Virus record (IMG/VR): IMGVR_UViG_3300005609_000008
Span: 1-60,854 of that record
Origin: a virus
Lineage: Duplodnaviria; Caudoviricetes
Direction: 5' to 3' (one strand)
Length of the DNA: 60,854 bases
Under the pieces are notes generated by a model. The model ran no database searches and was not told where the DNA came from. It worked only from the letters and a program-made list of their open reading frames with translations. The translations under genes were made by a program, and so were the position numbers. Positions 1-60,854 of the stretch are shown here, piece by piece (position 1 is the first letter of the stretch; each line of letters opens with the position of its first letter).

Positions 1-31
1 ATTTTTATTTACACCAAATCTCAACAATAAA

Positions 32-1048
32 ATGCAACACAGACCTAGATTAGACGAAGAAGAATATGAGTTAATTAAAGATCATAGAGCATTAAAAAAA
101 GAAGCTGACGAAGTTGGAATACCTATAGAAGATATAAGTCATTATTGGCATAAAGGAAAACACTTCTCTATTCATGCTAAAAAAGGAAATATATCTATAC
201 ATAAATTAAGAGACGCAATAATAGAGGAGATGGATAAACACTCTCCTTCATATCCGAAAATAAAAAGAAAAAAAAATAATGATTCTCACTTACTAGTTAT
301 CGATCCTGCTGATATACATATAGGAAAACTAGCCTCATCATTTGAAACTGGAGAGGATTATAACTCACAAATAGCAGTTAAAAGAGTCAAGCAAGGGGTT
401 GAAGGAATAATAAATAAATCACAAGGGTTTAATATAGATCAGATTTTGTTTATTGGAGGTAATGATATATTACATGTTGATGTTCCTTCTCGAAAGACTA
501 CATCAGGCACACCACAAGATACAGATGGGATGTGGTATGACAATTTTCTTACTGCAAAAAAACTATACGTAGACATAATAGAAATATTATTAGACATAGC
601 AGATGTTCACTTTGTTTATAACCCTAGTAATCATGACTACGTTTCTGGATTTATGTTGTCAGACTCAATAAAATCTTGGTTCAGAAAATGCGATAACATA
701 ACCTTTGATTGTAGCATTGCACATAGAAAGGGATACAAGTATGGTAAAAATTTAATTGGAACTACTCATGGAGATGGAGCAAAGATTGCTGACCTTCCAC
801 TTATAATGGCTAATGAGTTTTCTAAATGGTGGGCAGAAACAAAACATAGGTATGTATACACCCACCACGTACATCACAAGAATGCAAAAGATTATCATGG
901 GATAACTGTTGAGTCTCTAAGGTCTCCTAGTGGAGCAGACTCTTGGCATCATAGGAATGGATATGGTGTTGGTGGAATAAAAGCAGTAGAAGGATTTATT
1001 CACTCAAAAGACCATGGACAAATAGCTAGATTAACTCATATATTTTAA
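32..1048 (+). CDS. Calcineurin-like metallophosphoesterase
   Basis: Motifs DIHIGK, GGNDILH, PSNHD, HGD and HHVHH occur in the canonical order. Confidence 0.8.
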   Translation: MQHRPRLDEEEYELIKDHRALKKEADEVGIPIEDISHYWHKGKHFSIHAKKGNISIHKLRDAIIEEMDKHSPSYPKIKRKKNNDSHLLVIDPADIHIGKLASSFETGEDYNSQIAVKRVKQGVEGIINKSQGFNIDQILFIGGNDILHVDVPSRKTTSGTPQDTDGMWYDNFLTAKKLYVDIIEILLDIADVHFVYNPSNHDYVSGFMLSDSIKSWFRKCDNITFDCSIAHRKGYKYGKNLIGTTHGDGAKIADLPLIMANEFSKWWAETKHRYVYTHHVHHKNAKDYHGITVESLRSPSGADSWHHRNGYGVGGIKAVEGFIHSKDHGQIARLTHIF

Positions 1049-1054
1049 AAGCAA

Positions 1055-1240
1055 ATGATTAACCCTTTAGATGAAAAAAGATTAAAACACATTAACCATC
1101 TAATGGATGACATCCACGATCAATCTAGTAGTGTATATGAAAGCTTAGTTGATAAAGATTTTAATCAAGCAGAACAAGACATTAATCAACTTATATCAAC
1201 ATTAAACAATATAAAGTCTAGTTTTAAAGACGAAATTTAG
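1055..1240 (+). CDS. Hypothetical protein (61 aa, helical)
   Basis: ORF 6 nt downstream of the phosphoesterase on the same strand. Confidence 0.7.
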   Translation: MINPLDEKRLKHINHLMDDIHDQSSSVYESLVDKDFNQAEQDINQLISTLNNIKSSFKDEI

Positions 1241-1251
1241 AAAAATTTTAG

Positions 1252-1259
1252 TATCTTTG
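1252..1259 (+). promoter_or_regulatory. Bacteroidota-type -7 promoter element (TATCTTTG)
   Basis: Exact TAnnTTTG match in intergenic DNA, with no ORF between it and the terminator. Confidence 0.6.
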
Positions 1260-1265
1260 AAGTCT

Positions 1266-1376
1266 CTAAAACATCAATTGAATAATTTTCGGTCAATTCT
1301 GTTTAGTTTATGTAACTTTCTAATTGTTTACAAAAACTGGTTAATAGCGAAAGAGCCTCTTAATTGAGGCTTTTTT
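1266..1376 (+). ncRNA. Candidate ~110-nt sRNA antisense to early-gene leaders
   Basis: Lies between a promoter element and an intrinsic terminator. Contains TTCTAATTGTTT (1318-1329), the reverse complement of the repeated leader AAACAATTAGAA. Confidence 0.5.
1351..1376 (+). terminator. Intrinsic terminator at the convergence of the two arms
   Basis: AAGAGCCTC-ttaatt-GAGGCTTTT stem followed by a T tract. Confidence 0.8.
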
Positions 1377-1524
1377 ATTTCCTTTTTCTTTTCCTTCTTT
1401 TTTTCTTAGATAGTTTAGACTTTTTAAATCCATCTGTCGCATAGTAAAGCTTTACTTGTTTGTCAGTAAACACTCTACCACTTGGACTTACATTTCTATT
1501 TCTACCTGCTTTTGTGAATGGCAT
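1375..1524 (-). CDS. Small basic protein (49 aa, MPFTKAGRNR...KKKRRKRKRK)
   Basis: Hand-translated; starts 5 nt after the stop of the giant ORF; below the ORF-track cutoff. Confidence 0.65.
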   Translation of the reverse strand: MPFTKAGRNRNVSPSGRVFTDKQVKLYYATDGFKKSKLSKKKRRKRKRK

Positions 1525-1529
1525 AATTT

Positions 1530-4500
1530 TTAGTTTGGTCCAAATGGAGATGAACCTTTTCTGTTGCTACTTGGTCCAAATGGAGATGATTGTTTTTTTC
1601 TTTTCTTAACTGGAGGCGTATAGTCATACATCTTATCCTTTTGTTGTTGTCTTAACTTACGTGCTTTTCGTTTTAACTCTTTCTCTGCCTGCCTTGTTTC
1701 ATATCCTGGAGAGTCAGGTCCAAACGTTATCTCCCATAAAGAAAAGTTATACCTCTTCATATCAGATTCACTGTCATAGCCTTGAAGCATCTCTTCTTTT
1801 CTTTTCTTTTTATTGGCAGCATCTTTCTTAGCCTTTCGTAACCCTTTATACATATCTGCTAATACTATCTTTCTTATGTCTTTGTAGAAAGGAATAAACC
1901 CTAGCACACCAAATGTTTCTAGTGGAAGCCTTATAAACCTTTCATCTTGTTGTCTTTCAATAGCATCAGGTTGCACCCTGTCTGATTCAAATAATTTATT
2001 TATTCCAAACTCAAGAGTTTTTATCATAGGACTGTATGCAGCAAATAAGTTTGGAGCTATATCTGCAAACTGAGGAGGTCTACCACTCTTTCCTTCTGGA
2101 ATAATAGTGTACTGTATGGCATCCCTATACTTGTCGTAATCTCCATCTCTAAGGAATTGACCATACGCTTCATTAAGATTTTCTAAACCAAGGTTTATAA
2201 TACTCTTGGTTGCATTACCAAAGTCTCTACCAAACAGTAAAGATGTAAAGGCTGACACCATTGCTTGCCCTAACATTTTATCAACAGACTTCATGCCTTG
2301 TTCGTCATCATCTTCAAACTGAAAGTTTGAGAAATCAAAGTCTTCATCATCATCATCTTCAGTTAAGTCTTTAATAGCTTCTGCTACAAGTGTACCCATA
2401 AATGTATATGCTATCATACGAGTTGTTACACCTGCAAGTAAAGCAGCACCCTGTCTTTTGTTGACTTGTCCGTTACCTACGGCAGCCATTATTCCTGTTC
2501 TAGCAGTTATGTATTCAAAGATTAAAAACCTAGTCATAAATCCATTAAAAGCATTAAACCCTCTTAATAACATTCCTTGATTTGGTTTTACAGTTCCTTT
2601 AAGGATACCCATAAAAGCATTATCGGTAGCTCCCATAGCTACTGATCTGTTGTCTGCTAGTGTCTTGGCATCATTCAATTCAGTAGCATACTTATTCATG
2701 TAAGCTTCGTCATTGGCTGCAATCTTATCAAAGTCTGGAGACTTACCAGTAAGTTGTTTGAATCTATTTTCAAATGCACCAAACCACATCGGTTGCATTA
2801 CTAACTTATCAGGTGCAGATATCAATGAATCAGCAGTGAACTCAACACCTTTAATCCATCTTTGACCAGTCTTGTTCCATAACTGTAGTATTGTATTTTT
2901 AACTCTACCTTTAGCTCTACTTGCAGTAACGCCTGCTGCTTGATTTAAAATTCCTGTATCCACAAATTTACCAGACAATCCTGTTGAGAACACCCTGTTT
3001 GTTTGTGTACTATTAAGGTTATTCATAACCTCTTTACCTTCAGGACTTGCTAAAAGTTTTCTATTTTTTATTCCTGAGATTATACCTTTTGGGTCTATAT
3101 AAATTCCTGCAAGTATGTTGCTTAAAAGTTCATATGAAGCTCTAGGAATTCCTGCAAGTATTGCTCTGTATCCTTGCTTTTGTATATAGTCTACTGCTTG
3201 ATCTGCAATGGTGTTTTGAGTTAATGCATTGCTTAATAGGTTTTCTATTGATTCTATAGAAGCATCACGAATGGCATTAAACTTTCTTCTATTACTTACA
3301 GACATGTTTCCATCTTCATCGGATAGATTTTTTTCTATCTGATTAAGTGTTCTTCTAGCAGTTCTAATTGGCTCTGTTAAATTAAAGTCCATTAAAGTAT
3401 ACTTAGCACCTCTTTGAACAGACGCATACACATCAAAGTTTAAAGGCGATACCTTACCTGTTCTTTCAATTAAACTCTTAGCCTTTGTGGATGGCTTTAA
3501 GTATTTATTAAACATATCAGATATTTGAGATGTCTCCGTTTCAATAATATCTGCTTTAGAAACATCAGGTATAACACTCAAGTGAGTATAATTTTTAAGA
3601 GGTGTAATCTTGTTTCCTCTAATTATATTAGCAGTATAAACTGCCTTGTCAGTCATAGACTTATTTATTTCCTCTAGTGTTCTTATTGAATTTCTTTCTG
3701 CAACATTAAAGGATTCATATAGTTGGTCAATATCAAAAGGCTTTGTTCCGTTAGCCGTATATTTATCAAGTATCTCCTGAAGCATTTTAGCATCAGTCTC
3801 GGTGTAACTTGTTGTCTCTGTCTTTATTCTTTTGATAGTGGCTTTCAAAAAGTCTTCAACACTATTCACTTGATTACTATCTGGGTTACTTAAAAACTCT
3901 TGCTGAATAAGATAAGACATCTGCTTATACTTAGACATAATAACCTTATTTGGGTTACGACCAAAAGATTTAAACACTGCCTGCTCTACTTTTTCTATTT
4001 TAGCCTGCACCTCTTTTATAGCCTTAGTGTATTTAGCTGAAGCTTCAGCAGACCTTTTAAATATAGAATTAAATATATCTTTAGTTTTAAAGTCTCCAAA
4101 GACTTGGTCAATATAAAAAGTAGGGTTACGTCTTATTAATTCTAAAGTAGGAGACTTGCCTGTTCTTCCAATTTTAGATTTAAGGTTTGCATAAATCTTA
4201 CTTAGTGGCAATAACTTACTTCTCTTTATTGCGTTAGTACCTACCTTAGCATCATTGATAGCATTCATTTTGCCTACCATTATTTGAGCATAGTGTGGCA
4301 GGTATCCGTTGTTTATGTTATCAATTACTTTGAATAAATTTTTCAGGTCATCCAAAGACAAGTCATTAATTGCATCAGTCTTTAAAAGTTTCTTAAACCT
4401 TTTAGCTAAGTCTCTTTCTAGCCTGCTTGGGAAAACCGATGGGTCAACTTCTTTTGTTGCCTTTACATCCTTAATAACCTCTTGTCTTTCTGCTTCAATT

Positions 4501-7500
4501 TCTGCTTTCTTTTCTTGTGTTTCTGCTTCAATTTCTGCTTCCGTTTTAGGTGTTGCAATCTCAGATTTAATCTGAGACTTGTATTTCTTCATCACCTCAT
4601 ACTCACGTTCATCTATAACCTCATTGTCAAGCATTTCTTTTATAGTTGCAGCATAGTCCACTCCATTGTCACCCATAACCTTTTCTGCATTTTTATACCT
4701 GTCTGCAAGCTCAATAGCCATAGAATACTCCTCGTCTAACTGCTGAAGAACATCCTCAGTTAGTTGTATAACTTGTTCCATTGGAGGTAGTGACAAAACA
4801 CTTTCTCTCTTTCCAAATATGTTAATCAACTCCATGTATTGATCTAACACAGAGTCAGGTATTAGAGATGGTTTTACAGAGAACAGTCTCTGTAGTTGGT
4901 CTACCAATCCTTCAGCGATACCTATCTTTGTGGACACATTCTTTCTAGCCTTACCTTTCTTGGCATTCGCTATCATCATTTTATTTCCGTAATCAGCGTC
5001 ATTGAATACCTTTGTCATATACTCCACAAACCTTTCTACAGTGATTGGGTTGTTAAAGTCATCAGGTACTTTGTTTATTACAGACACCATCTTACTTGGC
5101 GTAATCTTTCCTTCCTTTGTAAGCTCTCTTAGTGAGGCAACAATATCTTTCTTGACATCCTTGGCTCTTTTTTTCTGGTCGTTAAGAGCCTTAAATATTT
5201 TTCGTTGTTCGTCTGGAGTTATATTTAAAACATTCTTAATCTCTGTGATTGCCTTCTTTATAGATGACGTTCTCTTTCTTGTTGGTTTCTTACTAGGCTT
5301 TTTCTTTCCACTAGGCTTCTGCTTACGAATAGAAGGTGCGTCTGGGTTAAAAGTTTTATTAGTTCCATCGGCTAACTTAGATTGATTAGATTCAAAAGTA
5401 ACATAAGAGTCTGTAAATTTTTGTTCACCTGTAAACAAATCAAAATCAGAATGAGTTTTAGAAGAGTTTACTGTAGATACAAACCCCCCTGCATCTAACA
5501 ACTCCTTGATTCTATTGTTATCCTGAGAGGTTAACTCTGTGCCTTCATTATTTTCAATAACATACACATTACCTTGATTAGAACTGAATGTTATAAAAGG
5601 TCTAGATTCACTTTCACTTTGTAAAACTACATCCCCAACAAACACATTACCATTATTTCTTACATAAATTTTTGAAGATTGTTCGTCAATTATATAACTC
5701 ATTTTAGAGTCTTGAGAATCAAAAGCATTTTCATAGACCAACCCATCATACCCCTCGTTTTCTAACACACTTATTAAAGCATCACTTTGTTTGGTGACTA
5801 AAGTATTGGAATCATAATATTCATCTTCTGTTAGGTTTTCTTCTATATCATAAAATAAATTTTCTAAAGTTTCAAATTGTTCATCATTTATGATGTCATT
5901 CTTTATCAATTGTTGTATTAAAATAGGTGGGTCAAACCTATGGCTATCTTCAACACGAAGAGGATTTCTTATATTTAAAAAAACATTTATTTCTCTTTCA
6001 AATTGTTCACCTTTGGCTATAGATAAATCCTCCTTTATAGATGGTTCTCCAAAATGAAAACCTGTTTCTTTGTACTTAAATACATCAAAATAATTATTTG
6101 TAAAATGTGATACTGGTAATGGTTCTCCATTCTCATCGACAACCTTGCTTGAGTTTTCAGGGTCAGTCTCCCAATTACCAAACCAATTCTTAAATGCAGG
6201 TGTCCGAACTAATTTATATTGTTCAGGAGTTAAATTGCTTGGATTTCCATTTGGAGCTAAATCAATTTGCTTACGAGACTGAGGTGCGTCTTTTATTACT
6301 TTTTCTTGTTTGGTTCTAGGGTTAAACATTATTGGAAACCCTTCAGGATTTTTACCAAATGAAAGGTAATACCCTGTAGGAGTACCTCTTCGTCTTCCTT
6401 CTGTAATATATCTTGTTTCTACCCTAAGACCAAAACGTCTAGCAGCTCTTTGTAGTTCTCCAAGTGGCGTAGTTCTATATGGAATGTATCCATTCTTTTT
6501 CATATAAAATGTATCAGCCATCTTGTTAAGACGCTTCATATCAATCTGCTTACGTGATTGTGGAGCATCAGAAATATCTGCAGGAATTATAGATGTTTTC
6601 TGCTTACGAGACTGAGGTGCGTCTTTTTTTATTTCAGCTTTTACAGTAGCCACTTTAGGTCCTGATCCTGCACTACTTGATACGTTAGACGACTTAAAGT
6701 CTTTAGTATTTTCTCTTGTAGAAACTACTGCTCCTGACTTGTTAAATTTTGTATAAGAATCGGTAACCTCAGTGCTTTGATAAAAATTTGTAGGTTGAAC
6801 AATAGTTTTTATTTTGGCTTTTACAGTCCATGCAAAAGATGGGTGATAATCAGCGTCTCCCTTTTTTGGTCTTGAAGGAGTTTCAAAAGTAGTATTATCA
6901 AATTCAACAAGACCTATAATATCAAATTTTTGACTTCCTAAATTCATAGGGTCTTCTAATAACTCAGCAAATTGAATTTTATTTTTAACACCTAAAGCAG
7001 CTTGAACTTTTTTGTTTGAAGCTATTTTATCGTTTAATATTTTTCTTAAATCTGGTGAATAATTATTATCAATATCTAAAAGCTCTACTAATCTTTTAGG
7101 ATTTTCTATAAAATCATTTAAGTTGTTTGTGTTTTTTAATTTAGGAAGGTTACTTCCTTCTTTTGATTGTGCTTTTTTATATTTTTTATTAAATATATTT
7201 AATGCATTTTGACCATTCTTACTTTTTAAACCATCATTAAAACTTTCAATCAACTCTTGATTAGTTAGTATATTATTATCTAATAATTTTTCAGTTAACT
7301 GCTCAAATATATTTTGTTGAAACTGCCAAGAACCTTCTTTAGTTCCTACGTGTGGAGCAAATAAATTTGCATTTCCATCTATAGCATTTTTAATAAATCC
7401 TTCAGCTTGACCTTGAGTGTTAAAAGCAGCAACATTAGAAACTTCTCCTAATTTAGTTCCTGTTTTTTCCATCATATCAGCAACATAATTTTTACCTCCA

Positions 7501-10500
7501 TACAAGTCAAGTACAATACCAGCACCAATATTAGTTGGTCCAGCATTTGTAAAGTCATACATATTAGTTACAAAATTTTGCCCTCTATAATCTTGCAAGT
7601 CTTTTTGAATTATATTTTTTGCATAATCTCTAGTGTCATCTTTTATGTTTGGAGCTTTTTGTTTTCTGTCTTTAAAAGTAAAAGTAAAAGTACCTACTTG
7701 ACCAGAACCTCCTTGCTCTTCAACTTCGAGAATTTCAACATCCTGCTCTGTAATTTCTTGTCCTGCTTTTACCTTTGCAGAAACTACATTTAGCAAGTCA
7801 ATAACCTCAGCATCAGTAAACTTCTTAACTCCTAGTATCTTAGCTAGTTTGTTAACCCATCTCTGTACTAAGTTCTGAGTAGGTGCATCCATTTTTGGCA
7901 ACTCTGATGCTAGTAATCCAAACAACTCGGCAATACTCTCCTCACTCTCAAGTGCAGACTCATATTTATCAGAATGTTTCTTTAGTTTCTCTAGTAACTC
8001 TGGCGATGCAGTTTTTTTAACTGCCTTAAACATCCTGTCAGTGATGGCTTTAGCCTGCTTATTAGTGATTCCATTTCTTAGTAACAACGCATGGAACACC
8101 TCGTGTGCAACAGTGTTATCCTGTACCTTTGTTGCGTTTATGTGGATAGTCTTTGTTCTAGGATTATACTCCCCATTTGAAGACTTCTTTATCGTCTCTT
8201 CTCCTGTAGCTTTACGATAAGATGAGTCATCACTATGCAAAACTATTTTAATGTCCTTATCGAGCTTCTCTAAAGCTCTCCTAGCATTATCTATTTGCTT
8301 CTCTACTTTAGTAATTTTCTTTTCTACTTTAGTGACTTGCTTTCTAGGTTTCTGAGTAATCTTTTCTAAAGCCTTCTTAGCCTTTCTAATCTCTGATTTT
8401 TTTTGTTTTAAATCTTCTCTATAAGATTCAATGACACCATCCCTTTCATCTTTTAAATCCTCTTGTTCAGCTACCTTTTCTTCTATCGCTTCAATCTTTT
8501 GTTCCTTTGATAGCTTTTTATCTTTTCTTATTTTAGCCTTCTCTTCCTTAATTCTAGCAACCTCTTCTTTGTAGTTATCTTGTTCAATGGTTATCTCCTC
8601 TAAAATGGTTTCAGCACTCATCTGATCATTCTCAATCTCATTCTCAAGCCTTGATATTTCTGGGTCAGTCTGAGGCGTGGCAGGAGTTTTTAATTTGAAT
8701 CGTTTCGTGACATCTTTAACAAAGTCATTAAATTGATTATCAGTCATAGCAATCAAGTCTTCTACCTTCACTGATATTCCTCCCATTATAACTTCTCCGT
8801 TGTCTTCTCTAAAGTTTGGACTAAGTTCTACAACTTGATTTACTCTTTCATTTCCTTCAGGTGTCACCTCAACTTGTTCTTCTACTTTTACTTCTGCTTT
8901 AGGAGTAGGAGCAGGAGCAGGAGCAGGAGCAGGAGTAGGAGCAGGAGCAGGAGTAACTATCATATCAACCCCTACCTTTGTTCCATCACCAAAGGTTTCT
9001 GCATACGCAGGAGCATTTGCAATGATATCTTTAGCCATTGTTTTTGTACCTACCTCAATTATTTGTCCTGTAACTTTATTGACAACCCACCATTTATCAC
9101 TTGTCTTATTTCCTTCTTCATCAAATAAAGCCTGTTCTTGTCCTTTACGATTATCTAGTATTTCAAAATCTTTAGACCATGTTTTTTTATTGGTCTTGTT
9201 CATTTCGTAAACCACTTCATCATCAACCTCTACCTCAGCTTCAGGCGTTACATCCAAGCCTGCTGCTTTACGCTGCCTGTCAGACATTCTAGATTCTAAC
9301 TTAGGATTTATTACAGTCTTAATATCTACCTCTTCAGTGCTTTTAACATCTCCTTTTGTACTAACACTAACATATTCTTCGTTTGTGAGTGTGTTATCTT
9401 TTGAAATTGTTTCCCTAAAAAAAACAGCACCTTCTTCATCTGAAATTTGCACCTTCCTGCTACCATCAAGTTGAGTGGTTACTGTAGCAATGTTTGTTTC
9501 CCCATTACCATCTTCATAGGTAATATTTTGTTGCGATACAGGTACTTGAGAGTCGTTATATCTTTCTTCTTTTACCTCTGTCTCTTCTTTAGAAGTAACC
9601 TCTACCTCTGTATCCGTTTCTGTTTGCTGGTCTTTATTAAACAACTCAACTGCTCGTTCTAAATTTTGTTGCTCAGTTATTTCAAACTCCTCATCACCCT
9701 TTGCCTCAGACTCTTCTACTAACTCTTTACTAGCCTGCTCTATATATTTTAATTGCTCACTCTGTTCAAGTTCTCTAAAGGCATCTACCTCAGTGTTAAC
9801 CTCAGCTTCTAGCTGATTTTCTTGTAAATCTTTTATTTTAGATTTAAGTATACTAGCCTTTTCCTTAGCAACCTCAGTCTTGTTTCCTTCTAATTTACTA
9901 AGCTCTAGTTGTAGCTTTGTTATTTCAGCTAAAGTCTCAGGGTTAATATCAGGATTAGCCTCTAGTATTAATCTCTCAGTATTTAATTGTAATATTCTAT
10001 CAGAAAGTTTTTCTGCTCTACCTTCGTAATCGTTGTCAATCTTTATTTTTGTAGACTGTAGTTGGTCTAAAGTCATGGTCTCTATAAGGTTGTCTATAGT
10101 CTCTACGTCTACCTTCTTTCCGTTTACCCTATACTTTGGCTTCGAAAACCTTGCAGATATAACATCCTTTACCCCACCTGGTGCTTCAGCAATACCCTCT
10201 AATGCAATCTCAGAGATATCCATCTCTTGACCAATCACACCTCTAGCAGTAGCTTCACCTAAAGACCCACCTACAGATTCAATTCCTGACGCAGCTAAAA
10301 CAGATTTAATTTTTGTGCCTTTAGTTGCACCTTTACCAGCTTTACTAAGAATTTTACCTGCAACCTTACCACCTAACCTACCTGTAAACGCATCAATTAC
10401 ACCAATGGTTAGACCTCTAGCTAATGCTCTGTTTCGTAGACTCGTATATATTTTATCATCATTTAATGCCTCTCTAATTTTTTCAGGAGTAAGCTCTCCC

Positions 10501-11333
10501 TCAATCTCCTCTTGTAGTAACTCAGAGAATGTAGCACCCATTTCAAGAACTGATCCTGCTGCTGCAAATGCGTATGGAAGCGTTGCTGCTGCACCTGCTA
10601 TTGCTCCTGGTACTGCTCCAACACCACCTGCTAAAGCACCTGAACCTGCTCCTACTGCTGCACCTGAACCTATTACTGAACCTGCAGCTACTAAGGAATC
10701 TTTATTAGTTCCCATAGATGTTATAGAACTAATTATAACTTCAGGAATAACTTGTAATCCTGACTTAGCTAACCCCATAACAACCCCCATAAAACCTTTT
10801 CCATTTTCTTCGTAGGTCTTTTGGTAAGCCATCATCTCATCAGATGGACCTAGTTTCTGTGCCTCTTTATTGGCTTCAATAAAACTGTATATATCTTCAT
10901 CGGTAGCGTTTGCACCTCGTAGTAATATGTCTGATGCATCTTCAGCAACCTGACCTTGATAGTAACCTGTAGCAACACTACGAGCCATGTCATCTACAAA
11001 GTCTCCTAGTCCTATTCTTGTTACTGCATCAAAGCCTCTTAGTATGTCACCAAAAGTTCCTTCAAAAAAGTCCTGTTCAGTCTGTGGTTGTATAGCCGAA
11101 GAAATGTTTTCCGTAACCAATTCCCCATTTTGATCTTGAGCAATAAAACCTGATTCGTCTTTTTTTTTTTGAGAAAATGCAGCTTCAAATTCTTGTAAAT
11201 CGGCAAAAGCACCTGGCTTTATTATAGAAAACAAAGTAGCATTATCAACTTGGTTTGCAAAATCTTGAAACTCTTCAAAAGATGAAAAAGCTCCATCAAC
11301 AGTTAATCCAAATAAATCTTCAATTTCAAACAT
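1530..11333 (-). CDS. Giant polyvalent virion/ejection protein (3267 aa) with zincin-like HExxH and ART-PolyVal-like domains
   Basis: Last gene of the virion module. Has a Gly/Ala-rich hydrophobic N-terminal region, a PAPAP linker, a coiled coil, HEVFH near aa 1077, and an FKNWFGNW...KVVDENGEPL...NPL...GYDG...NQSK segment. Confidence 0.7.
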   Translation of the reverse strand: MFEIEDLFGLTVDGAFSSFEEFQDFANQVDNATLFSIIKPGAFADLQEFEAAFSQKKKDESGFIAQDQNGELVTENISSAIQPQTEQDFFEGTFGDILRGFDAVTRIGLGDFVDDMARSVATGYYQGQVAEDASDILLRGANATDEDIYSFIEANKEAQKLGPSDEMMAYQKTYEENGKGFMGVVMGLAKSGLQVIPEVIISSITSMGTNKDSLVAAGSVIGSGAAVGAGSGALAGGVGAVPGAIAGAAATLPYAFAAAGSVLEMGATFSELLQEEIEGELTPEKIREALNDDKIYTSLRNRALARGLTIGVIDAFTGRLGGKVAGKILSKAGKGATKGTKIKSVLAASGIESVGGSLGEATARGVIGQEMDISEIALEGIAEAPGGVKDVISARFSKPKYRVNGKKVDVETIDNLIETMTLDQLQSTKIKIDNDYEGRAEKLSDRILQLNTERLILEANPDINPETLAEITKLQLELSKLEGNKTEVAKEKASILKSKIKDLQENQLEAEVNTEVDAFRELEQSEQLKYIEQASKELVEESEAKGDEEFEITEQQNLERAVELFNKDQQTETDTEVEVTSKEETEVKEERYNDSQVPVSQQNITYEDGNGETNIATVTTQLDGSRKVQISDEEGAVFFRETISKDNTLTNEEYVSVSTKGDVKSTEEVDIKTVINPKLESRMSDRQRKAAGLDVTPEAEVEVDDEVVYEMNKTNKKTWSKDFEILDNRKGQEQALFDEEGNKTSDKWWVVNKVTGQIIEVGTKTMAKDIIANAPAYAETFGDGTKVGVDMIVTPAPAPTPAPAPAPAPTPKAEVKVEEQVEVTPEGNERVNQVVELSPNFREDNGEVIMGGISVKVEDLIAMTDNQFNDFVKDVTKRFKLKTPATPQTDPEISRLENEIENDQMSAETILEEITIEQDNYKEEVARIKEEKAKIRKDKKLSKEQKIEAIEEKVAEQEDLKDERDGVIESYREDLKQKKSEIRKAKKALEKITQKPRKQVTKVEKKITKVEKQIDNARRALEKLDKDIKIVLHSDDSSYRKATGEETIKKSSNGEYNPRTKTIHINATKVQDNTVAHEVFHALLLRNGITNKQAKAITDRMFKAVKKTASPELLEKLKKHSDKYESALESEESIAELFGLLASELPKMDAPTQNLVQRWVNKLAKILGVKKFTDAEVIDLLNVVSAKVKAGQEITEQDVEILEVEEQGGSGQVGTFTFTFKDRKQKAPNIKDDTRDYAKNIIQKDLQDYRGQNFVTNMYDFTNAGPTNIGAGIVLDLYGGKNYVADMMEKTGTKLGEVSNVAAFNTQGQAEGFIKNAIDGNANLFAPHVGTKEGSWQFQQNIFEQLTEKLLDNNILTNQELIESFNDGLKSKNGQNALNIFNKKYKKAQSKEGSNLPKLKNTNNLNDFIENPKRLVELLDIDNNYSPDLRKILNDKIASNKKVQAALGVKNKIQFAELLEDPMNLGSQKFDIIGLVEFDNTTFETPSRPKKGDADYHPSFAWTVKAKIKTIVQPTNFYQSTEVTDSYTKFNKSGAVVSTRENTKDFKSSNVSSSAGSGPKVATVKAEIKKDAPQSRKQKTSIIPADISDAPQSRKQIDMKRLNKMADTFYMKKNGYIPYRTTPLGELQRAARRFGLRVETRYITEGRRRGTPTGYYLSFGKNPEGFPIMFNPRTKQEKVIKDAPQSRKQIDLAPNGNPSNLTPEQYKLVRTPAFKNWFGNWETDPENSSKVVDENGEPLPVSHFTNNYFDVFKYKETGFHFGEPSIKEDLSIAKGEQFEREINVFLNIRNPLRVEDSHRFDPPILIQQLIKNDIINDEQFETLENLFYDIEENLTEDEYYDSNTLVTKQSDALISVLENEGYDGLVYENAFDSQDSKMSYIIDEQSSKIYVRNNGNVFVGDVVLQSESESRPFITFSSNQGNVYVIENNEGTELTSQDNNRIKELLDAGGFVSTVNSSKTHSDFDLFTGEQKFTDSYVTFESNQSKLADGTNKTFNPDAPSIRKQKPSGKKKPSKKPTRKRTSSIKKAITEIKNVLNITPDEQRKIFKALNDQKKRAKDVKKDIVASLRELTKEGKITPSKMVSVINKVPDDFNNPITVERFVEYMTKVFNDADYGNKMMIANAKKGKARKNVSTKIGIAEGLVDQLQRLFSVKPSLIPDSVLDQYMELINIFGKRESVLSLPPMEQVIQLTEDVLQQLDEEYSMAIELADRYKNAEKVMGDNGVDYAATIKEMLDNEVIDEREYEVMKKYKSQIKSEIATPKTEAEIEAETQEKKAEIEAERQEVIKDVKATKEVDPSVFPSRLERDLAKRFKKLLKTDAINDLSLDDLKNLFKVIDNINNGYLPHYAQIMVGKMNAINDAKVGTNAIKRSKLLPLSKIYANLKSKIGRTGKSPTLELIRRNPTFYIDQVFGDFKTKDIFNSIFKRSAEASAKYTKAIKEVQAKIEKVEQAVFKSFGRNPNKVIMSKYKQMSYLIQQEFLSNPDSNQVNSVEDFLKATIKRIKTETTSYTETDAKMLQEILDKYTANGTKPFDIDQLYESFNVAERNSIRTLEEINKSMTDKAVYTANIIRGNKITPLKNYTHLSVIPDVSKADIIETETSQISDMFNKYLKPSTKAKSLIERTGKVSPLNFDVYASVQRGAKYTLMDFNLTEPIRTARRTLNQIEKNLSDEDGNMSVSNRRKFNAIRDASIESIENLLSNALTQNTIADQAVDYIQKQGYRAILAGIPRASYELLSNILAGIYIDPKGIISGIKNRKLLASPEGKEVMNNLNSTQTNRVFSTGLSGKFVDTGILNQAAGVTASRAKGRVKNTILQLWNKTGQRWIKGVEFTADSLISAPDKLVMQPMWFGAFENRFKQLTGKSPDFDKIAANDEAYMNKYATELNDAKTLADNRSVAMGATDNAFMGILKGTVKPNQGMLLRGFNAFNGFMTRFLIFEYITARTGIMAAVGNGQVNKRQGAALLAGVTTRMIAYTFMGTLVAEAIKDLTEDDDDEDFDFSNFQFEDDDEQGMKSVDKMLGQAMVSAFTSLLFGRDFGNATKSIINLGLENLNEAYGQFLRDGDYDKYRDAIQYTIIPEGKSGRPPQFADIAPNLFAAYSPMIKTLEFGINKLFESDRVQPDAIERQQDERFIRLPLETFGVLGFIPFYKDIRKIVLADMYKGLRKAKKDAANKKKRKEEMLQGYDSESDMKRYNFSLWEITFGPDSPGYETRQAEKELKRKARKLRQQQKDKMYDYTPPVKKRKKQSSPFGPSSNRKGSSPFGPN
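6268..6627. repeat. 27-bp identical direct repeat (6268-6294, 6601-6627) encoding KDAPQSRKQ; degenerate copies at ~6541-6569 and ~5317-5343
   Basis: tgcttacgagactgaggtgcgtctttt occurs twice. Confidence 0.9.
8901..8954. repeat. 6-bp tandem repeat (aggagc/aggagt) encoding a Pro-Ala/Thr linker
   Basis: Directly visible; translates to TPAPAPTPAPAPAPAPTP. Confidence 0.9.
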
Positions 11334-11335
11334 AC

Positions 11336-13225
11336 TTATTCTTCTGTATTAAATATTTTTGTGGCTTCAGTTATATCTACATTTTCTTGAGCCATAATTT
11401 CGGCAATAGTTCTTTTTCTTTTATTGGATGAAGGTTTGCCCTTATTTTTTTTAAATTTCTGTATTTCTAATGTTTTCATAAACGCTTTAAGTTTACGTTT
11501 TTCCTTTTCTCCTTCAACATTACTAATACCCATAAAATCACCTTCTATTGTGACAGACCCCTCATAACCTGCAACATCAATAATAAACTTATCATTGTCT
11601 ATTGGTGTAATAGTTAATTCAAAGTCAGGGAAAGCTTCTTGAATTTTAGCTCTTAATCCTTTTTCTCCTTCATCTTCGCCATAAAAATCTAAATCTTTTA
11701 CGGCTAAATTTAATTTTTTATCTAATGCCTCCATGTCTAAACCTTCCTCTACAACATCATCTATACCTGTTTTTGAAATATATTCTAAGTCTAAATCTGA
11801 AAATTCAGCATCTTTCTTCCAATTACCTCTGTCTAGTATAGTCCTTATATTTTTTTGACCTGTTAATAATGGACTTGCAGATTCAATAAACTGCTCTTGA
11901 GTTTTACGAACTTTAATAGTTTTAGGGTTGCTATCACTCACAGGCTTATTTGCGTCAAAATCAGGATTAGTTTTATCAGCATAAAAACTAATTGTTTTTG
12001 TTTCAAGTTTTCCACTAGTCGGACTTACATATTGTACTGTTACACCATCTTTAGTTCTTTTAACCTCTCTTGTAGCAGGGTTTAAAGTGCTAAAATAATC
12101 AGTCAATGTTTGCATATCAGTCTCACCTCCAAACCATAATTTACCAACATTAGAGATAATTTTGTCTTGTTGTTGTCTCTCTTCTCTAGCATTTTTATCT
12201 GATTGACTTTCTGGTGTAGGTTCTTTTTGAGTTTCCTTACGACCTAGTTGTTTGTCTATGTGTCTTCTTAAAAACTCTTCAGCTTTAGCTTTTTGTTTTT
12301 TACCCATTTCACTTGTAACATCCATAATCATTTTACCTGATCCTGGTTGTGAAGGGTCTTCTATCATAAGTATAGAGTTTTCGTCTTGGTCTTTTTTATT
12401 AAAAACAGTATTATAACCACCAACATAATCTTTAAGAATACTAGCAACCCCATTTGGAATTTGTACTTGACTCTGAACCATATCATTTACCATAATATCA
12501 AAATCTTTCATCTGCCTAACATCATCGATAGTTCGGTATAATCCATCTGTTGTTAAATAGGTGTCTGCAAATTTAGCAACCTCAGCGTCTAAATCATCTA
12601 ATTGATACTTTAGTATTTCTTGAGATAAAGAAAAGTTTAACTGTTGCACTGTAGTAAAATTACCAGGAGTTCTATCCATAGTAACAACCTTTTTTCCATC
12701 AACATCTTTCTCTACTAATTTACCAATACTTACCTGACCATTTGTAGGGTTAATATAAGCCTCATGATTAGAAAAATTTGCGAATCCTTCAAGCCTAGCT
12801 AACATATCAGCATCTAGTTGAGACGTAGTTCCATTTTGAAACTTCTTCATTCTATCAGAGTATATGGCTTGGTATTTTTTTCCTAAATTAAAAAGTTGTG
12901 TAGTTCCTTGGGTAAGATTAGCACGACCAATGTTATAGTCTTTTAATTTTAACTGACCTGATTTTAATAGTTGGTCTTGCATTAAACGCATCTGTTGTGC
13001 GTTGTTTGCATATGTCATAGCGAACTCATTTAACCCTCTGTGGTCTCCTTGTGGAGCTTCTGAAAGGGTTGCACCTAATTCTGCAGTAGCATCATTAATA
13101 GCCTGTCTTTTAGACTCTCTAATAGCCTCAGCCTCTTTGAGAGAGTTTACCATATTAGAGGTAATCTCTGCCCAATTTACTTGATTGCTAGCATCCCTTT
13201 CTGCGTATTTATAATATGTTGCCAT
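11336..13225 (-). CDS. Putative internal virion/ejection protein (629 aa)
   Basis: Sits between two other ejection-like genes; helical composition. Confidence 0.55.
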   Translation of the reverse strand: MATYYKYAERDASNQVNWAEITSNMVNSLKEAEAIRESKRQAINDATAELGATLSEAPQGDHRGLNEFAMTYANNAQQMRLMQDQLLKSGQLKLKDYNIGRANLTQGTTQLFNLGKKYQAIYSDRMKKFQNGTTSQLDADMLARLEGFANFSNHEAYINPTNGQVSIGKLVEKDVDGKKVVTMDRTPGNFTTVQQLNFSLSQEILKYQLDDLDAEVAKFADTYLTTDGLYRTIDDVRQMKDFDIMVNDMVQSQVQIPNGVASILKDYVGGYNTVFNKKDQDENSILMIEDPSQPGSGKMIMDVTSEMGKKQKAKAEEFLRRHIDKQLGRKETQKEPTPESQSDKNAREERQQQDKIISNVGKLWFGGETDMQTLTDYFSTLNPATREVKRTKDGVTVQYVSPTSGKLETKTISFYADKTNPDFDANKPVSDSNPKTIKVRKTQEQFIESASPLLTGQKNIRTILDRGNWKKDAEFSDLDLEYISKTGIDDVVEEGLDMEALDKKLNLAVKDLDFYGEDEGEKGLRAKIQEAFPDFELTITPIDNDKFIIDVAGYEGSVTIEGDFMGISNVEGEKEKRKLKAFMKTLEIQKFKKNKGKPSSNKRKRTIAEIMAQENVDITEATKIFNTEE

Positions 13226-13243
13226 TTAAGTTATTGTTTTTTT

Positions 13244-14206
13244 CTAATAAAATCCATACATGCCATTCATTGGATCACCACTTTTTTTTCTTTTAACTTC
13301 TTCAATGATAACTTCGTCTTCTATAGGACCACCATAATTCATTTGACCACCATAGAGTATATTATTCAAATATGATTGTTGTTCTACACTACCTCTGTTT
13401 ATATAAGACTGAGGGTTGGCTAAGAATTGTTTTTCATCAAAAGAACTAAGTCCTTGCTTTCCTCCAAGTTTAGCAAACCTATTCATATCAAATCCTGAAT
13501 TAGTCTTCTGTAATTCCGTAAGCATAAATTTATTTTGCACTGCTTGTTTATCAACTCCTGTGCCTATTCCTAAAAATCCTTTTCCTGAATCCTGCCTAGC
13601 TTGTCTAACTGCTTGTCTTTGACCTTTATTAAAATCTCTAACACCTGCACTTTTTGAAAACAATGGTGCTGCTGCCATAAGTTCAGCACCAAAAGACGCT
13701 AATTGTTGAAACCCTTGTGTCTGTGCTGCAGTAGCAGCCTGACTAGCATCTGATGCTGCCATCTGTGCTCCTGCAACCTCACCTAAATCTAACTGAACAC
13801 CAACGTCACGAAGCCTTGAATCTTCTGCTGCTGCTGCTCTATCTAATGCAGTCAACTCTTGACCCATTGCAGTACGAATTCCTTGTTGACCTTTTTGTTG
13901 TGCTAGTTGTATTCGACCAACACCTGCTGCTGCACCACGTTCAGACTCTCTTGCTGCCTCAACACCCTGTGCTCCTGCAACTAGTAAAGCCTCACGTTCA
14001 AGTTCGTAAGGTTCTTTCTGTATGCCTAATGCGTCTATATAATTTACCTCAAGTTTTTTCCTAGCTGCTGCCATTGCTTTTTCGGCTTCACGCTTGGCTT
14101 TTTCTTCGGCTTTACGTTGTTGACCTGCCTGAAGAAAAGATGCACCCATTCCCCCTGCACTTAATGCTAAACTACCTATTAATAAACCTGTTGCTATTCC
14201 TGCCAT
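13244..14206 (-). CDS. Putative internal virion/ejection protein (320 aa)
   Basis: Hydrophobic Gly/Ala N-terminus followed by Ala/Gln-rich helices, typical of podovirus ejection proteins. Confidence 0.6.
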   Translation of the reverse strand: MAGIATGLLIGSLALSAGGMGASFLQAGQQRKAEEKAKREAEKAMAAARKKLEVNYIDALGIQKEPYELEREALLVAGAQGVEAARESERGAAAGVGRIQLAQQKGQQGIRTAMGQELTALDRAAAAEDSRLRDVGVQLDLGEVAGAQMAASDASQAATAAQTQGFQQLASFGAELMAAAPLFSKSAGVRDFNKGQRQAVRQARQDSGKGFLGIGTGVDKQAVQNKFMLTELQKTNSGFDMNRFAKLGGKQGLSSFDEKQFLANPQSYINRGSVEQQSYLNNILYGGQMNYGGPIEDEVIIEEVKRKKSGDPMNGMYGFY

Positions 14207-14658
14207 AACTTTTCTTTTTTATTGTATTCTTCCATGGTTATTGAAAAAAAATTATTTTCTATGTCTTCCATGTTTTTAGTATTTGTTGGATTAGCTATTA
14301 TATTTATCCAAACACAATCCTCCACACATTTAATTAGCCTTTTAGTTCCCTTTAAAGAGTAAGACCAACAGGGAGCTATATGTTCTACAGTTTCGTTGTC
14401 AGCCTGCAATATAACTTTCCCAGACAATAAAAACCAAAAATGATTGGTATGGTGTATGGCACTTATGACTACACTACCTGCCTTCATTTTCATCTGACGC
14501 ATATATAATCCATCAGAAAAATTGTTTGTTATTGGAAAATGTTCATTGTTAACTAAATTTTTACCATCTCCAAATGTTTGTTCATTATCACTTTCTATAA
14601 GTATGTTTTGTAATACCTCTAGTTTTTTTATAAAATTAACTGATAATTCGCTATTCAT
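14194..14658 (-). CDS. Cupin-fold protein
   Basis: FSDGLYMRQMKMKAGSVVISAIHHTNHFWFLLSGKV...GTKR resembles the cupin beta-barrel motif. Confidence 0.6.
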   Translation of the reverse strand: MNSELSVNFIKKLEVLQNILIESDNEQTFGDGKNLVNNEHFPITNNFSDGLYMRQMKMKAGSVVISAIHHTNHFWFLLSGKVILQADNETVEHIAPCWSYSLKGTKRLIKCVEDCVWINIIANPTNTKNMEDIENNFFSITMEEYNKKEKLWQE

Positions 14659-14680
14659 TTAATATAATATACTTTTACTT

Positions 14681-14688
14681 CAAAGATA
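14681..14688 (-). promoter_or_regulatory. TAnnTTTG promoter element for the cupin/ejection genes
   Basis: caaagata on + reads TATCTTTG on -, about 22 nt upstream of the ATG. Confidence 0.6.
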
Positions 14689-14694
14689 CTAATT

Positions 14695-15546
14695 TTATGG
14701 AAATGATTTCATAACCTCTGATCCAACTGCAAATAACTCTACTGCACCTGTATCATTATTGGTTAAAGTAAATACTGCATAGTGACCTAATATACCATGA
14801 GACTCTGCAGTACCATTCTTTATGAAAAAATAATAGCTTGGACTAGTAGGTGGTAAATTACCTATTGGAGTTCCAGCAGAATCTGTGATGGTGGTATCAA
14901 CTATCAAATAATTTTCTCCACTTTGAAGATTAACAACCTTATCTTTTACTTCTCCAATTAAAGTAACTTGATTTGTAAAGCCACTTTTGATGTATAAATA
15001 ATCACCAATACTTAATATTGTTCCAATGTTTACATATGGGTCTGTGCTAAAATTAATGATTACATTATTTGGAGATAAGGTATTTACTGTTGTGTTGTTC
15101 CCAATACCATTGGCAGACCTTAAAGGATATTGAGCTGCACTTGCAGGCTCTGAATTTTGTGCTCTAAGATATCCGAAATAGTTTCCTTCTTTAAGTTTAA
15201 ACTCGTCTTCATTAATAAAGTTCCCAATCTGCTGATCACTATCTGCAGTTGCACTCCACGATGCATCAGACTCTAACTCTAAAGTTTTAAATAATTTATT
15301 CTCTAAAGGTAAATCATTAAACACCGATGTTAGTATGGAAGAAAAATCTTCTCCATAATAATTATTTCTAGTTTCATTTGTGTTATGTCTATAAATATTA
15401 CCTCCCTTAAAAGTGTATAGGTAATTATTCATACCTTGAATCCAATCAGGATAGTAGGTATAAAAAGAAGGAAATCCTTTTACTCCATCATCATATGTTA
15501 AGGTATATTTTGATTCTAATGTTGGTATTGGTACAGGTCCAGCCAT
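14695..15546 (-). CDS. Putative tail structural protein (resembles the C-terminal part of a muzzle/stabilisation protein)
   Basis: Tail module context; FPSFYTYYP...FKGG...HN...NNYYG and KLFKTLELES motifs. Confidence 0.55.
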   Translation of the reverse strand: MAGPVPIPTLESKYTLTYDDGVKGFPSFYTYYPDWIQGMNNYLYTFKGGNIYRHNTNETRNNYYGEDFSSILTSVFNDLPLENKLFKTLELESDASWSATADSDQQIGNFINEDEFKLKEGNYFGYLRAQNSEPASAAQYPLRSANGIGNNTTVNTLSPNNVIINFSTDPYVNIGTILSIGDYLYIKSGFTNQVTLIGEVKDKVVNLQSGENYLIVDTTITDSAGTPIGNLPPTSPSYYFFIKNGTAESHGILGHYAVFTLTNNDTGAVELFAVGSEVMKSFP

Positions 15547-15549
15547 AAT

Positions 15550-16257
15550 TTAAAGGTTTTGACAGTTATTAGATGCATCACATGCTAAAATATCAGTAAC
15601 AAGATTGCTTTGTATTTCCATTACCCTCCAACCATTAGCAGGAGCACTAGTAGACGAAGTTTCAAAATAATAGGCATACCATCCATCAACTAATCCTCCT
15701 ACAATTTCATCACCTAATGTTAAGCTATAGTAGTCATTACCACTAACTGTAGATTTCTGTATAACTATATTATAATTATTAGTACAAAAAGTACTACAAG
15801 GTATAGCTACTCCTGATAGGTATAATTGACTTGTTGGAGGACAAACAGGTCCAGGTTGCTGAATTTGTAAGTTACTTCCAGAATTTTCACGATAAATATT
15901 TGAACCTATTTCTTTGTAAAAACCATCAGCCATAGGAGTGGTTAAAGAATTAGTTTGAAATATTTGTGAAGCAGTTAGAAATGTATCACCTAAAGCCATA
16001 TAAGCAGTAACCTGTACACTTGATACACAAAATAAATCCAAAGCAGATGTTACATTATACTCAAGTGTTATAGGATTCTCAATGCAATTAGGACAAACTT
16101 GTTGAGGTAGAAGAACACAATTAACTTGTTCCCTAGAAATAGTTCCATCAGAATAAAATCCATCTGGAGCACATACAGTTAAATCAATATCTGTAAATAC
16201 TGCAGTGGATAATCCTAATGTAGGTCCGTTTAAATAATAATTTCCTGTTACTGCCAT
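15550..16257 (-). CDS. Cys-containing tail/appendage protein
   Basis: Three APDGFY/MADGFY/VDGWY-type repeats; tail context. Confidence 0.5.
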   Translation of the reverse strand: MAVTGNYYLNGPTLGLSTAVFTDIDLTVCAPDGFYSDGTISREQVNCVLLPQQVCPNCIENPITLEYNVTSALDLFCVSSVQVTAYMALGDTFLTASQIFQTNSLTTPMADGFYKEIGSNIYRENSGSNLQIQQPGPVCPPTSQLYLSGVAIPCSTFCTNNYNIVIQKSTVSGNDYYSLTLGDEIVGGLVDGWYAYYFETSSTSAPANGWRVMEIQSNLVTDILACDASNNCQNL

Positions 16258-16258
16258 A

Positions 16259-16414
16259 TTAATTTTTTATTCCAAAATTTAATAATGTGAATATAAATTT
16301 CTTTTTTCCAAAATCAACGTTAAATTTAATAAAAGTTACTTTACCAATTCTAAGGATAAAATCTAATTTATCATTTTGTTTTGCGTTTGATTTCCAACTG
16401 TTAGTGTATTTCAT
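16259..16414 (-). CDS. Small hypothetical protein (51 aa, MKYTNSWKS...)
   Basis: Hand-translated; fills the gap between two minus-strand genes. Confidence 0.6.
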   Translation of the reverse strand: MKYTNSWKSNAKQNDKLDFILRIGKVTFIKFNVDFGKKKFIFTLLNFGIKN

Positions 16415-16425
16415 AGTTATTTAAT

Positions 16426-19400
16426 TTAAAAACAAGTGCATGTAACGCTAATTACTGTAGCACCATCATTAGTAATAAGTTGTGATATACAAGCATTCCA
16501 AACCTCAGTAGGAATAAGTGTCTGAGAAACAGGTGTTCCAACACAATCAACATACTCAAGTGTTAAATTACTTCCAGTATTATTTTCCCATGTATATGAG
16601 TTACAAACACAAACTTGATTTGAAGTTAATGCAATTATATCATCAGTAGCAATGTTTACAGTAGTTCCTGTTATTGTCCACTTACAACCATCCCCACTTA
16701 GTAATTCTACTTTATCTCCAACTGAAACTGCAATAGAAGATGTCACTGTTCTAACTTCATTAGTAACACATTCTTGAATTGAATAGTTTGAAGGAACAGG
16801 GTTGCAATCACAAGTCACAAATTCTATATCTATTCCTATTTTTGGTTTAAGTGACGATGCACAAATAGTTTCAACTACTGGACTATTAACATCTATTTTT
16901 ACTAATAATCCATTACAATCTATATAATTAACAGATATACTACCTCCTATGGTGTTTGTAAGTGTATATTCATTACAAACGTCACTGCAATCTTCACCTG
17001 GATAAGTGTTTATTATGTTAGTATTAACAGTTCCAAACTCAGTAAATGATATTACTTTAAATTTACAATCAGGCTCGTTGTCAATTTGAACTATATCACT
17101 TACAGTGTAACTTGAATTATTTGCGATATATGTGGTAGGACTTGTAATACCTGGTGTTTCACATCTTTCTACAATTACCTTAGAAGGTTCACTACTAGGG
17201 CATTCACAACTTGTCCAAACTAAATCAAAATCAGGTTGTGGTGCTGCATCTTTAGCACATATATTTTTAAAATTTCCTACTTTAATATCTTCATTTATAA
17301 CTACACCATTACAATTAGTATATATAAAATCAACTGTTGAAGCATTATTAGTTACTGTATAAAAATTACATACTTCACTACAATCTGCAGCAGTGCTTAA
17401 TCCTGTAGAAGTAGCGTCTGCAGGACCAGCATTTGTTTCAGAAACAACAACATACGTACAGTCTGCATCTTCATTTATAGTAATTAAATCACCGATATTA
17501 AACAGACCACTATTTACTATAGTAACTTGATTAAAACCATTTGTACTCCAATCTATTACACATCTTTCAGCTATTAAGAATGGTGCAATAGGATCACACT
17601 CACAATCTTCAAGAGTAATAATAATTCCTGGTGTTGCAGAAATCTCTTGAGCACAAATAACCAAATCATCATTTGCTAGAACTGTAGCCGTTACTGAATC
17701 TCCATTACAATCTATGTAGTCAACATCTGTATCAACTCCATTAGTTTCTTCTAGTTGATATTCTTGACAAATATCTTCACATGTCGTACCTGAAGGTAAT
17801 ATAGCAGTAACAGTTGCAGTCGCTGCCGTTGGTGTTACTGCTCCAATTTCATAAGTACATGCATTAATAGTAACTAATTCCCCTGTAGTATATACGCCTT
17901 GAACTGTTTCAGTTTGCACAACCCCATCAGCTCTACATTGTGTAGCTATAAAAGTATCAGGTTCTGAACAACCACAACACGAATCCAAAGAATCTACAGT
18001 TGAGTAACATAACTCTGCAAAAACAGGAGACCTGTAATCATATATTAAATACAAGTAATCACCAGACGTTCCTGCAGGCATTATAAAGTCTCCCAAGTAT
18101 GTACTTGGTGCTCCTGAAGAATTTACTGGTAATTGAGTAGAAGCGTTTAACAATGTTTGTATTGATGCAGGTGTATTTGAATATAACGTTGCTGACCTTA
18201 AATATTTAAAATTCATAGGTGGTGTTACAAAAACAAAATCATCTGTCGGTGGTATCTTATTCGAAATAATCGAAACAATTGCTCCATCAGCAGGAACAAC
18301 TCCTGCACCTTGAACACCTGCAACTGTACTATATTGTGATACATTAGGTGAGTTTGGAGATGACAAAAATTCAATTTGTTCTTGGTGTAATGGAGAAATA
18401 AATGGTCCATCAACCCATCGATATTGATTATGAATAAATTGACCTGCATCTGAGTTATTAGTAACACAGACTTGTACAATACTTAATGCTTTGGCATCTA
18501 CACAACTAACTGTATAATCTATAACTGCTGACGCAGTTCCATCAAAAGTAAGGTTTAGAGTATCTGTTAAAACTAAATTTTTAATTACTGTGATTGTGTT
18601 TAGTCCATTAACTAAATTTACTACTTGAAGTGTTGTTCCATATTCAGCTTGTGCTTGAAGAGAACCACTAGTTAAATCAGAAACATTAAGTGTTATAGTT
18701 ACTTCACCCACTAAATCTCCTACATTAAAACAATAATTAATAGTTGTTCCGTTAAAATTTAATAGTTGATTAATCCCACATTCAACACAAGGCACATCAA
18801 TTGGAAGCAACTCATCATTAATAGAAAAAACATACTCATCCATATAAGGGTCGTACCCTCCTAGTTTTTGATTATTAGGAGATGATATAAATTTATCTCT
18901 AAACCATGAACGCATTCCTGCATCGGATATAACTGTAAGTTGTTCATTAGAATATGCACTACCTTTTAGTTGAATTAATGCTCCACGTTTTTGGTCAGAA
19001 AAATATTTATCAAATCCATATTGTGCAAAACTTTCAGGGTTAAAGCTTATCCCATACTCCTCTAGTCTAGCTATTTGAGTTCCAAGAACTTCTGGAACAG
19101 ATGTAATAGCTCCTCCTGGAACTGAATCAGATAATAAATTTTTACCTGCTAGTACATATGATATTTTATCTTCTTGTAATGTAAGTATGTCAGTAGCTCT
19201 AGCGAATAGTTTTTCAATAGGACCGAATGATTCTTCTGTTCTTTTAAAATTTAAAAGTCCAAGGTTAAACTCATTAAGTTTATTTACGTTACTTTCATCA
19301 TTGTATATACCACTATAAGTAATGTCTGCAAACCTATCAGCTTCTCTATAATCTTCTGCAGATGTAGTTGTTACTCTATTACCTAATAATAATGGTTTTC

Positions 19401-22400
19401 CCACTATTGAATCTCTAATCTTGTAACTTTCTACACCATTACCAAAAGAAAAACAATTAAAAAATGATGTGTCAATAATTGCAGGATTAGTTGCGTCTTG
19501 ATCTTGAACATTTCCAAGATGCACATCTTGATATGGAGTGTTAGTAATTGTTACATCTGCAGGGTCATCAGGTGGAGTAGATGGTGATATTATAGCAGAC
19601 CCACAATCTGTCCATGATGCTGCCGAATCTCCTGGCTGAAGAACAAGTTGAGATTGAATACCATCTAAAGTGTATACAAATGCAATTGGGTTAGATTCAC
19701 TAGAACCTACTTGAAACACAGTTTTACAACCTCCAGTGGCAATGTCAAATGTTTGAGCACCTTCATACCAAACATCTGGTAGTGCATCAGTAGGCTCTGT
19801 TTCAAATACAAGTGTAGATTCAGCTCTAAATATTTGCCATGTTGCAGTAGCTCTAGACCTTCTTTTCTTAGTTGATCCACAAGCTCTAGTACCTGACATT
19901 ATAAAACGTATCTCTTGAGTATTAGGGTGTTGAAACCATCTATAATAATTTGTTCCCAACGCAGGCGTAATTCCATATCTATTAAATGGATTTGAAGATG
20001 TTGCCGTAGTTGGTATGTACACATTCTCTACATCTCCACCAGTACCACCAACTTCTTGCGTTCCTGTATTTAAAACTGATTGAATATTATCTCCATTAAA
20101 CCACTCAATAATATCATCATAATCAGTAGATGCAATTAAACTAACATCTAAATTATATTTTCTACGTTCACATGCATTATTACCTTTTTGAGGTCCTCTT
20201 CTTTCGAATTCAAATGTCATTTGTATTCTACTACCTGCAGGAATAGTAAGGTTCTGATAATTACCTGCATCATCAGGCTCTGCAAATCCTTTATAGGCAA
20301 GTACAGGATAGTTATCATTTCCTCTTACTGTTATAGACTGCTTACCTGGTAATATAAAAGGGTCAGGTCCTGTAGCTGTAGAAAAATCTTGAGCTTTTAT
20401 TTTCATATAAGTCCCTGAAGGAATATTTATTTCTTTTCCATTTTCATCAGTTGGTAAAGGGTCAAGAAAATCTCTTTCTTGTGCTTGCTTATCTAAAATT
20501 GTAGCATAAGCACATCTTAACAAAGAACCAGTTGTGTCAGCTTTAACAATTAACCTGTCTCCTGTTTCTACTTTTCTTTGGTTTTCCCCTTCTAATAAAA
20601 AGTACGTGTCATTGGTAGCAGGGTCTGTAAAAAATATATTGGTATAAACTGTTTCGTAAGTTTCTGCATTAGGTTTTATTGCAAATCTATATTTAGTTGC
20701 CCAATACGGAGGTTTCTGTTGAGGTGGTATTGAAACCCTTATAAAATTTTTAAGGTCAGCAAAGCTACAAGGAACGTGTTCAGTATTTAATGGACTAACT
20801 AAAGCAGTTGAAGCTCTATTAAAATCATCCATATAAACTATACCTATTTCGTAATCTCTATTACTATGAAGACTTTTGGTATTACTAAGTTCTTGATAAG
20901 TAACTTCTGCATTACTCCATTTAAAATATTCATAGGCACTTTGAGTTGGAGTTGTAGTATTGTCTACTCTTCTCATAGCAATTAATCCTATAGAAATTTC
21001 ATTAGGAGAACTAGGAGAAGCAATAATTTGTAAAGGTTGATTTACTGCTGAAATACCACTTTCATATTTAGTCCAAGAAGTTGGAGAGCCACCATCTAAT
21101 ATATTAGGGATAACACAGTTAATATTGTCAGTAAATGTAACCCCATCACAAGAAGTTTCAACTAGTGGGTCAATATTAAAAATAGGTTTTATATTGCTAG
21201 CTATACCTATCTTTTCTTGAAAATCTAAACTACTAGCTAATTCGTATGCATTATTAAAATCTTGAGGCAACACATAACTGAATTGAACTTCTAATGAACC
21301 ACTTGTTTCAGTTGGAGTATTTCCACTAAAAGCACTATGTTCAATAGTTGCGTCAATACTTAAAAGACCACCTGCTTTTAAATCTACATCTAATTCAATT
21401 AGTAACATTGAATCTGAAATAACTACCGAACCATCAATACTGTATGTAATAGGAATAAAATTATCCTCTATTTCAGTAAGACCTATATTCTCGCTTATTA
21501 ATTCAGTAACATACTCAAATCGTACAGGGGAATTGTTTTTATCAACTAAATTATAATTCTCTATATAGTTACCATACATTAGTCTGTTACCCATAATTGT
21601 TTGAGCTTTAGCTAATAAAGGAACATTGTCATATAATCTAAGCAGTTCTGAGTCTGGGAGTATGGTAAATATTTTACTATTTCTAAAATTAAAAGTATAT
21701 TCGGTATTATCTGCTAAACCTAATTCAGATTTTTTTAATTTTTCAATTACTTTTATAAAAGTACCATCACTGTCTTTAAAAAGTAAATCAATTGCAGTAA
21801 CTAAAGGTCCTCCTGAATTATATGTTATAACGGCAGTATTAAACCTATTAATAGCACCTTCATTTAAAAAAGATTCTGCACTAAAATCAAAAGCTTTAGG
21901 CTGAAAAGCTGCATCTGTAAATTGTGAAACGGCAGAATATTCATCATCTTGGTATTCATATCTGTAAGCAAAAGATATAAACCTTTCTTCTAAAAAATTT
22001 TCTTGTCCACCACTAGTAACTGTTAACTCTATTTCTGGAGCTTTAGCAGGTGGTTTTTTGATAACTAACAAAGACTCTCTTAAAAGGCTTGCATTACCTC
22101 CACCATCAACCAAAGGACTTCCTAAAGGGTCTGGGTAACTTCTTAGTATATTAATAAACCTTGGAGGATTGTAATCATCAGTCCAAAATAATAATCCATC
22201 AATAACATTAATTCCAGTTATTAAATGTTTATCATCAAAGTTTAATACTGTTTGTGATGATGTACCTCCATCCGAAACACTTATTACTAAATAGGATAAA
22301 ATGCTTGTTACTACATTAAACGAGACAATTAAGTCTAACTTTCCTGAAGGACTTGTAGAACCAAACGCAGGGTCAGTTACAAACCAATACAAAGTATCAT

Positions 22401-22638
22401 TAGCACCATCGTCTACAGCACCAATACACTTTGCTTGGTTACTTAAAAGAACTCCTTCGTATGATAAGTTCGTAAGCTTAGTATTTCCTTTAGAATTTTC
22501 TACTGCTCCAATCTCGGTTGATTCAGATGATCCTAACCTAACATTTACTGCGTCAATATATTGTCCGTTTGGAACGAGTCTTTCGTCAACGGACTTATTC
22601 ATTTTACCTGCTACAAAGTTTCTTGAAAGTTTAGCCAT
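16426..22638 (-). CDS. Tail muzzle/stabilisation (tubular B-like) protein with Cys-rich C-terminal repeats
   Basis: N-terminal F.AGKMNKSVDERLVPNGQYIDAVNVR, LFWTD..NPPRFINI, FAYRY.Y.D.EYS and NRLMYGNY are typical of crAss-like stabilisation proteins. Confidence 0.7.
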   Translation of the reverse strand: MAKLSRNFVAGKMNKSVDERLVPNGQYIDAVNVRLGSSESTEIGAVENSKGNTKLTNLSYEGVLLSNQAKCIGAVDDGANDTLYWFVTDPAFGSTSPSGKLDLIVSFNVVTSILSYLVISVSDGGTSSQTVLNFDDKHLITGINVIDGLLFWTDDYNPPRFINILRSYPDPLGSPLVDGGGNASLLRESLLVIKKPPAKAPEIELTVTSGGQENFLEERFISFAYRYEYQDDEYSAVSQFTDAAFQPKAFDFSAESFLNEGAINRFNTAVITYNSGGPLVTAIDLLFKDSDGTFIKVIEKLKKSELGLADNTEYTFNFRNSKIFTILPDSELLRLYDNVPLLAKAQTIMGNRLMYGNYIENYNLVDKNNSPVRFEYVTELISENIGLTEIEDNFIPITYSIDGSVVISDSMLLIELDVDLKAGGLLSIDATIEHSAFSGNTPTETSGSLEVQFSYVLPQDFNNAYELASSLDFQEKIGIASNIKPIFNIDPLVETSCDGVTFTDNINCVIPNILDGGSPTSWTKYESGISAVNQPLQIIASPSSPNEISIGLIAMRRVDNTTTPTQSAYEYFKWSNAEVTYQELSNTKSLHSNRDYEIGIVYMDDFNRASTALVSPLNTEHVPCSFADLKNFIRVSIPPQQKPPYWATKYRFAIKPNAETYETVYTNIFFTDPATNDTYFLLEGENQRKVETGDRLIVKADTTGSLLRCAYATILDKQAQERDFLDPLPTDENGKEINIPSGTYMKIKAQDFSTATGPDPFILPGKQSITVRGNDNYPVLAYKGFAEPDDAGNYQNLTIPAGSRIQMTFEFERRGPQKGNNACERRKYNLDVSLIASTDYDDIIEWFNGDNIQSVLNTGTQEVGGTGGDVENVYIPTTATSSNPFNRYGITPALGTNYYRWFQHPNTQEIRFIMSGTRACGSTKKRRSRATATWQIFRAESTLVFETEPTDALPDVWYEGAQTFDIATGGCKTVFQVGSSESNPIAFVYTLDGIQSQLVLQPGDSAASWTDCGSAIISPSTPPDDPADVTITNTPYQDVHLGNVQDQDATNPAIIDTSFFNCFSFGNGVESYKIRDSIVGKPLLLGNRVTTTSAEDYREADRFADITYSGIYNDESNVNKLNEFNLGLLNFKRTEESFGPIEKLFARATDILTLQEDKISYVLAGKNLLSDSVPGGAITSVPEVLGTQIARLEEYGISFNPESFAQYGFDKYFSDQKRGALIQLKGSAYSNEQLTVISDAGMRSWFRDKFISSPNNQKLGGYDPYMDEYVFSINDELLPIDVPCVECGINQLLNFNGTTINYCFNVGDLVGEVTITLNVSDLTSGSLQAQAEYGTTLQVVNLVNGLNTITVIKNLVLTDTLNLTFDGTASAVIDYTVSCVDAKALSIVQVCVTNNSDAGQFIHNQYRWVDGPFISPLHQEQIEFLSSPNSPNVSQYSTVAGVQGAGVVPADGAIVSIISNKIPPTDDFVFVTPPMNFKYLRSATLYSNTPASIQTLLNASTQLPVNSSGAPSTYLGDFIMPAGTSGDYLYLIYDYRSPVFAELCYSTVDSLDSCCGCSEPDTFIATQCRADGVVQTETVQGVYTTGELVTINACTYEIGAVTPTAATATVTAILPSGTTCEDICQEYQLEETNGVDTDVDYIDCNGDSVTATVLANDDLVICAQEISATPGIIITLEDCECDPIAPFLIAERCVIDWSTNGFNQVTIVNSGLFNIGDLITINEDADCTYVVVSETNAGPADATSTGLSTAADCSEVCNFYTVTNNASTVDFIYTNCNGVVINEDIKVGNFKNICAKDAAPQPDFDLVWTSCECPSSEPSKVIVERCETPGITSPTTYIANNSSYTVSDIVQIDNEPDCKFKVISFTEFGTVNTNIINTYPGEDCSDVCNEYTLTNTIGGSISVNYIDCNGLLVKIDVNSPVVETICASSLKPKIGIDIEFVTCDCNPVPSNYSIQECVTNEVRTVTSSIAVSVGDKVELLSGDGCKWTITGTTVNIATDDIIALTSNQVCVCNSYTWENNTGSNLTLEYVDCVGTPVSQTLIPTEVWNACISQLITNDGATVISVTCTCF

Positions 22639-22639
22639 A

Positions 22640-23563
22640 TTATTTTATCCACTTGTCTCTACCTCTCAGATTCATTAATAATCTTCCTGGGTGTATATTG
22701 CTTAATCTTATTTTTGCGTTCCTTAGAAGTGCTGATTTAGATTTTCTTGCTCTATTAACTATGTACTCCTGAACTCCTAATTTACTACCTAATATTTGAT
22801 AGCTAATATATGCATAAACATATTCTTCAAATAATTTATTTACAGTTATCTGAGTATCATCACCACCTTCCATACCATCAGAAACATATTCTAAAATACA
22901 ACTTTCATTAGCCATTGTAGAATCAAAGTTAATTACTCCTGATTTTTTATCAATTCTAAAAGTAGGATTAGCATTTGCAGTTTCTGTGTTAAGACCAAAC
23001 CTAGCACCAACTGCAAAGTCAAAGTACCAACATCCTTCATATTCATATCCTAAAAATCCATTATATGGACTTAAACTATTTAAATAAATACTTGGTTGTT
23101 GACCTGTAATTCTAGCAAAATCCAAAGGTGAGTATTGAGGTTGTATAGCATTTCCATCTTGGTCAAAAAGTATTCTAGCATCATTGGCTTGTAAATAAGC
23201 TCTAGCTGAATTTACTTGAATGTTTTCTACCATTGGTCTAATAACACCATCTTTATAGTAAGATATTCTAACCCAATTTACATAATCTGAAGGTAATATA
23301 AATCTAAGTTCTTCTGAAACAGTAAGTTGTAAAACCTTTATTTCTTTAAATGCATCATAGTTCAATTCTTGAATAGCTCTCTTTGCATGAAAAAGTATCT
23401 TGTATCTTTCTTCATTATTTATCAAAGAATGATTACCTGAATACATTAATTGATAGTTTACAACTATATCTTGCAATGATACATATTGGTATGATCCCCA
23501 ATTAGCATCTTCTGGAGCATTTCCCCCATTCTCGTAATATTGGTATTGACTAATGTATGACAT
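22640..23563 (-). CDS. Tail ring/adaptor protein
   Basis: AKRAIQELNYD, LPSDYVNWVRIS and LEYVSDG motifs; located before the muzzle gene. Confidence 0.6.
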   Translation of the reverse strand: MSYISQYQYYENGGNAPEDANWGSYQYVSLQDIVVNYQLMYSGNHSLINNEERYKILFHAKRAIQELNYDAFKEIKVLQLTVSEELRFILPSDYVNWVRISYYKDGVIRPMVENIQVNSARAYLQANDARILFDQDGNAIQPQYSPLDFARITGQQPSIYLNSLSPYNGFLGYEYEGCWYFDFAVGARFGLNTETANANPTFRIDKKSGVINFDSTMANESCILEYVSDGMEGGDDTQITVNKLFEEYVYAYISYQILGSKLGVQEYIVNRARKSKSALLRNAKIRLSNIHPGRLLMNLRGRDKWIK

Positions 23564-23565
23564 AA

Positions 23566-24528
23566 TTATTTTTCGCTATTAATTTCAGAAGCTTCTTTTG
23601 CTCCTGCGTATTGTACAACTGATGCTTCACGTATTGATACTCCTGCATACTGTAAAATTTTCATTGTTAAATCCGTAGCATCATCTGGAAACAATTCAAA
23701 GTCTTGATAATCAGGTTGTGATTGGTCAAAGACTGGTTCATTATCATTACCTAAATCCACATAAGTCCACTTAGGAACTTTAGGATAGCGTATATATTGA
23801 CTCGTCACAACTGTTCCTAATGCAGGTGTTGGATATAATGTAGCAACATTTCCTTCGGTTGTGTAAGCAGGAAACATCAAAGATGGTGCAGTTAAAGGAG
23901 ACATATTTAATAAAGTAATTTTACTTTGCTCCACCCTTTCAACTTCCTTGATGGTGCTTCCTTTGTATATTTGATAAGCTAATGGAAACGTATTTATAAC
24001 ATTAGGTTCAATAGTTAGTTGTATACTACTATCAACACTCGTTACAGTAACATAAGTAGGAACTGAAGCTATGACTACAAAAACAATATCTCCAACCTGA
24101 ACACCTGATGATGTAAAGTTTGCATTTGAATCTATTATTTTATTTTGCCCACCAACATTTCCTGTTGTAGTTCCAGAAGCTACTAAAGTATTATTAATAA
24201 TTATCTTGTTAATTAAGTAATAATCTGAACCTGTCGTAGCTAATGAAGGTAAATTATACTGTGTATAATTTGGTGCTATTGGTGTTAATGGCGTAGTTAC
24301 AGAAAAGAAATCTATAACTTCTACATAACCTTTTTTTATATCAGCATATCCTGTTCCAGAAGTTCTTTGGTTTTCTTTATTAACCTGATAGTTATATGCA
24401 TAAAAATAATCCTCAAATAAATCCATTTGAGCTTGTTGTGCATATAGATTAAAATCTTGTGGAGAGATGTAGCCGTAATTATTTTTGTTCAATACGGCTA
24501 AAACTGTATTTCTAATATCGTTTATCAT
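23566..24528 (-). CDS. Tail ring/adaptor protein
   Basis: LNKNNYGYISPQDFNLYA..AQ, LPS..DYY and YIRYPK.PKW motifs; head-tail context. Confidence 0.6.
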   Translation of the reverse strand: MINDIRNTVLAVLNKNNYGYISPQDFNLYAQQAQMDLFEDYFYAYNYQVNKENQRTSGTGYADIKKGYVEVIDFFSVTTPLTPIAPNYTQYNLPSLATTGSDYYLINKIIINNTLVASGTTTGNVGGQNKIIDSNANFTSSGVQVGDIVFVVIASVPTYVTVTSVDSSIQLTIEPNVINTFPLAYQIYKGSTIKEVERVEQSKITLLNMSPLTAPSLMFPAYTTEGNVATLYPTPALGTVVTSQYIRYPKVPKWTYVDLGNDNEPVFDQSQPDYQDFELFPDDATDLTMKILQYAGVSIREASVVQYAGAKEASEINSEK

Positions 24529-24545
24529 CCTAACTATTATTTACA

Positions 24546-24553
24546 CAAAGATA
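24546..24553 (-). promoter_or_regulatory. TAnnTTTG promoter element for tail genes
   Basis: TATCTTTG on -, directly after a terminator. Confidence 0.65.
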
Positions 24554-24556
24554 ATC

Positions 24557-24588
24557 AAAAAAAAAAGAGGTCTTAAAAAAGACCCCCC
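24557..24588 (-). terminator. Intrinsic terminator
   Basis: Stem-loop with a 10-T tract on -. Confidence 0.75.
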
Positions 24589-24625
24589 TACTTAATAAAT
24601 CACAAAAAAAATTATTATTAACTAA

Positions 24626-25372
24626 TTACTCCATTAAGTTCTCTAATACTTTTAATGCCTCAATTCCATCGTCAGATTGGAAATATGATGACACTATATA
24701 AATTGGGTCTTCTCCAAAAGGTATTACACATAGTCGTGTTTTGTTAGTTTTGGTAGAAAACCACACTTCTTTATTTTTATTTCTATATTTAATAAGACCT
24801 TGTTCAAACAACTTATGTACAGTTGCTTGTAACTTTAATACAGGGTCGTTTATAACCGACATAAAATCTTCAGGTTCTCTCTTAGCATAAACCAAGATGT
24901 CTCTCTTCATTTCATCCGTACTAATTCTAGATGGGTCTTTTTGAAACAACACTCTTGTTAAAGTTTCTAATTGTGATATAGATAAAGAACGAGCTTCTAT
25001 CATTGCGTCAAGCTCTATGTTAATGTTTTCTACAACTTGTTGAGCATCTTTTGCATTATCTAATTCTTTAAACTTAACACCATTGTGGGGGTGAACATCT
25101 AAGAATTTTTGTAAAACTTGATTATTTTTAGTAACTCTTAAAAATCCATCTTCAAAAATAACAGGCTCTATAATTGCATTATCATCTTGTTCATCTACAA
25201 ATGGAGATGATTGATTTCTAGCATAACGTAATTCTCTGTTTATTCCTGTTTCAGGGTCAACCCAAAGTAATGGGAATCTTCTAGTGTGTCTAGTTGCAAG
25301 CATGAAAGATAAAGGTGCTGCATTTCTTGTTAATTTGTAGACTTTGTCTACTCTCTGTACTGTAGTTTTCAT
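24626..25372 (-). CDS. Hypothetical protein downstream of the major capsid gene (248 aa)
   Basis: Intact ORF with an AT-rich leader; function not recognised. Confidence 0.7.
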   Translation of the reverse strand: MKTTVQRVDKVYKLTRNAAPLSFMLATRHTRRFPLLWVDPETGINRELRYARNQSSPFVDEQDDNAIIEPVIFEDGFLRVTKNNQVLQKFLDVHPHNGVKFKELDNAKDAQQVVENINIELDAMIEARSLSISQLETLTRVLFQKDPSRISTDEMKRDILVYAKREPEDFMSVINDPVLKLQATVHKLFEQGLIKYRNKNKEVWFSTKTNKTRLCVIPFGEDPIYIVSSYFQSDDGIEALKVLENLME

Positions 25373-25396
25373 TTGATATAATTTAATTTAATTTAT

Positions 25397-25428
25397 AAAA
25401 AAGGAGTCTCTTTAAAGAGACCCCCTTT
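25397..25428 (-). terminator. Intrinsic terminator after the major capsid gene
   Basis: GGGGTCTCT-loop-AGAGACTCC followed by a T tract on -. Confidence 0.8.
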
Positions 25429-25443
25429 CACTTGTTGGTATTC

Positions 25444-26901
25444 TTAATCTTGGAAGATGAAGAAGTTATTTGCACCTAAAGTACAAACTGCTCTTTCACT
25501 CAAGAAGTTTACTTCCATCGCATCTAAGTCAGATGTTCTTGCACCACCAGCAGAACCAGTAATCCAAGTTTTGTAACGTCTGTCTTCAGTTTCAGAAGCT
25601 CTGTATCGAACATGTAAGAATGGTCTCTTAGCGTTCTTTCCAAGAATTTGATCATAAACAGTTGTAGAACCTGCAGGCACTAACAATCCATTGATGCTTC
25701 CTGTACCATCAACTCCACCACGCATTGTTGGGTCGTTTAAGTATTTCCAGTCAGACTTGTAAAAGTCATAACCTCTACGGAATCCTGTAAATCCTAAGTT
25801 AAGTGCCATCTCCTCATCATTGTCAAAAAGACCATAAGAAGTTCCACCTGCTCCATAAGAGTTTTGAGCTGCTAACATATCATCGATGTCAAATCCAAAG
25901 TCTCTGTTCAAGAAAATTACATTCTCTTCAATAGAACCTTGCTTATCTAAACGTGAAATGATTGCATCAAAATCTGCTAAAGCATTAGGATTTCCACCTG
26001 CCCATACATTTCCTCTTTGTTGCACTACATAGAATACACCTTCAGAACCTTTGTTTCCAACTTGGTCAGAAGTAACTTGTGTAGCAACACCAGAACCTGC
26101 TTCAGCAGGAACTGCTTCAATCATTGCAGTTTCTAAATAGTCATCATAACGTAAACGAGTTTCGTGTTCAGACTTTAAGTACCATAAGTAACCTGAAGCT
26201 CCGTTTTCAGTAGTAACCTCAATCCATCCGATTTGAGCCATATCAGAACCTGATACTGCATACTTATCTTTGATGATAATTGGAGAGTTTTCGAAAATGA
26301 AATCGTCAGATTCTAATGAACCTTGCATTCCGTTTGTTCCTTTCTTAAATTCAGAACCATAGATGAAAACACTTGCATCAGCATTTCCTAATCCTGAACC
26401 ACCTGTATAACCACCTGCATCGTAGAATGCAACAGTGAATTGGTTGTTTGCAAGGTCAACTGCTATAACAATAGCTTTGAACTCACCTGATCCATCATTG
26501 TTTACAACAACAACTGTTTGACCAACTCTAATTGCAATTTGAACTGTTGCACCAGAACCTGGTTGTACAGTTGAACCTGCAGGGTTAAGAACGTCATTTA
26601 CTTGGAAAACTGCTTCTCCACCTGCTACTACTGCTGCAGTACCACAATCAACGTACTTGGTGTGTAATCTTCCTTGCTCTGCCCATTTAATAAGGTCTGA
26701 GTTAGAAGGCATTTCTGCTCCTACCATTCTAATGAATGAGGAGATTGTTCTGTTACCATATCTTTCGAATTCTTTTTCGTAAGTATCTGGTAAATACTGA
26801 TTCAAAAAGTTGAAGTCAGTAATATAATTTGACGCTAAAGGTGTTTGATGCGAACTTGGTTGCAAATCAAAACCTGGCGTAGCTTGGACTGATCCTGCCA
26901 T
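25444..26901 (-). CDS. Major capsid protein
   Basis: 485 aa; follows portal and scaffold; strongly biased codon usage; followed by a terminator; FIYGSEFKKGT motif. Confidence 0.8.
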   Translation of the reverse strand: MAGSVQATPGFDLQPSSHQTPLASNYITDFNFLNQYLPDTYEKEFERYGNRTISSFIRMVGAEMPSNSDLIKWAEQGRLHTKYVDCGTAAVVAGGEAVFQVNDVLNPAGSTVQPGSGATVQIAIRVGQTVVVVNNDGSGEFKAIVIAVDLANNQFTVAFYDAGGYTGGSGLGNADASVFIYGSEFKKGTNGMQGSLESDDFIFENSPIIIKDKYAVSGSDMAQIGWIEVTTENGASGYLWYLKSEHETRLRYDDYLETAMIEAVPAEAGSGVATQVTSDQVGNKGSEGVFYVVQQRGNVWAGGNPNALADFDAIISRLDKQGSIEENVIFLNRDFGFDIDDMLAAQNSYGAGGTSYGLFDNDEEMALNLGFTGFRRGYDFYKSDWKYLNDPTMRGGVDGTGSINGLLVPAGSTTVYDQILGKNAKRPFLHVRYRASETEDRRYKTWITGSAGGARTSDLDAMEVNFLSERAVCTLGANNFFIFQD

Positions 26902-26923
26902 AATTTTTATTTTTTTAAATTAA

Positions 26924-27994
26924 TTATTTTCTTTTTATACTCTTAATTTTAAGTCCTCTACCACTATCTGTGCTTAAAGACTTAAATTGTGTTCCTCCCT
27001 TGCTTGTCACTTCAGGTGTTCTGCGTTCTGACATATTTATATTTTTTGTCTTACGCATTACGTCTTCTGTGGCATTAGCTTTACCTTGTTCGTAAAAAAA
27101 CTTAGCAAACTTTTCAGGATTCTGTGCAATTGCTACACTCCTATGAAAACCTTTAGAATCTTTTAAAAGACCACTATCATCTAAATACTTGGTTGCCCAA
27201 CCACCTGGATTTAATGCATTTTTTTTTAAATCTTCTAAACTACCTGGAGAAAATGTTATTGTTTCTTCACCTATATTAAACTCAAAACCTTTGAATTCAG
27301 GTGTAAATACTTCTAACGTCTTTGAGTCGTAAAACTCTTTCTTTCTAGTAGTCTCTTCTTCATGAGACTTCGCATCTGCAATGTATTGCTTATAGCCTTC
27401 CATTTCTTCATCAGAGACATTTGAAGTCTGCATTCCCCTTGACTCAAGTGGTTGCTTATACTTCTCTTGCATTTCTTTAAAGTAATCTTTTGCCTTAGCA
27501 ATAGCTTTTTTCTTCTTTAACTTAATTTTCTTTATGTCACCCTCATCATCTAAGTCTTCATCAAAAGAATAGTCATCCATTAAGGTTTCTATATCCTCTT
27601 CATCAAGACCATCTTCCGTAACACGTAAATAATCTCTAAGTAAAGAATCAGGATTGGTATCATCAAAATCTTTTTGTAATTCTACATAGTCTTTGATTCC
27701 TCTCCCTGTATCTTTTTTATATTTAAAGTAAGCAGCGACATCTTCAGGTAATTCTTCCTGAGTTTCTCTCTCACTCATTAATTCATCAAATGAATTAATT
27801 TCTTTATTATATCTTTTACCAATATATGAAAGAACGTCTTTCTCGTTTAATTCAGCAGGTTCTTCAGCTTTTGGCTCTTCAGCTTTAGGTTGGTCTTCTT
27901 GAAGACCTTCTTCATGCTTGTCTAAAAGCTCTTGTTCTACCTGTTGTGTAGATTTTTCTTCCCCTACTGTTACTTCTTTTACTTTGAATTCCAT
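26924..27994 (-). CDS. Putative capsid scaffolding protein
   Basis: Very acidic and helical; lies between portal and capsid genes; basic C-terminal tail. Confidence 0.6.
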   Translation of the reverse strand: MEFKVKEVTVGEEKSTQQVEQELLDKHEEGLQEDQPKAEEPKAEEPAELNEKDVLSYIGKRYNKEINSFDELMSERETQEELPEDVAAYFKYKKDTGRGIKDYVELQKDFDDTNPDSLLRDYLRVTEDGLDEEDIETLMDDYSFDEDLDDEGDIKKIKLKKKKAIAKAKDYFKEMQEKYKQPLESRGMQTSNVSDEEMEGYKQYIADAKSHEEETTRKKEFYDSKTLEVFTPEFKGFEFNIGEETITFSPGSLEDLKKNALNPGGWATKYLDDSGLLKDSKGFHRSVAIAQNPEKFAKFFYEQGKANATEDVMRKTKNINMSERRTPEVTSKGGTQFKSLSTDSGRGLKIKSIKRK

Positions 27995-28014
27995 ATGATT
28001 AAATTTAATTATTA

Positions 28015-28022
28015 CAAATATA
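28015..28022 (-). promoter_or_regulatory. TAnnTTTG promoter element for scaffold/capsid genes
   Basis: TATATTTG on -, 20 nt upstream of the ATG. Confidence 0.65.
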
Positions 28023-28049
28023 AGAAAAAAATAATACCGATTTTAGACA

Positions 28050-30485
28050 TTATCTAGGATTGAATTCAGCCAAGTCAAATCCATCTAGACTATCCTCATT
28101 TGATTCAAAATTTACTGGTGGTAAATTATTTTTTCTTTGTTGTATTAGTTTTGATTGTTCAGTATTAGCTTGACTAATTCTATTAGCTTTTGCTCCTTCT
28201 CTTTGTACCTCTCTTTGAGCTAATGATTGTTCCGATATATTTCTTAGTTGTATATTATAATTAAACTCTTCTTGCATTAATTTACTTTTAAGCATAGCCT
28301 CATTATTTTGCTTTTCAATCTCAAAAGCTATCTCAGCTTGTTTTAATTGCATCTTACCTTGCATCTCAGCTTGTTGCTTTTGCATTTCCATTTGAGACTT
28401 TATTTCTTGAGACTTTAAAGCTTGTTGAGCCTGCATAGCTTGAGCTTGCATAACTTGTTGTTGTTGCTGCTCTTGTAATGCTTTACGTTTTACTTTAAGT
28501 AATTGATTAGCAAGTTTGATATTTTTTATTTCTCGAATATCAATAGCATCTTCTAAATTAATGTCACCCTTAGATAAAGCCATTTGTATGTTAGCTTCTA
28601 ATTGAGCTCTTTGTTCTTCATCTGGAGCTACTTCAATAAAAATACCAAAGTCATAAATATACAAGTCTTTAATATCATTAAGTATACTCACGTTGTATTT
28701 ACCTATAGCATTAGCAAAATCATCTTTAAAATCTGCATATTGTAATATATCTGCCACCCTATAAGTTATAGCTTCTGCTAAAGTTCTATATATATATAAC
28801 GAACCTTCAAGTATATGTCTAGTTGCAACATTAGAATTTAAAGCTGCAAGTTTTTGTAAACCAACTAAAGAATTAGGATCAGGTGAAGAAGCATCTCTAG
28901 CTTCATTTAATCCTGTGACTTGTCTAATCATTCCTAAATAATGATTATAATTAGCAATAAGCATTTGTGTTTTACTAGAACCTGAACTAGATTGTAATTC
29001 TTTTATTGGTACTTTACCTTGGTTGTAATCTCCATCTTGTGTATAGCTTCTACCAATAACAGAACCTGTTTGAAAATATAATCTCAAAGCATCTTCTGGA
29101 TTATAAGCATTTCCTGTACCTAGGTCTACTTCATTCAATCCATCAGCATCAATATAAACCCCATCAGGAACAACTCTTGAAATTACTTGTTGTAGTTTTA
29201 AATGTGTTATTTGTATTAAATCTGCAAAAGGAATCATACGTCTAGTTAAAGACTCAATAACACCTTTGTACATTCTTGGTGCAACTGCTACATAGTTTGG
29301 TAATGCATGTTGTTGAGCTGATTTAGGTCTTACCATATTTTCTGCAAGTTCCCACTTTAAAAGAATATTTGTACCCATAACCATTACTCCTTCATACCAC
29401 ACATCAATGGTTTTTTCCATCTTTTCAAATCTTCCTTCTTCCATCATTTCTACAGGTGGATTAAATTGGTCATCTTTCTCTATAACCTTTGATCCTCCAT
29501 TTTCTAGTATTTTCTTTTTATAAACTACTTTTTTAGTGGTTTTATAATTAAAATACATTAATGTAACAGTGTCTCTATAAAAAATATCATTCTCATAGAA
29601 CTGAGCCACATTATAATAGTCATACCAACTCTGAGAGTATTTAGAAATTTCTTCTAAATCTTCTCTAGTTAAAGATTGGTCAATTTTCATCAACTCAGTA
29701 ATTGGGAGAGTTTTAATTTCTCCCCAATAAAAACAATCTTTAAAGTGTGGGTCTTCTGTATAACTGTAAACAATATTTGCAGGGTCTACATATTTAATTT
29801 CAACTCCTGCTCCTGGTAAAAATTCGTGTTTTGTACAACCAATACCTAAAACAGTTAAATCATAATCAACTCTTTTACGAACATCGTTATAATGGTTTTC
29901 AGCTAAAATTGTATTAATTGCTTCCTCTTCTGCAATCTCTATTGCAGGCTTATATTTAAGTTGCATGTATAAATTTAACTCTTCATCAGTTTGAGGAAGG
30001 TCATCAGGATTCATAATAAAAGGGTCAGCTCCTGTTTCTTTTTGTACAATTTGAAGTATATCTTTGGCTGCTGCTTGACCTTGTATCATATCTTGATACT
30101 TGCTTCTTTGAGCTTGAGACATAGCGTCTTCGGCATATGCTTTTACATCAAACAACCTGTCGTTCATTCCGTTAACAACAACATCTACAAATTTAGGTAT
30201 AATAGGTACAGGTGTCCAATCTAGATTCAAGTAACTTAAATCACCATCAACTGCAAGTTCATTTTTATATTTAGCAACCGACTGTTCACCTCTAGCATAA
30301 AGACGTAACCTGTAGAAATCTCTCCACTGATTATAGTATCTACATTGGTTGCCATCTTTCTTAAACCATTCGTATTGAATGGCTTGACCTATTTGTAAGC
30401 CAAATTCATCTGATGCTTTTTCACTATCAGAAACAAACTGACTTGGAAACCCAACAGAGGAAACATTTATTTTTACGTCTTTCAT
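28050..30485 (-). CDS. Portal protein
   Basis: 811 aa directly after the terminase; PIIPKFVD motif; Gln-rich C-terminal coiled-coil barrel. Confidence 0.8.
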   Translation of the reverse strand: MKDVKINVSSVGFPSQFVSDSEKASDEFGLQIGQAIQYEWFKKDGNQCRYYNQWRDFYRLRLYARGEQSVAKYKNELAVDGDLSYLNLDWTPVPIIPKFVDVVVNGMNDRLFDVKAYAEDAMSQAQRSKYQDMIQGQAAAKDILQIVQKETGADPFIMNPDDLPQTDEELNLYMQLKYKPAIEIAEEEAINTILAENHYNDVRKRVDYDLTVLGIGCTKHEFLPGAGVEIKYVDPANIVYSYTEDPHFKDCFYWGEIKTLPITELMKIDQSLTREDLEEISKYSQSWYDYYNVAQFYENDIFYRDTVTLMYFNYKTTKKVVYKKKILENGGSKVIEKDDQFNPPVEMMEEGRFEKMEKTIDVWYEGVMVMGTNILLKWELAENMVRPKSAQQHALPNYVAVAPRMYKGVIESLTRRMIPFADLIQITHLKLQQVISRVVPDGVYIDADGLNEVDLGTGNAYNPEDALRLYFQTGSVIGRSYTQDGDYNQGKVPIKELQSSSGSSKTQMLIANYNHYLGMIRQVTGLNEARDASSPDPNSLVGLQKLAALNSNVATRHILEGSLYIYRTLAEAITYRVADILQYADFKDDFANAIGKYNVSILNDIKDLYIYDFGIFIEVAPDEEQRAQLEANIQMALSKGDINLEDAIDIREIKNIKLANQLLKVKRKALQEQQQQQVMQAQAMQAQQALKSQEIKSQMEMQKQQAEMQGKMQLKQAEIAFEIEKQNNEAMLKSKLMQEEFNYNIQLRNISEQSLAQREVQREGAKANRISQANTEQSKLIQQRKNNLPPVNFESNEDSLDGFDLAEFNPR

Positions 30486-32651
30486 TTATCTAATTATTTC
30501 ACTACGATTTCCTTTATTGTTATATCTAGCAAAGTTAACAATAATATTTGATTGTTTTTTTACAGGTTGATAAAGGTGTCTTTGACAAGCCATTACTGCT
30601 AAACCTGAACTAATAGATGCATCAAACTTAGTTCTATTGCTAATATCAAACTTTGCCCAATCTTCTAATGTTCTACTAAAAGGCATATAACCCATTTCAT
30701 CTTCTTTAACTAGTCCTACATATGTTTCAATATAAGACTCAATAGCTGCTGCGTGAGCTTGTTTTACTGCTTCACTTGAGTTAGGTATACCCCCAAGTTC
30801 TTTTTCTGTCTTAGAGAGCTTGTGTTTAAGTTTATCTGGTCGATTTATACTAAAGCTTCTATACCCTCTATTTTTAAAATGATATAATAACCTAGGTTTA
30901 TTATTCTCTACTAATATAGGCATTCCATAAAAAACACACGCCATCAATACTTCCTCAAAAAATATTTCGGCAGTTTGAGGTCTTGCTACATACTCTAAAA
31001 AAAACTGATTACTAGGAGCATCATCCATATTAAACTTTGTAATTCCATGCAATGCCCCATTAGATGCACCTCCTCCAACAGTTCCTGATATGTCATAACT
31101 ATCACACCCAAAAGCACCAAGATGCTCATTTAAAGGAAAAAAATCTCCCTTGTTATTTTTCTTGTACCTATTTTGCATATTCTTTTTAGGAAGCCATCCT
31201 ACTAAAAATCTTCCTCTAGTGTTAGGAGTCCATATTACTTCAGTATCCTTAATTCCATTCTTCCAAGAAAAAGAGCCACGAGTTGTATGGTGTTCTTGTA
31301 TAAGTGAATCATTGTAGTCTATTTGCTGATATATTCTTGTAAGATTAAACAATGATTGTTTGCTCTCATCCCTAAACGCATGCGATTCAGTACGAGGAAA
31401 TTGTCTGTAAAACTCATTTAATGCGTCAGGATCATTTTTTAAACTTTCAACTTCATTATTCCAATACTCTATAACATCATCCATAGGCATACCATACTCA
31501 TCTATATAACCCTCAAAGTTCCACTCCATAGGGATGAAAAGTGAATATAACCCACTTTTGGTTTGACCATTGTTACTTCGTTCATGTGGATTAGAATCGT
31601 AATACAGTTTCTTAAACTCTTCACCTCCTTTACTAAGAGAGTTAGATGTCGAACCCATCATACATTTACCAATTACTCTTCTACCCAATCTTAAACAAGT
31701 TTTTGTAACACGATAATTATTTAGTATATTGTTAGGCTTTAGCCATTTACCACTTTCATCATGAGCTAGTAATAAAAGTTTTTCCCCATCATAAGAGTTG
31801 TCATCTGTATTCTTCCAGTCAATGGTTGTGTCAAGACCTTCCATCTCTTCATTATCAACATTGTACATATTCTTTTTTGTAATCTTTGATGCAGGAATTC
31901 TAAAAGCTAATTCAGTTTTTGGTTTATCCATACCATCCTGAACAGGTTTAAAAAAGAACGGATAGTTTCTTACAATTGGGACAACCTTGTCTGTAAACAT
32001 TTTTTTGGCATCAGACCCAGACTTAGATAATATTCCTATACGAGAGTTTTTAGATATTGTTGCTACATTTGCACACTCTTCAGATGCCATATATGAAAAG
32101 CCTGAACGTCTGATTTTTAAATATATCATGCCAAAACATCTAGGGTCTGCTTTACAAGCCTCCCAAAAAATATAAAAAATTCTGTTAGCCTCTCTAAAAT
32201 CTGGATAACCAACATCAATCTTTGTCCATTGAAGATACATATAATGTGACCCAGTTATATATGTACTAATGTTCTTGTTTATAAACCAATAGCCTTGCTC
32301 TCTTTTATCAAACTCACTTTCAATATAGTCCACCCATTGAGCTTTAAAAGTATTAGGATGCTCATTCCATTGAAATATAGATTGTATTTTTAGAATTGTC
32401 TTTGGTGGTTCTTTTCTTTCCCACTTGTTGTTGTCTTTTTGAATAGACTCTGGAGCTTTAGGTAATCCAATCCTAAGTCCGTTAATTTCATATACCTCAC
32501 CTATCTCGCCTGTTTTAGAAATTATAACAACATCATATTTTTCATCATAGCCATATTTCCATGACCTATTTCTATTCTTTTTTTTAAGAATACCTTTAGG
32601 TATGTAGTTATCTATAACTCTGTATAAATTATGAAGATCTTCGTTCTGCAA
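30486..32651 (-). CDS. terL: Terminase large subunit
   Basis: Walker A-like KIRRSGFS, Walker B LLLAHDESGKW, coupling motif GST, nuclease motif GCDSYD. Confidence 0.85.
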   Translation of the reverse strand: MQNEDLHNLYRVIDNYIPKGILKKKNRNRSWKYGYDEKYDVVIISKTGEIGEVYEINGLRIGLPKAPESIQKDNNKWERKEPPKTILKIQSIFQWNEHPNTFKAQWVDYIESEFDKREQGYWFINKNISTYITGSHYMYLQWTKIDVGYPDFREANRIFYIFWEACKADPRCFGMIYLKIRRSGFSYMASEECANVATISKNSRIGILSKSGSDAKKMFTDKVVPIVRNYPFFFKPVQDGMDKPKTELAFRIPASKITKKNMYNVDNEEMEGLDTTIDWKNTDDNSYDGEKLLLLAHDESGKWLKPNNILNNYRVTKTCLRLGRRVIGKCMMGSTSNSLSKGGEEFKKLYYDSNPHERSNNGQTKSGLYSLFIPMEWNFEGYIDEYGMPMDDVIEYWNNEVESLKNDPDALNEFYRQFPRTESHAFRDESKQSLFNLTRIYQQIDYNDSLIQEHHTTRGSFSWKNGIKDTEVIWTPNTRGRFLVGWLPKKNMQNRYKKNNKGDFFPLNEHLGAFGCDSYDISGTVGGGASNGALHGITKFNMDDAPSNQFFLEYVARPQTAEIFFEEVLMACVFYGMPILVENNKPRLLYHFKNRGYRSFSINRPDKLKHKLSKTEKELGGIPNSSEAVKQAHAAAIESYIETYVGLVKEDEMGYMPFSRTLEDWAKFDISNRTKFDASISSGLAVMACQRHLYQPVKKQSNIIVNFARYNNKGNRSEIIR

Positions 32652-32916
32652 ATCCTTGTTTAGTGTCTAGTTTACTTGGACCTCGTTCTTCGATTTCCAT
32701 TAAATTTTTTTCATTCTCTATCTTAGTTAGTATATCAAAAGCATCAAATATAGCTAACTTTTTAGTAGCTGCAGCATTCTTTAGTCTATCAGCAGCTAAC
32801 TCATCTTCAGGGTCTGGCTTAATTATATCTTCCTTAGCAACTTTAATTAGTTGCTCTACGGCTTTCATTCCTGCCTGAATAATATTCTTCTTTAAAGTTT
32901 GTGGGTCTAGTGCCAT
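32629..32916 (-). CDS. Possible terminase small subunit
   Basis: Small helical ORF overlapping the terL start. Confidence 0.45.
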   Translation of the reverse strand: MALDPQTLKKNIIQAGMKAVEQLIKVAKEDIIKPDPEDELAADRLKNAAATKKLAIFDAFDILTKIENEKNLMEIEERGPSKLDTKQGFAERRSS

Positions 32917-32964
32917 TTGGATTATATTTAATTCTTGGTCTTTTTTTTCTTTTAGGTTTGTCTT

Positions 32965-33528
32965 TCATAATTTAATTGTTATTTGATGATCAAACATTCG
33001 ATAAAGTTTTTCACCATCCACTTCAAACTCATACTCGCTTTCTGGTTTAAAACATATTTTGTCTCCTGGATTTACATTTTGTGAACGTAAATACTCATTG
33101 CTATATTTTATTTCACCCACCAATGGCTCTTCATTAGTGTTTTTATATAGATAATAATCTTCAGTAGGAACAGGTTTTGTAAAGCAATACCTTCCATTAG
33201 TATTCCACTCTTTACCATCATGATACATATAAAACTGATCAGGCTCAACAAAAAACAAATCATTCATAAAATAACTCCTGCCACTTTTTCTTCTACCCTG
33301 CATGTCATTGTAAAACTTAAAAACATTGTGATGAACTAAAAGTTTATCTCCTGGCTTTATAGGACCATCATAAACGATAGGTGTGGCTATCACCTCAGCA
33401 ATACGATTAGATGCTTTGTGATTTTCCTCGGAGGTGCTTGTTATAAAGTCTACTCCACCTATATTTTTTGTATTGTTATATCTTTTATTGTCTAAAGGAG
33501 TAGTTATAAATAGGTAAGGTGATTTCAT
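32965..33528 (-). CDS. Tandem GroES-like co-chaperonin domain protein
   Basis: Two halves, each with a V/I-x-PGDK-hydrophobic motif; ends FEVDGEKLYRM, like GroES. Confidence 0.55.
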   Translation of the reverse strand: MKSPYLFITTPLDNKRYNNTKNIGGVDFITSTSEENHKASNRIAEVIATPIVYDGPIKPGDKLLVHHNVFKFYNDMQGRRKSGRSYFMNDLFFVEPDQFYMYHDGKEWNTNGRYCFTKPVPTEDYYLYKNTNEEPLVGEIKYSNEYLRSQNVNPGDKICFKPESEYEFEVDGEKLYRMFDHQITIKL

Positions 33529-33758
33529 TAGAAGTTAATATTATATTCGACAGATACAGGCATATTAATAAACTGTTTCCACAAAACAATTTCTTTATTG
33601 TATGTAGATTCAATCCATACTTTAAAAGCATCTACATTTTCATCATATCTTATGTGATGTATTTTGTAAGTACCTTTTAATATTTCTTGCCCAACAACAT
33701 AGTGCATAGCCCCTCCTTTGTAATCAGGACCAACTGCTATCTTACGAATATCATTCAT
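33528..33758 (-). CDS. Hypothetical protein (76 aa)
   Basis: First gene after a promoter; translationally coupled to the next gene. Confidence 0.7.
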   Translation of the reverse strand: MNDIRKIAVGPDYKGGAMHYVVGQEILKGTYKIHHIRYDENVDAFKVWIESTYNKEIVLWKQFINMPVSVEYNINF

Positions 33759-33779
33759 TTAATTAGATTTAATTTATAA

Positions 33780-33787
33780 CAAATATA
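33780..33787 (-). promoter_or_regulatory. TAnnTTTG promoter element for the packaging operon
   Basis: TATATTTG on -, directly after a terminator. Confidence 0.65.
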
Positions 33788-33790
33788 ATG

Positions 33791-33823
33791 AAAAAAAAAT
33801 ACCCCTGAATTAACAGAGGTATT
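33791..33823 (-). terminator. Intrinsic terminator
   Basis: AATACCTCTG-ttaatt-CAGGGGTATT followed by a T tract on -. Confidence 0.8.
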
Positions 33824-33827
33824 CTAA

Positions 33828-33916
33828 GCGAAGAGGAGACCCTAATTGGAAACATCTCAAGGATGGCTTCCTAATTGCACACCTCTCAAAGACGTGATAT
33901 TAATTGAGCTCCTCGC
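33828..33916 (-). ncRNA. Candidate structured RNA (three-way junction, 3x CAAUUA at 29-nt period)
   Basis: GC-rich intergenic island; taattg at 33843, 33872 and 33901; outer stem plus two hairpins with YUUGA loops. Confidence 0.5.
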
Positions 33917-33921
33917 ATATT

Positions 33922-34842
33922 TTAATTAAAAGACCTTTGAGCATTACCTGTTGACCCTTGAGTTATTGTGTAATTATTTACAACTTTAGGATTACTGCCA
34001 TCATATTGATATTTTAATGTTACGGCATTTGATAAATTTCCAAAAATATAAGGTAACTCATGGTTTGTATTTGTCCATGTAGGGTTTGGTATTCCTATAG
34101 CAAATTTCATTATAATTTGTGAGGTACGATAATCATTTGGATTATTATCATAATTCACATTATTAGCAGGTCTTGTAACTGAAAATCGTGTACCCCAATA
34201 ATCTAGTGTTGTTGTCGCAGGAAGTGATGTCACTTCTGTTGGATTTACGAGATCAAACAAAAATCCTAAAGGATTAAAAGGAACTTCAATATATGTAGTA
34301 GGTCTTAGCGAAGCAAAGTCAGTTATCAATGACCCTGTCTTAGCAATCTTTAATTCACTATTTATATCCCATTCTGTTGGAATAGGAAATAACACAAGAC
34401 CACCATTGGTAGTTTGAGCACTTGATGCCCAATTGCTACCTGGGAAATTAGCTCTCTGATATTCTCCATTGTTATGAGGAGGGTGAATAAAGTTTTGCTT
34501 TTTCATTATATACGAAGAACTACCACCAAAATCTATTAGTTTAGTTTTTGACTTTCTATATCTAAACATAAAAAGCCTAGGATTTTTAGTTAACCAATCT
34601 GTTTCAATTGGTTTTTGCATAGCAACAAAAGCTTTATCATTTTTTGTAGTTGCATCAACATATGGTCTTTTTAAAACATACATATAGGGTGTAGGAATAT
34701 CATCAGCTTGTCCTATGTAAGTTTTTAAACCATCGACAGTAATATTTTTAGTTACATCTGTGGGTGTCCCATTTGTTTGAGTGATAACTATCTTATCATC
34801 ACCTTGAGGTGCAACTGTATTATATGAACTAATTTTTGGCAT
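33922..34842 (-). CDS. Putative virion appendage protein (306 aa)
   Basis: N-terminal MPKISSY...DDKIV...TKNITVDGL resembles a fibre anchor peptide. Confidence 0.45.
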   Translation of the reverse strand: MPKISSYNTVAPQGDDKIVITQTNGTPTDVTKNITVDGLKTYIGQADDIPTPYMYVLKRPYVDATTKNDKAFVAMQKPIETDWLTKNPRLFMFRYRKSKTKLIDFGGSSSYIMKKQNFIHPPHNNGEYQRANFPGSNWASSAQTTNGGLVLFPIPTEWDINSELKIAKTGSLITDFASLRPTTYIEVPFNPLGFLFDLVNPTEVTSLPATTTLDYWGTRFSVTRPANNVNYDNNPNDYRTSQIIMKFAIGIPNPTWTNTNHELPYIFGNLSNAVTLKYQYDGSNPKVVNNYTITQGSTGNAQRSFN

Positions 34843-34846
34843 AATA

Positions 34847-35242
34847 TTATTTTTTTGTATCTGAATATGACTTCATCATTTTTTCTCCTGTTCTACCAAT
34901 AACATATCCTCCTATTCCTATTTGTAGCAAATTCCAAAACTCGTTTTCAAGCTCAGGTATTGTTAAATCAAACAAAGGAGCAAGAAACTTTACATAGATA
35001 ACTATAAACCCAAAAGCTAACATTAAAATTGGTCTCCAACTTCTTTGAATCCAATTTCCTTTCGCTTCGGCTACAATTATTTCTGTCTGCATTCTTTGCA
35101 GCTCTAATTGTTTTTCAATGAGAATTTGTTTAATAGCATTCTCAGCTAAAATTTTTTCTTCTTTAGAAGTAAATAGTTTATCAAGACCACCTATTATGTC
35201 CTTGACTACAGTACCTCCAAACCAATCTAATATTTTTTTCAT
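34847..35242 (-). CDS. Holin (3TM/GTA-type)
   Basis: AEAKGNWIQRSWRP followed by TM helices and GIGGYVIGRTGEK; adjacent to the endolysin. Confidence 0.75.
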   Translation of the reverse strand: MKKILDWFGGTVVKDIIGGLDKLFTSKEEKILAENAIKQILIEKQLELQRMQTEIIVAEAKGNWIQRSWRPILMLAFGFIVIYVKFLAPLFDLTIPELENEFWNLLQIGIGGYVIGRTGEKMMKSYSDTKK

Positions 35243-35243
35243 A

Positions 35244-35615
35244 CTAATACATCCACATTACTTGCTGAGATTTTTTAAAATCTAAGTCTACATGTATAAA
35301 AGTTTTAGCTACTCCTATTCTTTGAAATCCTATTTCTTGTAACAAATATACTAAATGAAATCTGTCAACGCTATTATCACATTTAATATCGGCAGCTAAT
35401 CCATACATATGACTTGAACCTGGTGACCCTTCTGTTTTGGGTTTCCCTCCAACTCTTGCATTATGATCTTCACTTCTATAGCCACTATTTATAATAATAG
35501 GCTTCCCAAACTTACCTCTAACCTCATCAAGCATTTCTAAAAAATTCTCATCCATTAAATTACCACTTCCTGGCATATCTGGAGAATCAAATTCTTTGTA
35601 GCTAAAGTGTGTCAT
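35244..35615 (-). CDS. Endolysin, peptidase M15A family
   Basis: INSGYRS..HN..VGG, SSHMYGLAADI and FIHVD motifs. Confidence 0.9.
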   Translation of the reverse strand: MTHFSYKEFDSPDMPGSGNLMDENFLEMLDEVRGKFGKPIIINSGYRSEDHNARVGGKPKTEGSPGSSHMYGLAADIKCDNSVDRFHLVYLLQEIGFQRIGVAKTFIHVDLDFKKSQQVMWMY

Positions 35616-35767
35616 TTATTTTCTTTATAGTTGGCATAAATTCTTTGTGCCGTATACACTATAGAAATTATTAATAATATTATTTTTAGTATTGCTTCTA
35701 TTTCACTAAATGAAACAACTAAAGCAAGACCATTAAGTATAGTCAGTTTTATATCCGATAAGTTCAT
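35612..35767 (-). CDS. Small membrane protein (51 aa), possibly lysis-related
   Basis: Hand-translated; hydrophobic; ATGA overlap with the endolysin. Confidence 0.65.
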   Translation of the reverse strand: MNLSDIKLTILNGLALVVSFSEIEAILKIILLIISIVYTAQRIYANYKENK

Positions 35768-35863
35768 TTTACTAAACATGTTTGTATTGATAATTCATTT
35801 GAACGTCAATCAACCAAGAATTAGTTTGAACATAATAACTTTTAATACTTGATTTCATACAAA

Positions 35864-35871
35864 CAAAGTTA
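35864..35871 (-). promoter_or_regulatory. TAnnTTTG promoter element for the lysis cassette
   Basis: TAACTTTG on - in intergenic DNA. Confidence 0.55.
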
Positions 35872-35892
35872 AGTAAAAAATAATTAACCTAT

Positions 35893-37923
35893 CTATGGGG
35901 TGCAGGAGGTAAAATTAGGTTTTGGTTGTGTCCAAGTTGAAGAAGTTCCATCACTAAAAGATTGACAATTAGTAACATTTGGATTCACACTCCATCCACT
36001 TAAATCTTGATTCATTGCAGAAGGACTTGTAACTAAAAACATAAAAGACATATTTGTAACACTACTCACATCCCAAGAACTTATATCTTGATTAAAAACT
36101 TTGTTTTGTATAAACATAAATTGCATATTATTCACACTACTCACATCCCAAGAACTTATATCTTGATTAAAAGTAGTATTGGAAAACATTTGTGACATAT
36201 CATTTACACTACTCACATCCCAATTATCAAGAGGTTGATTAAAAATAGTAGCAAAACCAAACATATCTTTCATAGTAGTAACACTACTCACATCCCAAGA
36301 GTTTAAGCTAGAATTAAAAGCAGTATTACCATAAAACATTTGTCTCATATTTGTAACACTACTCACATCCCAACTACTAATGTTTTGATTAAATGAATCT
36401 GCATCTCTAAACATAGAATCCATATTTTCTACACTACTCACATCCCAAGAGTTTAAGCTAAAATTAAAAGCAGTAGCTTTATAAAACAAATAACCCATAT
36501 CCTCTACACTACTCACATCCCAACTACCAATGTTTTGGTTAAAAGCAGTATTGAATGCAAACATATAGTACATAGTAGTAACACTACTTACATCCCATCC
36601 ACTTATGTCTTGATTAAAAGGAGTGAATGAAAACATAGCACGCATATTTTCTACACTACTCACATCCCAACTACCAATGTTTTGATTAAAAGGAGCACCA
36701 CTAAACATCTCAAACATATCATTTACACTACTCACATCCCAACTACCAATGTCTTGATTGAAAGAAGTTGCCTGACCAAACATTCTACTCATAGTAGTAA
36801 CACTGCTAGTGTCCCAAGCACCAATATCTCCATTAAAAGTAGATTTAGACACAAAAGCATTAGACATATTAGTAACTAGACTTACATCCCAATCTTGTAT
36901 CTTTCCGTAAGGGACAAGATCATAGTCTCCATTAGGGTCTTGAGCTAGTATATCATTAATTGCAGTTTGAAATGTTGCATCAGTTAATTGACTGGGATTT
37001 ACAAAAGGTGGTTTGGATAATATCCAACTTGGTGTATTAGTATCAAAGTCAGTATAATTAGTAACTAGACTCACATCCCATCCACTTAAATCTTGGTTAA
37101 AACTTGTTGCATCTTTCCACATCTCTTTCATGTTGTTCACGTTGGAAGTGTCCCAAGAAGTAATGTTTCCGTTAAATGATATAGCATCTTCAAACATGCT
37201 AAACATATTTGTAACATTATCTACATCCCAACTGTTTAAAGATTTATTAAATGAAGTTGCATTCTGAAACATAAAACTCATATCAGTTACACTGCTCACA
37301 TCCCAATTGCTAAGAGGTTGGTTAAAAACAGAATTACTTCTAAACATATAACTTATAGTAATTACATTACTAACATCCCAATTATTTAAAGGTTGATTAA
37401 AAGCAGAATTTTGAAACATTTGTTGCATATTGATAACACTCCCAACGTTCCATGAACTTATGTCTTGGTTAAAAGAGGTAGTATTCAAAAACATACCATC
37501 CATAGTAGTAACATTACTTGTATTCCAATTTAAATCTTGGTTAAAAGATGATGCTCCTCTAAACATACTTTGCATAGTAGTAACACTACTTGTATCCCAA
37601 GAACCAATATCTTGATTAAAAGAAGTTGCACCTCTAAACATATCACTCATAGTAATCACACTAGACGTATCCCAAGAACTTATATCTCCATTAAAAGTAC
37701 TTTTAGATTGAAATGCACTCGACATATCTGTTACTTGGCTAACGTTCCAATTTTGAATCTTGCCATAAGGTGCTAAATCATAATCCCCATTGGGGTCTTG
37801 AGCTAATATATCTGTAATCGCTTGATTAAGTGTAGCGTCAGTTAGAGGCAGAGAACCACCTCCCCCTGCACCAATTGCTGAGGATGTTGAAGATCCTATA
37901 CCTACTGCAATGGATATATACAT
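35893..37923 (-). CDS. DUF285/BspA-like repeat protein, probable head fibre
   Basis: About 20 [17 protein letters not shown] repeats in two duplicated modules; short hydrophobic N-terminal peptide followed by a Gly linker. Confidence 0.85.
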
Positions 37924-37924
37924 A

Positions 37925-38191
37925 CTACCAAAGTGCTAATATGTCAGAAGCAGAAGTTCCTGTCAAATAAACTCTTACAACGTTTACTGGTAGAAAACCT
38001 CCGTTAGGAAATCCTGCAAAAGTTACGTCATCTCCACCTGCAGTTAATACTCTAAGGTTTCCTCCAGTCCCTACATATAAAACACATCCATTATTTCCTC
38101 TTCCATTTTGTGAAGAAATGCTAGGTATATCATCAGTATTAGATGGAATCACTGCAACTGCCCTGCTTGTTTGTAATTTCTGGTATGACAT
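37925..38191 (-). CDS. Head spike base-like protein (RcGTA Rcc01079-like)
   Basis: AVAVIPS...[11 protein letters not shown]...VTF...[22 protein letters not shown] pattern. Confidence 0.6.
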
Positions 38192-38201
38192 ATTTTAAAT
38201 A

Positions 38202-38786
38202 TTAAATTTTAGTAACAACAATTCCTACTACTGCTTCAAGAGTAGTTTCTGTAATGCTTCCTGCTAATTCAATTCCCCCCATAGCAAACATACTTCCTGC
38301 AGGAATAGTAAGGTTTTGAGAAGTTAAATCTTCCACAAATCCTGGTGCAGTATTGTTATCTGAATTAGTTAACTCAGTAACTAAAGCTCCTAATTGAGTC
38401 CATGTTCCTGGTGTGTTAGGGTCTGCTGCTAAATCTGAACTAGTGTAAAGATTAAATACATAATTAAAATCTGCACTTGCTCCAGTCATTGGTGCAGCAG
38501 CTTTAAAATATACAGACTGAATTTTTACTGCATATGGAAATATAATTGCAGAAGCTTGATTAGTTGGTGATTGGATTCCTCCCCACTCTACTGTGTCTCC
38601 GTTAAATGGATTGTTATTACCTGCTCCAAGGTTAATAATTTTTCCGTTATAAGATATTGTTACAAGTTCACTGAAATCTTCAGGAAATGTATAAGCATCT
38701 CTCATTGCGTTTGCTGAAGCTGATCCTAAATTCTCTGTTGGTACAAAGGATGCAACTCCATGAAATTTTGTTCCGTTTGGTATCAT
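38202..38786 (-). CDS. Putative virion decoration protein (194 aa)
   Basis: N-terminal IPNGTKFHGVA is shared with 39689-40978. Confidence 0.5.
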   Translation of the reverse strand: MIPNGTKFHGVASFVPTENLGSASANAMRDAYTFPEDFSELVTISYNGKIINLGAGNNNPFNGDTVEWGGIQSPTNQASAIIFPYAVKIQSVYFKAAAPMTGASADFNYVFNLYTSSDLAADPNTPGTWTQLGALVTELTNSDNNTAPGFVEDLTSQNLTIPAGSMFAMGGIELAGSITETTLEAVVGIVVTKI

Positions 38787-38811
38787 TTTTATTTTTATTT
38801 TTAAAGTTTAA

Positions 38812-38976
38812 CTATTTACTGTAAGGAAACTTTCTGTTTAACGAATCTCTTCTTTCAGAACATCCACATGGTTTACCTGTTGCTTTAGCAACTTTGTCTA
38901 CTACTTTTTTAATACCAGTAGCAGTAGTAATTTTTTCAATGGTATCTCCTAATCCTCTAGATTTTTCGTTCAACAT
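38812..38976 (-). CDS. Small protein (54 aa; GLGDTIEKIT...CGC..RRDSLN)
   Basis: Hand-translated; fills the gap. Confidence 0.7.
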   Translation of the reverse strand: MLNEKSRGLGDTIEKITTATGIKKVVDKVAKATGKPCGCSERRDSLNRKFPYSK

Positions 38977-38978
38977 AC

Positions 38979-39188
38979 TTATTTTCTTATTAATTTACTT
39001 AAATGTCCTTTTACACTTTTTGGGTAATGTTTTTCATACTTCATAGAATGATCTCCTCCGTATGCATGACCATAGTCTTTTTTAGACATTGCTTTACTTT
39101 CGTCTCTACGATCTTTTAATGACTGAGACTTCTTTCCGTTTTTTGCTCCTAGAGATTCATCTAGTCTAGCGTTGTAACCTTGTTTCAT
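38979..39188 (-). CDS. Small basic protein (69 aa)
   Basis: ORF track; Lys-rich. Confidence 0.7.
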   Translation of the reverse strand: MKQGYNARLDESLGAKNGKKSQSLKDRRDESKAMSKKDYGHAYGGDHSMKYEKHYPKSVKGHLSKLIRK

Positions 39189-39211
39189 GATATATTTATT
39201 TATTTAATTAA

Positions 39212-39373
39212 TTACTTGTTTCTTCTAGCTCTCTTCATACCTGCTGCTGCTTTTCTAGCCATTCCTTTTTTACCATACTTGTTTACGCCAGCAGTATAGG
39301 CTATTTTTTTAGCAGCCGTTTCAGACTTACCTTCCGACATTAGCTTCTTAACTAGTTGTTTAAATTTTCCCAT
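39212..39373 (-). CDS. Small basic protein (53 aa, MGKFKQLVKK...)
   Basis: Hand-translated; Lys/Ala-rich. Confidence 0.7.
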   Translation of the reverse strand: MGKFKQLVKKLMSEGKSETAAKKIAYTAGVNKYGKKGMARKAAAGMKRARRNK

Positions 39374-39385
39374 GATACAAATATA

Positions 39386-39676
39386 CTAATATTTTCCTTG
39401 TCTATTTTTTGGACTAGATTTTGTGCTTCCACCTTTACCTGACCATAAGTTTTTACATGCCCAATATCTTGCAGTTAATTTACTTTTTGCCGTACCACAT
39501 TTGTGCCTAGCCTTAAAACTTTTTCTAGCTGCTGCACTGTAGTTGTGCCCATAACCTTTAGCACCAAAATGAATTAGCTTTTCTTTACCACCCTCACACC
39601 CTTTAACCATTTTCTTTTTACCTGCTCGGTCAGAAGGTCTAGGTTTGTTGCAAGGCATTTTACTTTTATCTGCCAT
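39386..39676 (-). CDS. Small basic protein (96 aa; IHFG...RKSFKARHKC...ARYW)
   Basis: Pattern familiar from aquatic phage hypothetical proteins. Confidence 0.7.
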   Translation of the reverse strand: MADKSKMPCNKPRPSDRAGKKKMVKGCEGGKEKLIHFGAKGYGHNYSAAARKSFKARHKCGTAKSKLTARYWACKNLWSGKGGSTKSSPKNRQGKY

Positions 39677-39688
39677 TACTTAGTGTTA

Positions 39689-40978
39689 TTATTTTGCTTG
39701 TATTACTATCCAATTAGTTCCATCCGACCAAATTGCAACTCCATTATATGGTTTGTTTATTTCATATGTTGCAGCACCATCAATAGTTTCACCAACAGGA
39801 GCAGCAATATCTACCTTATCATTTGCACTAATAGTAGAGTCGTTTACTATCCTTAAAAACCTATATGGTATTGCAGTTGCTGAAGGTAGTGTTAAAGTAA
39901 AAGTTCCTGAACCCCCTGACCATGTCAGGTCAATTATATTTTTAGTAGTAGTAATGACTGAGCTTCCACCTGGTGTTGCAGTTATAAACTCAGGAATTAA
40001 AGTTACTGTTTCCTTTAAAATTAATTCATCGGTTGAAGCGTCATACTCAAGCTTAGAGCCATCAGCAGCACCTTGTTGAATCCCAGGAATTCTAAACTTA
40101 TTTATATCTTGATTACCTATAGTTAGCTCACCAATCACATTAGGTGCACTAGGTTCAGCTTCATCTCCAATAATTATATTTTTTGAACCTGTCGTTAATG
40201 TTGACCCTACTCCATTACCTATTGCAGTGTTTCTAAAACCTGTGGTTAAATTATTTAAACTTTGAAATCCAATTGCAGTATTAAAGTTTGACGTTAATTT
40301 TGACTTTAAACTTTCACTACCAACTGCAGTGTTACCTGCTCCTGCTGATGCACTTGAAATAGCATCACGCCCAACTGCAGTATTATTAGAACCTCCAATA
40401 TTAAGATTTAAAGCCTCTGCTCCTATTACAGTATTTGAATTCCCTGTAGTGTTATCTTTTAGAGAGTTTAAACCTACTCCTGTATTTTGTGATGCAGTAG
40501 TAATTTCAGACATTACATTCTCTCCAAAACCTGCATTAGAGTTTCCAGTTGTATTGTCAAGATTCCCTGCATTTGTTCCTGCGAAAGTGTTATTATTTTG
40601 TTGAAATAAATCTAAGAACCCTGTTACTCTTAAATCACCACCTACTCTAAATCCATAACTTGTGGTTTCACATTTTTTATCGTTGTTATAATAAAACAAA
40701 ACTCCATTATTTGGTCTAAAAATAGCAATAACCTCACCTGTGGTTTTGCTTTTTATTGCTAAATCACCATCTGCAATAATTGAATCTCCACTTGTAAACT
40801 CAATATCGTTTCCTTCTGTTTCATTTCCATTATTTAAAACAGTAGAGAGATTTCCACCTGCTTGAATTTCTTCAATAGTATATGTGTCTCTTTGTTCGTT
40901 TGCCAAAGAAGACCCCTTGTTCTGTGTGTTTACGGATGGAGCTACTCCATGAAATTTTGTTCCGCTTGGTATTGCCAT
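39689..40978 (-). CDS. Fibre/spike-like protein with 14-aa N(T)AxG beta-roll repeats
   Basis: NAGFG/NTGVG/NTVIG/NTAVG/NTAIG repeats; C-terminal SDGTNWIVI. Confidence 0.65.
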   Translation of the reverse strand: MAIPSGTKFHGVAPSVNTQNKGSSLANEQRDTYTIEEIQAGGNLSTVLNNGNETEGNDIEFTSGDSIIADGDLAIKSKTTGEVIAIFRPNNGVLFYYNNDKKCETTSYGFRVGGDLRVTGFLDLFQQNNNTFAGTNAGNLDNTTGNSNAGFGENVMSEITTASQNTGVGLNSLKDNTTGNSNTVIGAEALNLNIGGSNNTAVGRDAISSASAGAGNTAVGSESLKSKLTSNFNTAIGFQSLNNLTTGFRNTAIGNGVGSTLTTGSKNIIIGDEAEPSAPNVIGELTIGNQDINKFRIPGIQQGAADGSKLEYDASTDELILKETVTLIPEFITATPGGSSVITTTKNIIDLTWSGGSGTFTLTLPSATAIPYRFLRIVNDSTISANDKVDIAAPVGETIDGAATYEINKPYNGVAIWSDGTNWIVIQAK

Positions 40979-40984
40979 TTTTAT

Positions 40985-41227
40985 TTATTTTTTATATCTT
41001 TTAGTTACTCTTGCTCTTGGTGTATTTGCTACAACAGTTTTTTTAGAAGCTTTCTTTTTACGTGCTGTCCTTGCTCTTTCAGCTTTAGTCATAGACTTAG
41101 CTTTAGCTAAAGGTAAACAACGGTCAGGGTTCTTAGTGTCCTTGCTTGTACCACAAGCACCTTTGATAGAACCATCAAGTCCTATACGCACCCACTTCTC
41201 ATCTCTCCACTTCTTAAGCTCACCCAT
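40985..41227 (-). CDS. Small basic protein (80 aa; LKKWRDEKWV...CG...CLP)
   Basis: ORF track; familiar phage hypothetical pattern. Confidence 0.7.
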   Translation of the reverse strand: MGELKKWRDEKWVRIGLDGSIKGACGTSKDTKNPDRCLPLAKAKSMTKAERARTARKKKASKKTVVANTPRARVTKRYKK

Positions 41228-41525
41228 TAAATCGACTCTGTTGTTTGTTAAACCTTTTAGTCATTCTTTCTAACTTTTTAGCAGCTCTATTTTTTTTATT
41301 AATTGTTCTTTTTCTTCCAACAGGTTTTCTAGAAGTATTAACTGCAATTACCAAACTACCATCATCTTGTAAGGTTGCTGACTTCCGTTTTATATTTCCT
41401 CCGTTAGTAACTTTTTTTGAAATTCTATTTTCTGATTCAAATGTAGAACGACTCTTTCTTTTCTTTTTGTCATTTTTTACTTTTGTAACAGAAGCAGTAG
41501 TTACTATTGTTTTATCTTTTGGCAT
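41220..41525 (-). CDS. Small highly basic protein (101 aa)
   Basis: ORF track; tightly packed with its neighbours. Confidence 0.65.
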   Translation of the reverse strand: MPKDKTIVTTASVTKVKNDKKKRKSRSTFESENRISKKVTNGGNIKRKSATLQDDGSLVIAVNTSRKPVGRKRTINKKNRAAKKLERMTKRFNKQQSRFNG

Positions 41526-41527
41526 AT

Positions 41528-41683
41528 TTATTTCTTTTTACCTTTAGCGTAGTTAGGGTCTTTACAATATTTACTGGCAGCCATGTTAGCATAGGCAGAT
41601 GGGTACTTGTCAAATGTTCTCCTTGCCCATGCAATACCTGCAGGACAAATCTTGTTTCCTTTTGTTCTACCTTTCTTTGCCAT
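41528..41683 (-). CDS. Small basic protein (51 aa; ...FDKYPSAYAN...)
   Basis: Hand-translated. Confidence 0.7.
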   Translation of the reverse strand: MAKKGRTKGNKICPAGIAWARRTFDKYPSAYANMAASKYCKDPNYAKGKKK

Positions 41684-41690
41684 AAAAAAT

Positions 41691-41828
41691 TTATTTACAA
41701 TTACATGTTTGATTTGGGCAGCTTAATATATTAAACATTATCTTAGATAGTAATGTATTCCAGCTACACTGAAATTTACACCATACCGACTGCATCCATT
41801 TCCCTATTGTTATAAATAATTTTCCCAT
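41691..41828 (-). CDS. Small Cys/Trp-rich protein (45 aa)
   Basis: Hand-translated; TAATG coupling with the upstream gene. Confidence 0.6.
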   Translation of the reverse strand: MGKLFITIGKWMQSVWCKFQCSWNTLLSKIMFNILSCPNQTCNCK

Positions 41829-42106
41829 TACTTTTTCTTTTTTGTAGTTGTTAATCCTTGAAGCCCTTGAAGCCCTTGAAGCCCAGCTATTTTAGTATAC
41901 TTGTCTGACACTCTTTTTCTATTAGCCTCTTTCCTCTTCTTTTTAGCTAAAGCTCTTTTTTCCTTTCTGTTTGCGATTGCCTCAGAGGTAAGCTTTTTGT
42001 TTTGTGACTTTAAATCAGCAATTGCATTAGCAGTGCTTTGCCTAAAAGTTGAGGTCTCGTTCTCTTTTTTTTTGGCAGCAGCAGCCTTTTTTTCTTCGTC
42101 AGTCAT
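41828..42106 (-). CDS. Small basic protein (92 aa) with GLQ repeats
   Basis: ORF track; 9-bp tandem repeat at ~41856-41885. Confidence 0.65.
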   Translation of the reverse strand: MTDEEKKAAAAKKKENETSTFRQSTANAIADLKSQNKKLTSEAIANRKEKRALAKKKRKEANRKRVSDKYTKIAGLQGLQGLQGLTTTKKKK

Positions 42107-42112
42107 AATTTG

Positions 42113-42131
42113 TATCTTTACAACAAAGTTA
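42113..42131. promoter_or_regulatory. Overlapping opposed promoter elements: TATCTTTA (+, 42113-42120) and TAACTTTG (-, 42124-42131)
   Basis: Located in the 39-bp gap between divergent genes. Confidence 0.5.
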
Positions 42132-42145
42132 CTAAATTAAATTTT

Positions 42146-42580
42146 ATGCAATCAGACTACTTAAAATATTGGAGGGTAGTGCGTCAGTTTATAAAAGCAA
42201 AACATGGACTAACACAAGCAGACCTTGACATCCTACTATTTTTAAAATCAGAACAATACTTTTCAAAAGATAAATTTAAAGAGTTCGATGAGTTAATCAG
42301 TTGGAATAAAAACAGATTTGAAAATCTAAGACAGGCAGGGTGGATTGAGGTCTTTAGAAAAAGAATGGGTAAAAGAAAAGCTCTATATCAACTTTCTACA
42401 AAAGGAAAAAGGGTCACCACATCAATATACAAATACCTCAATGGGAAGGAAATTCCTACAAGTAATGATGGCAACCCTATGTTTCTTAGAAACGTATCAT
42501 ACACCGATAAGGTGTATCGAAATTTTATAACAGAAATGAACGCTTTTACAAGACAACAACGACATCAGACTCAGAAATAA
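42146..42580 (+). CDS. Winged-helix (MarR-like) DNA-binding protein
   Basis: GLTQADLDILLFL...L...GWIEV...LYQLSTKGK pattern; ATG start at 42146 preferred over TTG at 42110. Confidence 0.65.
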   Translation: MQSDYLKYWRVVRQFIKAKHGLTQADLDILLFLKSEQYFSKDKFKEFDELISWNKNRFENLRQAGWIEVFRKRMGKRKALYQLSTKGKRVTTSIYKYLNGKEIPTSNDGNPMFLRNVSYTDKVYRNFITEMNAFTRQQRHQTQK

Positions 42581-42803
42581 CTGTGTGCTGCGTTCCGTTG
42601 ATTACCATCTTGTAGCCTGCCCTTGAGTCATAGTATATCTCATCAGCAGTGTTTACTACTGCCACATCTGTTCCAGGCATCACAACCACACCCTTCTTAT
42701 ACCTCAAGTCTTTTGTGTCTTCAGCAGTTAAAAGTATTCCTGACTCTGTACTGATCTCTTCTTTGATTTCATCAATCACGATATATTTTCCTATTGGCTT
42801 CAT
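42546..42803 (-). CDS. groS: Co-chaperonin GroES
   Basis: MKPIGKYIVI...TESGILL...GVVV..G...ISESDVV; coupled to groEL. Confidence 0.9.
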   Translation of the reverse strand: MKPIGKYIVIDEIKEEISTESGILLTAEDTKDLRYKKGVVVMPGTDVAVVNTADEIYYDSRAGYKMVINGTQHTVISESDVVVVL

Positions 42804-44422
42804 TCGGTCTCGTATGTTCTAGCCATTGTAATAATAGCATTGGTTGATAAAATAGTTACTGCAACAGACACTGCATTTTGAAGAGCTGACCTAGTTACCT
42901 TGGTAGGGTCAATGACACCCATCTCTATTAGGTCACCATATTCCTTAGTCTTTAAATCATATCCATAGTCAAATCCACTAAGGTAGTGGTCTTTGAGAAT
43001 ATCATCAGGTTCTAGACCTGCGTTTATAAGTATCTGTCTCCATGGAGCTTGCAGAGCATTGTACATAATATCTCTCGCTACCATAAGCTCCTTGGTTTCC
43101 TTTTTTTCATTTCTCTTGAAGTGAAAGGGTGCACATATTTTTGCTAGTGCCATTCCTGCTCCTGGAAGTATCCCTTCCTCTAAAGCTGAACGTACTGCAC
43201 ACACTGCATCGTCTACCCTGTCATATAACTCCTTCTGCTCAAGGTCTGTGTTACCTCCTACATGGATAACTCCTATCCCTCCTGTTAAGGAGGCGATTCG
43301 CTGGAGAATAAAATCCTTGTCCTGCTTTGCTTTGGTTACCTTATGTGCATCCCACAACTCAGATACCCTTTGGTCCACATCCTTGTTTTGGTCAGCCTCA
43401 CTTAAAATTACAGAAGAGTCTCTCCCAACTATCACCCTGGAAGCAAACCCTAAGTCTGTAAATTCAATGAGGCTTAAATCGTCACCTGTCTTCTCCGAAA
43501 AATATGTAGCTCCTACCGACAACGCTATGTCCTGCATCAGCTCATGCTGACGATATCCAAAGTTTGGTGGTGGAACTGTACATAAGTGTAACCCCCTCTT
43601 CTGAACGTTGGCAGCCAAAGTGGCTATCACATTGGTAGTACATGGCGATATAATTAATATTTTTTTCTTATCTTGTATGATTGGTTTCAACACATTCTCT
43701 ATCTGAAGTATGTTACTGATCTCTGCATCACATACTAGTATATGCACATCTTCCAATATACACTCGTCTTTCTTTTGGTGGTTGATAAACATCGGTGACG
43801 AATATCCCTTATCTATCTTAATACCTTTCGTGGTTTCATAAAAAGTCTCAGGTGTCGGTGAGTTCTCTACAGTGACTATGCCGTTCTTGCCAACATCGTT
43901 GTAGCAGTCAGAGATTATCTTTCCTATGACCCTGTCGTTATTGGCTGATATAGTTGCCACATCAACTAACCTCTTCTTTGTTACCTTCTTACTTTCTTTC
44001 TTTAAAGACTTTACCAACCCTTCAGTCTCACTTGCTAGATGTCTTAGAACTTCTGTCTTGTTTACATCACCAGTAATCTTTTGCAACCCCTCTTTAACTA
44101 ACGCCTCTGTTAACACTATAGCAGTAGTAGTCCCATCACCTGCTGAGGTAGCAGTTCTAGCTGACGCTTCTTTCATCATCTTTACGGCAAGATTACCTAC
44201 AGGGTCTGCCATGTCATAACTCTTGGCAACAGTGACACCATCCTTGGTGACTGTCATTCCATGCGTGTGATGAGGTGATTCAATTATTACTGTTTGACCC
44301 ATAGGTCCTAGTGTGCTCTTAACTGCACTCGATATCATAGAGATACCTTGAAGAAGTTTCTTTTGTGAGTCTACACCTATCGTAAGTTCTTTAGGTGAAT
44401 ACCCTCCCATTGGATTATTCAT
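42800..44422 (-). CDS. groL: Chaperonin GroEL
   Basis: VKSTLGPMG, TKDGVTVAK, AGDGTTTA, EEGILPGAG and GVIDPTKV motifs; ATG start at 44422 (or 44410) preferred. Confidence 0.95.
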   Translation of the reverse strand: MNNPMGGYSPKELTIGVDSQKKLLQGISMISSAVKSTLGPMGQTVIIESPHHTHGMTVTKDGVTVAKSYDMADPVGNLAVKMMKEASARTATSAGDGTTTAIVLTEALVKEGLQKITGDVNKTEVLRHLASETEGLVKSLKKESKKVTKKRLVDVATISANNDRVIGKIISDCYNDVGKNGIVTVENSPTPETFYETTKGIKIDKGYSSPMFINHQKKDECILEDVHILVCDAEISNILQIENVLKPIIQDKKKILIISPCTTNVIATLAANVQKRGLHLCTVPPPNFGYRQHELMQDIALSVGATYFSEKTGDDLSLIEFTDLGFASRVIVGRDSSVILSEADQNKDVDQRVSELWDAHKVTKAKQDKDFILQRIASLTGGIGVIHVGGNTDLEQKELYDRVDDAVCAVRSALEEGILPGAGMALAKICAPFHFKRNEKKETKELMVARDIMYNALQAPWRQILINAGLEPDDILKDHYLSGFDYGYDLKTKEYGDLIEMGVIDPTKVTRSALQNAVSVAVTILSTNAIITMARTYETE

Positions 44423-44448
44423 TTGATTTGATTTAAATGTTATACATA

Positions 44449-44456
44449 CAAAGATA
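44449..44456 (-). promoter_or_regulatory. TAnnTTTG promoter element for groEL/groES
   Basis: TATCTTTG on -. Confidence 0.65.
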
Positions 44457-44481
44457 CAATAATTATTCCATTTCAAAACTC

Positions 44482-44670
44482 GTGACAAGGTGACAAACTT
44501 TTTTCCCTATATATATATATATTTTTTCCTCCTTTTATAACTATCACTCCCTATACGACCCTTTTAAATTGTCACAAACTATCACCACTTTGATAATCAA
44601 ATAGTTAAGTATTTAAATTCGTCACCAAACTGTCATTTATTTGTCACAATACTATACTATTATCTATAAA
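44482..44670. other. Origin-like element A (GTGAC/TGTCAC repeats, (TA)n tract, IHF site)
   Basis: Homologous to 55606-55775; WATCAANNNNTTR match at 44595-44607. Confidence 0.55.
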
Positions 44671-44686
44671 CCTGTCACAATAAAAC

Positions 44687-44717
44687 AAAAAAAGAGGCAA
44701 CTATAAAGTCACCCCTT
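44687..44717 (-). terminator. Intrinsic terminator
   Basis: AAGGGGTGACT-ttat-AGTTGCCTCTT followed by a T tract on -. Confidence 0.7.
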
Positions 44718-44735
44718 AAAACAAAACAGTAAATC

Positions 44736-44927
44736 TTACTTTAAAAATTTCTTAATTGCTTGTTTCATTTCTTTTCTGTCATCAGCAAGTTCAATACCCA
44801 ATGCAATATCTTGAGTTGTGCTTCTTTGCTTGTTAGCCTTGCGTAACATAGCAGCTTGTGATATACCAGAAATACCTACAGGGCGATCATTAATTAATCT
44901 CCCATCTTTCATTGTTAATCCATCCAT
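44736..44927 (-). CDS. Hypothetical protein (63 aa), monocistronic
   Basis: Has its own promoter element (TACCTTTG at 44959-44966 on -) and terminator. Confidence 0.7.
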   Translation of the reverse strand: MDGLTMKDGRLINDRPVGISGISQAAMLRKANKQRSTTQDIALGIELADDRKEMKQAIKKFLK

Positions 44928-45500
44928 GGTTCTTAATTTTTAAATTATACGTATATCCCAAAGGTACAAAATTTTATTAGATAGGTGTAGTGTTTGGGTT
45001 ATATGATATGATGAAGACGCACCCCCCCAGAGAAAACCGATTTTTTTTGCTCGACATTTCACGTTTTTTTTTCGTTGTTTCTGATTTTTTTGACTTTTAG
45101 TTGAGGTAGGATCAGCCCTTACCACCACTACGATTGTCGTAGGTTTTACCCTTGCATCAATCTGCGTGGAACTCCCAATCTAATGAAGGGGAACTACCTC
45201 CACATCCATAGGAACAGATACAAAAGAGAACTAAAGAACTTTAAACTCTTAAAGTATTGAGATGATTAGAGACATCTCATAACCTCTGTCCCTTCATCAT
45301 ATTGCCTAAACATTTCGAGATATTCAGCATCTCGCAATCCCTTTGTTAGCCTATGTTCAGATAGGTCAAAAACAAAAGACAATTACTCAGATGAATAAAT
45401 CACAAATATTAGACAGATATTAGACGAAAATTCACTATATTGTCGTGGGAATAGTCCTATAACACAAGTAAAAACATAAATACTTGAAAATCACAGAATT

Positions 45501-45707
45501 ATGAAGAAAAACAAGATTACAATCGAAGTGGACAACCATCTTTCAAACAAGATAACGTTTGAGACTTGGTTGAAAAGTGACAATGTCATTGAACTATCGA
45601 AAGATGGAGTATCATTTTGGGCAAGTCAAGATGCTCAATACCGAAACAAGTTGTACACTAGGCAAGATGCTTGGAACTACTATCAGAAAGAATTTATTAA
45701 TCAGTAA
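45501..45707 (+). CDS. Early hypothetical protein (68 aa)
   Basis: First + strand gene; leader CACAGAATT-ATG. Confidence 0.7.
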   Translation: MKKNKITIEVDNHLSNKITFETWLKSDNVIELSKDGVSFWASQDAQYRNKLYTRQDAWNYYQKEFINQ

Positions 45708-45720
45708 ACCAATTAGAACT

Positions 45721-45894
45721 ATGAACAGAATACTCAAACACATTGTATTGCCGAGTGGATTACACGCATTACAGACAAGGCAAGATGGTAGTGATATCAT
45801 CAGAACAGAAATCTTCACTGAAGAAGAATACCAACACTTTACGTGGTGGAACAGAACTAAATTTAAACTTAACCTTTTAACCTTAAACAACTAG
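45721..45894 (+). CDS. Early hypothetical protein (57 aa)
   Basis: Start re-assigned to the ATG after the leader motif. Confidence 0.7.
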   Translation: MNRILKHIVLPSGLHALQTRQDGSDIIRTEIFTEEEYQHFTWWNRTKFKLNLLTLNN

Positions 45895-45898
45895 AATT

Positions 45899-46162
45899 AT
45901 GAGAAACATTTATAACATTTACGGCTATGACCTAAAGAACGGATTTTGCTTTGAGAACATTGACTTTTCAAGCAAGAAAACTGCACTAGATTCACTTGCA
46001 TATCTCCGAGAATATTGGATGAAAAAGTTAGACTTATCTTCAGCAAATGTGCTGAACATTGGAACTACAGAAGATGAACAATTTGTGGTGGAGATTGATG
46101 ACAGAATCCGACTTACCATCACGAAGAAACCGATTTACACACAAGTATTAAAATACGTTTAA
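45899..46162 (+). CDS. Early hypothetical protein (87 aa)
   Basis: Leader motif followed by ATG. Confidence 0.75.
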   Translation: MRNIYNIYGYDLKNGFCFENIDFSSKKTALDSLAYLREYWMKKLDLSSANVLNIGTTEDEQFVVEIDDRIRLTITKKPIYTQVLKYV

Positions 46163-46182
46163 CCATTAAAACAATTAGAATT

Positions 46183-46755
46183 ATGAGAACAATTAAGCAA
46201 TCAGTATTTAGAGAATTATCGAACAGATTTGGTGACAATGAGTTCACTAGAAAAGACATCCAAAAAGCCGTTTGGAATGCTCAAGGATTTAACGCAGATG
46301 AGTTCACCTACAGACAAGGTTACTACGGCATCAACATCAAGAATTGGAATGACTATGAACGTCTAATTGAAAGGCAATCAAGAGGTCGCTATGAGTTGAC
46401 CAAAGTCGGCAAGAAGTTCGCTACTTGCAGTTATGAAGATGGAGTTGCCTTGATACGTGAGAACAACAAGAACGTGCTTGAAAGACGCAAGGCTAAAAGA
46501 GAGGCTAATAGAAAGGCTCTACCACCTCATATCCTTCACGCAGACAAGTTCCAACATTTGAGTGGACTGACCATCACTAGAGTTCGTTATATGACTCCAA
46601 TTGAACTATCACATATGGATTGGCATCAGTCTCCAATTGTATTTGAGATGTCTGATGGCTCACTAATGTTTCCACAGATGGATGACGAAGGAAATGATGG
46701 TGGAGCAATGGCACGTATCAAGGATGGCAAATGGGATATTTGCTACACGATTTAG
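46183..46755 (+). CDS. Early protein (190 aa), possible N-terminal winged helix
   Basis: Leader motif; GRYELTKVG wing-like segment; C-terminal DDEGNDGG motif. Confidence 0.7.
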   Translation: MRTIKQSVFRELSNRFGDNEFTRKDIQKAVWNAQGFNADEFTYRQGYYGINIKNWNDYERLIERQSRGRYELTKVGKKFATCSYEDGVALIRENNKNVLERRKAKREANRKALPPHILHADKFQHLSGLTITRVRYMTPIELSHMDWHQSPIVFEMSDGSLMFPQMDDEGNDGGAMARIKDGKWDICYTI

Positions 46756-46765
46756 TCCTACAAAA

Positions 46766-46851
46766 CACCAAATCCAGTATTCGCCTCACTATGAAAATAG
46801 TGGGGTTTTGGTGGTGAAAGCAATGACGTTTTCACTTAAAAACAATTAGAA
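46766..46851 (+). promoter_or_regulatory. Double-hairpin element 1
   Basis: 9-bp stem with GAAA loop, then GGTTTTGGTGGT, a second stem and the leader motif. Confidence 0.6.
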
Positions 46852-46853
46852 AA

Positions 46854-47081
46854 ATGAGTAAAAATTTAAACAACGACCAAAGGATCAAACGAGGTCACAA
46901 AGACGTAAAAGGTCTTGGAACACTAGCATCAACTATCCTAGTAATTGAGTTGCAACAACTCATCGAGCAGAGGGTAAAAGAGGTGCAAGAAATCACGAGT
47001 GGAACACGAGTAAATCCATTCGTATCAAACCAAGCCGTAGTGCAAGTATTAGAAACATTTATTAACCCAATTAACAATTAG
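46854..47081 (+). CDS. Early hypothetical protein (75 aa)
   Basis: Leader motif followed by ATG. Confidence 0.75.
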   Translation: MSKNLNNDQRIKRGHKDVKGLGTLASTILVIELQQLIEQRVKEVQEITSGTRVNPFVSNQAVVQVLETFINPINN

Positions 47082-47086
47082 AAATT

Positions 47087-47482
47087 ATGACTACAGAACA
47101 AATTTTAGACCAACTACACGACAACACGATTCACGCAATCCAAGTCGAATTGCTTGAGATTCTTCAAGCCAATGACCTTGCAAATAATGACAAGGCATTA
47201 AACGAAACCGACTACGAGTTTATGAATATGCTACTAAAAAAGTTCTTCAACAAAACACACTATCAGAAGGCTTACTATCTGTTTGGAGATAGTGCAGTTC
47301 AGATATTTGATGATGAAGGAGTAGATGCCTTAATTGAGGCTTACGAAGACAACGAAGTTGGATACCTTACTTATTGCTTTGACCAAAGCAAAGATACACC
47401 TACAGACCTCTTGTATGAGGCTCAAGGGATGAACGACTTTTCCGTAATAACTGAAGAAGAATATAATAAATTAAATCAATAG
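47087..47482 (+). CDS. Early acidic hypothetical protein (131 aa)
   Basis: Leader motif followed by ATG. Confidence 0.75.
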   Translation: MTTEQILDQLHDNTIHAIQVELLEILQANDLANNDKALNETDYEFMNMLLKKFFNKTHYQKAYYLFGDSAVQIFDDEGVDALIEAYEDNEVGYLTYCFDQSKDTPTDLLYEAQGMNDFSVITEEEYNKLNQ

Positions 47483-47487
47483 AAATT

Positions 47488-47796
47488 ATGACTACAAAAA
47501 TCAAATTAAGAGATGGATTTCCACAAGGATATCTACCACAAGGAATCACCTACAAGAACTACACAATGCTTGTAGCAATCGCTAACTATTCTGACAACGG
47601 CTCTTGTTGTGGAACTGCACACACTCTCATCGAAGAGGTTGCATCCATAGAACGCAAGAATCAACTTGTAGATGGGTTAGGAGGCTTTATGACTGCCGTT
47701 TGCAGAGGCACGTTTACAGAGGCTTGGAAAAGAGCAGACCACTCTAATCGCAAGGCACTAATCGAGGGACTAACCAATAACGAGATAGAGCTATGA
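47488..47796 (+). CDS. Early hypothetical protein (102 aa)
   Basis: Variant leader; GGFMTAVC.G....AW.RAD..N motif. Confidence 0.75.
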   Translation: MTTKIKLRDGFPQGYLPQGITYKNYTMLVAIANYSDNGSCCGTAHTLIEEVASIERKNQLVDGLGGFMTAVCRGTFTEAWKRADHSNRKALIEGLTNNEIEL

Positions 47797-48056
47797 TACA
47801 GACAACAGAAGATTTTTGGAAGGCTACCACATGGAATGCTATAGAAGGGCTTACGATACCATTTGATGACGTTTATGCGATACTTGATGAGAATCGTGGT
47901 GAGGTAGAAGAACATAGCTTTATACTACGAGGTAATCCATACGAAAGGATGAGTTACAACGATAGACTCAGCTACACCCTTAACTTACTATCAAAACGTA
48001 AGTTTCTATTATACCTAGACAAGTATGGTAACATATATAATGGAGTAGTAATGTAG
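47793..48056 (+). CDS. Early hypothetical protein (87 aa)
   Basis: ATGA coupling with the upstream gene. Confidence 0.7.
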   Translation: MIQTTEDFWKATTWNAIEGLTIPFDDVYAILDENRGEVEEHSFILRGNPYERMSYNDRLSYTLNLLSKRKFLLYLDKYGNIYNGVVM

Positions 48057-48073
48057 AGGAACAACCTCAACCT

Positions 48074-48151
48074 CATCAAATGCCTTGCACAGAAATGTGC
48101 GAGGTTTTGGTGGTACAAGGCGATATTGCCTTGCATTTAAAACAATTAGAA
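48074..48151 (+). promoter_or_regulatory. Double-hairpin element 2
   Basis: Same architecture as element 1 with different stem sequences. Confidence 0.6.
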
Positions 48152-48153
48152 CG

Positions 48154-48330
48154 ATGGCAAAAGCAATCACAGATTACACCTTAGATGGTGATGGAACACT
48201 GACAACATTTGTCGGTAAAGAAGTACACAATGTTATGTATAATGTAGACACCTTTTTTGAGGCTCAGATGCATATCAGTGAACAGAACAATGAACTATTT
48301 AACAAACATTTATTAATCAGAAACAATTAG
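48154..48330 (+). CDS. Early hypothetical protein (58 aa)
   Basis: Start re-assigned to the ATG after the leader motif. Confidence 0.7.
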   Translation: MAKAITDYTLDGDGTLTTFVGKEVHNVMYNVDTFFEAQMHISEQNNELFNKHLLIRNN

Positions 48331-48334
48331 AATT

Positions 48335-48673
48335 ATGAAGAATTATTACAGAGAATTAAGACACAATCCACCAACACTAGAGGTGGTAAAAAATCCAAAG
48401 AGAGTAACACTAAAAATGGTTGCGTGTATGTGCGACAATCGTTCAGAAATCAAGTTTATAAAGACAGAAGATTTTTGGAGGGTATGGTCAGTTCTTCCGA
48501 GTGGAATGGGCAACGCAATGAGCAACTATCAGTTCGGTTGTGGTGCAACTGGAGGTGGCTTTAAAGCTAGTGCTGACGACCTATGTTGGATGGCTCTAGA
48601 AGGCGATTGGGATGGAATCCTAAAGACCATTAATAGTGGAACTGCAGTAATAGAAAAAGTAAGAAGTTTATAA
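48335..48673 (+). CDS. Early hypothetical protein (112 aa)
   Basis: Leader motif followed by ATG. Confidence 0.75.
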   Translation: MKNYYRELRHNPPTLEVVKNPKRVTLKMVACMCDNRSEIKFIKTEDFWRVWSVLPSGMGNAMSNYQFGCGATGGGFKASADDLCWMALEGDWDGILKTINSGTAVIEKVRSL

Positions 48674-48693
48674 CCATTAAAACAATTAGAAAA

Positions 48694-48936
48694 ATGAAGA
48701 CACAAAATTTAACATATGTCAATGAAGAAAATGAACAAGTAGGTTTGTTTCTTCTCAATACTCTAGAAGGTAAAAAAATATGGAGTATGAGCCAAACAAG
48801 TGATGAATTAGAATCTCTAGTTAGGAAATACCACAGAAAGAATGGTATTACTAATTGGAAATTTGCAGACAACTATGACGAAGGTATAGATTGGGTTTGC
48901 TTTGGAGATTTATTTAACAATTTAAAAAACAATTAG
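48694..48936 (+). CDS. Early hypothetical protein (80 aa)
   Basis: Leader motif followed by ATG. Confidence 0.75.
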   Translation: MKTQNLTYVNEENEQVGLFLLNTLEGKKIWSMSQTSDELESLVRKYHRKNGITNWKFADNYDEGIDWVCFGDLFNNLKNN

Positions 48937-48940
48937 AAAG

Positions 48941-49294
48941 ATGAAACAGATTATTAGAAAAAATGACATCCAATCAAGATTGGAATCAAGAGAATGTACA
49001 ATAGTAGAAGTAAACCACATATGGCATCAGCCATCAGACCGATGGATATACATCGAGAAACACGAAGATAATTGGATTGGCTTAAACTTTATGCAAGGCG
49101 ATGAGTACGAACTATTCAAGGAAGAATACTGCATTGAAGATAGGGCATTGAGTACGTTCTTTGATGAGATGAAAAATGATGAACTACCTTTTGATCTTCA
49201 ACTCGAAAAAGATGGAGATGTGGAATACATCGATAAAATCATATGGATATTTTATAAAGCAAAGGCAAGTATATTTAACTTTTCAAGCCTATGA
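48941..49294 (+). CDS. Early acidic hypothetical protein (117 aa)
   Basis: Leader motif followed by ATG. Confidence 0.75.
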   Translation: MKQIIRKNDIQSRLESRECTIVEVNHIWHQPSDRWIYIEKHEDNWIGLNFMQGDEYELFKEEYCIEDRALSTFFDEMKNDELPFDLQLEKDGDVEYIDKIIWIFYKAKASIFNFSSL

Positions 49295-49440
49295 AAGCGA
49301 CCTTAAAATTTAAGACTGACAGAGGTACAGATTGGTATCTTACTAAAGAGTTTGCTGACAAGAAACATATGGATAATTTTATTGGATACATATGTAGGAC
49401 AAAGTTTGGATACTCTCTAGATGAGGTATTTCCAGAATAA
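49291..49440 (+). CDS. Early hypothetical protein (49 aa, MKATLKFKTDRG...)
   Basis: Hand-translated; ATGA coupling. Confidence 0.65.
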   Translation: MKATLKFKTDRGTDWYLTKEFADKKHMDNFIGYICRTKFGYSLDEVFPE

Positions 49441-49538
49441 CAAAAGTGGGATGCGTAGACGCACTTGTATGGAGCAAAACCATATCCCACATCTAACTAG
49501 GATAAAGTCCCTTCCGACTAAAATGGGCGATTTAAATT

Positions 49539-49781
49539 ATGAGTGAAATGGAACAAGAAAAAATCGTAAGCCTCAATGCAGACAAATCCTTGCGTAGAGC
49601 ATTGGACATCAAAGAGGCTAAAGACCTTTTAAAAAGAGAAGGATTAGAAATTATGAGTAAAAAAGAATTAATTAAAAAAATTGAATGGATTATAGAAGGT
49701 TTGGAAGTAGGAGATAATATTTTCAAAGTAGTCCAAGATATAGATAAATTAATAAAAGAAGAGAAAAACCAAAACAATTAG
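49539..49781 (+). CDS. Early hypothetical protein (80 aa; possible internal start at 49653)
   Basis: ORF track; contains an internal ATTAGAAATTATG. Confidence 0.65.
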   Translation: MSEMEQEKIVSLNADKSLRRALDIKEAKDLLKREGLEIMSKKELIKKIEWIIEGLEVGDNIFKVVQDIDKLIKEEKNQNN

Positions 49782-49785
49782 AATT

Positions 49786-50028
49786 ATGAGTGAAAAAATA
49801 TTAGTAAGCGATAGTAGATTTCTAGAATGTGTAGATGAAATGGCTACACAAATCACCGAAATGAATTTTGGTGAAGAAACTTACATAGAACTAAAAAGTG
49901 ATTTGGATAACCACGTTAGAATGTGTTTTACAGATGAGGCACAAGACTTTTATAATGACAAATTTGATGAGTATGAAACATTAATCAACAACACATTAAA
50001 TGTGTGGAATAAACAGAGAGAATTATGA
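49786..50028 (+). CDS. Early acidic hypothetical protein (80 aa)
   Basis: Leader motif followed by ATG. Confidence 0.75.
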   Translation: MSEKILVSDSRFLECVDEMATQITEMNFGEETYIELKSDLDNHVRMCFTDEAQDFYNDKFDEYETLINNTLNVWNKQREL

Positions 50029-50270
50029 GTACAGAAAACACGTTCAACATCTACCATTATAGTGATGGGATGACAAGAAAGTACGGCAATGAAAACAACC
50101 TAGAAATAGAAGATGCCGTAGAAAATTTGATTTACTACGATATTGTAAGTAGTAAATATTCAGAAGAAGAACTGCAAGATAAACTTGAAGAAATGCAGTC
50201 TGATTTTTGGATTGGGAGTAGATGGTATGAAATTAAAATATCCAAAAACAACTCAAGACATGGAGAATAA
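50025..50270 (+). CDS. Early acidic hypothetical protein (81 aa)
   Basis: ATGA coupling. Confidence 0.7.
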   Translation: MSTENTFNIYHYSDGMTRKYGNENNLEIEDAVENLIYYDIVSSKYSEEELQDKLEEMQSDFWIGSRWYEIKISKNNSRHGE

Positions 50271-50913
50271 ACTATTAGAATTATTCGCAGGTTCTAGAAG
50301 TGTTGGCAAAGAGGCAGAGAAGTTAGGATACGAAGTATTTTCGTCTGACATCAATGAGTTCGATGGGATCGATTACGCAGTTGACATCAACAAGTTTGAT
50401 GTATCAAGAGTGCCATTCATCCCATCAGTCATATGGGCATCTCCACCTTGTACATATTTCTCTGTTGCTAGTATTGGCAAACATTGGAATAAAGACCACA
50501 CACCGAAGTCAGAGAACGCACTTAAAGGTGTGGAGTATGTTCAGTCTACCTTGAATATAATTGAACACTTTAGAAGGCTAAATCCAAACCTAAAGTTTTT
50601 CATAGAGAATCCTAGAGGAAAGCTACGTAAATTAAGTGTGGTCCAGGCGTTGCCAAGAACAACGATATGGTACTGCACCTATGGAGATTCTAGGGCAAAA
50701 CCCACAGACATTTGGAGCAACTTTATCTACGGATTGGATAATCCAAACGGATGGATTCCTAGAGCAGAATGTCACAATGGTAACAAGAATTGCCATCACG
50801 AGTCTGCACCGAGAGGAAGTCAAAGTGGAACTCAAGGTCGGAAGGGTAACTACGAAAGGTCGAAGATACCATCGGAACTATGCAAGGAAGTAATGTTAAA
50901 ATGTAAACTATGA
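50260..50913 (+). CDS. C5 cytosine DNA methyltransferase-like protein
   Basis: Motif I LELFAGS, motif IV ASPPC, motif VI IENP; ATG start at 50260. Confidence 0.8.
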   Translation: MENKLLELFAGSRSVGKEAEKLGYEVFSSDINEFDGIDYAVDINKFDVSRVPFIPSVIWASPPCTYFSVASIGKHWNKDHTPKSENALKGVEYVQSTLNIIEHFRRLNPNLKFFIENPRGKLRKLSVVQALPRTTIWYCTYGDSRAKPTDIWSNFIYGLDNPNGWIPRAECHNGNKNCHHESAPRGSQSGTQGRKGNYERSKIPSELCKEVMLKCKL

Positions 50914-51551
50914 AGATACTAGTAGGATGTGAGGAATCACAAGCCGTAACCATAGAGTTACGCAAGTTAGGTCACGAGGCATTCAGTTGCGATGTGATGG
51001 AGAGTAGTGGAGGATATCCACAATGGCACATACAAGGCGATTTATTAAAGGAGTTGCACAAGGGTTGGGATATGCTTATTGCATTCCCACCTTGCACTCA
51101 TTTAGCCGTTAGTGGTGCTAGACACTTTGAGCAGAAGATTAAGGATGGTAGGCAACAACAAGGTATAGACTTTTTTATGGAGATGATTAACGCACCCATA
51201 GATAAGATATGCGTAGAAAATCCTATTGGAATTATGAGTACAAAGTACCGAAAGCCTAGCCAAATAATCCAACCTTGGATGTTTGGAGATAAGGCTCAAA
51301 AGAGTACGTGCCTATGGCTTAAAAACCTACCTCTACTTGTTCCAACGAATATTGTAGAAAAAGGCGAGTTCATAGAATTCGTTAGTAAAAAGGGAGTCAA
51401 GAAAAGACAACCGAAGTGGTACTTTGATGCACTAAAGAATTCAAAAAATGCATCGGAGAGATCAAAACTACGAAGTAAAACGTTCAAGGGAATAGCCAAA
51501 GCTATGGCTACCCAATTTACAATTATTAACCAAAAACAATTAGAATTATGA
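50910..51551 (+). CDS. C5 cytosine DNA methyltransferase-like protein (phage 'CEES' family)
   Basis: ILVGCEESQ, AFPPCTHL, VENP, K.TCLWL and RSKTF.GIA motifs. Confidence 0.8.
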   Translation: MKILVGCEESQAVTIELRKLGHEAFSCDVMESSGGYPQWHIQGDLLKELHKGWDMLIAFPPCTHLAVSGARHFEQKIKDGRQQQGIDFFMEMINAPIDKICVENPIGIMSTKYRKPSQIIQPWMFGDKAQKSTCLWLKNLPLLVPTNIVEKGEFIEFVSKKGVKKRQPKWYFDALKNSKNASERSKLRSKTFKGIAKAMATQFTIINQKQLEL

Positions 51552-51754
51552 CAATCGAAAAATTATTAAGTGAGCCAATAGTGTTTGTTTACTCGGAAAC
51601 GGATGACGCATCAGCGACATACGAATTTAATTACGAAGAAGTAAAACAAGTTATTGAGGCACACAATGAAGATTTTGACACGAACTACAAAACCATCGCA
51701 GAATTTAATGATGGCGAAGAATATAGAAAAATAAATATTAACCTACCATTTTAA
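51548..51754 (+). CDS. Early acidic hypothetical protein (68 aa)
   Basis: Leader motif followed by ATG. Confidence 0.75.
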   Translation: MTIEKLLSEPIVFVYSETDDASATYEFNYEEVKQVIEAHNEDFDTNYKTIAEFNDGEEYRKININLPF

Positions 51755-51766
51755 ACAATTAGAATT

Positions 51767-51904
51767 ATGAAAGTAAAAAATGAAAGCCTAGAAAATAAAC
51801 TAAAATTTTGGAGGCAAAGCCTAAAAAACGCAATGATTAAGGGCGATTTAAATTATGCAATGCATTGCGATACAATTATTAATAAATTAAAACAAGAATT
51901 ATGA
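51767..51904 (+). CDS. Early hypothetical protein (45 aa)
   Basis: Hand-translated; leader motif followed by ATG. Confidence 0.65.
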   Translation: MKVKNESLENKLKFWRQSLKNAMIKGDLNYAMHCDTIINKLKQEL

Positions 51905-52194
51905 AAGTAAAAATTGAAACAAGACAAGTGTATCACAAGTATGCACAAGTAGAAATAGAAGTATGCGAAGATGATTTCGACCACTTTAAATTAGATAATG
52001 GAAAGTGGACAACACTCCAAGACTATTTAATATCCCATGAAGACTTGTATACCGACAAGATTGACCAAGCTATATCTAAAGCAAAGTATGAATGTGGTAA
52101 TGGTATAGAGGAACACGATGGAATGAATGAGCCAGAATCAACATCAGAGTGGAGATATGAGTGTGATAAATTGCACGATGGAGGACATCTGTAG
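51901..52194 (+). CDS. Early acidic hypothetical protein (97 aa)
   Basis: Variant leader; ATGA coupling. Confidence 0.75.
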   Translation: MKVKIETRQVYHKYAQVEIEVCEDDFDHFKLDNGKWTTLQDYLISHEDLYTDKIDQAISKAKYECGNGIEEHDGMNEPESTSEWRYECDKLHDGGHL

Positions 52195-52220
52195 CTAATC
52201 AAAACAACCATTTATTAATT

Positions 52221-52251
52221 AAGCCTATGCAATTATGTGTAGGTTTTTTTT
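52221..52251 (+). terminator. Intrinsic terminator closing the early region
   Basis: AGCCTATGC-aattat-GTGTAGGTT followed by a T tract. Confidence 0.75.
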
Positions 52252-52282
52252 ATGTGTGCAGTAACCCTGCATAGTTGCATTC

Positions 52283-52290
52283 TATATTTG
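52283..52290 (+). promoter_or_regulatory. TAnnTTTG promoter element
   Basis: TATATTTG 24 nt upstream of the ATG at 52315. Confidence 0.6.
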
Positions 52291-52314
52291 TAGCATAATT
52301 TTAAAATATATATT

Positions 52315-52494
52315 ATGTACGAACTAGAACAAGTAGAAGAAGTTAAAAGAGTAAAAGCTGAAATACTCGAAATAAACTTATGGAGTTTTAAAACAGACAA
52401 GGGTTGGGTTAAAAAAGAATATTGTTTATATGCTCATCCTCCTTATGTGAGTCAAAAAATATGGGTTAGGGAAAATCAATTTTTTAAACTTTAA
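52315..52494 (+). CDS. Hypothetical protein (59 aa)
   Basis: Hand-translated. Confidence 0.6.
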   Translation: MYELEQVEEVKRVKAEILEINLWSFKTDKGWVKKEYCLYAHPPYVSQKIWVRENQFFKL

Positions 52495-52505
52495 AAAGCA
52501 GAATT

Positions 52506-52706
52506 ATGAATAGAACACAAAGAGAAGCGATAACGTTTTTAACGATGCAGTTTGGTGTGCTTGAGTTGTATGACTCACCAAATGGAATTATATTAGCCAG
52601 ACATCCTAGAGGTATTGAGTCGATAGGAACAAGGGGTGGAATAACAAGGCATTTAAATATCCACAAAAATAAGTTTTATAAAAATGGTTGTTGGGCTTAC
52701 AAGTAG
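52506..52706 (+). CDS. Hypothetical protein (66 aa)
   Basis: ORF track; followed by a terminator-like hairpin at 52693-52715. Confidence 0.6.
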   Translation: MNRTQREAITFLTMQFGVLELYDSPNGIILARHPRGIESIGTRGGITRHLNIHKNKFYKNGCWAYK

Positions 52707-52762
52707 GCTTTTTTATTGATATAATTCGCTGATTCTTTCTAGTTTTTGTGCAATAAATTTCT

Positions 52763-52770
52763 TATATTTG
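52763..52770 (+). promoter_or_regulatory. TAnnTTTG promoter element for recombination genes
   Basis: TATATTTG 18 nt upstream of the ATG at 52789. Confidence 0.65.
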
Positions 52771-52788
52771 TCTAAATTTAATCAAATT

Positions 52789-52941
52789 ATGAAGACAATG
52801 AAACTTACTGTACACCTATATTATGGTGGAGCACACCCATCAGAAACTAAACACACCAATGATATAGATCAGGCTAGGAGATGGGTAGCCGATGCCGAAC
52901 ATGGCGAGATTATTAACTCTCAAAACATATCAGTAGAATGA
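52789..52941 (+). CDS. Hypothetical protein (50 aa)
   Basis: Hand-translated; ATGA coupling to the next gene. Confidence 0.6.
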   Translation: MKTMKLTVHLYYGGAHPSETKHTNDIDQARRWVADAEHGEIINSQNISVE

Positions 52942-53240
52942 AGTACACACTATTTAACAAGTTAGCCACAGAAGTATCGGTGGCATTTGGAATGGAAGAA
53001 AAATATTTATTCCAAAAAAATAAAAAAGCATCTATAGTAGACGCAAGATATTTATTATACTACCTATGTTTAGAAAACAAAATACAACTCACAAACATTC
53101 AAAAGTATATGGAGAACAGAGGATACCAAATACCTCACTCCACTATACACTACGGAATAAAAAGAGTTAATGAAAAGGTTTCTGAAGATAGAGATTATCA
53201 AATTGTTATAGATAGAATAAATACTTTATGTACAATTTAG
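52938..53240 (+). CDS. DnaA C-terminal (domain IV)-like HTH protein
   Basis: IVDARYLLYYL...I.......HSTIHYGIKRV matches the Bac_DnaA_C pattern. Confidence 0.7.
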   Translation: MKYTLFNKLATEVSVAFGMEEKYLFQKNKKASIVDARYLLYYLCLENKIQLTNIQKYMENRGYQIPHSTIHYGIKRVNEKVSEDRDYQIVIDRINTLCTI

Positions 53241-53620
53241 GTGAATTATTCTACCAAGCTGAAAAAGATTATCATTCAAAACCATTGCATGACAAAGTAG
53301 TTAATTCTTATATGTGTTATGGATTTAAAATTATAAAAGAATTAAATTCAAACCAGGTATCCATCGTAGATATGACAAAAGGTGGAGACTACTACCAAGA
53401 AATAAATATTGACGAGTATAGTTATTTTAAAACTTTAGGTTGGAAAAGAGCAATATATGTCTTATATTTGTCTAATTGTCGTACAAAGCTTTCACGATTG
53501 GAAACAAGAATACAGAATGCTTTGGTTAATAATGTTAGTATAAAGACAATCAGAAAACTTAAAGCTAGCAGGGAACAAATCTTACGAAACTTTAATAAAG
53601 TAAAAATCAAGTTAAATTAA
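53228..53620 (+). CDS. Hypothetical protein (130 aa)
   Basis: ORF track; overlaps the upstream gene. Confidence 0.7.
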   Translation: MYNLGELFYQAEKDYHSKPLHDKVVNSYMCYGFKIIKELNSNQVSIVDMTKGGDYYQEINIDEYSYFKTLGWKRAIYVLYLSNCRTKLSRLETRIQNALVNNVSIKTIRKLKASREQILRNFNKVKIKLN

Positions 53621-53633
53621 ATTAAATACAATT

Positions 53634-54326
53634 ATGAAAGAAACAGAAAAATCAGTTTTTGAAACTCTGTCGGCTATCAATGTCAATGACAAGGTCGAGC
53701 AGAAAAATGGATTAACTTATCTCTCTTGGGCATGGGCATGGGCAGAGGTAAAGAAGAACTACCCTAGTGCAACGTACAAGGTAGTAAAAGACGAGGCTAC
53801 CAATTTACCTTTTGTTTACGATGTGCATATGGGTTATATGTGTAGCACAGAGGTTACCATCAAGGGCGAAACATTGGAAATGTGGTTGCCAGTTATGGAT
53901 GGAGCAAACAAGGCTATGAAGTTAGAGGCATACGAGTACACCACAAGGTATGGAAAGAAGTCTGTAAAGGGTGCTACAATGTTTGACATCAACAAGACTA
54001 TTATGAGATGTCTTGTGAAGAACTTAGCTATGTTTGGGTTAGGTCATTACATCTATGCTGGTGAAGACTTACCACAAGATGACAAGAGTGTAGCCGAGAA
54101 GTTAGCTACTCCAAAAAAGGCAGAGCCTAAAAAGACTGCACCAAAAAAATCAGAGCCTAAAAAGACTACTATAATTAAGCTAGATATTGGTGATGATAAT
54201 TGGGATAAGGTCTTGAATTATGTCATAGCCAATAAAGAGTTAGGATTAAAGAAGATCGGTGAGAACTTACTTACTAAGTATAGTATGACTGCAAAGGTTA
54301 AAAAAGAAATTGCTAAATCCTTATAA
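53634..54326 (+). CDS. Single-strand annealing protein (Sak3/DUF1071, Rad52-like)
   Basis: LTYLSWAWAW, MWLPVMD and INKTIMRCLVKNLAMFGLGHYIYAGEDLP motifs. Confidence 0.85.
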   Translation: MKETEKSVFETLSAINVNDKVEQKNGLTYLSWAWAWAEVKKNYPSATYKVVKDEATNLPFVYDVHMGYMCSTEVTIKGETLEMWLPVMDGANKAMKLEAYEYTTRYGKKSVKGATMFDINKTIMRCLVKNLAMFGLGHYIYAGEDLPQDDKSVAEKLATPKKAEPKKTAPKKSEPKKTTIIKLDIGDDNWDKVLNYVIANKELGLKKIGENLLTKYSMTAKVKKEIAKSL

Positions 54327-54329
54327 GCT

Positions 54330-55070
54330 ATGTCAGACACAATAATAAAACAACTTAAAGACGATAAGGAATATTACGGAGGGATAGGTAAGAACTATCT
54401 CTCCAATAGTGATATTGGAGCATTACTTTCAAACCCAAAAGAATTTGGGGTACAGAAAGATGACAATATAAATTTTGCAAAAGGAAGACTGTTTCATCAT
54501 TTAATTTTAGAGCCAGAGAAAGTTCAAAATTGGAGTGCAGTTGATGTGTCTAGCAGAAACACAAAGAAGTACAAAGAAATAATAGCTGAGTCTAATGAGC
54601 CATTTCTTTTGTTACAGAAAGAGTTTGACGAGATTACAGAACTCTCAAAAGTAATGACATCAAACCTAGATTTCTACGATATGATATATGCTGATGGTAA
54701 TCAGTTTGAAGTGCCTTCAATTGGAGAGATTGGAGGAGTAATGTGGAAAGGTAAAGCAGATATAGTTTGTGATGACTGCTTGATTGATATAAAAACTACA
54801 AGTGACATAAATAAATTCATTTATAGTGCATCAAACTACAACTACGATAGCCAAGCATACGTATACCATACATTGTTTGGTAAGCCACTTAAATTCCTAG
54901 TAATAGACAAGAGTAATGGTCAGCTAGGAGTCTTTGAAACAACGGCAGACTTTATTGAAAAAGGTGCAGTAAAAGTTCAGAAAGCAATTCAGGTATACAA
55001 TAAGTTTTTTCATGACGTAAAGGCTACGGATGATATAAACCAATACTATCGTCATGTGGAGCTTTTTTAA
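54330..55070 (+). CDS. PD-(D/E)XK exonuclease (RecE/ExoVIII, DUF3799-like)
   Basis: LSNSDI, GRLFH..ILEP, KGKAD, IDIKTT and YDSQAYVY motifs. Confidence 0.8.
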   Translation: MSDTIIKQLKDDKEYYGGIGKNYLSNSDIGALLSNPKEFGVQKDDNINFAKGRLFHHLILEPEKVQNWSAVDVSSRNTKKYKEIIAESNEPFLLLQKEFDEITELSKVMTSNLDFYDMIYADGNQFEVPSIGEIGGVMWKGKADIVCDDCLIDIKTTSDINKFIYSASNYNYDSQAYVYHTLFGKPLKFLVIDKSNGQLGVFETTADFIEKGAVKVQKAIQVYNKFFHDVKATDDINQYYRHVELF

Positions 55071-55200
55071 AAAACTAAAAAAATCTTCTAACATTATGTA
55101 CTTACAAGTTCCAAAAGTATGTAAGACCAGGAGGGATAAGAACTTACTTATCGAAGAAACATTAAAACATTTGGAACGTAACATTAAAATTAATCAATAA
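55054..55200 (+). CDS. Small hypothetical protein (48 aa; alternative start 55096)
   Basis: Hand-translated; stop abuts the next ATG. Confidence 0.5.
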   Translation: MWSFFKKLKKSSNIMYLQVPKVCKTRRDKNLLIEETLKHLERNIKINQ

Positions 55201-55548
55201 ATGGAATTATCAGTAATTGGAAAAATCACAAAAGTATTACCACCACAAAGTGGTACATCAAAAGCAGGAAATGCCTGGACTAAGCAACTTTTTTTAATTG
55301 ACAACGGAGAAACATACAACAACTTGTTTTGCTTTGAGTTGTTTAAAGACGAAAAGGTGCAACAATTTAATCAATATAACAATGTAGGAGATGTTGTCAA
55401 GGTTGAGTTTAACGTAAACTGCAACGAGTACAATGGGAAGTATTATACAAGCCTACAAGCATGGAAGGTATCTAAAGCTGATCTATCTAATATAGAGGTA
55501 AATGAGCCAGAGGTTGTAGGAGAAGAAGATGGTGAAGTGCCATTCTAA
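55201..55548 (+). CDS. DUF3127 family OB-fold ssDNA-binding-like protein
   Basis: GKITKVLP..SGTSKAG..W.KQ.F and EYNGKYYTSLQAWK motifs; acidic tail ending VPF. Confidence 0.8.
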   Translation: MELSVIGKITKVLPPQSGTSKAGNAWTKQLFLIDNGETYNNLFCFELFKDEKVQQFNQYNNVGDVVKVEFNVNCNEYNGKYYTSLQAWKVSKADLSNIEVNEPEVVGEEDGEVPF

Positions 55549-55568
55549 AACTATAATTAAAAATAAAT

Positions 55569-55594
55569 AGGGAGATTTATGTCTCCCTTTTTTT
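55569..55594 (+). terminator. Intrinsic terminator
   Basis: AGGGAGAT-ttat-GTCTCCCT followed by a T tract. Confidence 0.8.
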
Positions 55595-55605
55595 ACCTCT
55601 TGTGT

Positions 55606-55775
55606 GTGACGAATATGACAGAAAAAGAATCTCTATATATATATATACTTTTTATATATTTATTATTTTTATTCCCTATACGATAGTAATAAATTGTCAC
55701 AAACTGTCACAAAGCTAATAATCAATAAGTTACGAAAATAAAAACGACATAAAAACGACACAGAAATGACACAGA
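55606..55775. other. Origin-like element B, directly upstream of the primase-helicase gene
   Basis: GTGAC/TGACA, (TA)7, TCCCTATACGA, AAATTGTCACAAACTGTCAC, IHF match at 55720-55732 and GACA repeats. Confidence 0.6.
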
Positions 55776-58183
55776 ATATCACAATATTCAGAAATATAAA
55801 GGAAACAGATACTCCTTTCTATGTTAACATAGATAAAATACTTGATAGAATTAAGAATGGGAAGTCTAAAGACTTAGTTAAAAACATTAGAAAAGAAAAA
55901 GACAAGACCCATAGAAACGAACTTAAAAAGAAATTACCAGCAATATGTTTTTCAGGAAAATTTACCAACAGAAAAGACTCTTCATTAAATGAGCATAGTG
56001 GTTTTATATGTCTAGATTTTGATGGATATGAAAAGCAAAAAACTATGATATCTGAAAAACAAAAACTAACAAAAGATAAGTACACTTATTCTGTTTTTGT
56101 TTCACCAAGTGGTAATGGATTGAAAGTAATTGTTAAGATACCACAAGATGTAGAAAACCATATAAACTATTTTATAGCACTAGAAAAATACTACGAGTCA
56201 AAATACTTTGACAAGACTTGCAAGAATGTAAGTAGGGTTTGTTATGAGTCTTATGATCCATTACTATTTTTAAATAAGAACTCATCTGTATGGGATGAAG
56301 TTGCAGAAATTGAGTATAAAGAGTTTACCTCATCAGATTCACCAACAATACCTATCACAGATGAAAATAAAATAGTTGAAATACTAGTTAAATGGTGGAC
56401 AAAAAAGTACCCAATGACCGAAGGTCAGCGAAACCAAAATGTATACGTTTTAGCTATGGCATTTAATGATTATGGTGTTCAACCATCTTTAGCAGGATAT
56501 ATACTTAATCAGTATGCAACTAAAGATTTTAATCAGAAAGAAATTAAAAGAACAATAGATTCAGCTTACTCCAACAGACAAAACTTTGGAACTAAGTATT
56601 ACGAAGATGATGTAGCAATAAGTAAAATAAAACAACAACTAAGAAGAGGAGTACCAAAAAAAGAGATTCGTCAGCAATTTGAAGATACGGCTATTGGTGG
56701 CGATGTGGTTAATGCCGTTATACACAAAGTTGAAGATGAAAATAGCAAGTACATATTTTGGACTAAAAGTGATAAAGGAGTTGTTAAGATTGTTCACATA
56801 GAATTTAAAAGATTTTTAGAAGACAAAGGATTTTTTAAATTTTGCCCAGAGGGAAGTAAAAATTATGTGTTTGTAAAACGAGAAAGTAATTTAGTGGATC
56901 ACACATCAGAAAAAGAAATAAAAGATTTTGTTCTTTCTCATCTACTTACCCTTGATGATATTAGTATATACAATTACTTTGCAGATTCAGTTAGGTTTTT
57001 TAGGGAAGAGTTTTTAACACTACTAGAAACAATTGACATATTTTTTATTGAAGATACTAAGTATTCTGCTTATCTGTACTATAATAATTGTGCAGTTGAG
57101 ATTACTAAAAATTCTGTAAAAATAATGGAGTATTCAGACTTAGAGGGTTATGTTTGGAGAGACCATATTATTGATAGAAAATTTAAAATATGTGAAGTTG
57201 GTAATTGTACATATCAAACGTTTGTAAAAAATATTTGTGGAGGCGAACAAGAGCAGAAGAGAATTAAGACTATGGAAAGCACCATTGGATTTATGCTTCA
57301 TGCTCACAAAAATTTAAGCTATTGTCCTGCTATTATATTAAATGACGAGGTTATAACAGACACACCTGAAGGTGGAACTGGTAAAGGAATATTTATGAAG
57401 GCAATATCACATATGAAAAAGGTTGTGACTATCGATGGAAAGTCGTTTGCTTTTGAACGTTCCTTTGCATATCAGTTAGTATCAGCAGATACACAGATAC
57501 TTGTGTTTGATGATGTTAAGAAATACTTTGATTTTGAAAGATTGTTTTCTGTTGTTACTGAGGGCATGACCTTAGAGAAGAAAAATAAAGATGCCATCTC
57601 TATACCATTTTCTAAATCACCTAAGATTGCAATCACAACTAACTATGCAATTAAAGGGAGTGGTAATTCTTTTGCTCGTAGAAAGTGGGAGGTTGAACTT
57701 AGTCAACACTATAATAAAAATCGTACTCCATTAGATGAGTTTGGTAAATTGATGTTTGGAGATTGGGATGATGCAGAATGGTGTCAGTTTGATAACTACA
57801 TGATACAAAATCTACAACTATATCTTGGTAAGGGATTGTTAAAGTCTCATTCTGTAAACCAAGAGATAAGAAACTTAGGTGTTGAAACAAGCCATGAATT
57901 TTTAGAGTGGTGTGGTCTGATTGAAGGGGAGATGGATAATCTATTGGTTGCAAAAAATAGAAAAAGCTACAAGCAAACTTTATATGTAGAATTTACATCT
58001 GAGTACCCAGACTATGCACCGAAATCTAAGATGTCTATAACAAGAAACAGATTCTACAAGTGGCTCGTTGCATATGCTAATTACAAATTTGGTTGTGCTC
58101 CAGAGGAGGGTAGAGACCGAGATGGAAGATGGATTCGATTCAGAGGTAAAGAAGAACTAGAAGTGCAAGGTAAACTAATGTAA
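55766..58183 (+). CDS. Primase-helicase (BT4734/VirE-N primase-like, PriCT and SF3-like NTPase)
   Basis: KKKLPAICFSG, ICLDFD, SPSGNGLK, GQRN, Walker A GGTGKG, Walker B FDD and ITTN motifs. Confidence 0.8.
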   Translation: MTQNITIFRNIKETDTPFYVNIDKILDRIKNGKSKDLVKNIRKEKDKTHRNELKKKLPAICFSGKFTNRKDSSLNEHSGFICLDFDGYEKQKTMISEKQKLTKDKYTYSVFVSPSGNGLKVIVKIPQDVENHINYFIALEKYYESKYFDKTCKNVSRVCYESYDPLLFLNKNSSVWDEVAEIEYKEFTSSDSPTIPITDENKIVEILVKWWTKKYPMTEGQRNQNVYVLAMAFNDYGVQPSLAGYILNQYATKDFNQKEIKRTIDSAYSNRQNFGTKYYEDDVAISKIKQQLRRGVPKKEIRQQFEDTAIGGDVVNAVIHKVEDENSKYIFWTKSDKGVVKIVHIEFKRFLEDKGFFKFCPEGSKNYVFVKRESNLVDHTSEKEIKDFVLSHLLTLDDISIYNYFADSVRFFREEFLTLLETIDIFFIEDTKYSAYLYYNNCAVEITKNSVKIMEYSDLEGYVWRDHIIDRKFKICEVGNCTYQTFVKNICGGEQEQKRIKTMESTIGFMLHAHKNLSYCPAIILNDEVITDTPEGGTGKGIFMKAISHMKKVVTIDGKSFAFERSFAYQLVSADTQILVFDDVKKYFDFERLFSVVTEGMTLEKKNKDAISIPFSKSPKIAITTNYAIKGSGNSFARRKWEVELSQHYNKNRTPLDEFGKLMFGDWDDAEWCQFDNYMIQNLQLYLGKGLLKSHSVNQEIRNLGVETSHEFLEWCGLIEGEMDNLLVAKNRKSYKQTLYVEFTSEYPDYAPKSKMSITRNRFYKWLVAYANYKFGCAPEEGRDRDGRWIRFRGKEELEVQGKLM

Positions 58184-58186
58184 GGT

Positions 58187-59428
58187 ATGATTGAATTTAG
58201 AGACTATCAAAAGAATATTATCGGTCAAGGAACTGAGATTCTAAAAGACAATGGATTCTTATATCTTGCAATGGAAGTCCGAACTGGAAAGACTTTAACA
58301 AGTCTAGGTATTGCAGATCAGATGAACGTGGAACACGTATTGTTTCTTACAAAAAAGAAAGCTATATCATCAATCGTTGGTGACTATGACCTTATGTGTC
58401 CAGCATCTTTTATATTGTTCACCATAAACTACGAGAGCATGCATAAGCTTCCACAAAATATTAAGTGGGATATTGTTATCATTGACGAGGCACATAGTTT
58501 AGGTGCGATACCTAAGCCTAACAAACGTGCTAGAGATGTAAAGACGTTAATCAAAAAAAACAAGAGTAAAGTAATTCTGATGTCAGGAACACCAACACCT
58601 GAGTCATACAGTCAAATGTATCACCAGGTGTATGGTATTCCAAATAATCCATTTAGAGAGCATGTAAGCTTCTATAAGTTTGCAAAGGACTATGTAGATG
58701 TTAGACAGAGAAAAATAAACTCTATGATGATTAATGACTATTCTAGAGGACTTGAAACTATAGTTGACAAGATGAATCCATACACGATTAGATTTACCCA
58801 AAAGGAAGCAGGATTCCGTAACGATATAGTAGAAGAAGTATTGGAGGTTGATATGAGTGAATTAACTTACAAGCTAACATCTAAACTAAAAAAAGATTTA
58901 GTTGTTGAAGGTAATGAAGATGTGATACTTGCTGATACACCAGTAAAACTTATGATGAAGCTTCACCAAATGTATAGTGGAACAGTTAAGTTTGAGAGTG
59001 GAAACTCTATGATATTAGATTTAAATAAAGCACAATTTATTTATGATAATTTTTGCGTTTCAAAGGTTGGAATATTTTATAAGTTTAAGGAGGAGCTGAA
59101 CGCATTAAAGATTGTTTATGGAGATCAGTTATGTACGGAGCTTGAAGAGTTTAATTCAACAGATAAAACTATAGCACTACAGATTGTTAGTGGTCGTGAG
59201 GGAATAAGCCTGCGTAATGCAGAGTTTTTAGTATACTACAACATAGACTTTAGTGCAACAAGTTATTGGCAGAGTCGTGACCGAATGACAACCAAAGATA
59301 GCCAAATAAGTAAAGTGTACTGGGTTTTTGCAAAGGATGGAATAGAGAAAGAAATATACAAATCAGTAGTTCAAAAGAAGGATTATACGCTTAAACACTT
59401 TAAAAAAGATTTATTAACTTTAAATTAA
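58187..59428 (+). CDS. SNF2-like superfamily 2 helicase
   Basis: FRDYQ, VRTGKT, IIDEAH, SGTP, EGISL and QSRDR motifs. Confidence 0.85.
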   Translation: MIEFRDYQKNIIGQGTEILKDNGFLYLAMEVRTGKTLTSLGIADQMNVEHVLFLTKKKAISSIVGDYDLMCPASFILFTINYESMHKLPQNIKWDIVIIDEAHSLGAIPKPNKRARDVKTLIKKNKSKVILMSGTPTPESYSQMYHQVYGIPNNPFREHVSFYKFAKDYVDVRQRKINSMMINDYSRGLETIVDKMNPYTIRFTQKEAGFRNDIVEEVLEVDMSELTYKLTSKLKKDLVVEGNEDVILADTPVKLMMKLHQMYSGTVKFESGNSMILDLNKAQFIYDNFCVSKVGIFYKFKEELNALKIVYGDQLCTELEEFNSTDKTIALQIVSGREGISLRNAEFLVYYNIDFSATSYWQSRDRMTTKDSQISKVYWVFAKDGIEKEIYKSVVQKKDYTLKHFKKDLLTLN

Positions 59429-59434
59429 ATTTTA

Positions 59435-59881
59435 ATGAGAACAAAAATTGGTTTATTTAGACAAGATGATTATAATAAATATAATGATGTATCGATAAAA
59501 AAAGTTTCTGATTATTTAATTAAAAAAGGTTTTATTGTACCTCAAAAAAATGAAGATTACGATATTGATATAATTGCATACAAGAATAATATTGAATATA
59601 GAATAGAGGTTGAGGTTAGAACTAAATTAAATTGGACTTCAGAAAAAGACTACCCATTTGATACAGTATCTTTTTTAGGTAGAAAAGAAAAGTATTCTAA
59701 ACCAAATATGTTTTGGTATTTTCTTGTTTCAAATGATATAAATAATTTTTTATTCTGTAGAAGCGATTACATATTTAACAAACAATACCAGATTAAAAAA
59801 CAAGTAGATACAAATAAAAGATATGGAATTGATATAGCATATCATGTTCCAAAACAATTATGTAAGTTTAGAACGTTTTAA
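59435..59881 (+). CDS. PD-(D/E)XK-like nuclease
   Basis: GF.V...YDIDIIA...IEVEVR pattern. Confidence 0.5.
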   Translation: MRTKIGLFRQDDYNKYNDVSIKKVSDYLIKKGFIVPQKNEDYDIDIIAYKNNIEYRIEVEVRTKLNWTSEKDYPFDTVSFLGRKEKYSKPNMFWYFLVSNDINNFLFCRSDYIFNKQYQIKKQVDTNKRYGIDIAYHVPKQLCKFRTF

Positions 59882-60120
59882 TGACAGAACAACGTATACA
59901 AGGGAAGAGAATTAAAGAATTAGAATTAGAGGGTTACTATGTTATTAAGTTAATCAAGACCAATAAGAACGGTATCCCTGATCTAATTGCAGTTCACCCA
60001 GATGGGAAGATACTTTTTAGTGAGATAAAAAAAGAAGGTGGGAAGTTGTCGGAGTTACAAAAATATAGAATAAAAGAATTAGAAAAACATGGATTTAGAA
60101 CTGAAGTTTACAGAGGATAG
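59881..60120 (+). CDS. VRR-NUC nuclease / Holliday junction resolvase-like
   Basis: GIPDLIA, FSEIKK, GKLSELQ and L...GF motifs. Confidence 0.85.
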   Translation: MTEQRIQGKRIKELELEGYYVIKLIKTNKNGIPDLIAVHPDGKILFSEIKKEGGKLSELQKYRIKELEKHGFRTEVYRG

Positions 60121-60463
60121 AGATATATTATTAAAAAACTATGGTGTGACATTTTATGTTGCAACATACTTAAATGAGTTGCCATTTAATCTTAGAGTTA
60201 AAGTTAATAATGCTCTTGAAAACTTAAATTATGATTTGTTTACACCATCAGATGAATATATTTTAATTGGTGGGGTTATAAAAGGAGAAAATCCTTTCTT
60301 TTTTTCTTTGGCTTTTTTGCGTGAAGAAGGAGAGTATCCATATTTTGTAGACATAAAACAAGATACTTTGGATGAATATTTAGATTACGTTAAAGCAAAA
60401 CAAACAATTGAAAATTATGAACATAAAAAAAACAATACAGAAAGCACAACAAATGCTAGATAA
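60089..60463 (+). CDS. Hypothetical protein (124 aa)
   Basis: ORF track. Confidence 0.65.
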   Translation: MDLELKFTEDRDILLKNYGVTFYVATYLNELPFNLRVKVNNALENLNYDLFTPSDEYILIGGVIKGENPFFFSLAFLREEGEYPYFVDIKQDTLDEYLDYVKAKQTIENYEHKKNNTESTTNAR

Positions 60464-60522
60464 ATTACCGAAAGGTGATAAAAAAACTCAACTATTAAAA
60501 AAAATACTTAAATTAAAATCAA

Positions 60523-60831
60523 ATGACAGACCCAATTGAACTATTAAATGAACGATTTAAAGAAATAACACAAGCTAAAGATTCAGCAAATGATAATGGA
60601 TTGTGTAAGGAAGATTTAAAAAAACTAAACAACATACATCATAAATACTATGTGTGTATGGAAATATTAAAAAGAGGGACTAACAAAGAGTTTATAGACC
60701 AGGGTGTATTATACAAAGCTTCTATAGATGTTTTTATTGATCAACAAAAAGAAATAAAAAAGCTCGAAAGCACTGTTAGAAGACTATATAGCGAGAGATA
60801 TAAGGATAAAAATCTTGTACAAAACATATAA
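60523..60831 (+). CDS. Hypothetical protein (102 aa)
   Basis: ORF track; AT-rich leader. Confidence 0.7.
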   Translation: MTDPIELLNERFKEITQAKDSANDNGLCKEDLKKLNNIHHKYYVCMEILKRGTNKEFIDQGVLYKASIDVFIDQQKEIKKLESTVRRLYSERYKDKNLVQNI

Positions 60832-60854
60832 TATTTTTTTTTGTATTTTTATTT

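Follow-up and report, generated by a model that had tools for sequence, protein, structure and literature searches.

Genomic setting of the element

The window analyzed here is a complete, linear virus record of 60,854 bases (CheckV completeness, 100%), whose TerL finds its nearest relatives, at 45% identity, in podoviruses of Flavobacterium, Cellulophaga and Tenacibaculum. The carriers of the three-armed RNA described below are a group of uncultured marine Flavobacteria phages; phages of marine Flavobacteria are abundant, and their RNA biology is, to our knowledge, almost unknown. The minus strand is the coding strand for all genes neighboring the element. A holin and an M15 peptidase are encoded upstream of the gene p306, and the terminator behind the element is followed by p76, a GroES-like protein, p95 (95 aa) and TerL, in this order. 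The main features are, along the coding strand:

33922–34842, minus strand: p306, a 306-aa gene of unassigned family (ORF), the last gene before the terminator
33917–33921, minus strand: A/U-rich linker AAUAU from the stop codon to helix P1 (read from the sequence; 5–18 nt in relatives)
33828–33916, minus strand: 89-nt three-way-junction (3WJ) RNA of three tandem 29-nt units (covariation and covariance model R1)
33788–33825, minus strand: intrinsic terminator, a 12-pair hairpin with a U-tract, 2 nt after P1
33780–33787, minus strand: TATATTTG, a match to the Bacteroidetes -7 promoter box (TAHHTTTG), present in all aligned relatives
33528–33758, minus strand: p76, first gene downstream of the element (ORF list and relatives)
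30486–32651, minus strand: TerL, about 1.2 kb downstream of the 89-nt element and on the same strand

Family searches matched p76 to no family, and the gene is kept clade-wide whether the element is present or absent; the terminator is also retained in relatives devoid of the element. PMC6847099 gives TAHHTTTG as the consensus Bacteroidetes -7 box, and TATATTTG is likely, from its sequence, the promoter of the operon formed by p76, the GroES-like protein, p95 and TerL. ARAGORN detected no tRNA or tmRNA gene in the window. Elsewhere on the minus strand, a 676-aa protein with repeats of about 25 residues (35893–37923; 18 copies of a DNA repeat of 75-nt period) is encoded directly upstream of the lysis genes, and two giant late ORFs span 1530–11333 and 16426–22638 (3267 and 2070 aa, respectively).

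Architecture of the three-way junction

Read on the minus strand from 33916 to 33828, the element consists of GCGAGGAGCUC, AAUUA, a hairpin with a UUUGA loop, CAAUUAG, a hairpin with a CUUGA loop, CAAUUAG and GGGUCUCCUCUUCGC. Its parts, with their columns in alignment A1 (see below), are:

33906–33916, minus strand: 5′ strand of P1, GCG-AGGAGCU-C (columns 1–11)
33901–33905, minus strand: junction strand J1, AAUUA, which can pair with J3
33877–33900, minus strand: hairpin P2, loop UUUGA at 33886–33890 (columns 17–40)
33872–33876, minus strand: junction strand J2, AAUUA (sequence and A1)
33848–33871, minus strand: hairpin P3, loop CUUGA at 33857–33861 (columns 46–69)
33843–33847, minus strand: junction strand J3, AAUUA (sequence and A1)
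33828–33842, minus strand: 3′ strand of P1, G-GG-U-CUCCU-CUU-CGC, with a bulged U and a CUU bulge (columns 75–89)

A sequence-only reading of this stretch had drawn attention to three copies of CAAUUA at a 29-nt period, two of them as CAAUUAG, and to the loops and stems around them, and every one of these items is present. CAATTA occupies positions 33901–33906, 33872–33877 and 33843–33848 of the minus strand, the period is exactly 29, and two of the three cores have the form CAATTAG. The same reading described a GC-rich island between a stop codon and a terminator, which is accurate: the p306 TAA stop (33924–33922) lies five bases 5′ of the element, the terminator is in place with its hairpin and T-run spanning 33825–33796, and the GC fraction is 0.42 over 33810–33899 compared with 0.24–0.34 in the flanks. 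A bulge sits in the same spot of all three arms, giving a pseudo-threefold design. In the window's copy, P2 contains one G-G mismatch and is unlike P3 at 9 of 22 positions.

Covariation and folding strand

Taken alone, the window sequence folds no better than chance: the 106-nt fold has an MFE z-score of −1.23, with 24 of 200 shuffled sequences folding equally well, and the MFE structure is a rod-like alternative at −25.6 kcal/mol, against −16.7 kcal/mol for the consensus 3WJ. Relatives tell more. Searches around TerL relatives gave 591 matches, of which 80 loci were kept, and p306 relatives gave 33 loci; alignment A1 contains 26 distinct copies drawn from these TerL- and p306-relative loci, nearly all of exactly 89 nt. 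The 3WJ pairs in 90.8% of the cells of these 26 relatives, a figure that counts sequences and not independent events, compared with 68.8 ± 1.2% after shuffling, a level that none of 500 shuffles raised to the observed one; pairing falls to 34–52% when the partners are slid. Compensatory changes on both sides occur at 22 of the 26 pairs, and all nine pairs of P2 as well as all nine of P3 show a both-side change in some relative. Unaided, RNAalifold predicts the same 3WJ, with 23 of 24 pairs compensated. A covariation check across homologous intergenic regions, which the sequence-only reading had put forward, thus comes out in favor of the structure, while its folding check gives a split answer: the junction emerges from the aligned relatives, but the single-sequence MFE is the rod. 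A register in which CAAUUAG instead forms the loops of three small hairpins was rejected, as only 68.5% of its cells pair.

Wobble pairs identify the strand. The class A/B alignment contains 54 cells with G·U or U·G and six with A·C or C·A, hence it is the minus (sense) strand that folds, and this asymmetry makes a protein site on duplex DNA an inadequate explanation. The asymmetry, the covariation and the place between stop codon and terminator together bear out the earlier claim of a structured minus-strand RNA.

The rod-like fold pairs the 5′ half of P2 with the 3′ half of P3, and it competes with the junction because the units are alike. In terms of energy it is the MFE structure of 19 of the 26 class A/B sequences, the window included; in terms of pair counts the 3WJ equals or exceeds it in 26 of 26, and where the hairpins are unlike at four or more positions, the 3WJ forms 176 of 208 pairs and the rod 150 of 208. 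The rod is a possible alternative conformer.

Within the junction, the RNAalifold structure joins the terminal C and G of each CAAUUAG by pairs that run across helices, with covariation to A-U in the AGUGUAA class. For the AAUU cores of J1 and J3, 100 of 104 cells allow pairing, and L092 and L095 show one G-C compensation; in class C the same two strands form three wobble pairs that lengthen P1. Every class has self-complementary cores (AAUU, AGUU, GGUU and GUGU), which provides an internal reason for the repetition of the word. Since the junction strands can pair mutually, the three CAAUUAG words would not all be exposed together, and three free strands are probably, judging from the alignments, not displayed simultaneously. 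The proposal of a 3WJ displaying three single strands therefore survives in its first half, which the relatives support, and not in its second. Across the 26 sequences, the unpaired bases A12, U14, U28, G30, A41, U57, G59 and A70 are invariant while the helices turn over, and the loop consensus is YUYGN.

Element and terminator fold as separate domains, with z = −3.24 in the window and z = −4.79 in L092, where the 3WJ is the MFE structure; neither the MFE nor the centroid structures of these two sequences contained an antiterminator pairing that competes with the terminator.

Distribution, sequence classes and linkage to p306

The 89-nt form was described by a covariance model, R1, complemented by a second model, R2. 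R1 has a sole match in the window, at 88.2 bits, and over 100 fetched loci it gave 84 matches that reduce to 28 distinct full-length sequences of 87–90 nt. Among the 80 TerL loci, it matched all 14 whose likeness to p306 extends to the C-terminus, and none of the 49 that lack a likeness of this kind. Three of these 49 (L014, L015 and L017) are close relatives with a 91% identical TerL; they encode otherwise unrelated proteins that have the first ~45 residues in common with p306, and in place of the element they contain a plain hairpin and a T-run.

Scanning metagenome contigs with the p306 alignment yielded 56 loci, of which 37 were matched by R1 and 14 by R2, four end before or inside the element region, and one, L410, represents a further three-unit class with CAGGUUCUA junctions. 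The element is thus present by R1 or R2 in 51 of the 52 assessable metagenome loci, the remaining one being L410; such locus counts do not represent independent lineages, as the collections overlap. In the window and its relatives, the stop codon lies 5–18 nt upstream and the terminator 2–7 nt downstream of the element, which follows p306 even where the terminator and downstream genes differ (L415, L420, L423, L425 and L426). Distant members of the clade with other genes in the slot had no such element. On the sequences compared, the element moves with p306 as one cassette and is not part of the terminator or of the packaging genes.

Sequence classes diverge widely around a common plan. Relatives of p306 at about 40% identity have a 79-nt 3WJ in the same place, with a P1 of GCAAGCNG and CNGCUUGC, UGGUUYG junction strands, and CUAGU and AUAGU loops; pairing reaches 96.6% over four sequences, and RNAalifold finds 25 pairs in 13 sequences, nine of them compensated. 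In class C, P1 is rich in G·U pairs. L411 and L413 have two hairpins without sequence relation to each other, and still their MFE fold is the junction; in class E, the hairpins are likewise unrelated and the middle junction strand loses the motif. Of the 32 class A copies that are 89 nt long, 10 have exactly identical P2 and P3, while their sequence varies between genomes, which shows ongoing homogenization of the units. Despite this homogenization the unit number stays at three, with units of 28–30 nt: we count about 55 distinct three-unit copies and a single two-unit copy. The latter, a natural version of 60 nt (L398, 2091–2150), consists of P1 and one hairpin, with an internal loop of two CAGUUAG strands.

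No known family accounts for the element. A search of Rfam 15 (4227 models), one of the checks that the sequence-only reading had named, gave no match in the whole window. At E ≤ 10, the region 33700–34050 attracted seven weak matches, none reaching its gathering threshold; the best, PsrR1, scored 18.7 bits where 42 are required for gathering, and most of its alignment fell on the terminator. A blastn search of GenBank phages found no match, and neither Rfam 15 nor narrow full-text literature term searches contained a description of such an element. Three CARYTAG words at 29-nt spacing were sought in 185,579 species genomes and occurred in 54 stretches, none of which R1 matched at E ≤ 0.01 (best E = 0.32); these stretches were rejected as copies of this RNA and represent other tandem arrays. 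Unrelated genomes with 29-nt-period CARYTAG arrays and small hairpins include L348, L300, L291, L327 and L354, among others; they comprise several viral contigs besides a Muribaculaceae MAG and a Bacteroidetes MAG, and R1 had no match in any.

The three-armed RNA is real and appears to be an undescribed structured-RNA family of a known general kind. Weinberg et al. 2010 and Fremin and Bhatt 2021 reportedly described metagenome-derived structured RNA motifs in Bacteroidetes and phages, and the element resembles those in being found by covariation in uncultured, phage-linked sequences and in having no assigned function. It differs in matching none of the 4227 Rfam 15 models, and what is unusual and particular to it is the pseudo-symmetric tandem-unit design together with the linkage to one gene. 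As a new family it is well supported: about 55 distinct copies were counted, falling into four or more sequence classes. Three tandem units build one junction, the number being fixed while helices turn over and cores stay self-complementary, and such a small symmetric natural RNA is suited to structural study.

The p306 protein

The partner gene occupies a variable slot ahead of the packaging genes. Its product has no Pfam, PHROG or PDB match, and none of its 139 homologs is informatively named; a tblastn search over 50,697 phage records returned no match, and Atlas matches score at most 0.83, in the chance range. The AlphaFold monomer is poor (pLDDT 44.5). A three-copy model places an interface at residues 3–44 with an ipSAE of 0.61, compared with 0.00 for the best control. 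In a calibration made on two copies and with other alignments, this mark was attained by 20 of 30 proteins whose solved form is a pair of one chain, and by 1 of 23 whose solved form is a single chain; the runs have at least 56% of contacts in common and a partner pLDDT of at least 49. A homotrimer formed via residues 3–44 is thus predicted. N-terminal modularity is typical of fiber proteins, and the trimer model fits a fiber-like protein with an exchangeable C-terminal part; the N-terminal ~45 residues also occur in the otherwise unrelated proteins of L014, L015 and L017; the model is silent on RNA binding. Being bound to a single orphan gene family in an exchangeable, fiber-like slot, the RNA offers a handle on how a host-range-type protein may be tuned or assisted. 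A link with a diversity-generating element (DGR) or retron was dropped: the window has no match to the reverse transcriptase family PF00078, which the control genomes did match, and no template-like repeat of the 3′ end of p306 was found.

Early-gene leaders and the CAAUUAG word

The heptamer CAAUUAG occupies positions −11 to −5 of ten early plus-strand genes between 46.2 and 51.8 kb, in AAAACAAUUAGAAUUAUG-type leaders, and one further early gene of the window has a CAACUAG leader; the word was thus correctly named as the core of the early-leader motif. Over 45693–51776 of the plus strand, near-identical 20-nt intercistronic leaders of the form TAA-CC-AUU-AAAAACAAUUAGAAUU-AUG precede at least 11 small early genes. 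Behind the final late gene, at 1310–1370 of the minus strand, a hairpin GCCUC-AAUUAA-GAGGC is followed by UCUUUCGC, an echo of the element's CUCUUCGC end, and then by a further copy of the early-leader motif (UUAACC...AAACAAUUAGAAAG) that stands alone, as no ORF follows it.

The sequence-only reading had suggested a sponge that titrates an sRNA at 1266–1376 or an RNA-binding protein. Several facts speak for a sponge directed at an sRNA or protein that recognizes CAAUUAG in early-gene leaders: CAATTAG is over-represented in the window, with 33 occurrences for 14.8 ± 3.8 expected, and the ten leaders of the window are echoed by nine sites in the close relative G003 and ten in G004. However, the leaders do not follow the junction word further. 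G002, a 100%-complete relative with a 3WJ of the same class, has no leader by pattern and one CAACTAG leader by eye; in G006, with UGGUUYG junctions, the word is absent from the 40-nt upstream stretches among the 80 ORFs listed; and a scan for CAGTTAG-type leaders gave at least 118 stretches, of which the 80 listed were all single hits, with no phage bearing such a leader family among them. The pairing of the element with the minus-strand RNA of 1241–1380 is at chance level, 137 of 300 shuffles forming as good a duplex, and for the plus strand, where 12 of 300 shuffles do as well, the result depends on long-looped duplexes. The mutual pairing of junction strands also argues against a display of bait.

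In the CsrB and RsmZ sponges, multiple GGA motifs sit in hairpin loops. Like these, the element is one structured RNA that presents a short motif repeatedly; unlike them, it has the repeated word in a junction, partly paired, the early leaders do not track the motif, and GGA is absent from its loops (UUUGA and CUUGA in the window, YUYGN over the 26 sequences). The leader has an explanation of its own, as it puts A at −3, −6, −12 and −13, which PMC6847099 lists as positive initiation determinants in Flavobacterium johnsoniae; a strong Flavobacterial start region accounts for it. The titration proposal is therefore not borne out, and we regard a sponge as very improbable. The striking heptamer common to junction and early leaders is a cautionary case with no general link behind it. 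A complementarity by eye between the junction word and the starts of p76 and p306 (CUAAUU in the window's p76) was also discarded as A/U-rich chance, class C showing no co-variation.

Functional interpretation

We consider with high confidence that the structure, folding strand, position, linkage to p306 and depth of conservation of the element are, taken jointly, established. Because the element belongs to the p306 cassette and not to the terminator or packaging genes, the simplest functional reading, which we put forward tentatively, is a transcribed, folded and cis-acting 3′-end module of the p306 message. We infer both its transcription within the p306 mRNA and an effect on the fate of that RNA. 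In this proposal, three tandem units of 28–30 nt would fold into P1 as outer helix and P2 and P3 as hairpins, which meet in a junction with a self-complementary core of the R-R-U-U type on its strands. Placed in the p306 3′ UTR directly before the terminator, the element would act in cis at the RNA level; with the terminator hairpin it would make up a compact domain at the 3′ end, about 125 nt long, which could block or steer ribonucleases, or leave a stable 3′ fragment, and so set the fate of the p306 message and thereby p306 yield.

Structures governing stability or processing in 3′ UTRs are known from lambda sib retroregulation, T7 RNase III sites and 3′-UTR-derived small RNAs. The element resembles them as a conserved fold that lies between stop codon and transcript 3′ end (in the window and 52 related loci it lies on the coding strand between stop codon and intrinsic terminator), and it could likewise determine what becomes of the message upstream, or give rise to a stable 3′ fragment. 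It differs as a 3WJ of a fixed number of tandem units tied to one gene family, with no Rfam or sequence relation to these systems. Several considerations weigh against the cis-acting module. A second structure needs a reason of its own, as protection of the 3′ end could come from the terminator hairpin alone; the conserved unpaired bases hint, from the alignment, that the element has a specific partner or a tertiary fold and is more than a barrier; and the energy favors the rod in 19 of 26 class A/B sequences, though pair counts favor the junction.

A specific partner is the substance of an explanation that we find unlikely but worth weighing, in which three modules, each made of a helix end, a bulge and an RRUU strand, bind three copies of a protein or a homotrimer, the candidate being p306 itself, for autoregulation or assembly. 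The pseudo-threefold design with its bulge in the same place of three arms, the conservation of junction and loop bases next to variable helices, the strict linkage to p306, and a modeled trimer that passes (0.61 against 0.00) would all fit, as would the change of junction words class by class alongside p306 divergence. This last co-variation is, however, inseparable from shared descent; p306 has no recognizable RNA-binding domain or known fold (monomer pLDDT 44.5), the predicted interface covers only residues 3–44, which also occur in L014-type proteins whose genes lack the RNA, and the middle junction strand of class E has no motif. Its more specific form, in which the pseudo-threefold symmetry of the RNA docks a p306 homotrimer or another threefold protein as a co-evolving operator or assembly partner, is rather improbable; if true, docking on the p306 trimer would make the element an RNA cofactor for a phage fiber. 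On a bold reading, the self-complementary cores would allow switching between junction and rod, or intermolecular pairing. The partner could also belong to the host. A decoy soaking up a host ribonuclease or defense protein, for example a type III toxin in the manner of pseudo-ToxI, would be kept in the same cassette as a host-range protein, and the element does travel with a variable, fiber-like gene and often has homogenized units (P2 = P3 in 10 of 32 class A copies). Its layout is also suggestive, since type III loci consist, according to PMC5086642, of short tandem RNA repeats and a Rho-independent terminator followed by a ToxN-family toxin gene; the same source indicates that phages can carry mimics and that the threefold symmetry of ToxIN is that of a protein–RNA complex. 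The element departs from ToxI in that its units of 28–30 nt join in a single junction, with a closing helix P1 that is under selection and would be needless for processed single repeats. Its helices vary freely and its units often differ, with 9 of 22 positions unlike in the window and unrelated hairpins in class E. No host copy came to light, none of the 54 CARYTAG stretches from 185,579 species genomes resembling the element as a host antitoxin repeat would (R1, E ≤ 0.01; best E = 0.32). The window has no match to the ToxN family PF13958, though the control genomes of that search were equally silent, and the gene after the terminator is p76, which matches no family. For the antitoxin mimic proposed from the sequence, these searches showed neither a toxin gene nor a host counterpart, and a host-directed decoy is, in our judgment, rather improbable as well.

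Two further explanations look downstream or to the DNA. A P1-closed 3WJ placed 2 nt before an intrinsic terminator, itself ahead of the terminase operon, has the arrangement of a transcriptional riboswitch or attenuator, and a riboswitch-like or put-like RNA could act on the terminator to control read-through into the packaging genes. Against this stand the independent folding of the two domains in the window and L092, with no mutually exclusive pairing, the retention of terminator and TAHHTTTG promoter in relatives devoid of the element, and the attachment of the element to p306 where the terminator differs, and we rate such control as very unlikely. The same neighborhood had inspired the idea of a packaging-related RNA. 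The pRNA of phi29 is a phage RNA with a 3WJ core, encoded near packaging genes, in which two mutually complementary loops serve ring formation, and Rfam holds a pRNA family. The element shares the 3WJ core and the vicinity of packaging genes, but its loops are near-identical and not Watson-Crick complementary, the Rfam pRNA model does not match it, and it follows p306 rather than the packaging genes, which leaves little of that idea. Finally, three repeats at a conventional boundary between lysis and packaging genes might be iteron-like, double-stranded DNA sites for terminase (pac or cos), replication or recombination. The long-range covariation of P1 and the 54 G·U cells against six A·C fit a folded single strand instead, the repeat sequences differ freely between relatives, and the element is missing from L014, L015 and L017, whose TerL is 91% identical; a DNA site is therefore extremely unlikely.

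For the cis-acting 3′-end module, RNA libraries offer one weak indication of expression. A 1001-nt contig from such a library, 92% alike, spans 33668–34643 and includes the element; the evidence is weak because DNA can be present in these libraries, whose contigs carry no information on start, end, strand or level. The RNA-library runs X18–X20 gave short pieces only, in which the uncovered parts carry no meaning. The contig from X16, which covers 33668–34643 in the 92%-alike relative, is self-closing: its ends at 33668 and 34643 are connected through one additional G, at a depth of 19, which may reflect a circular assembly path, a chimera or a real circular template.
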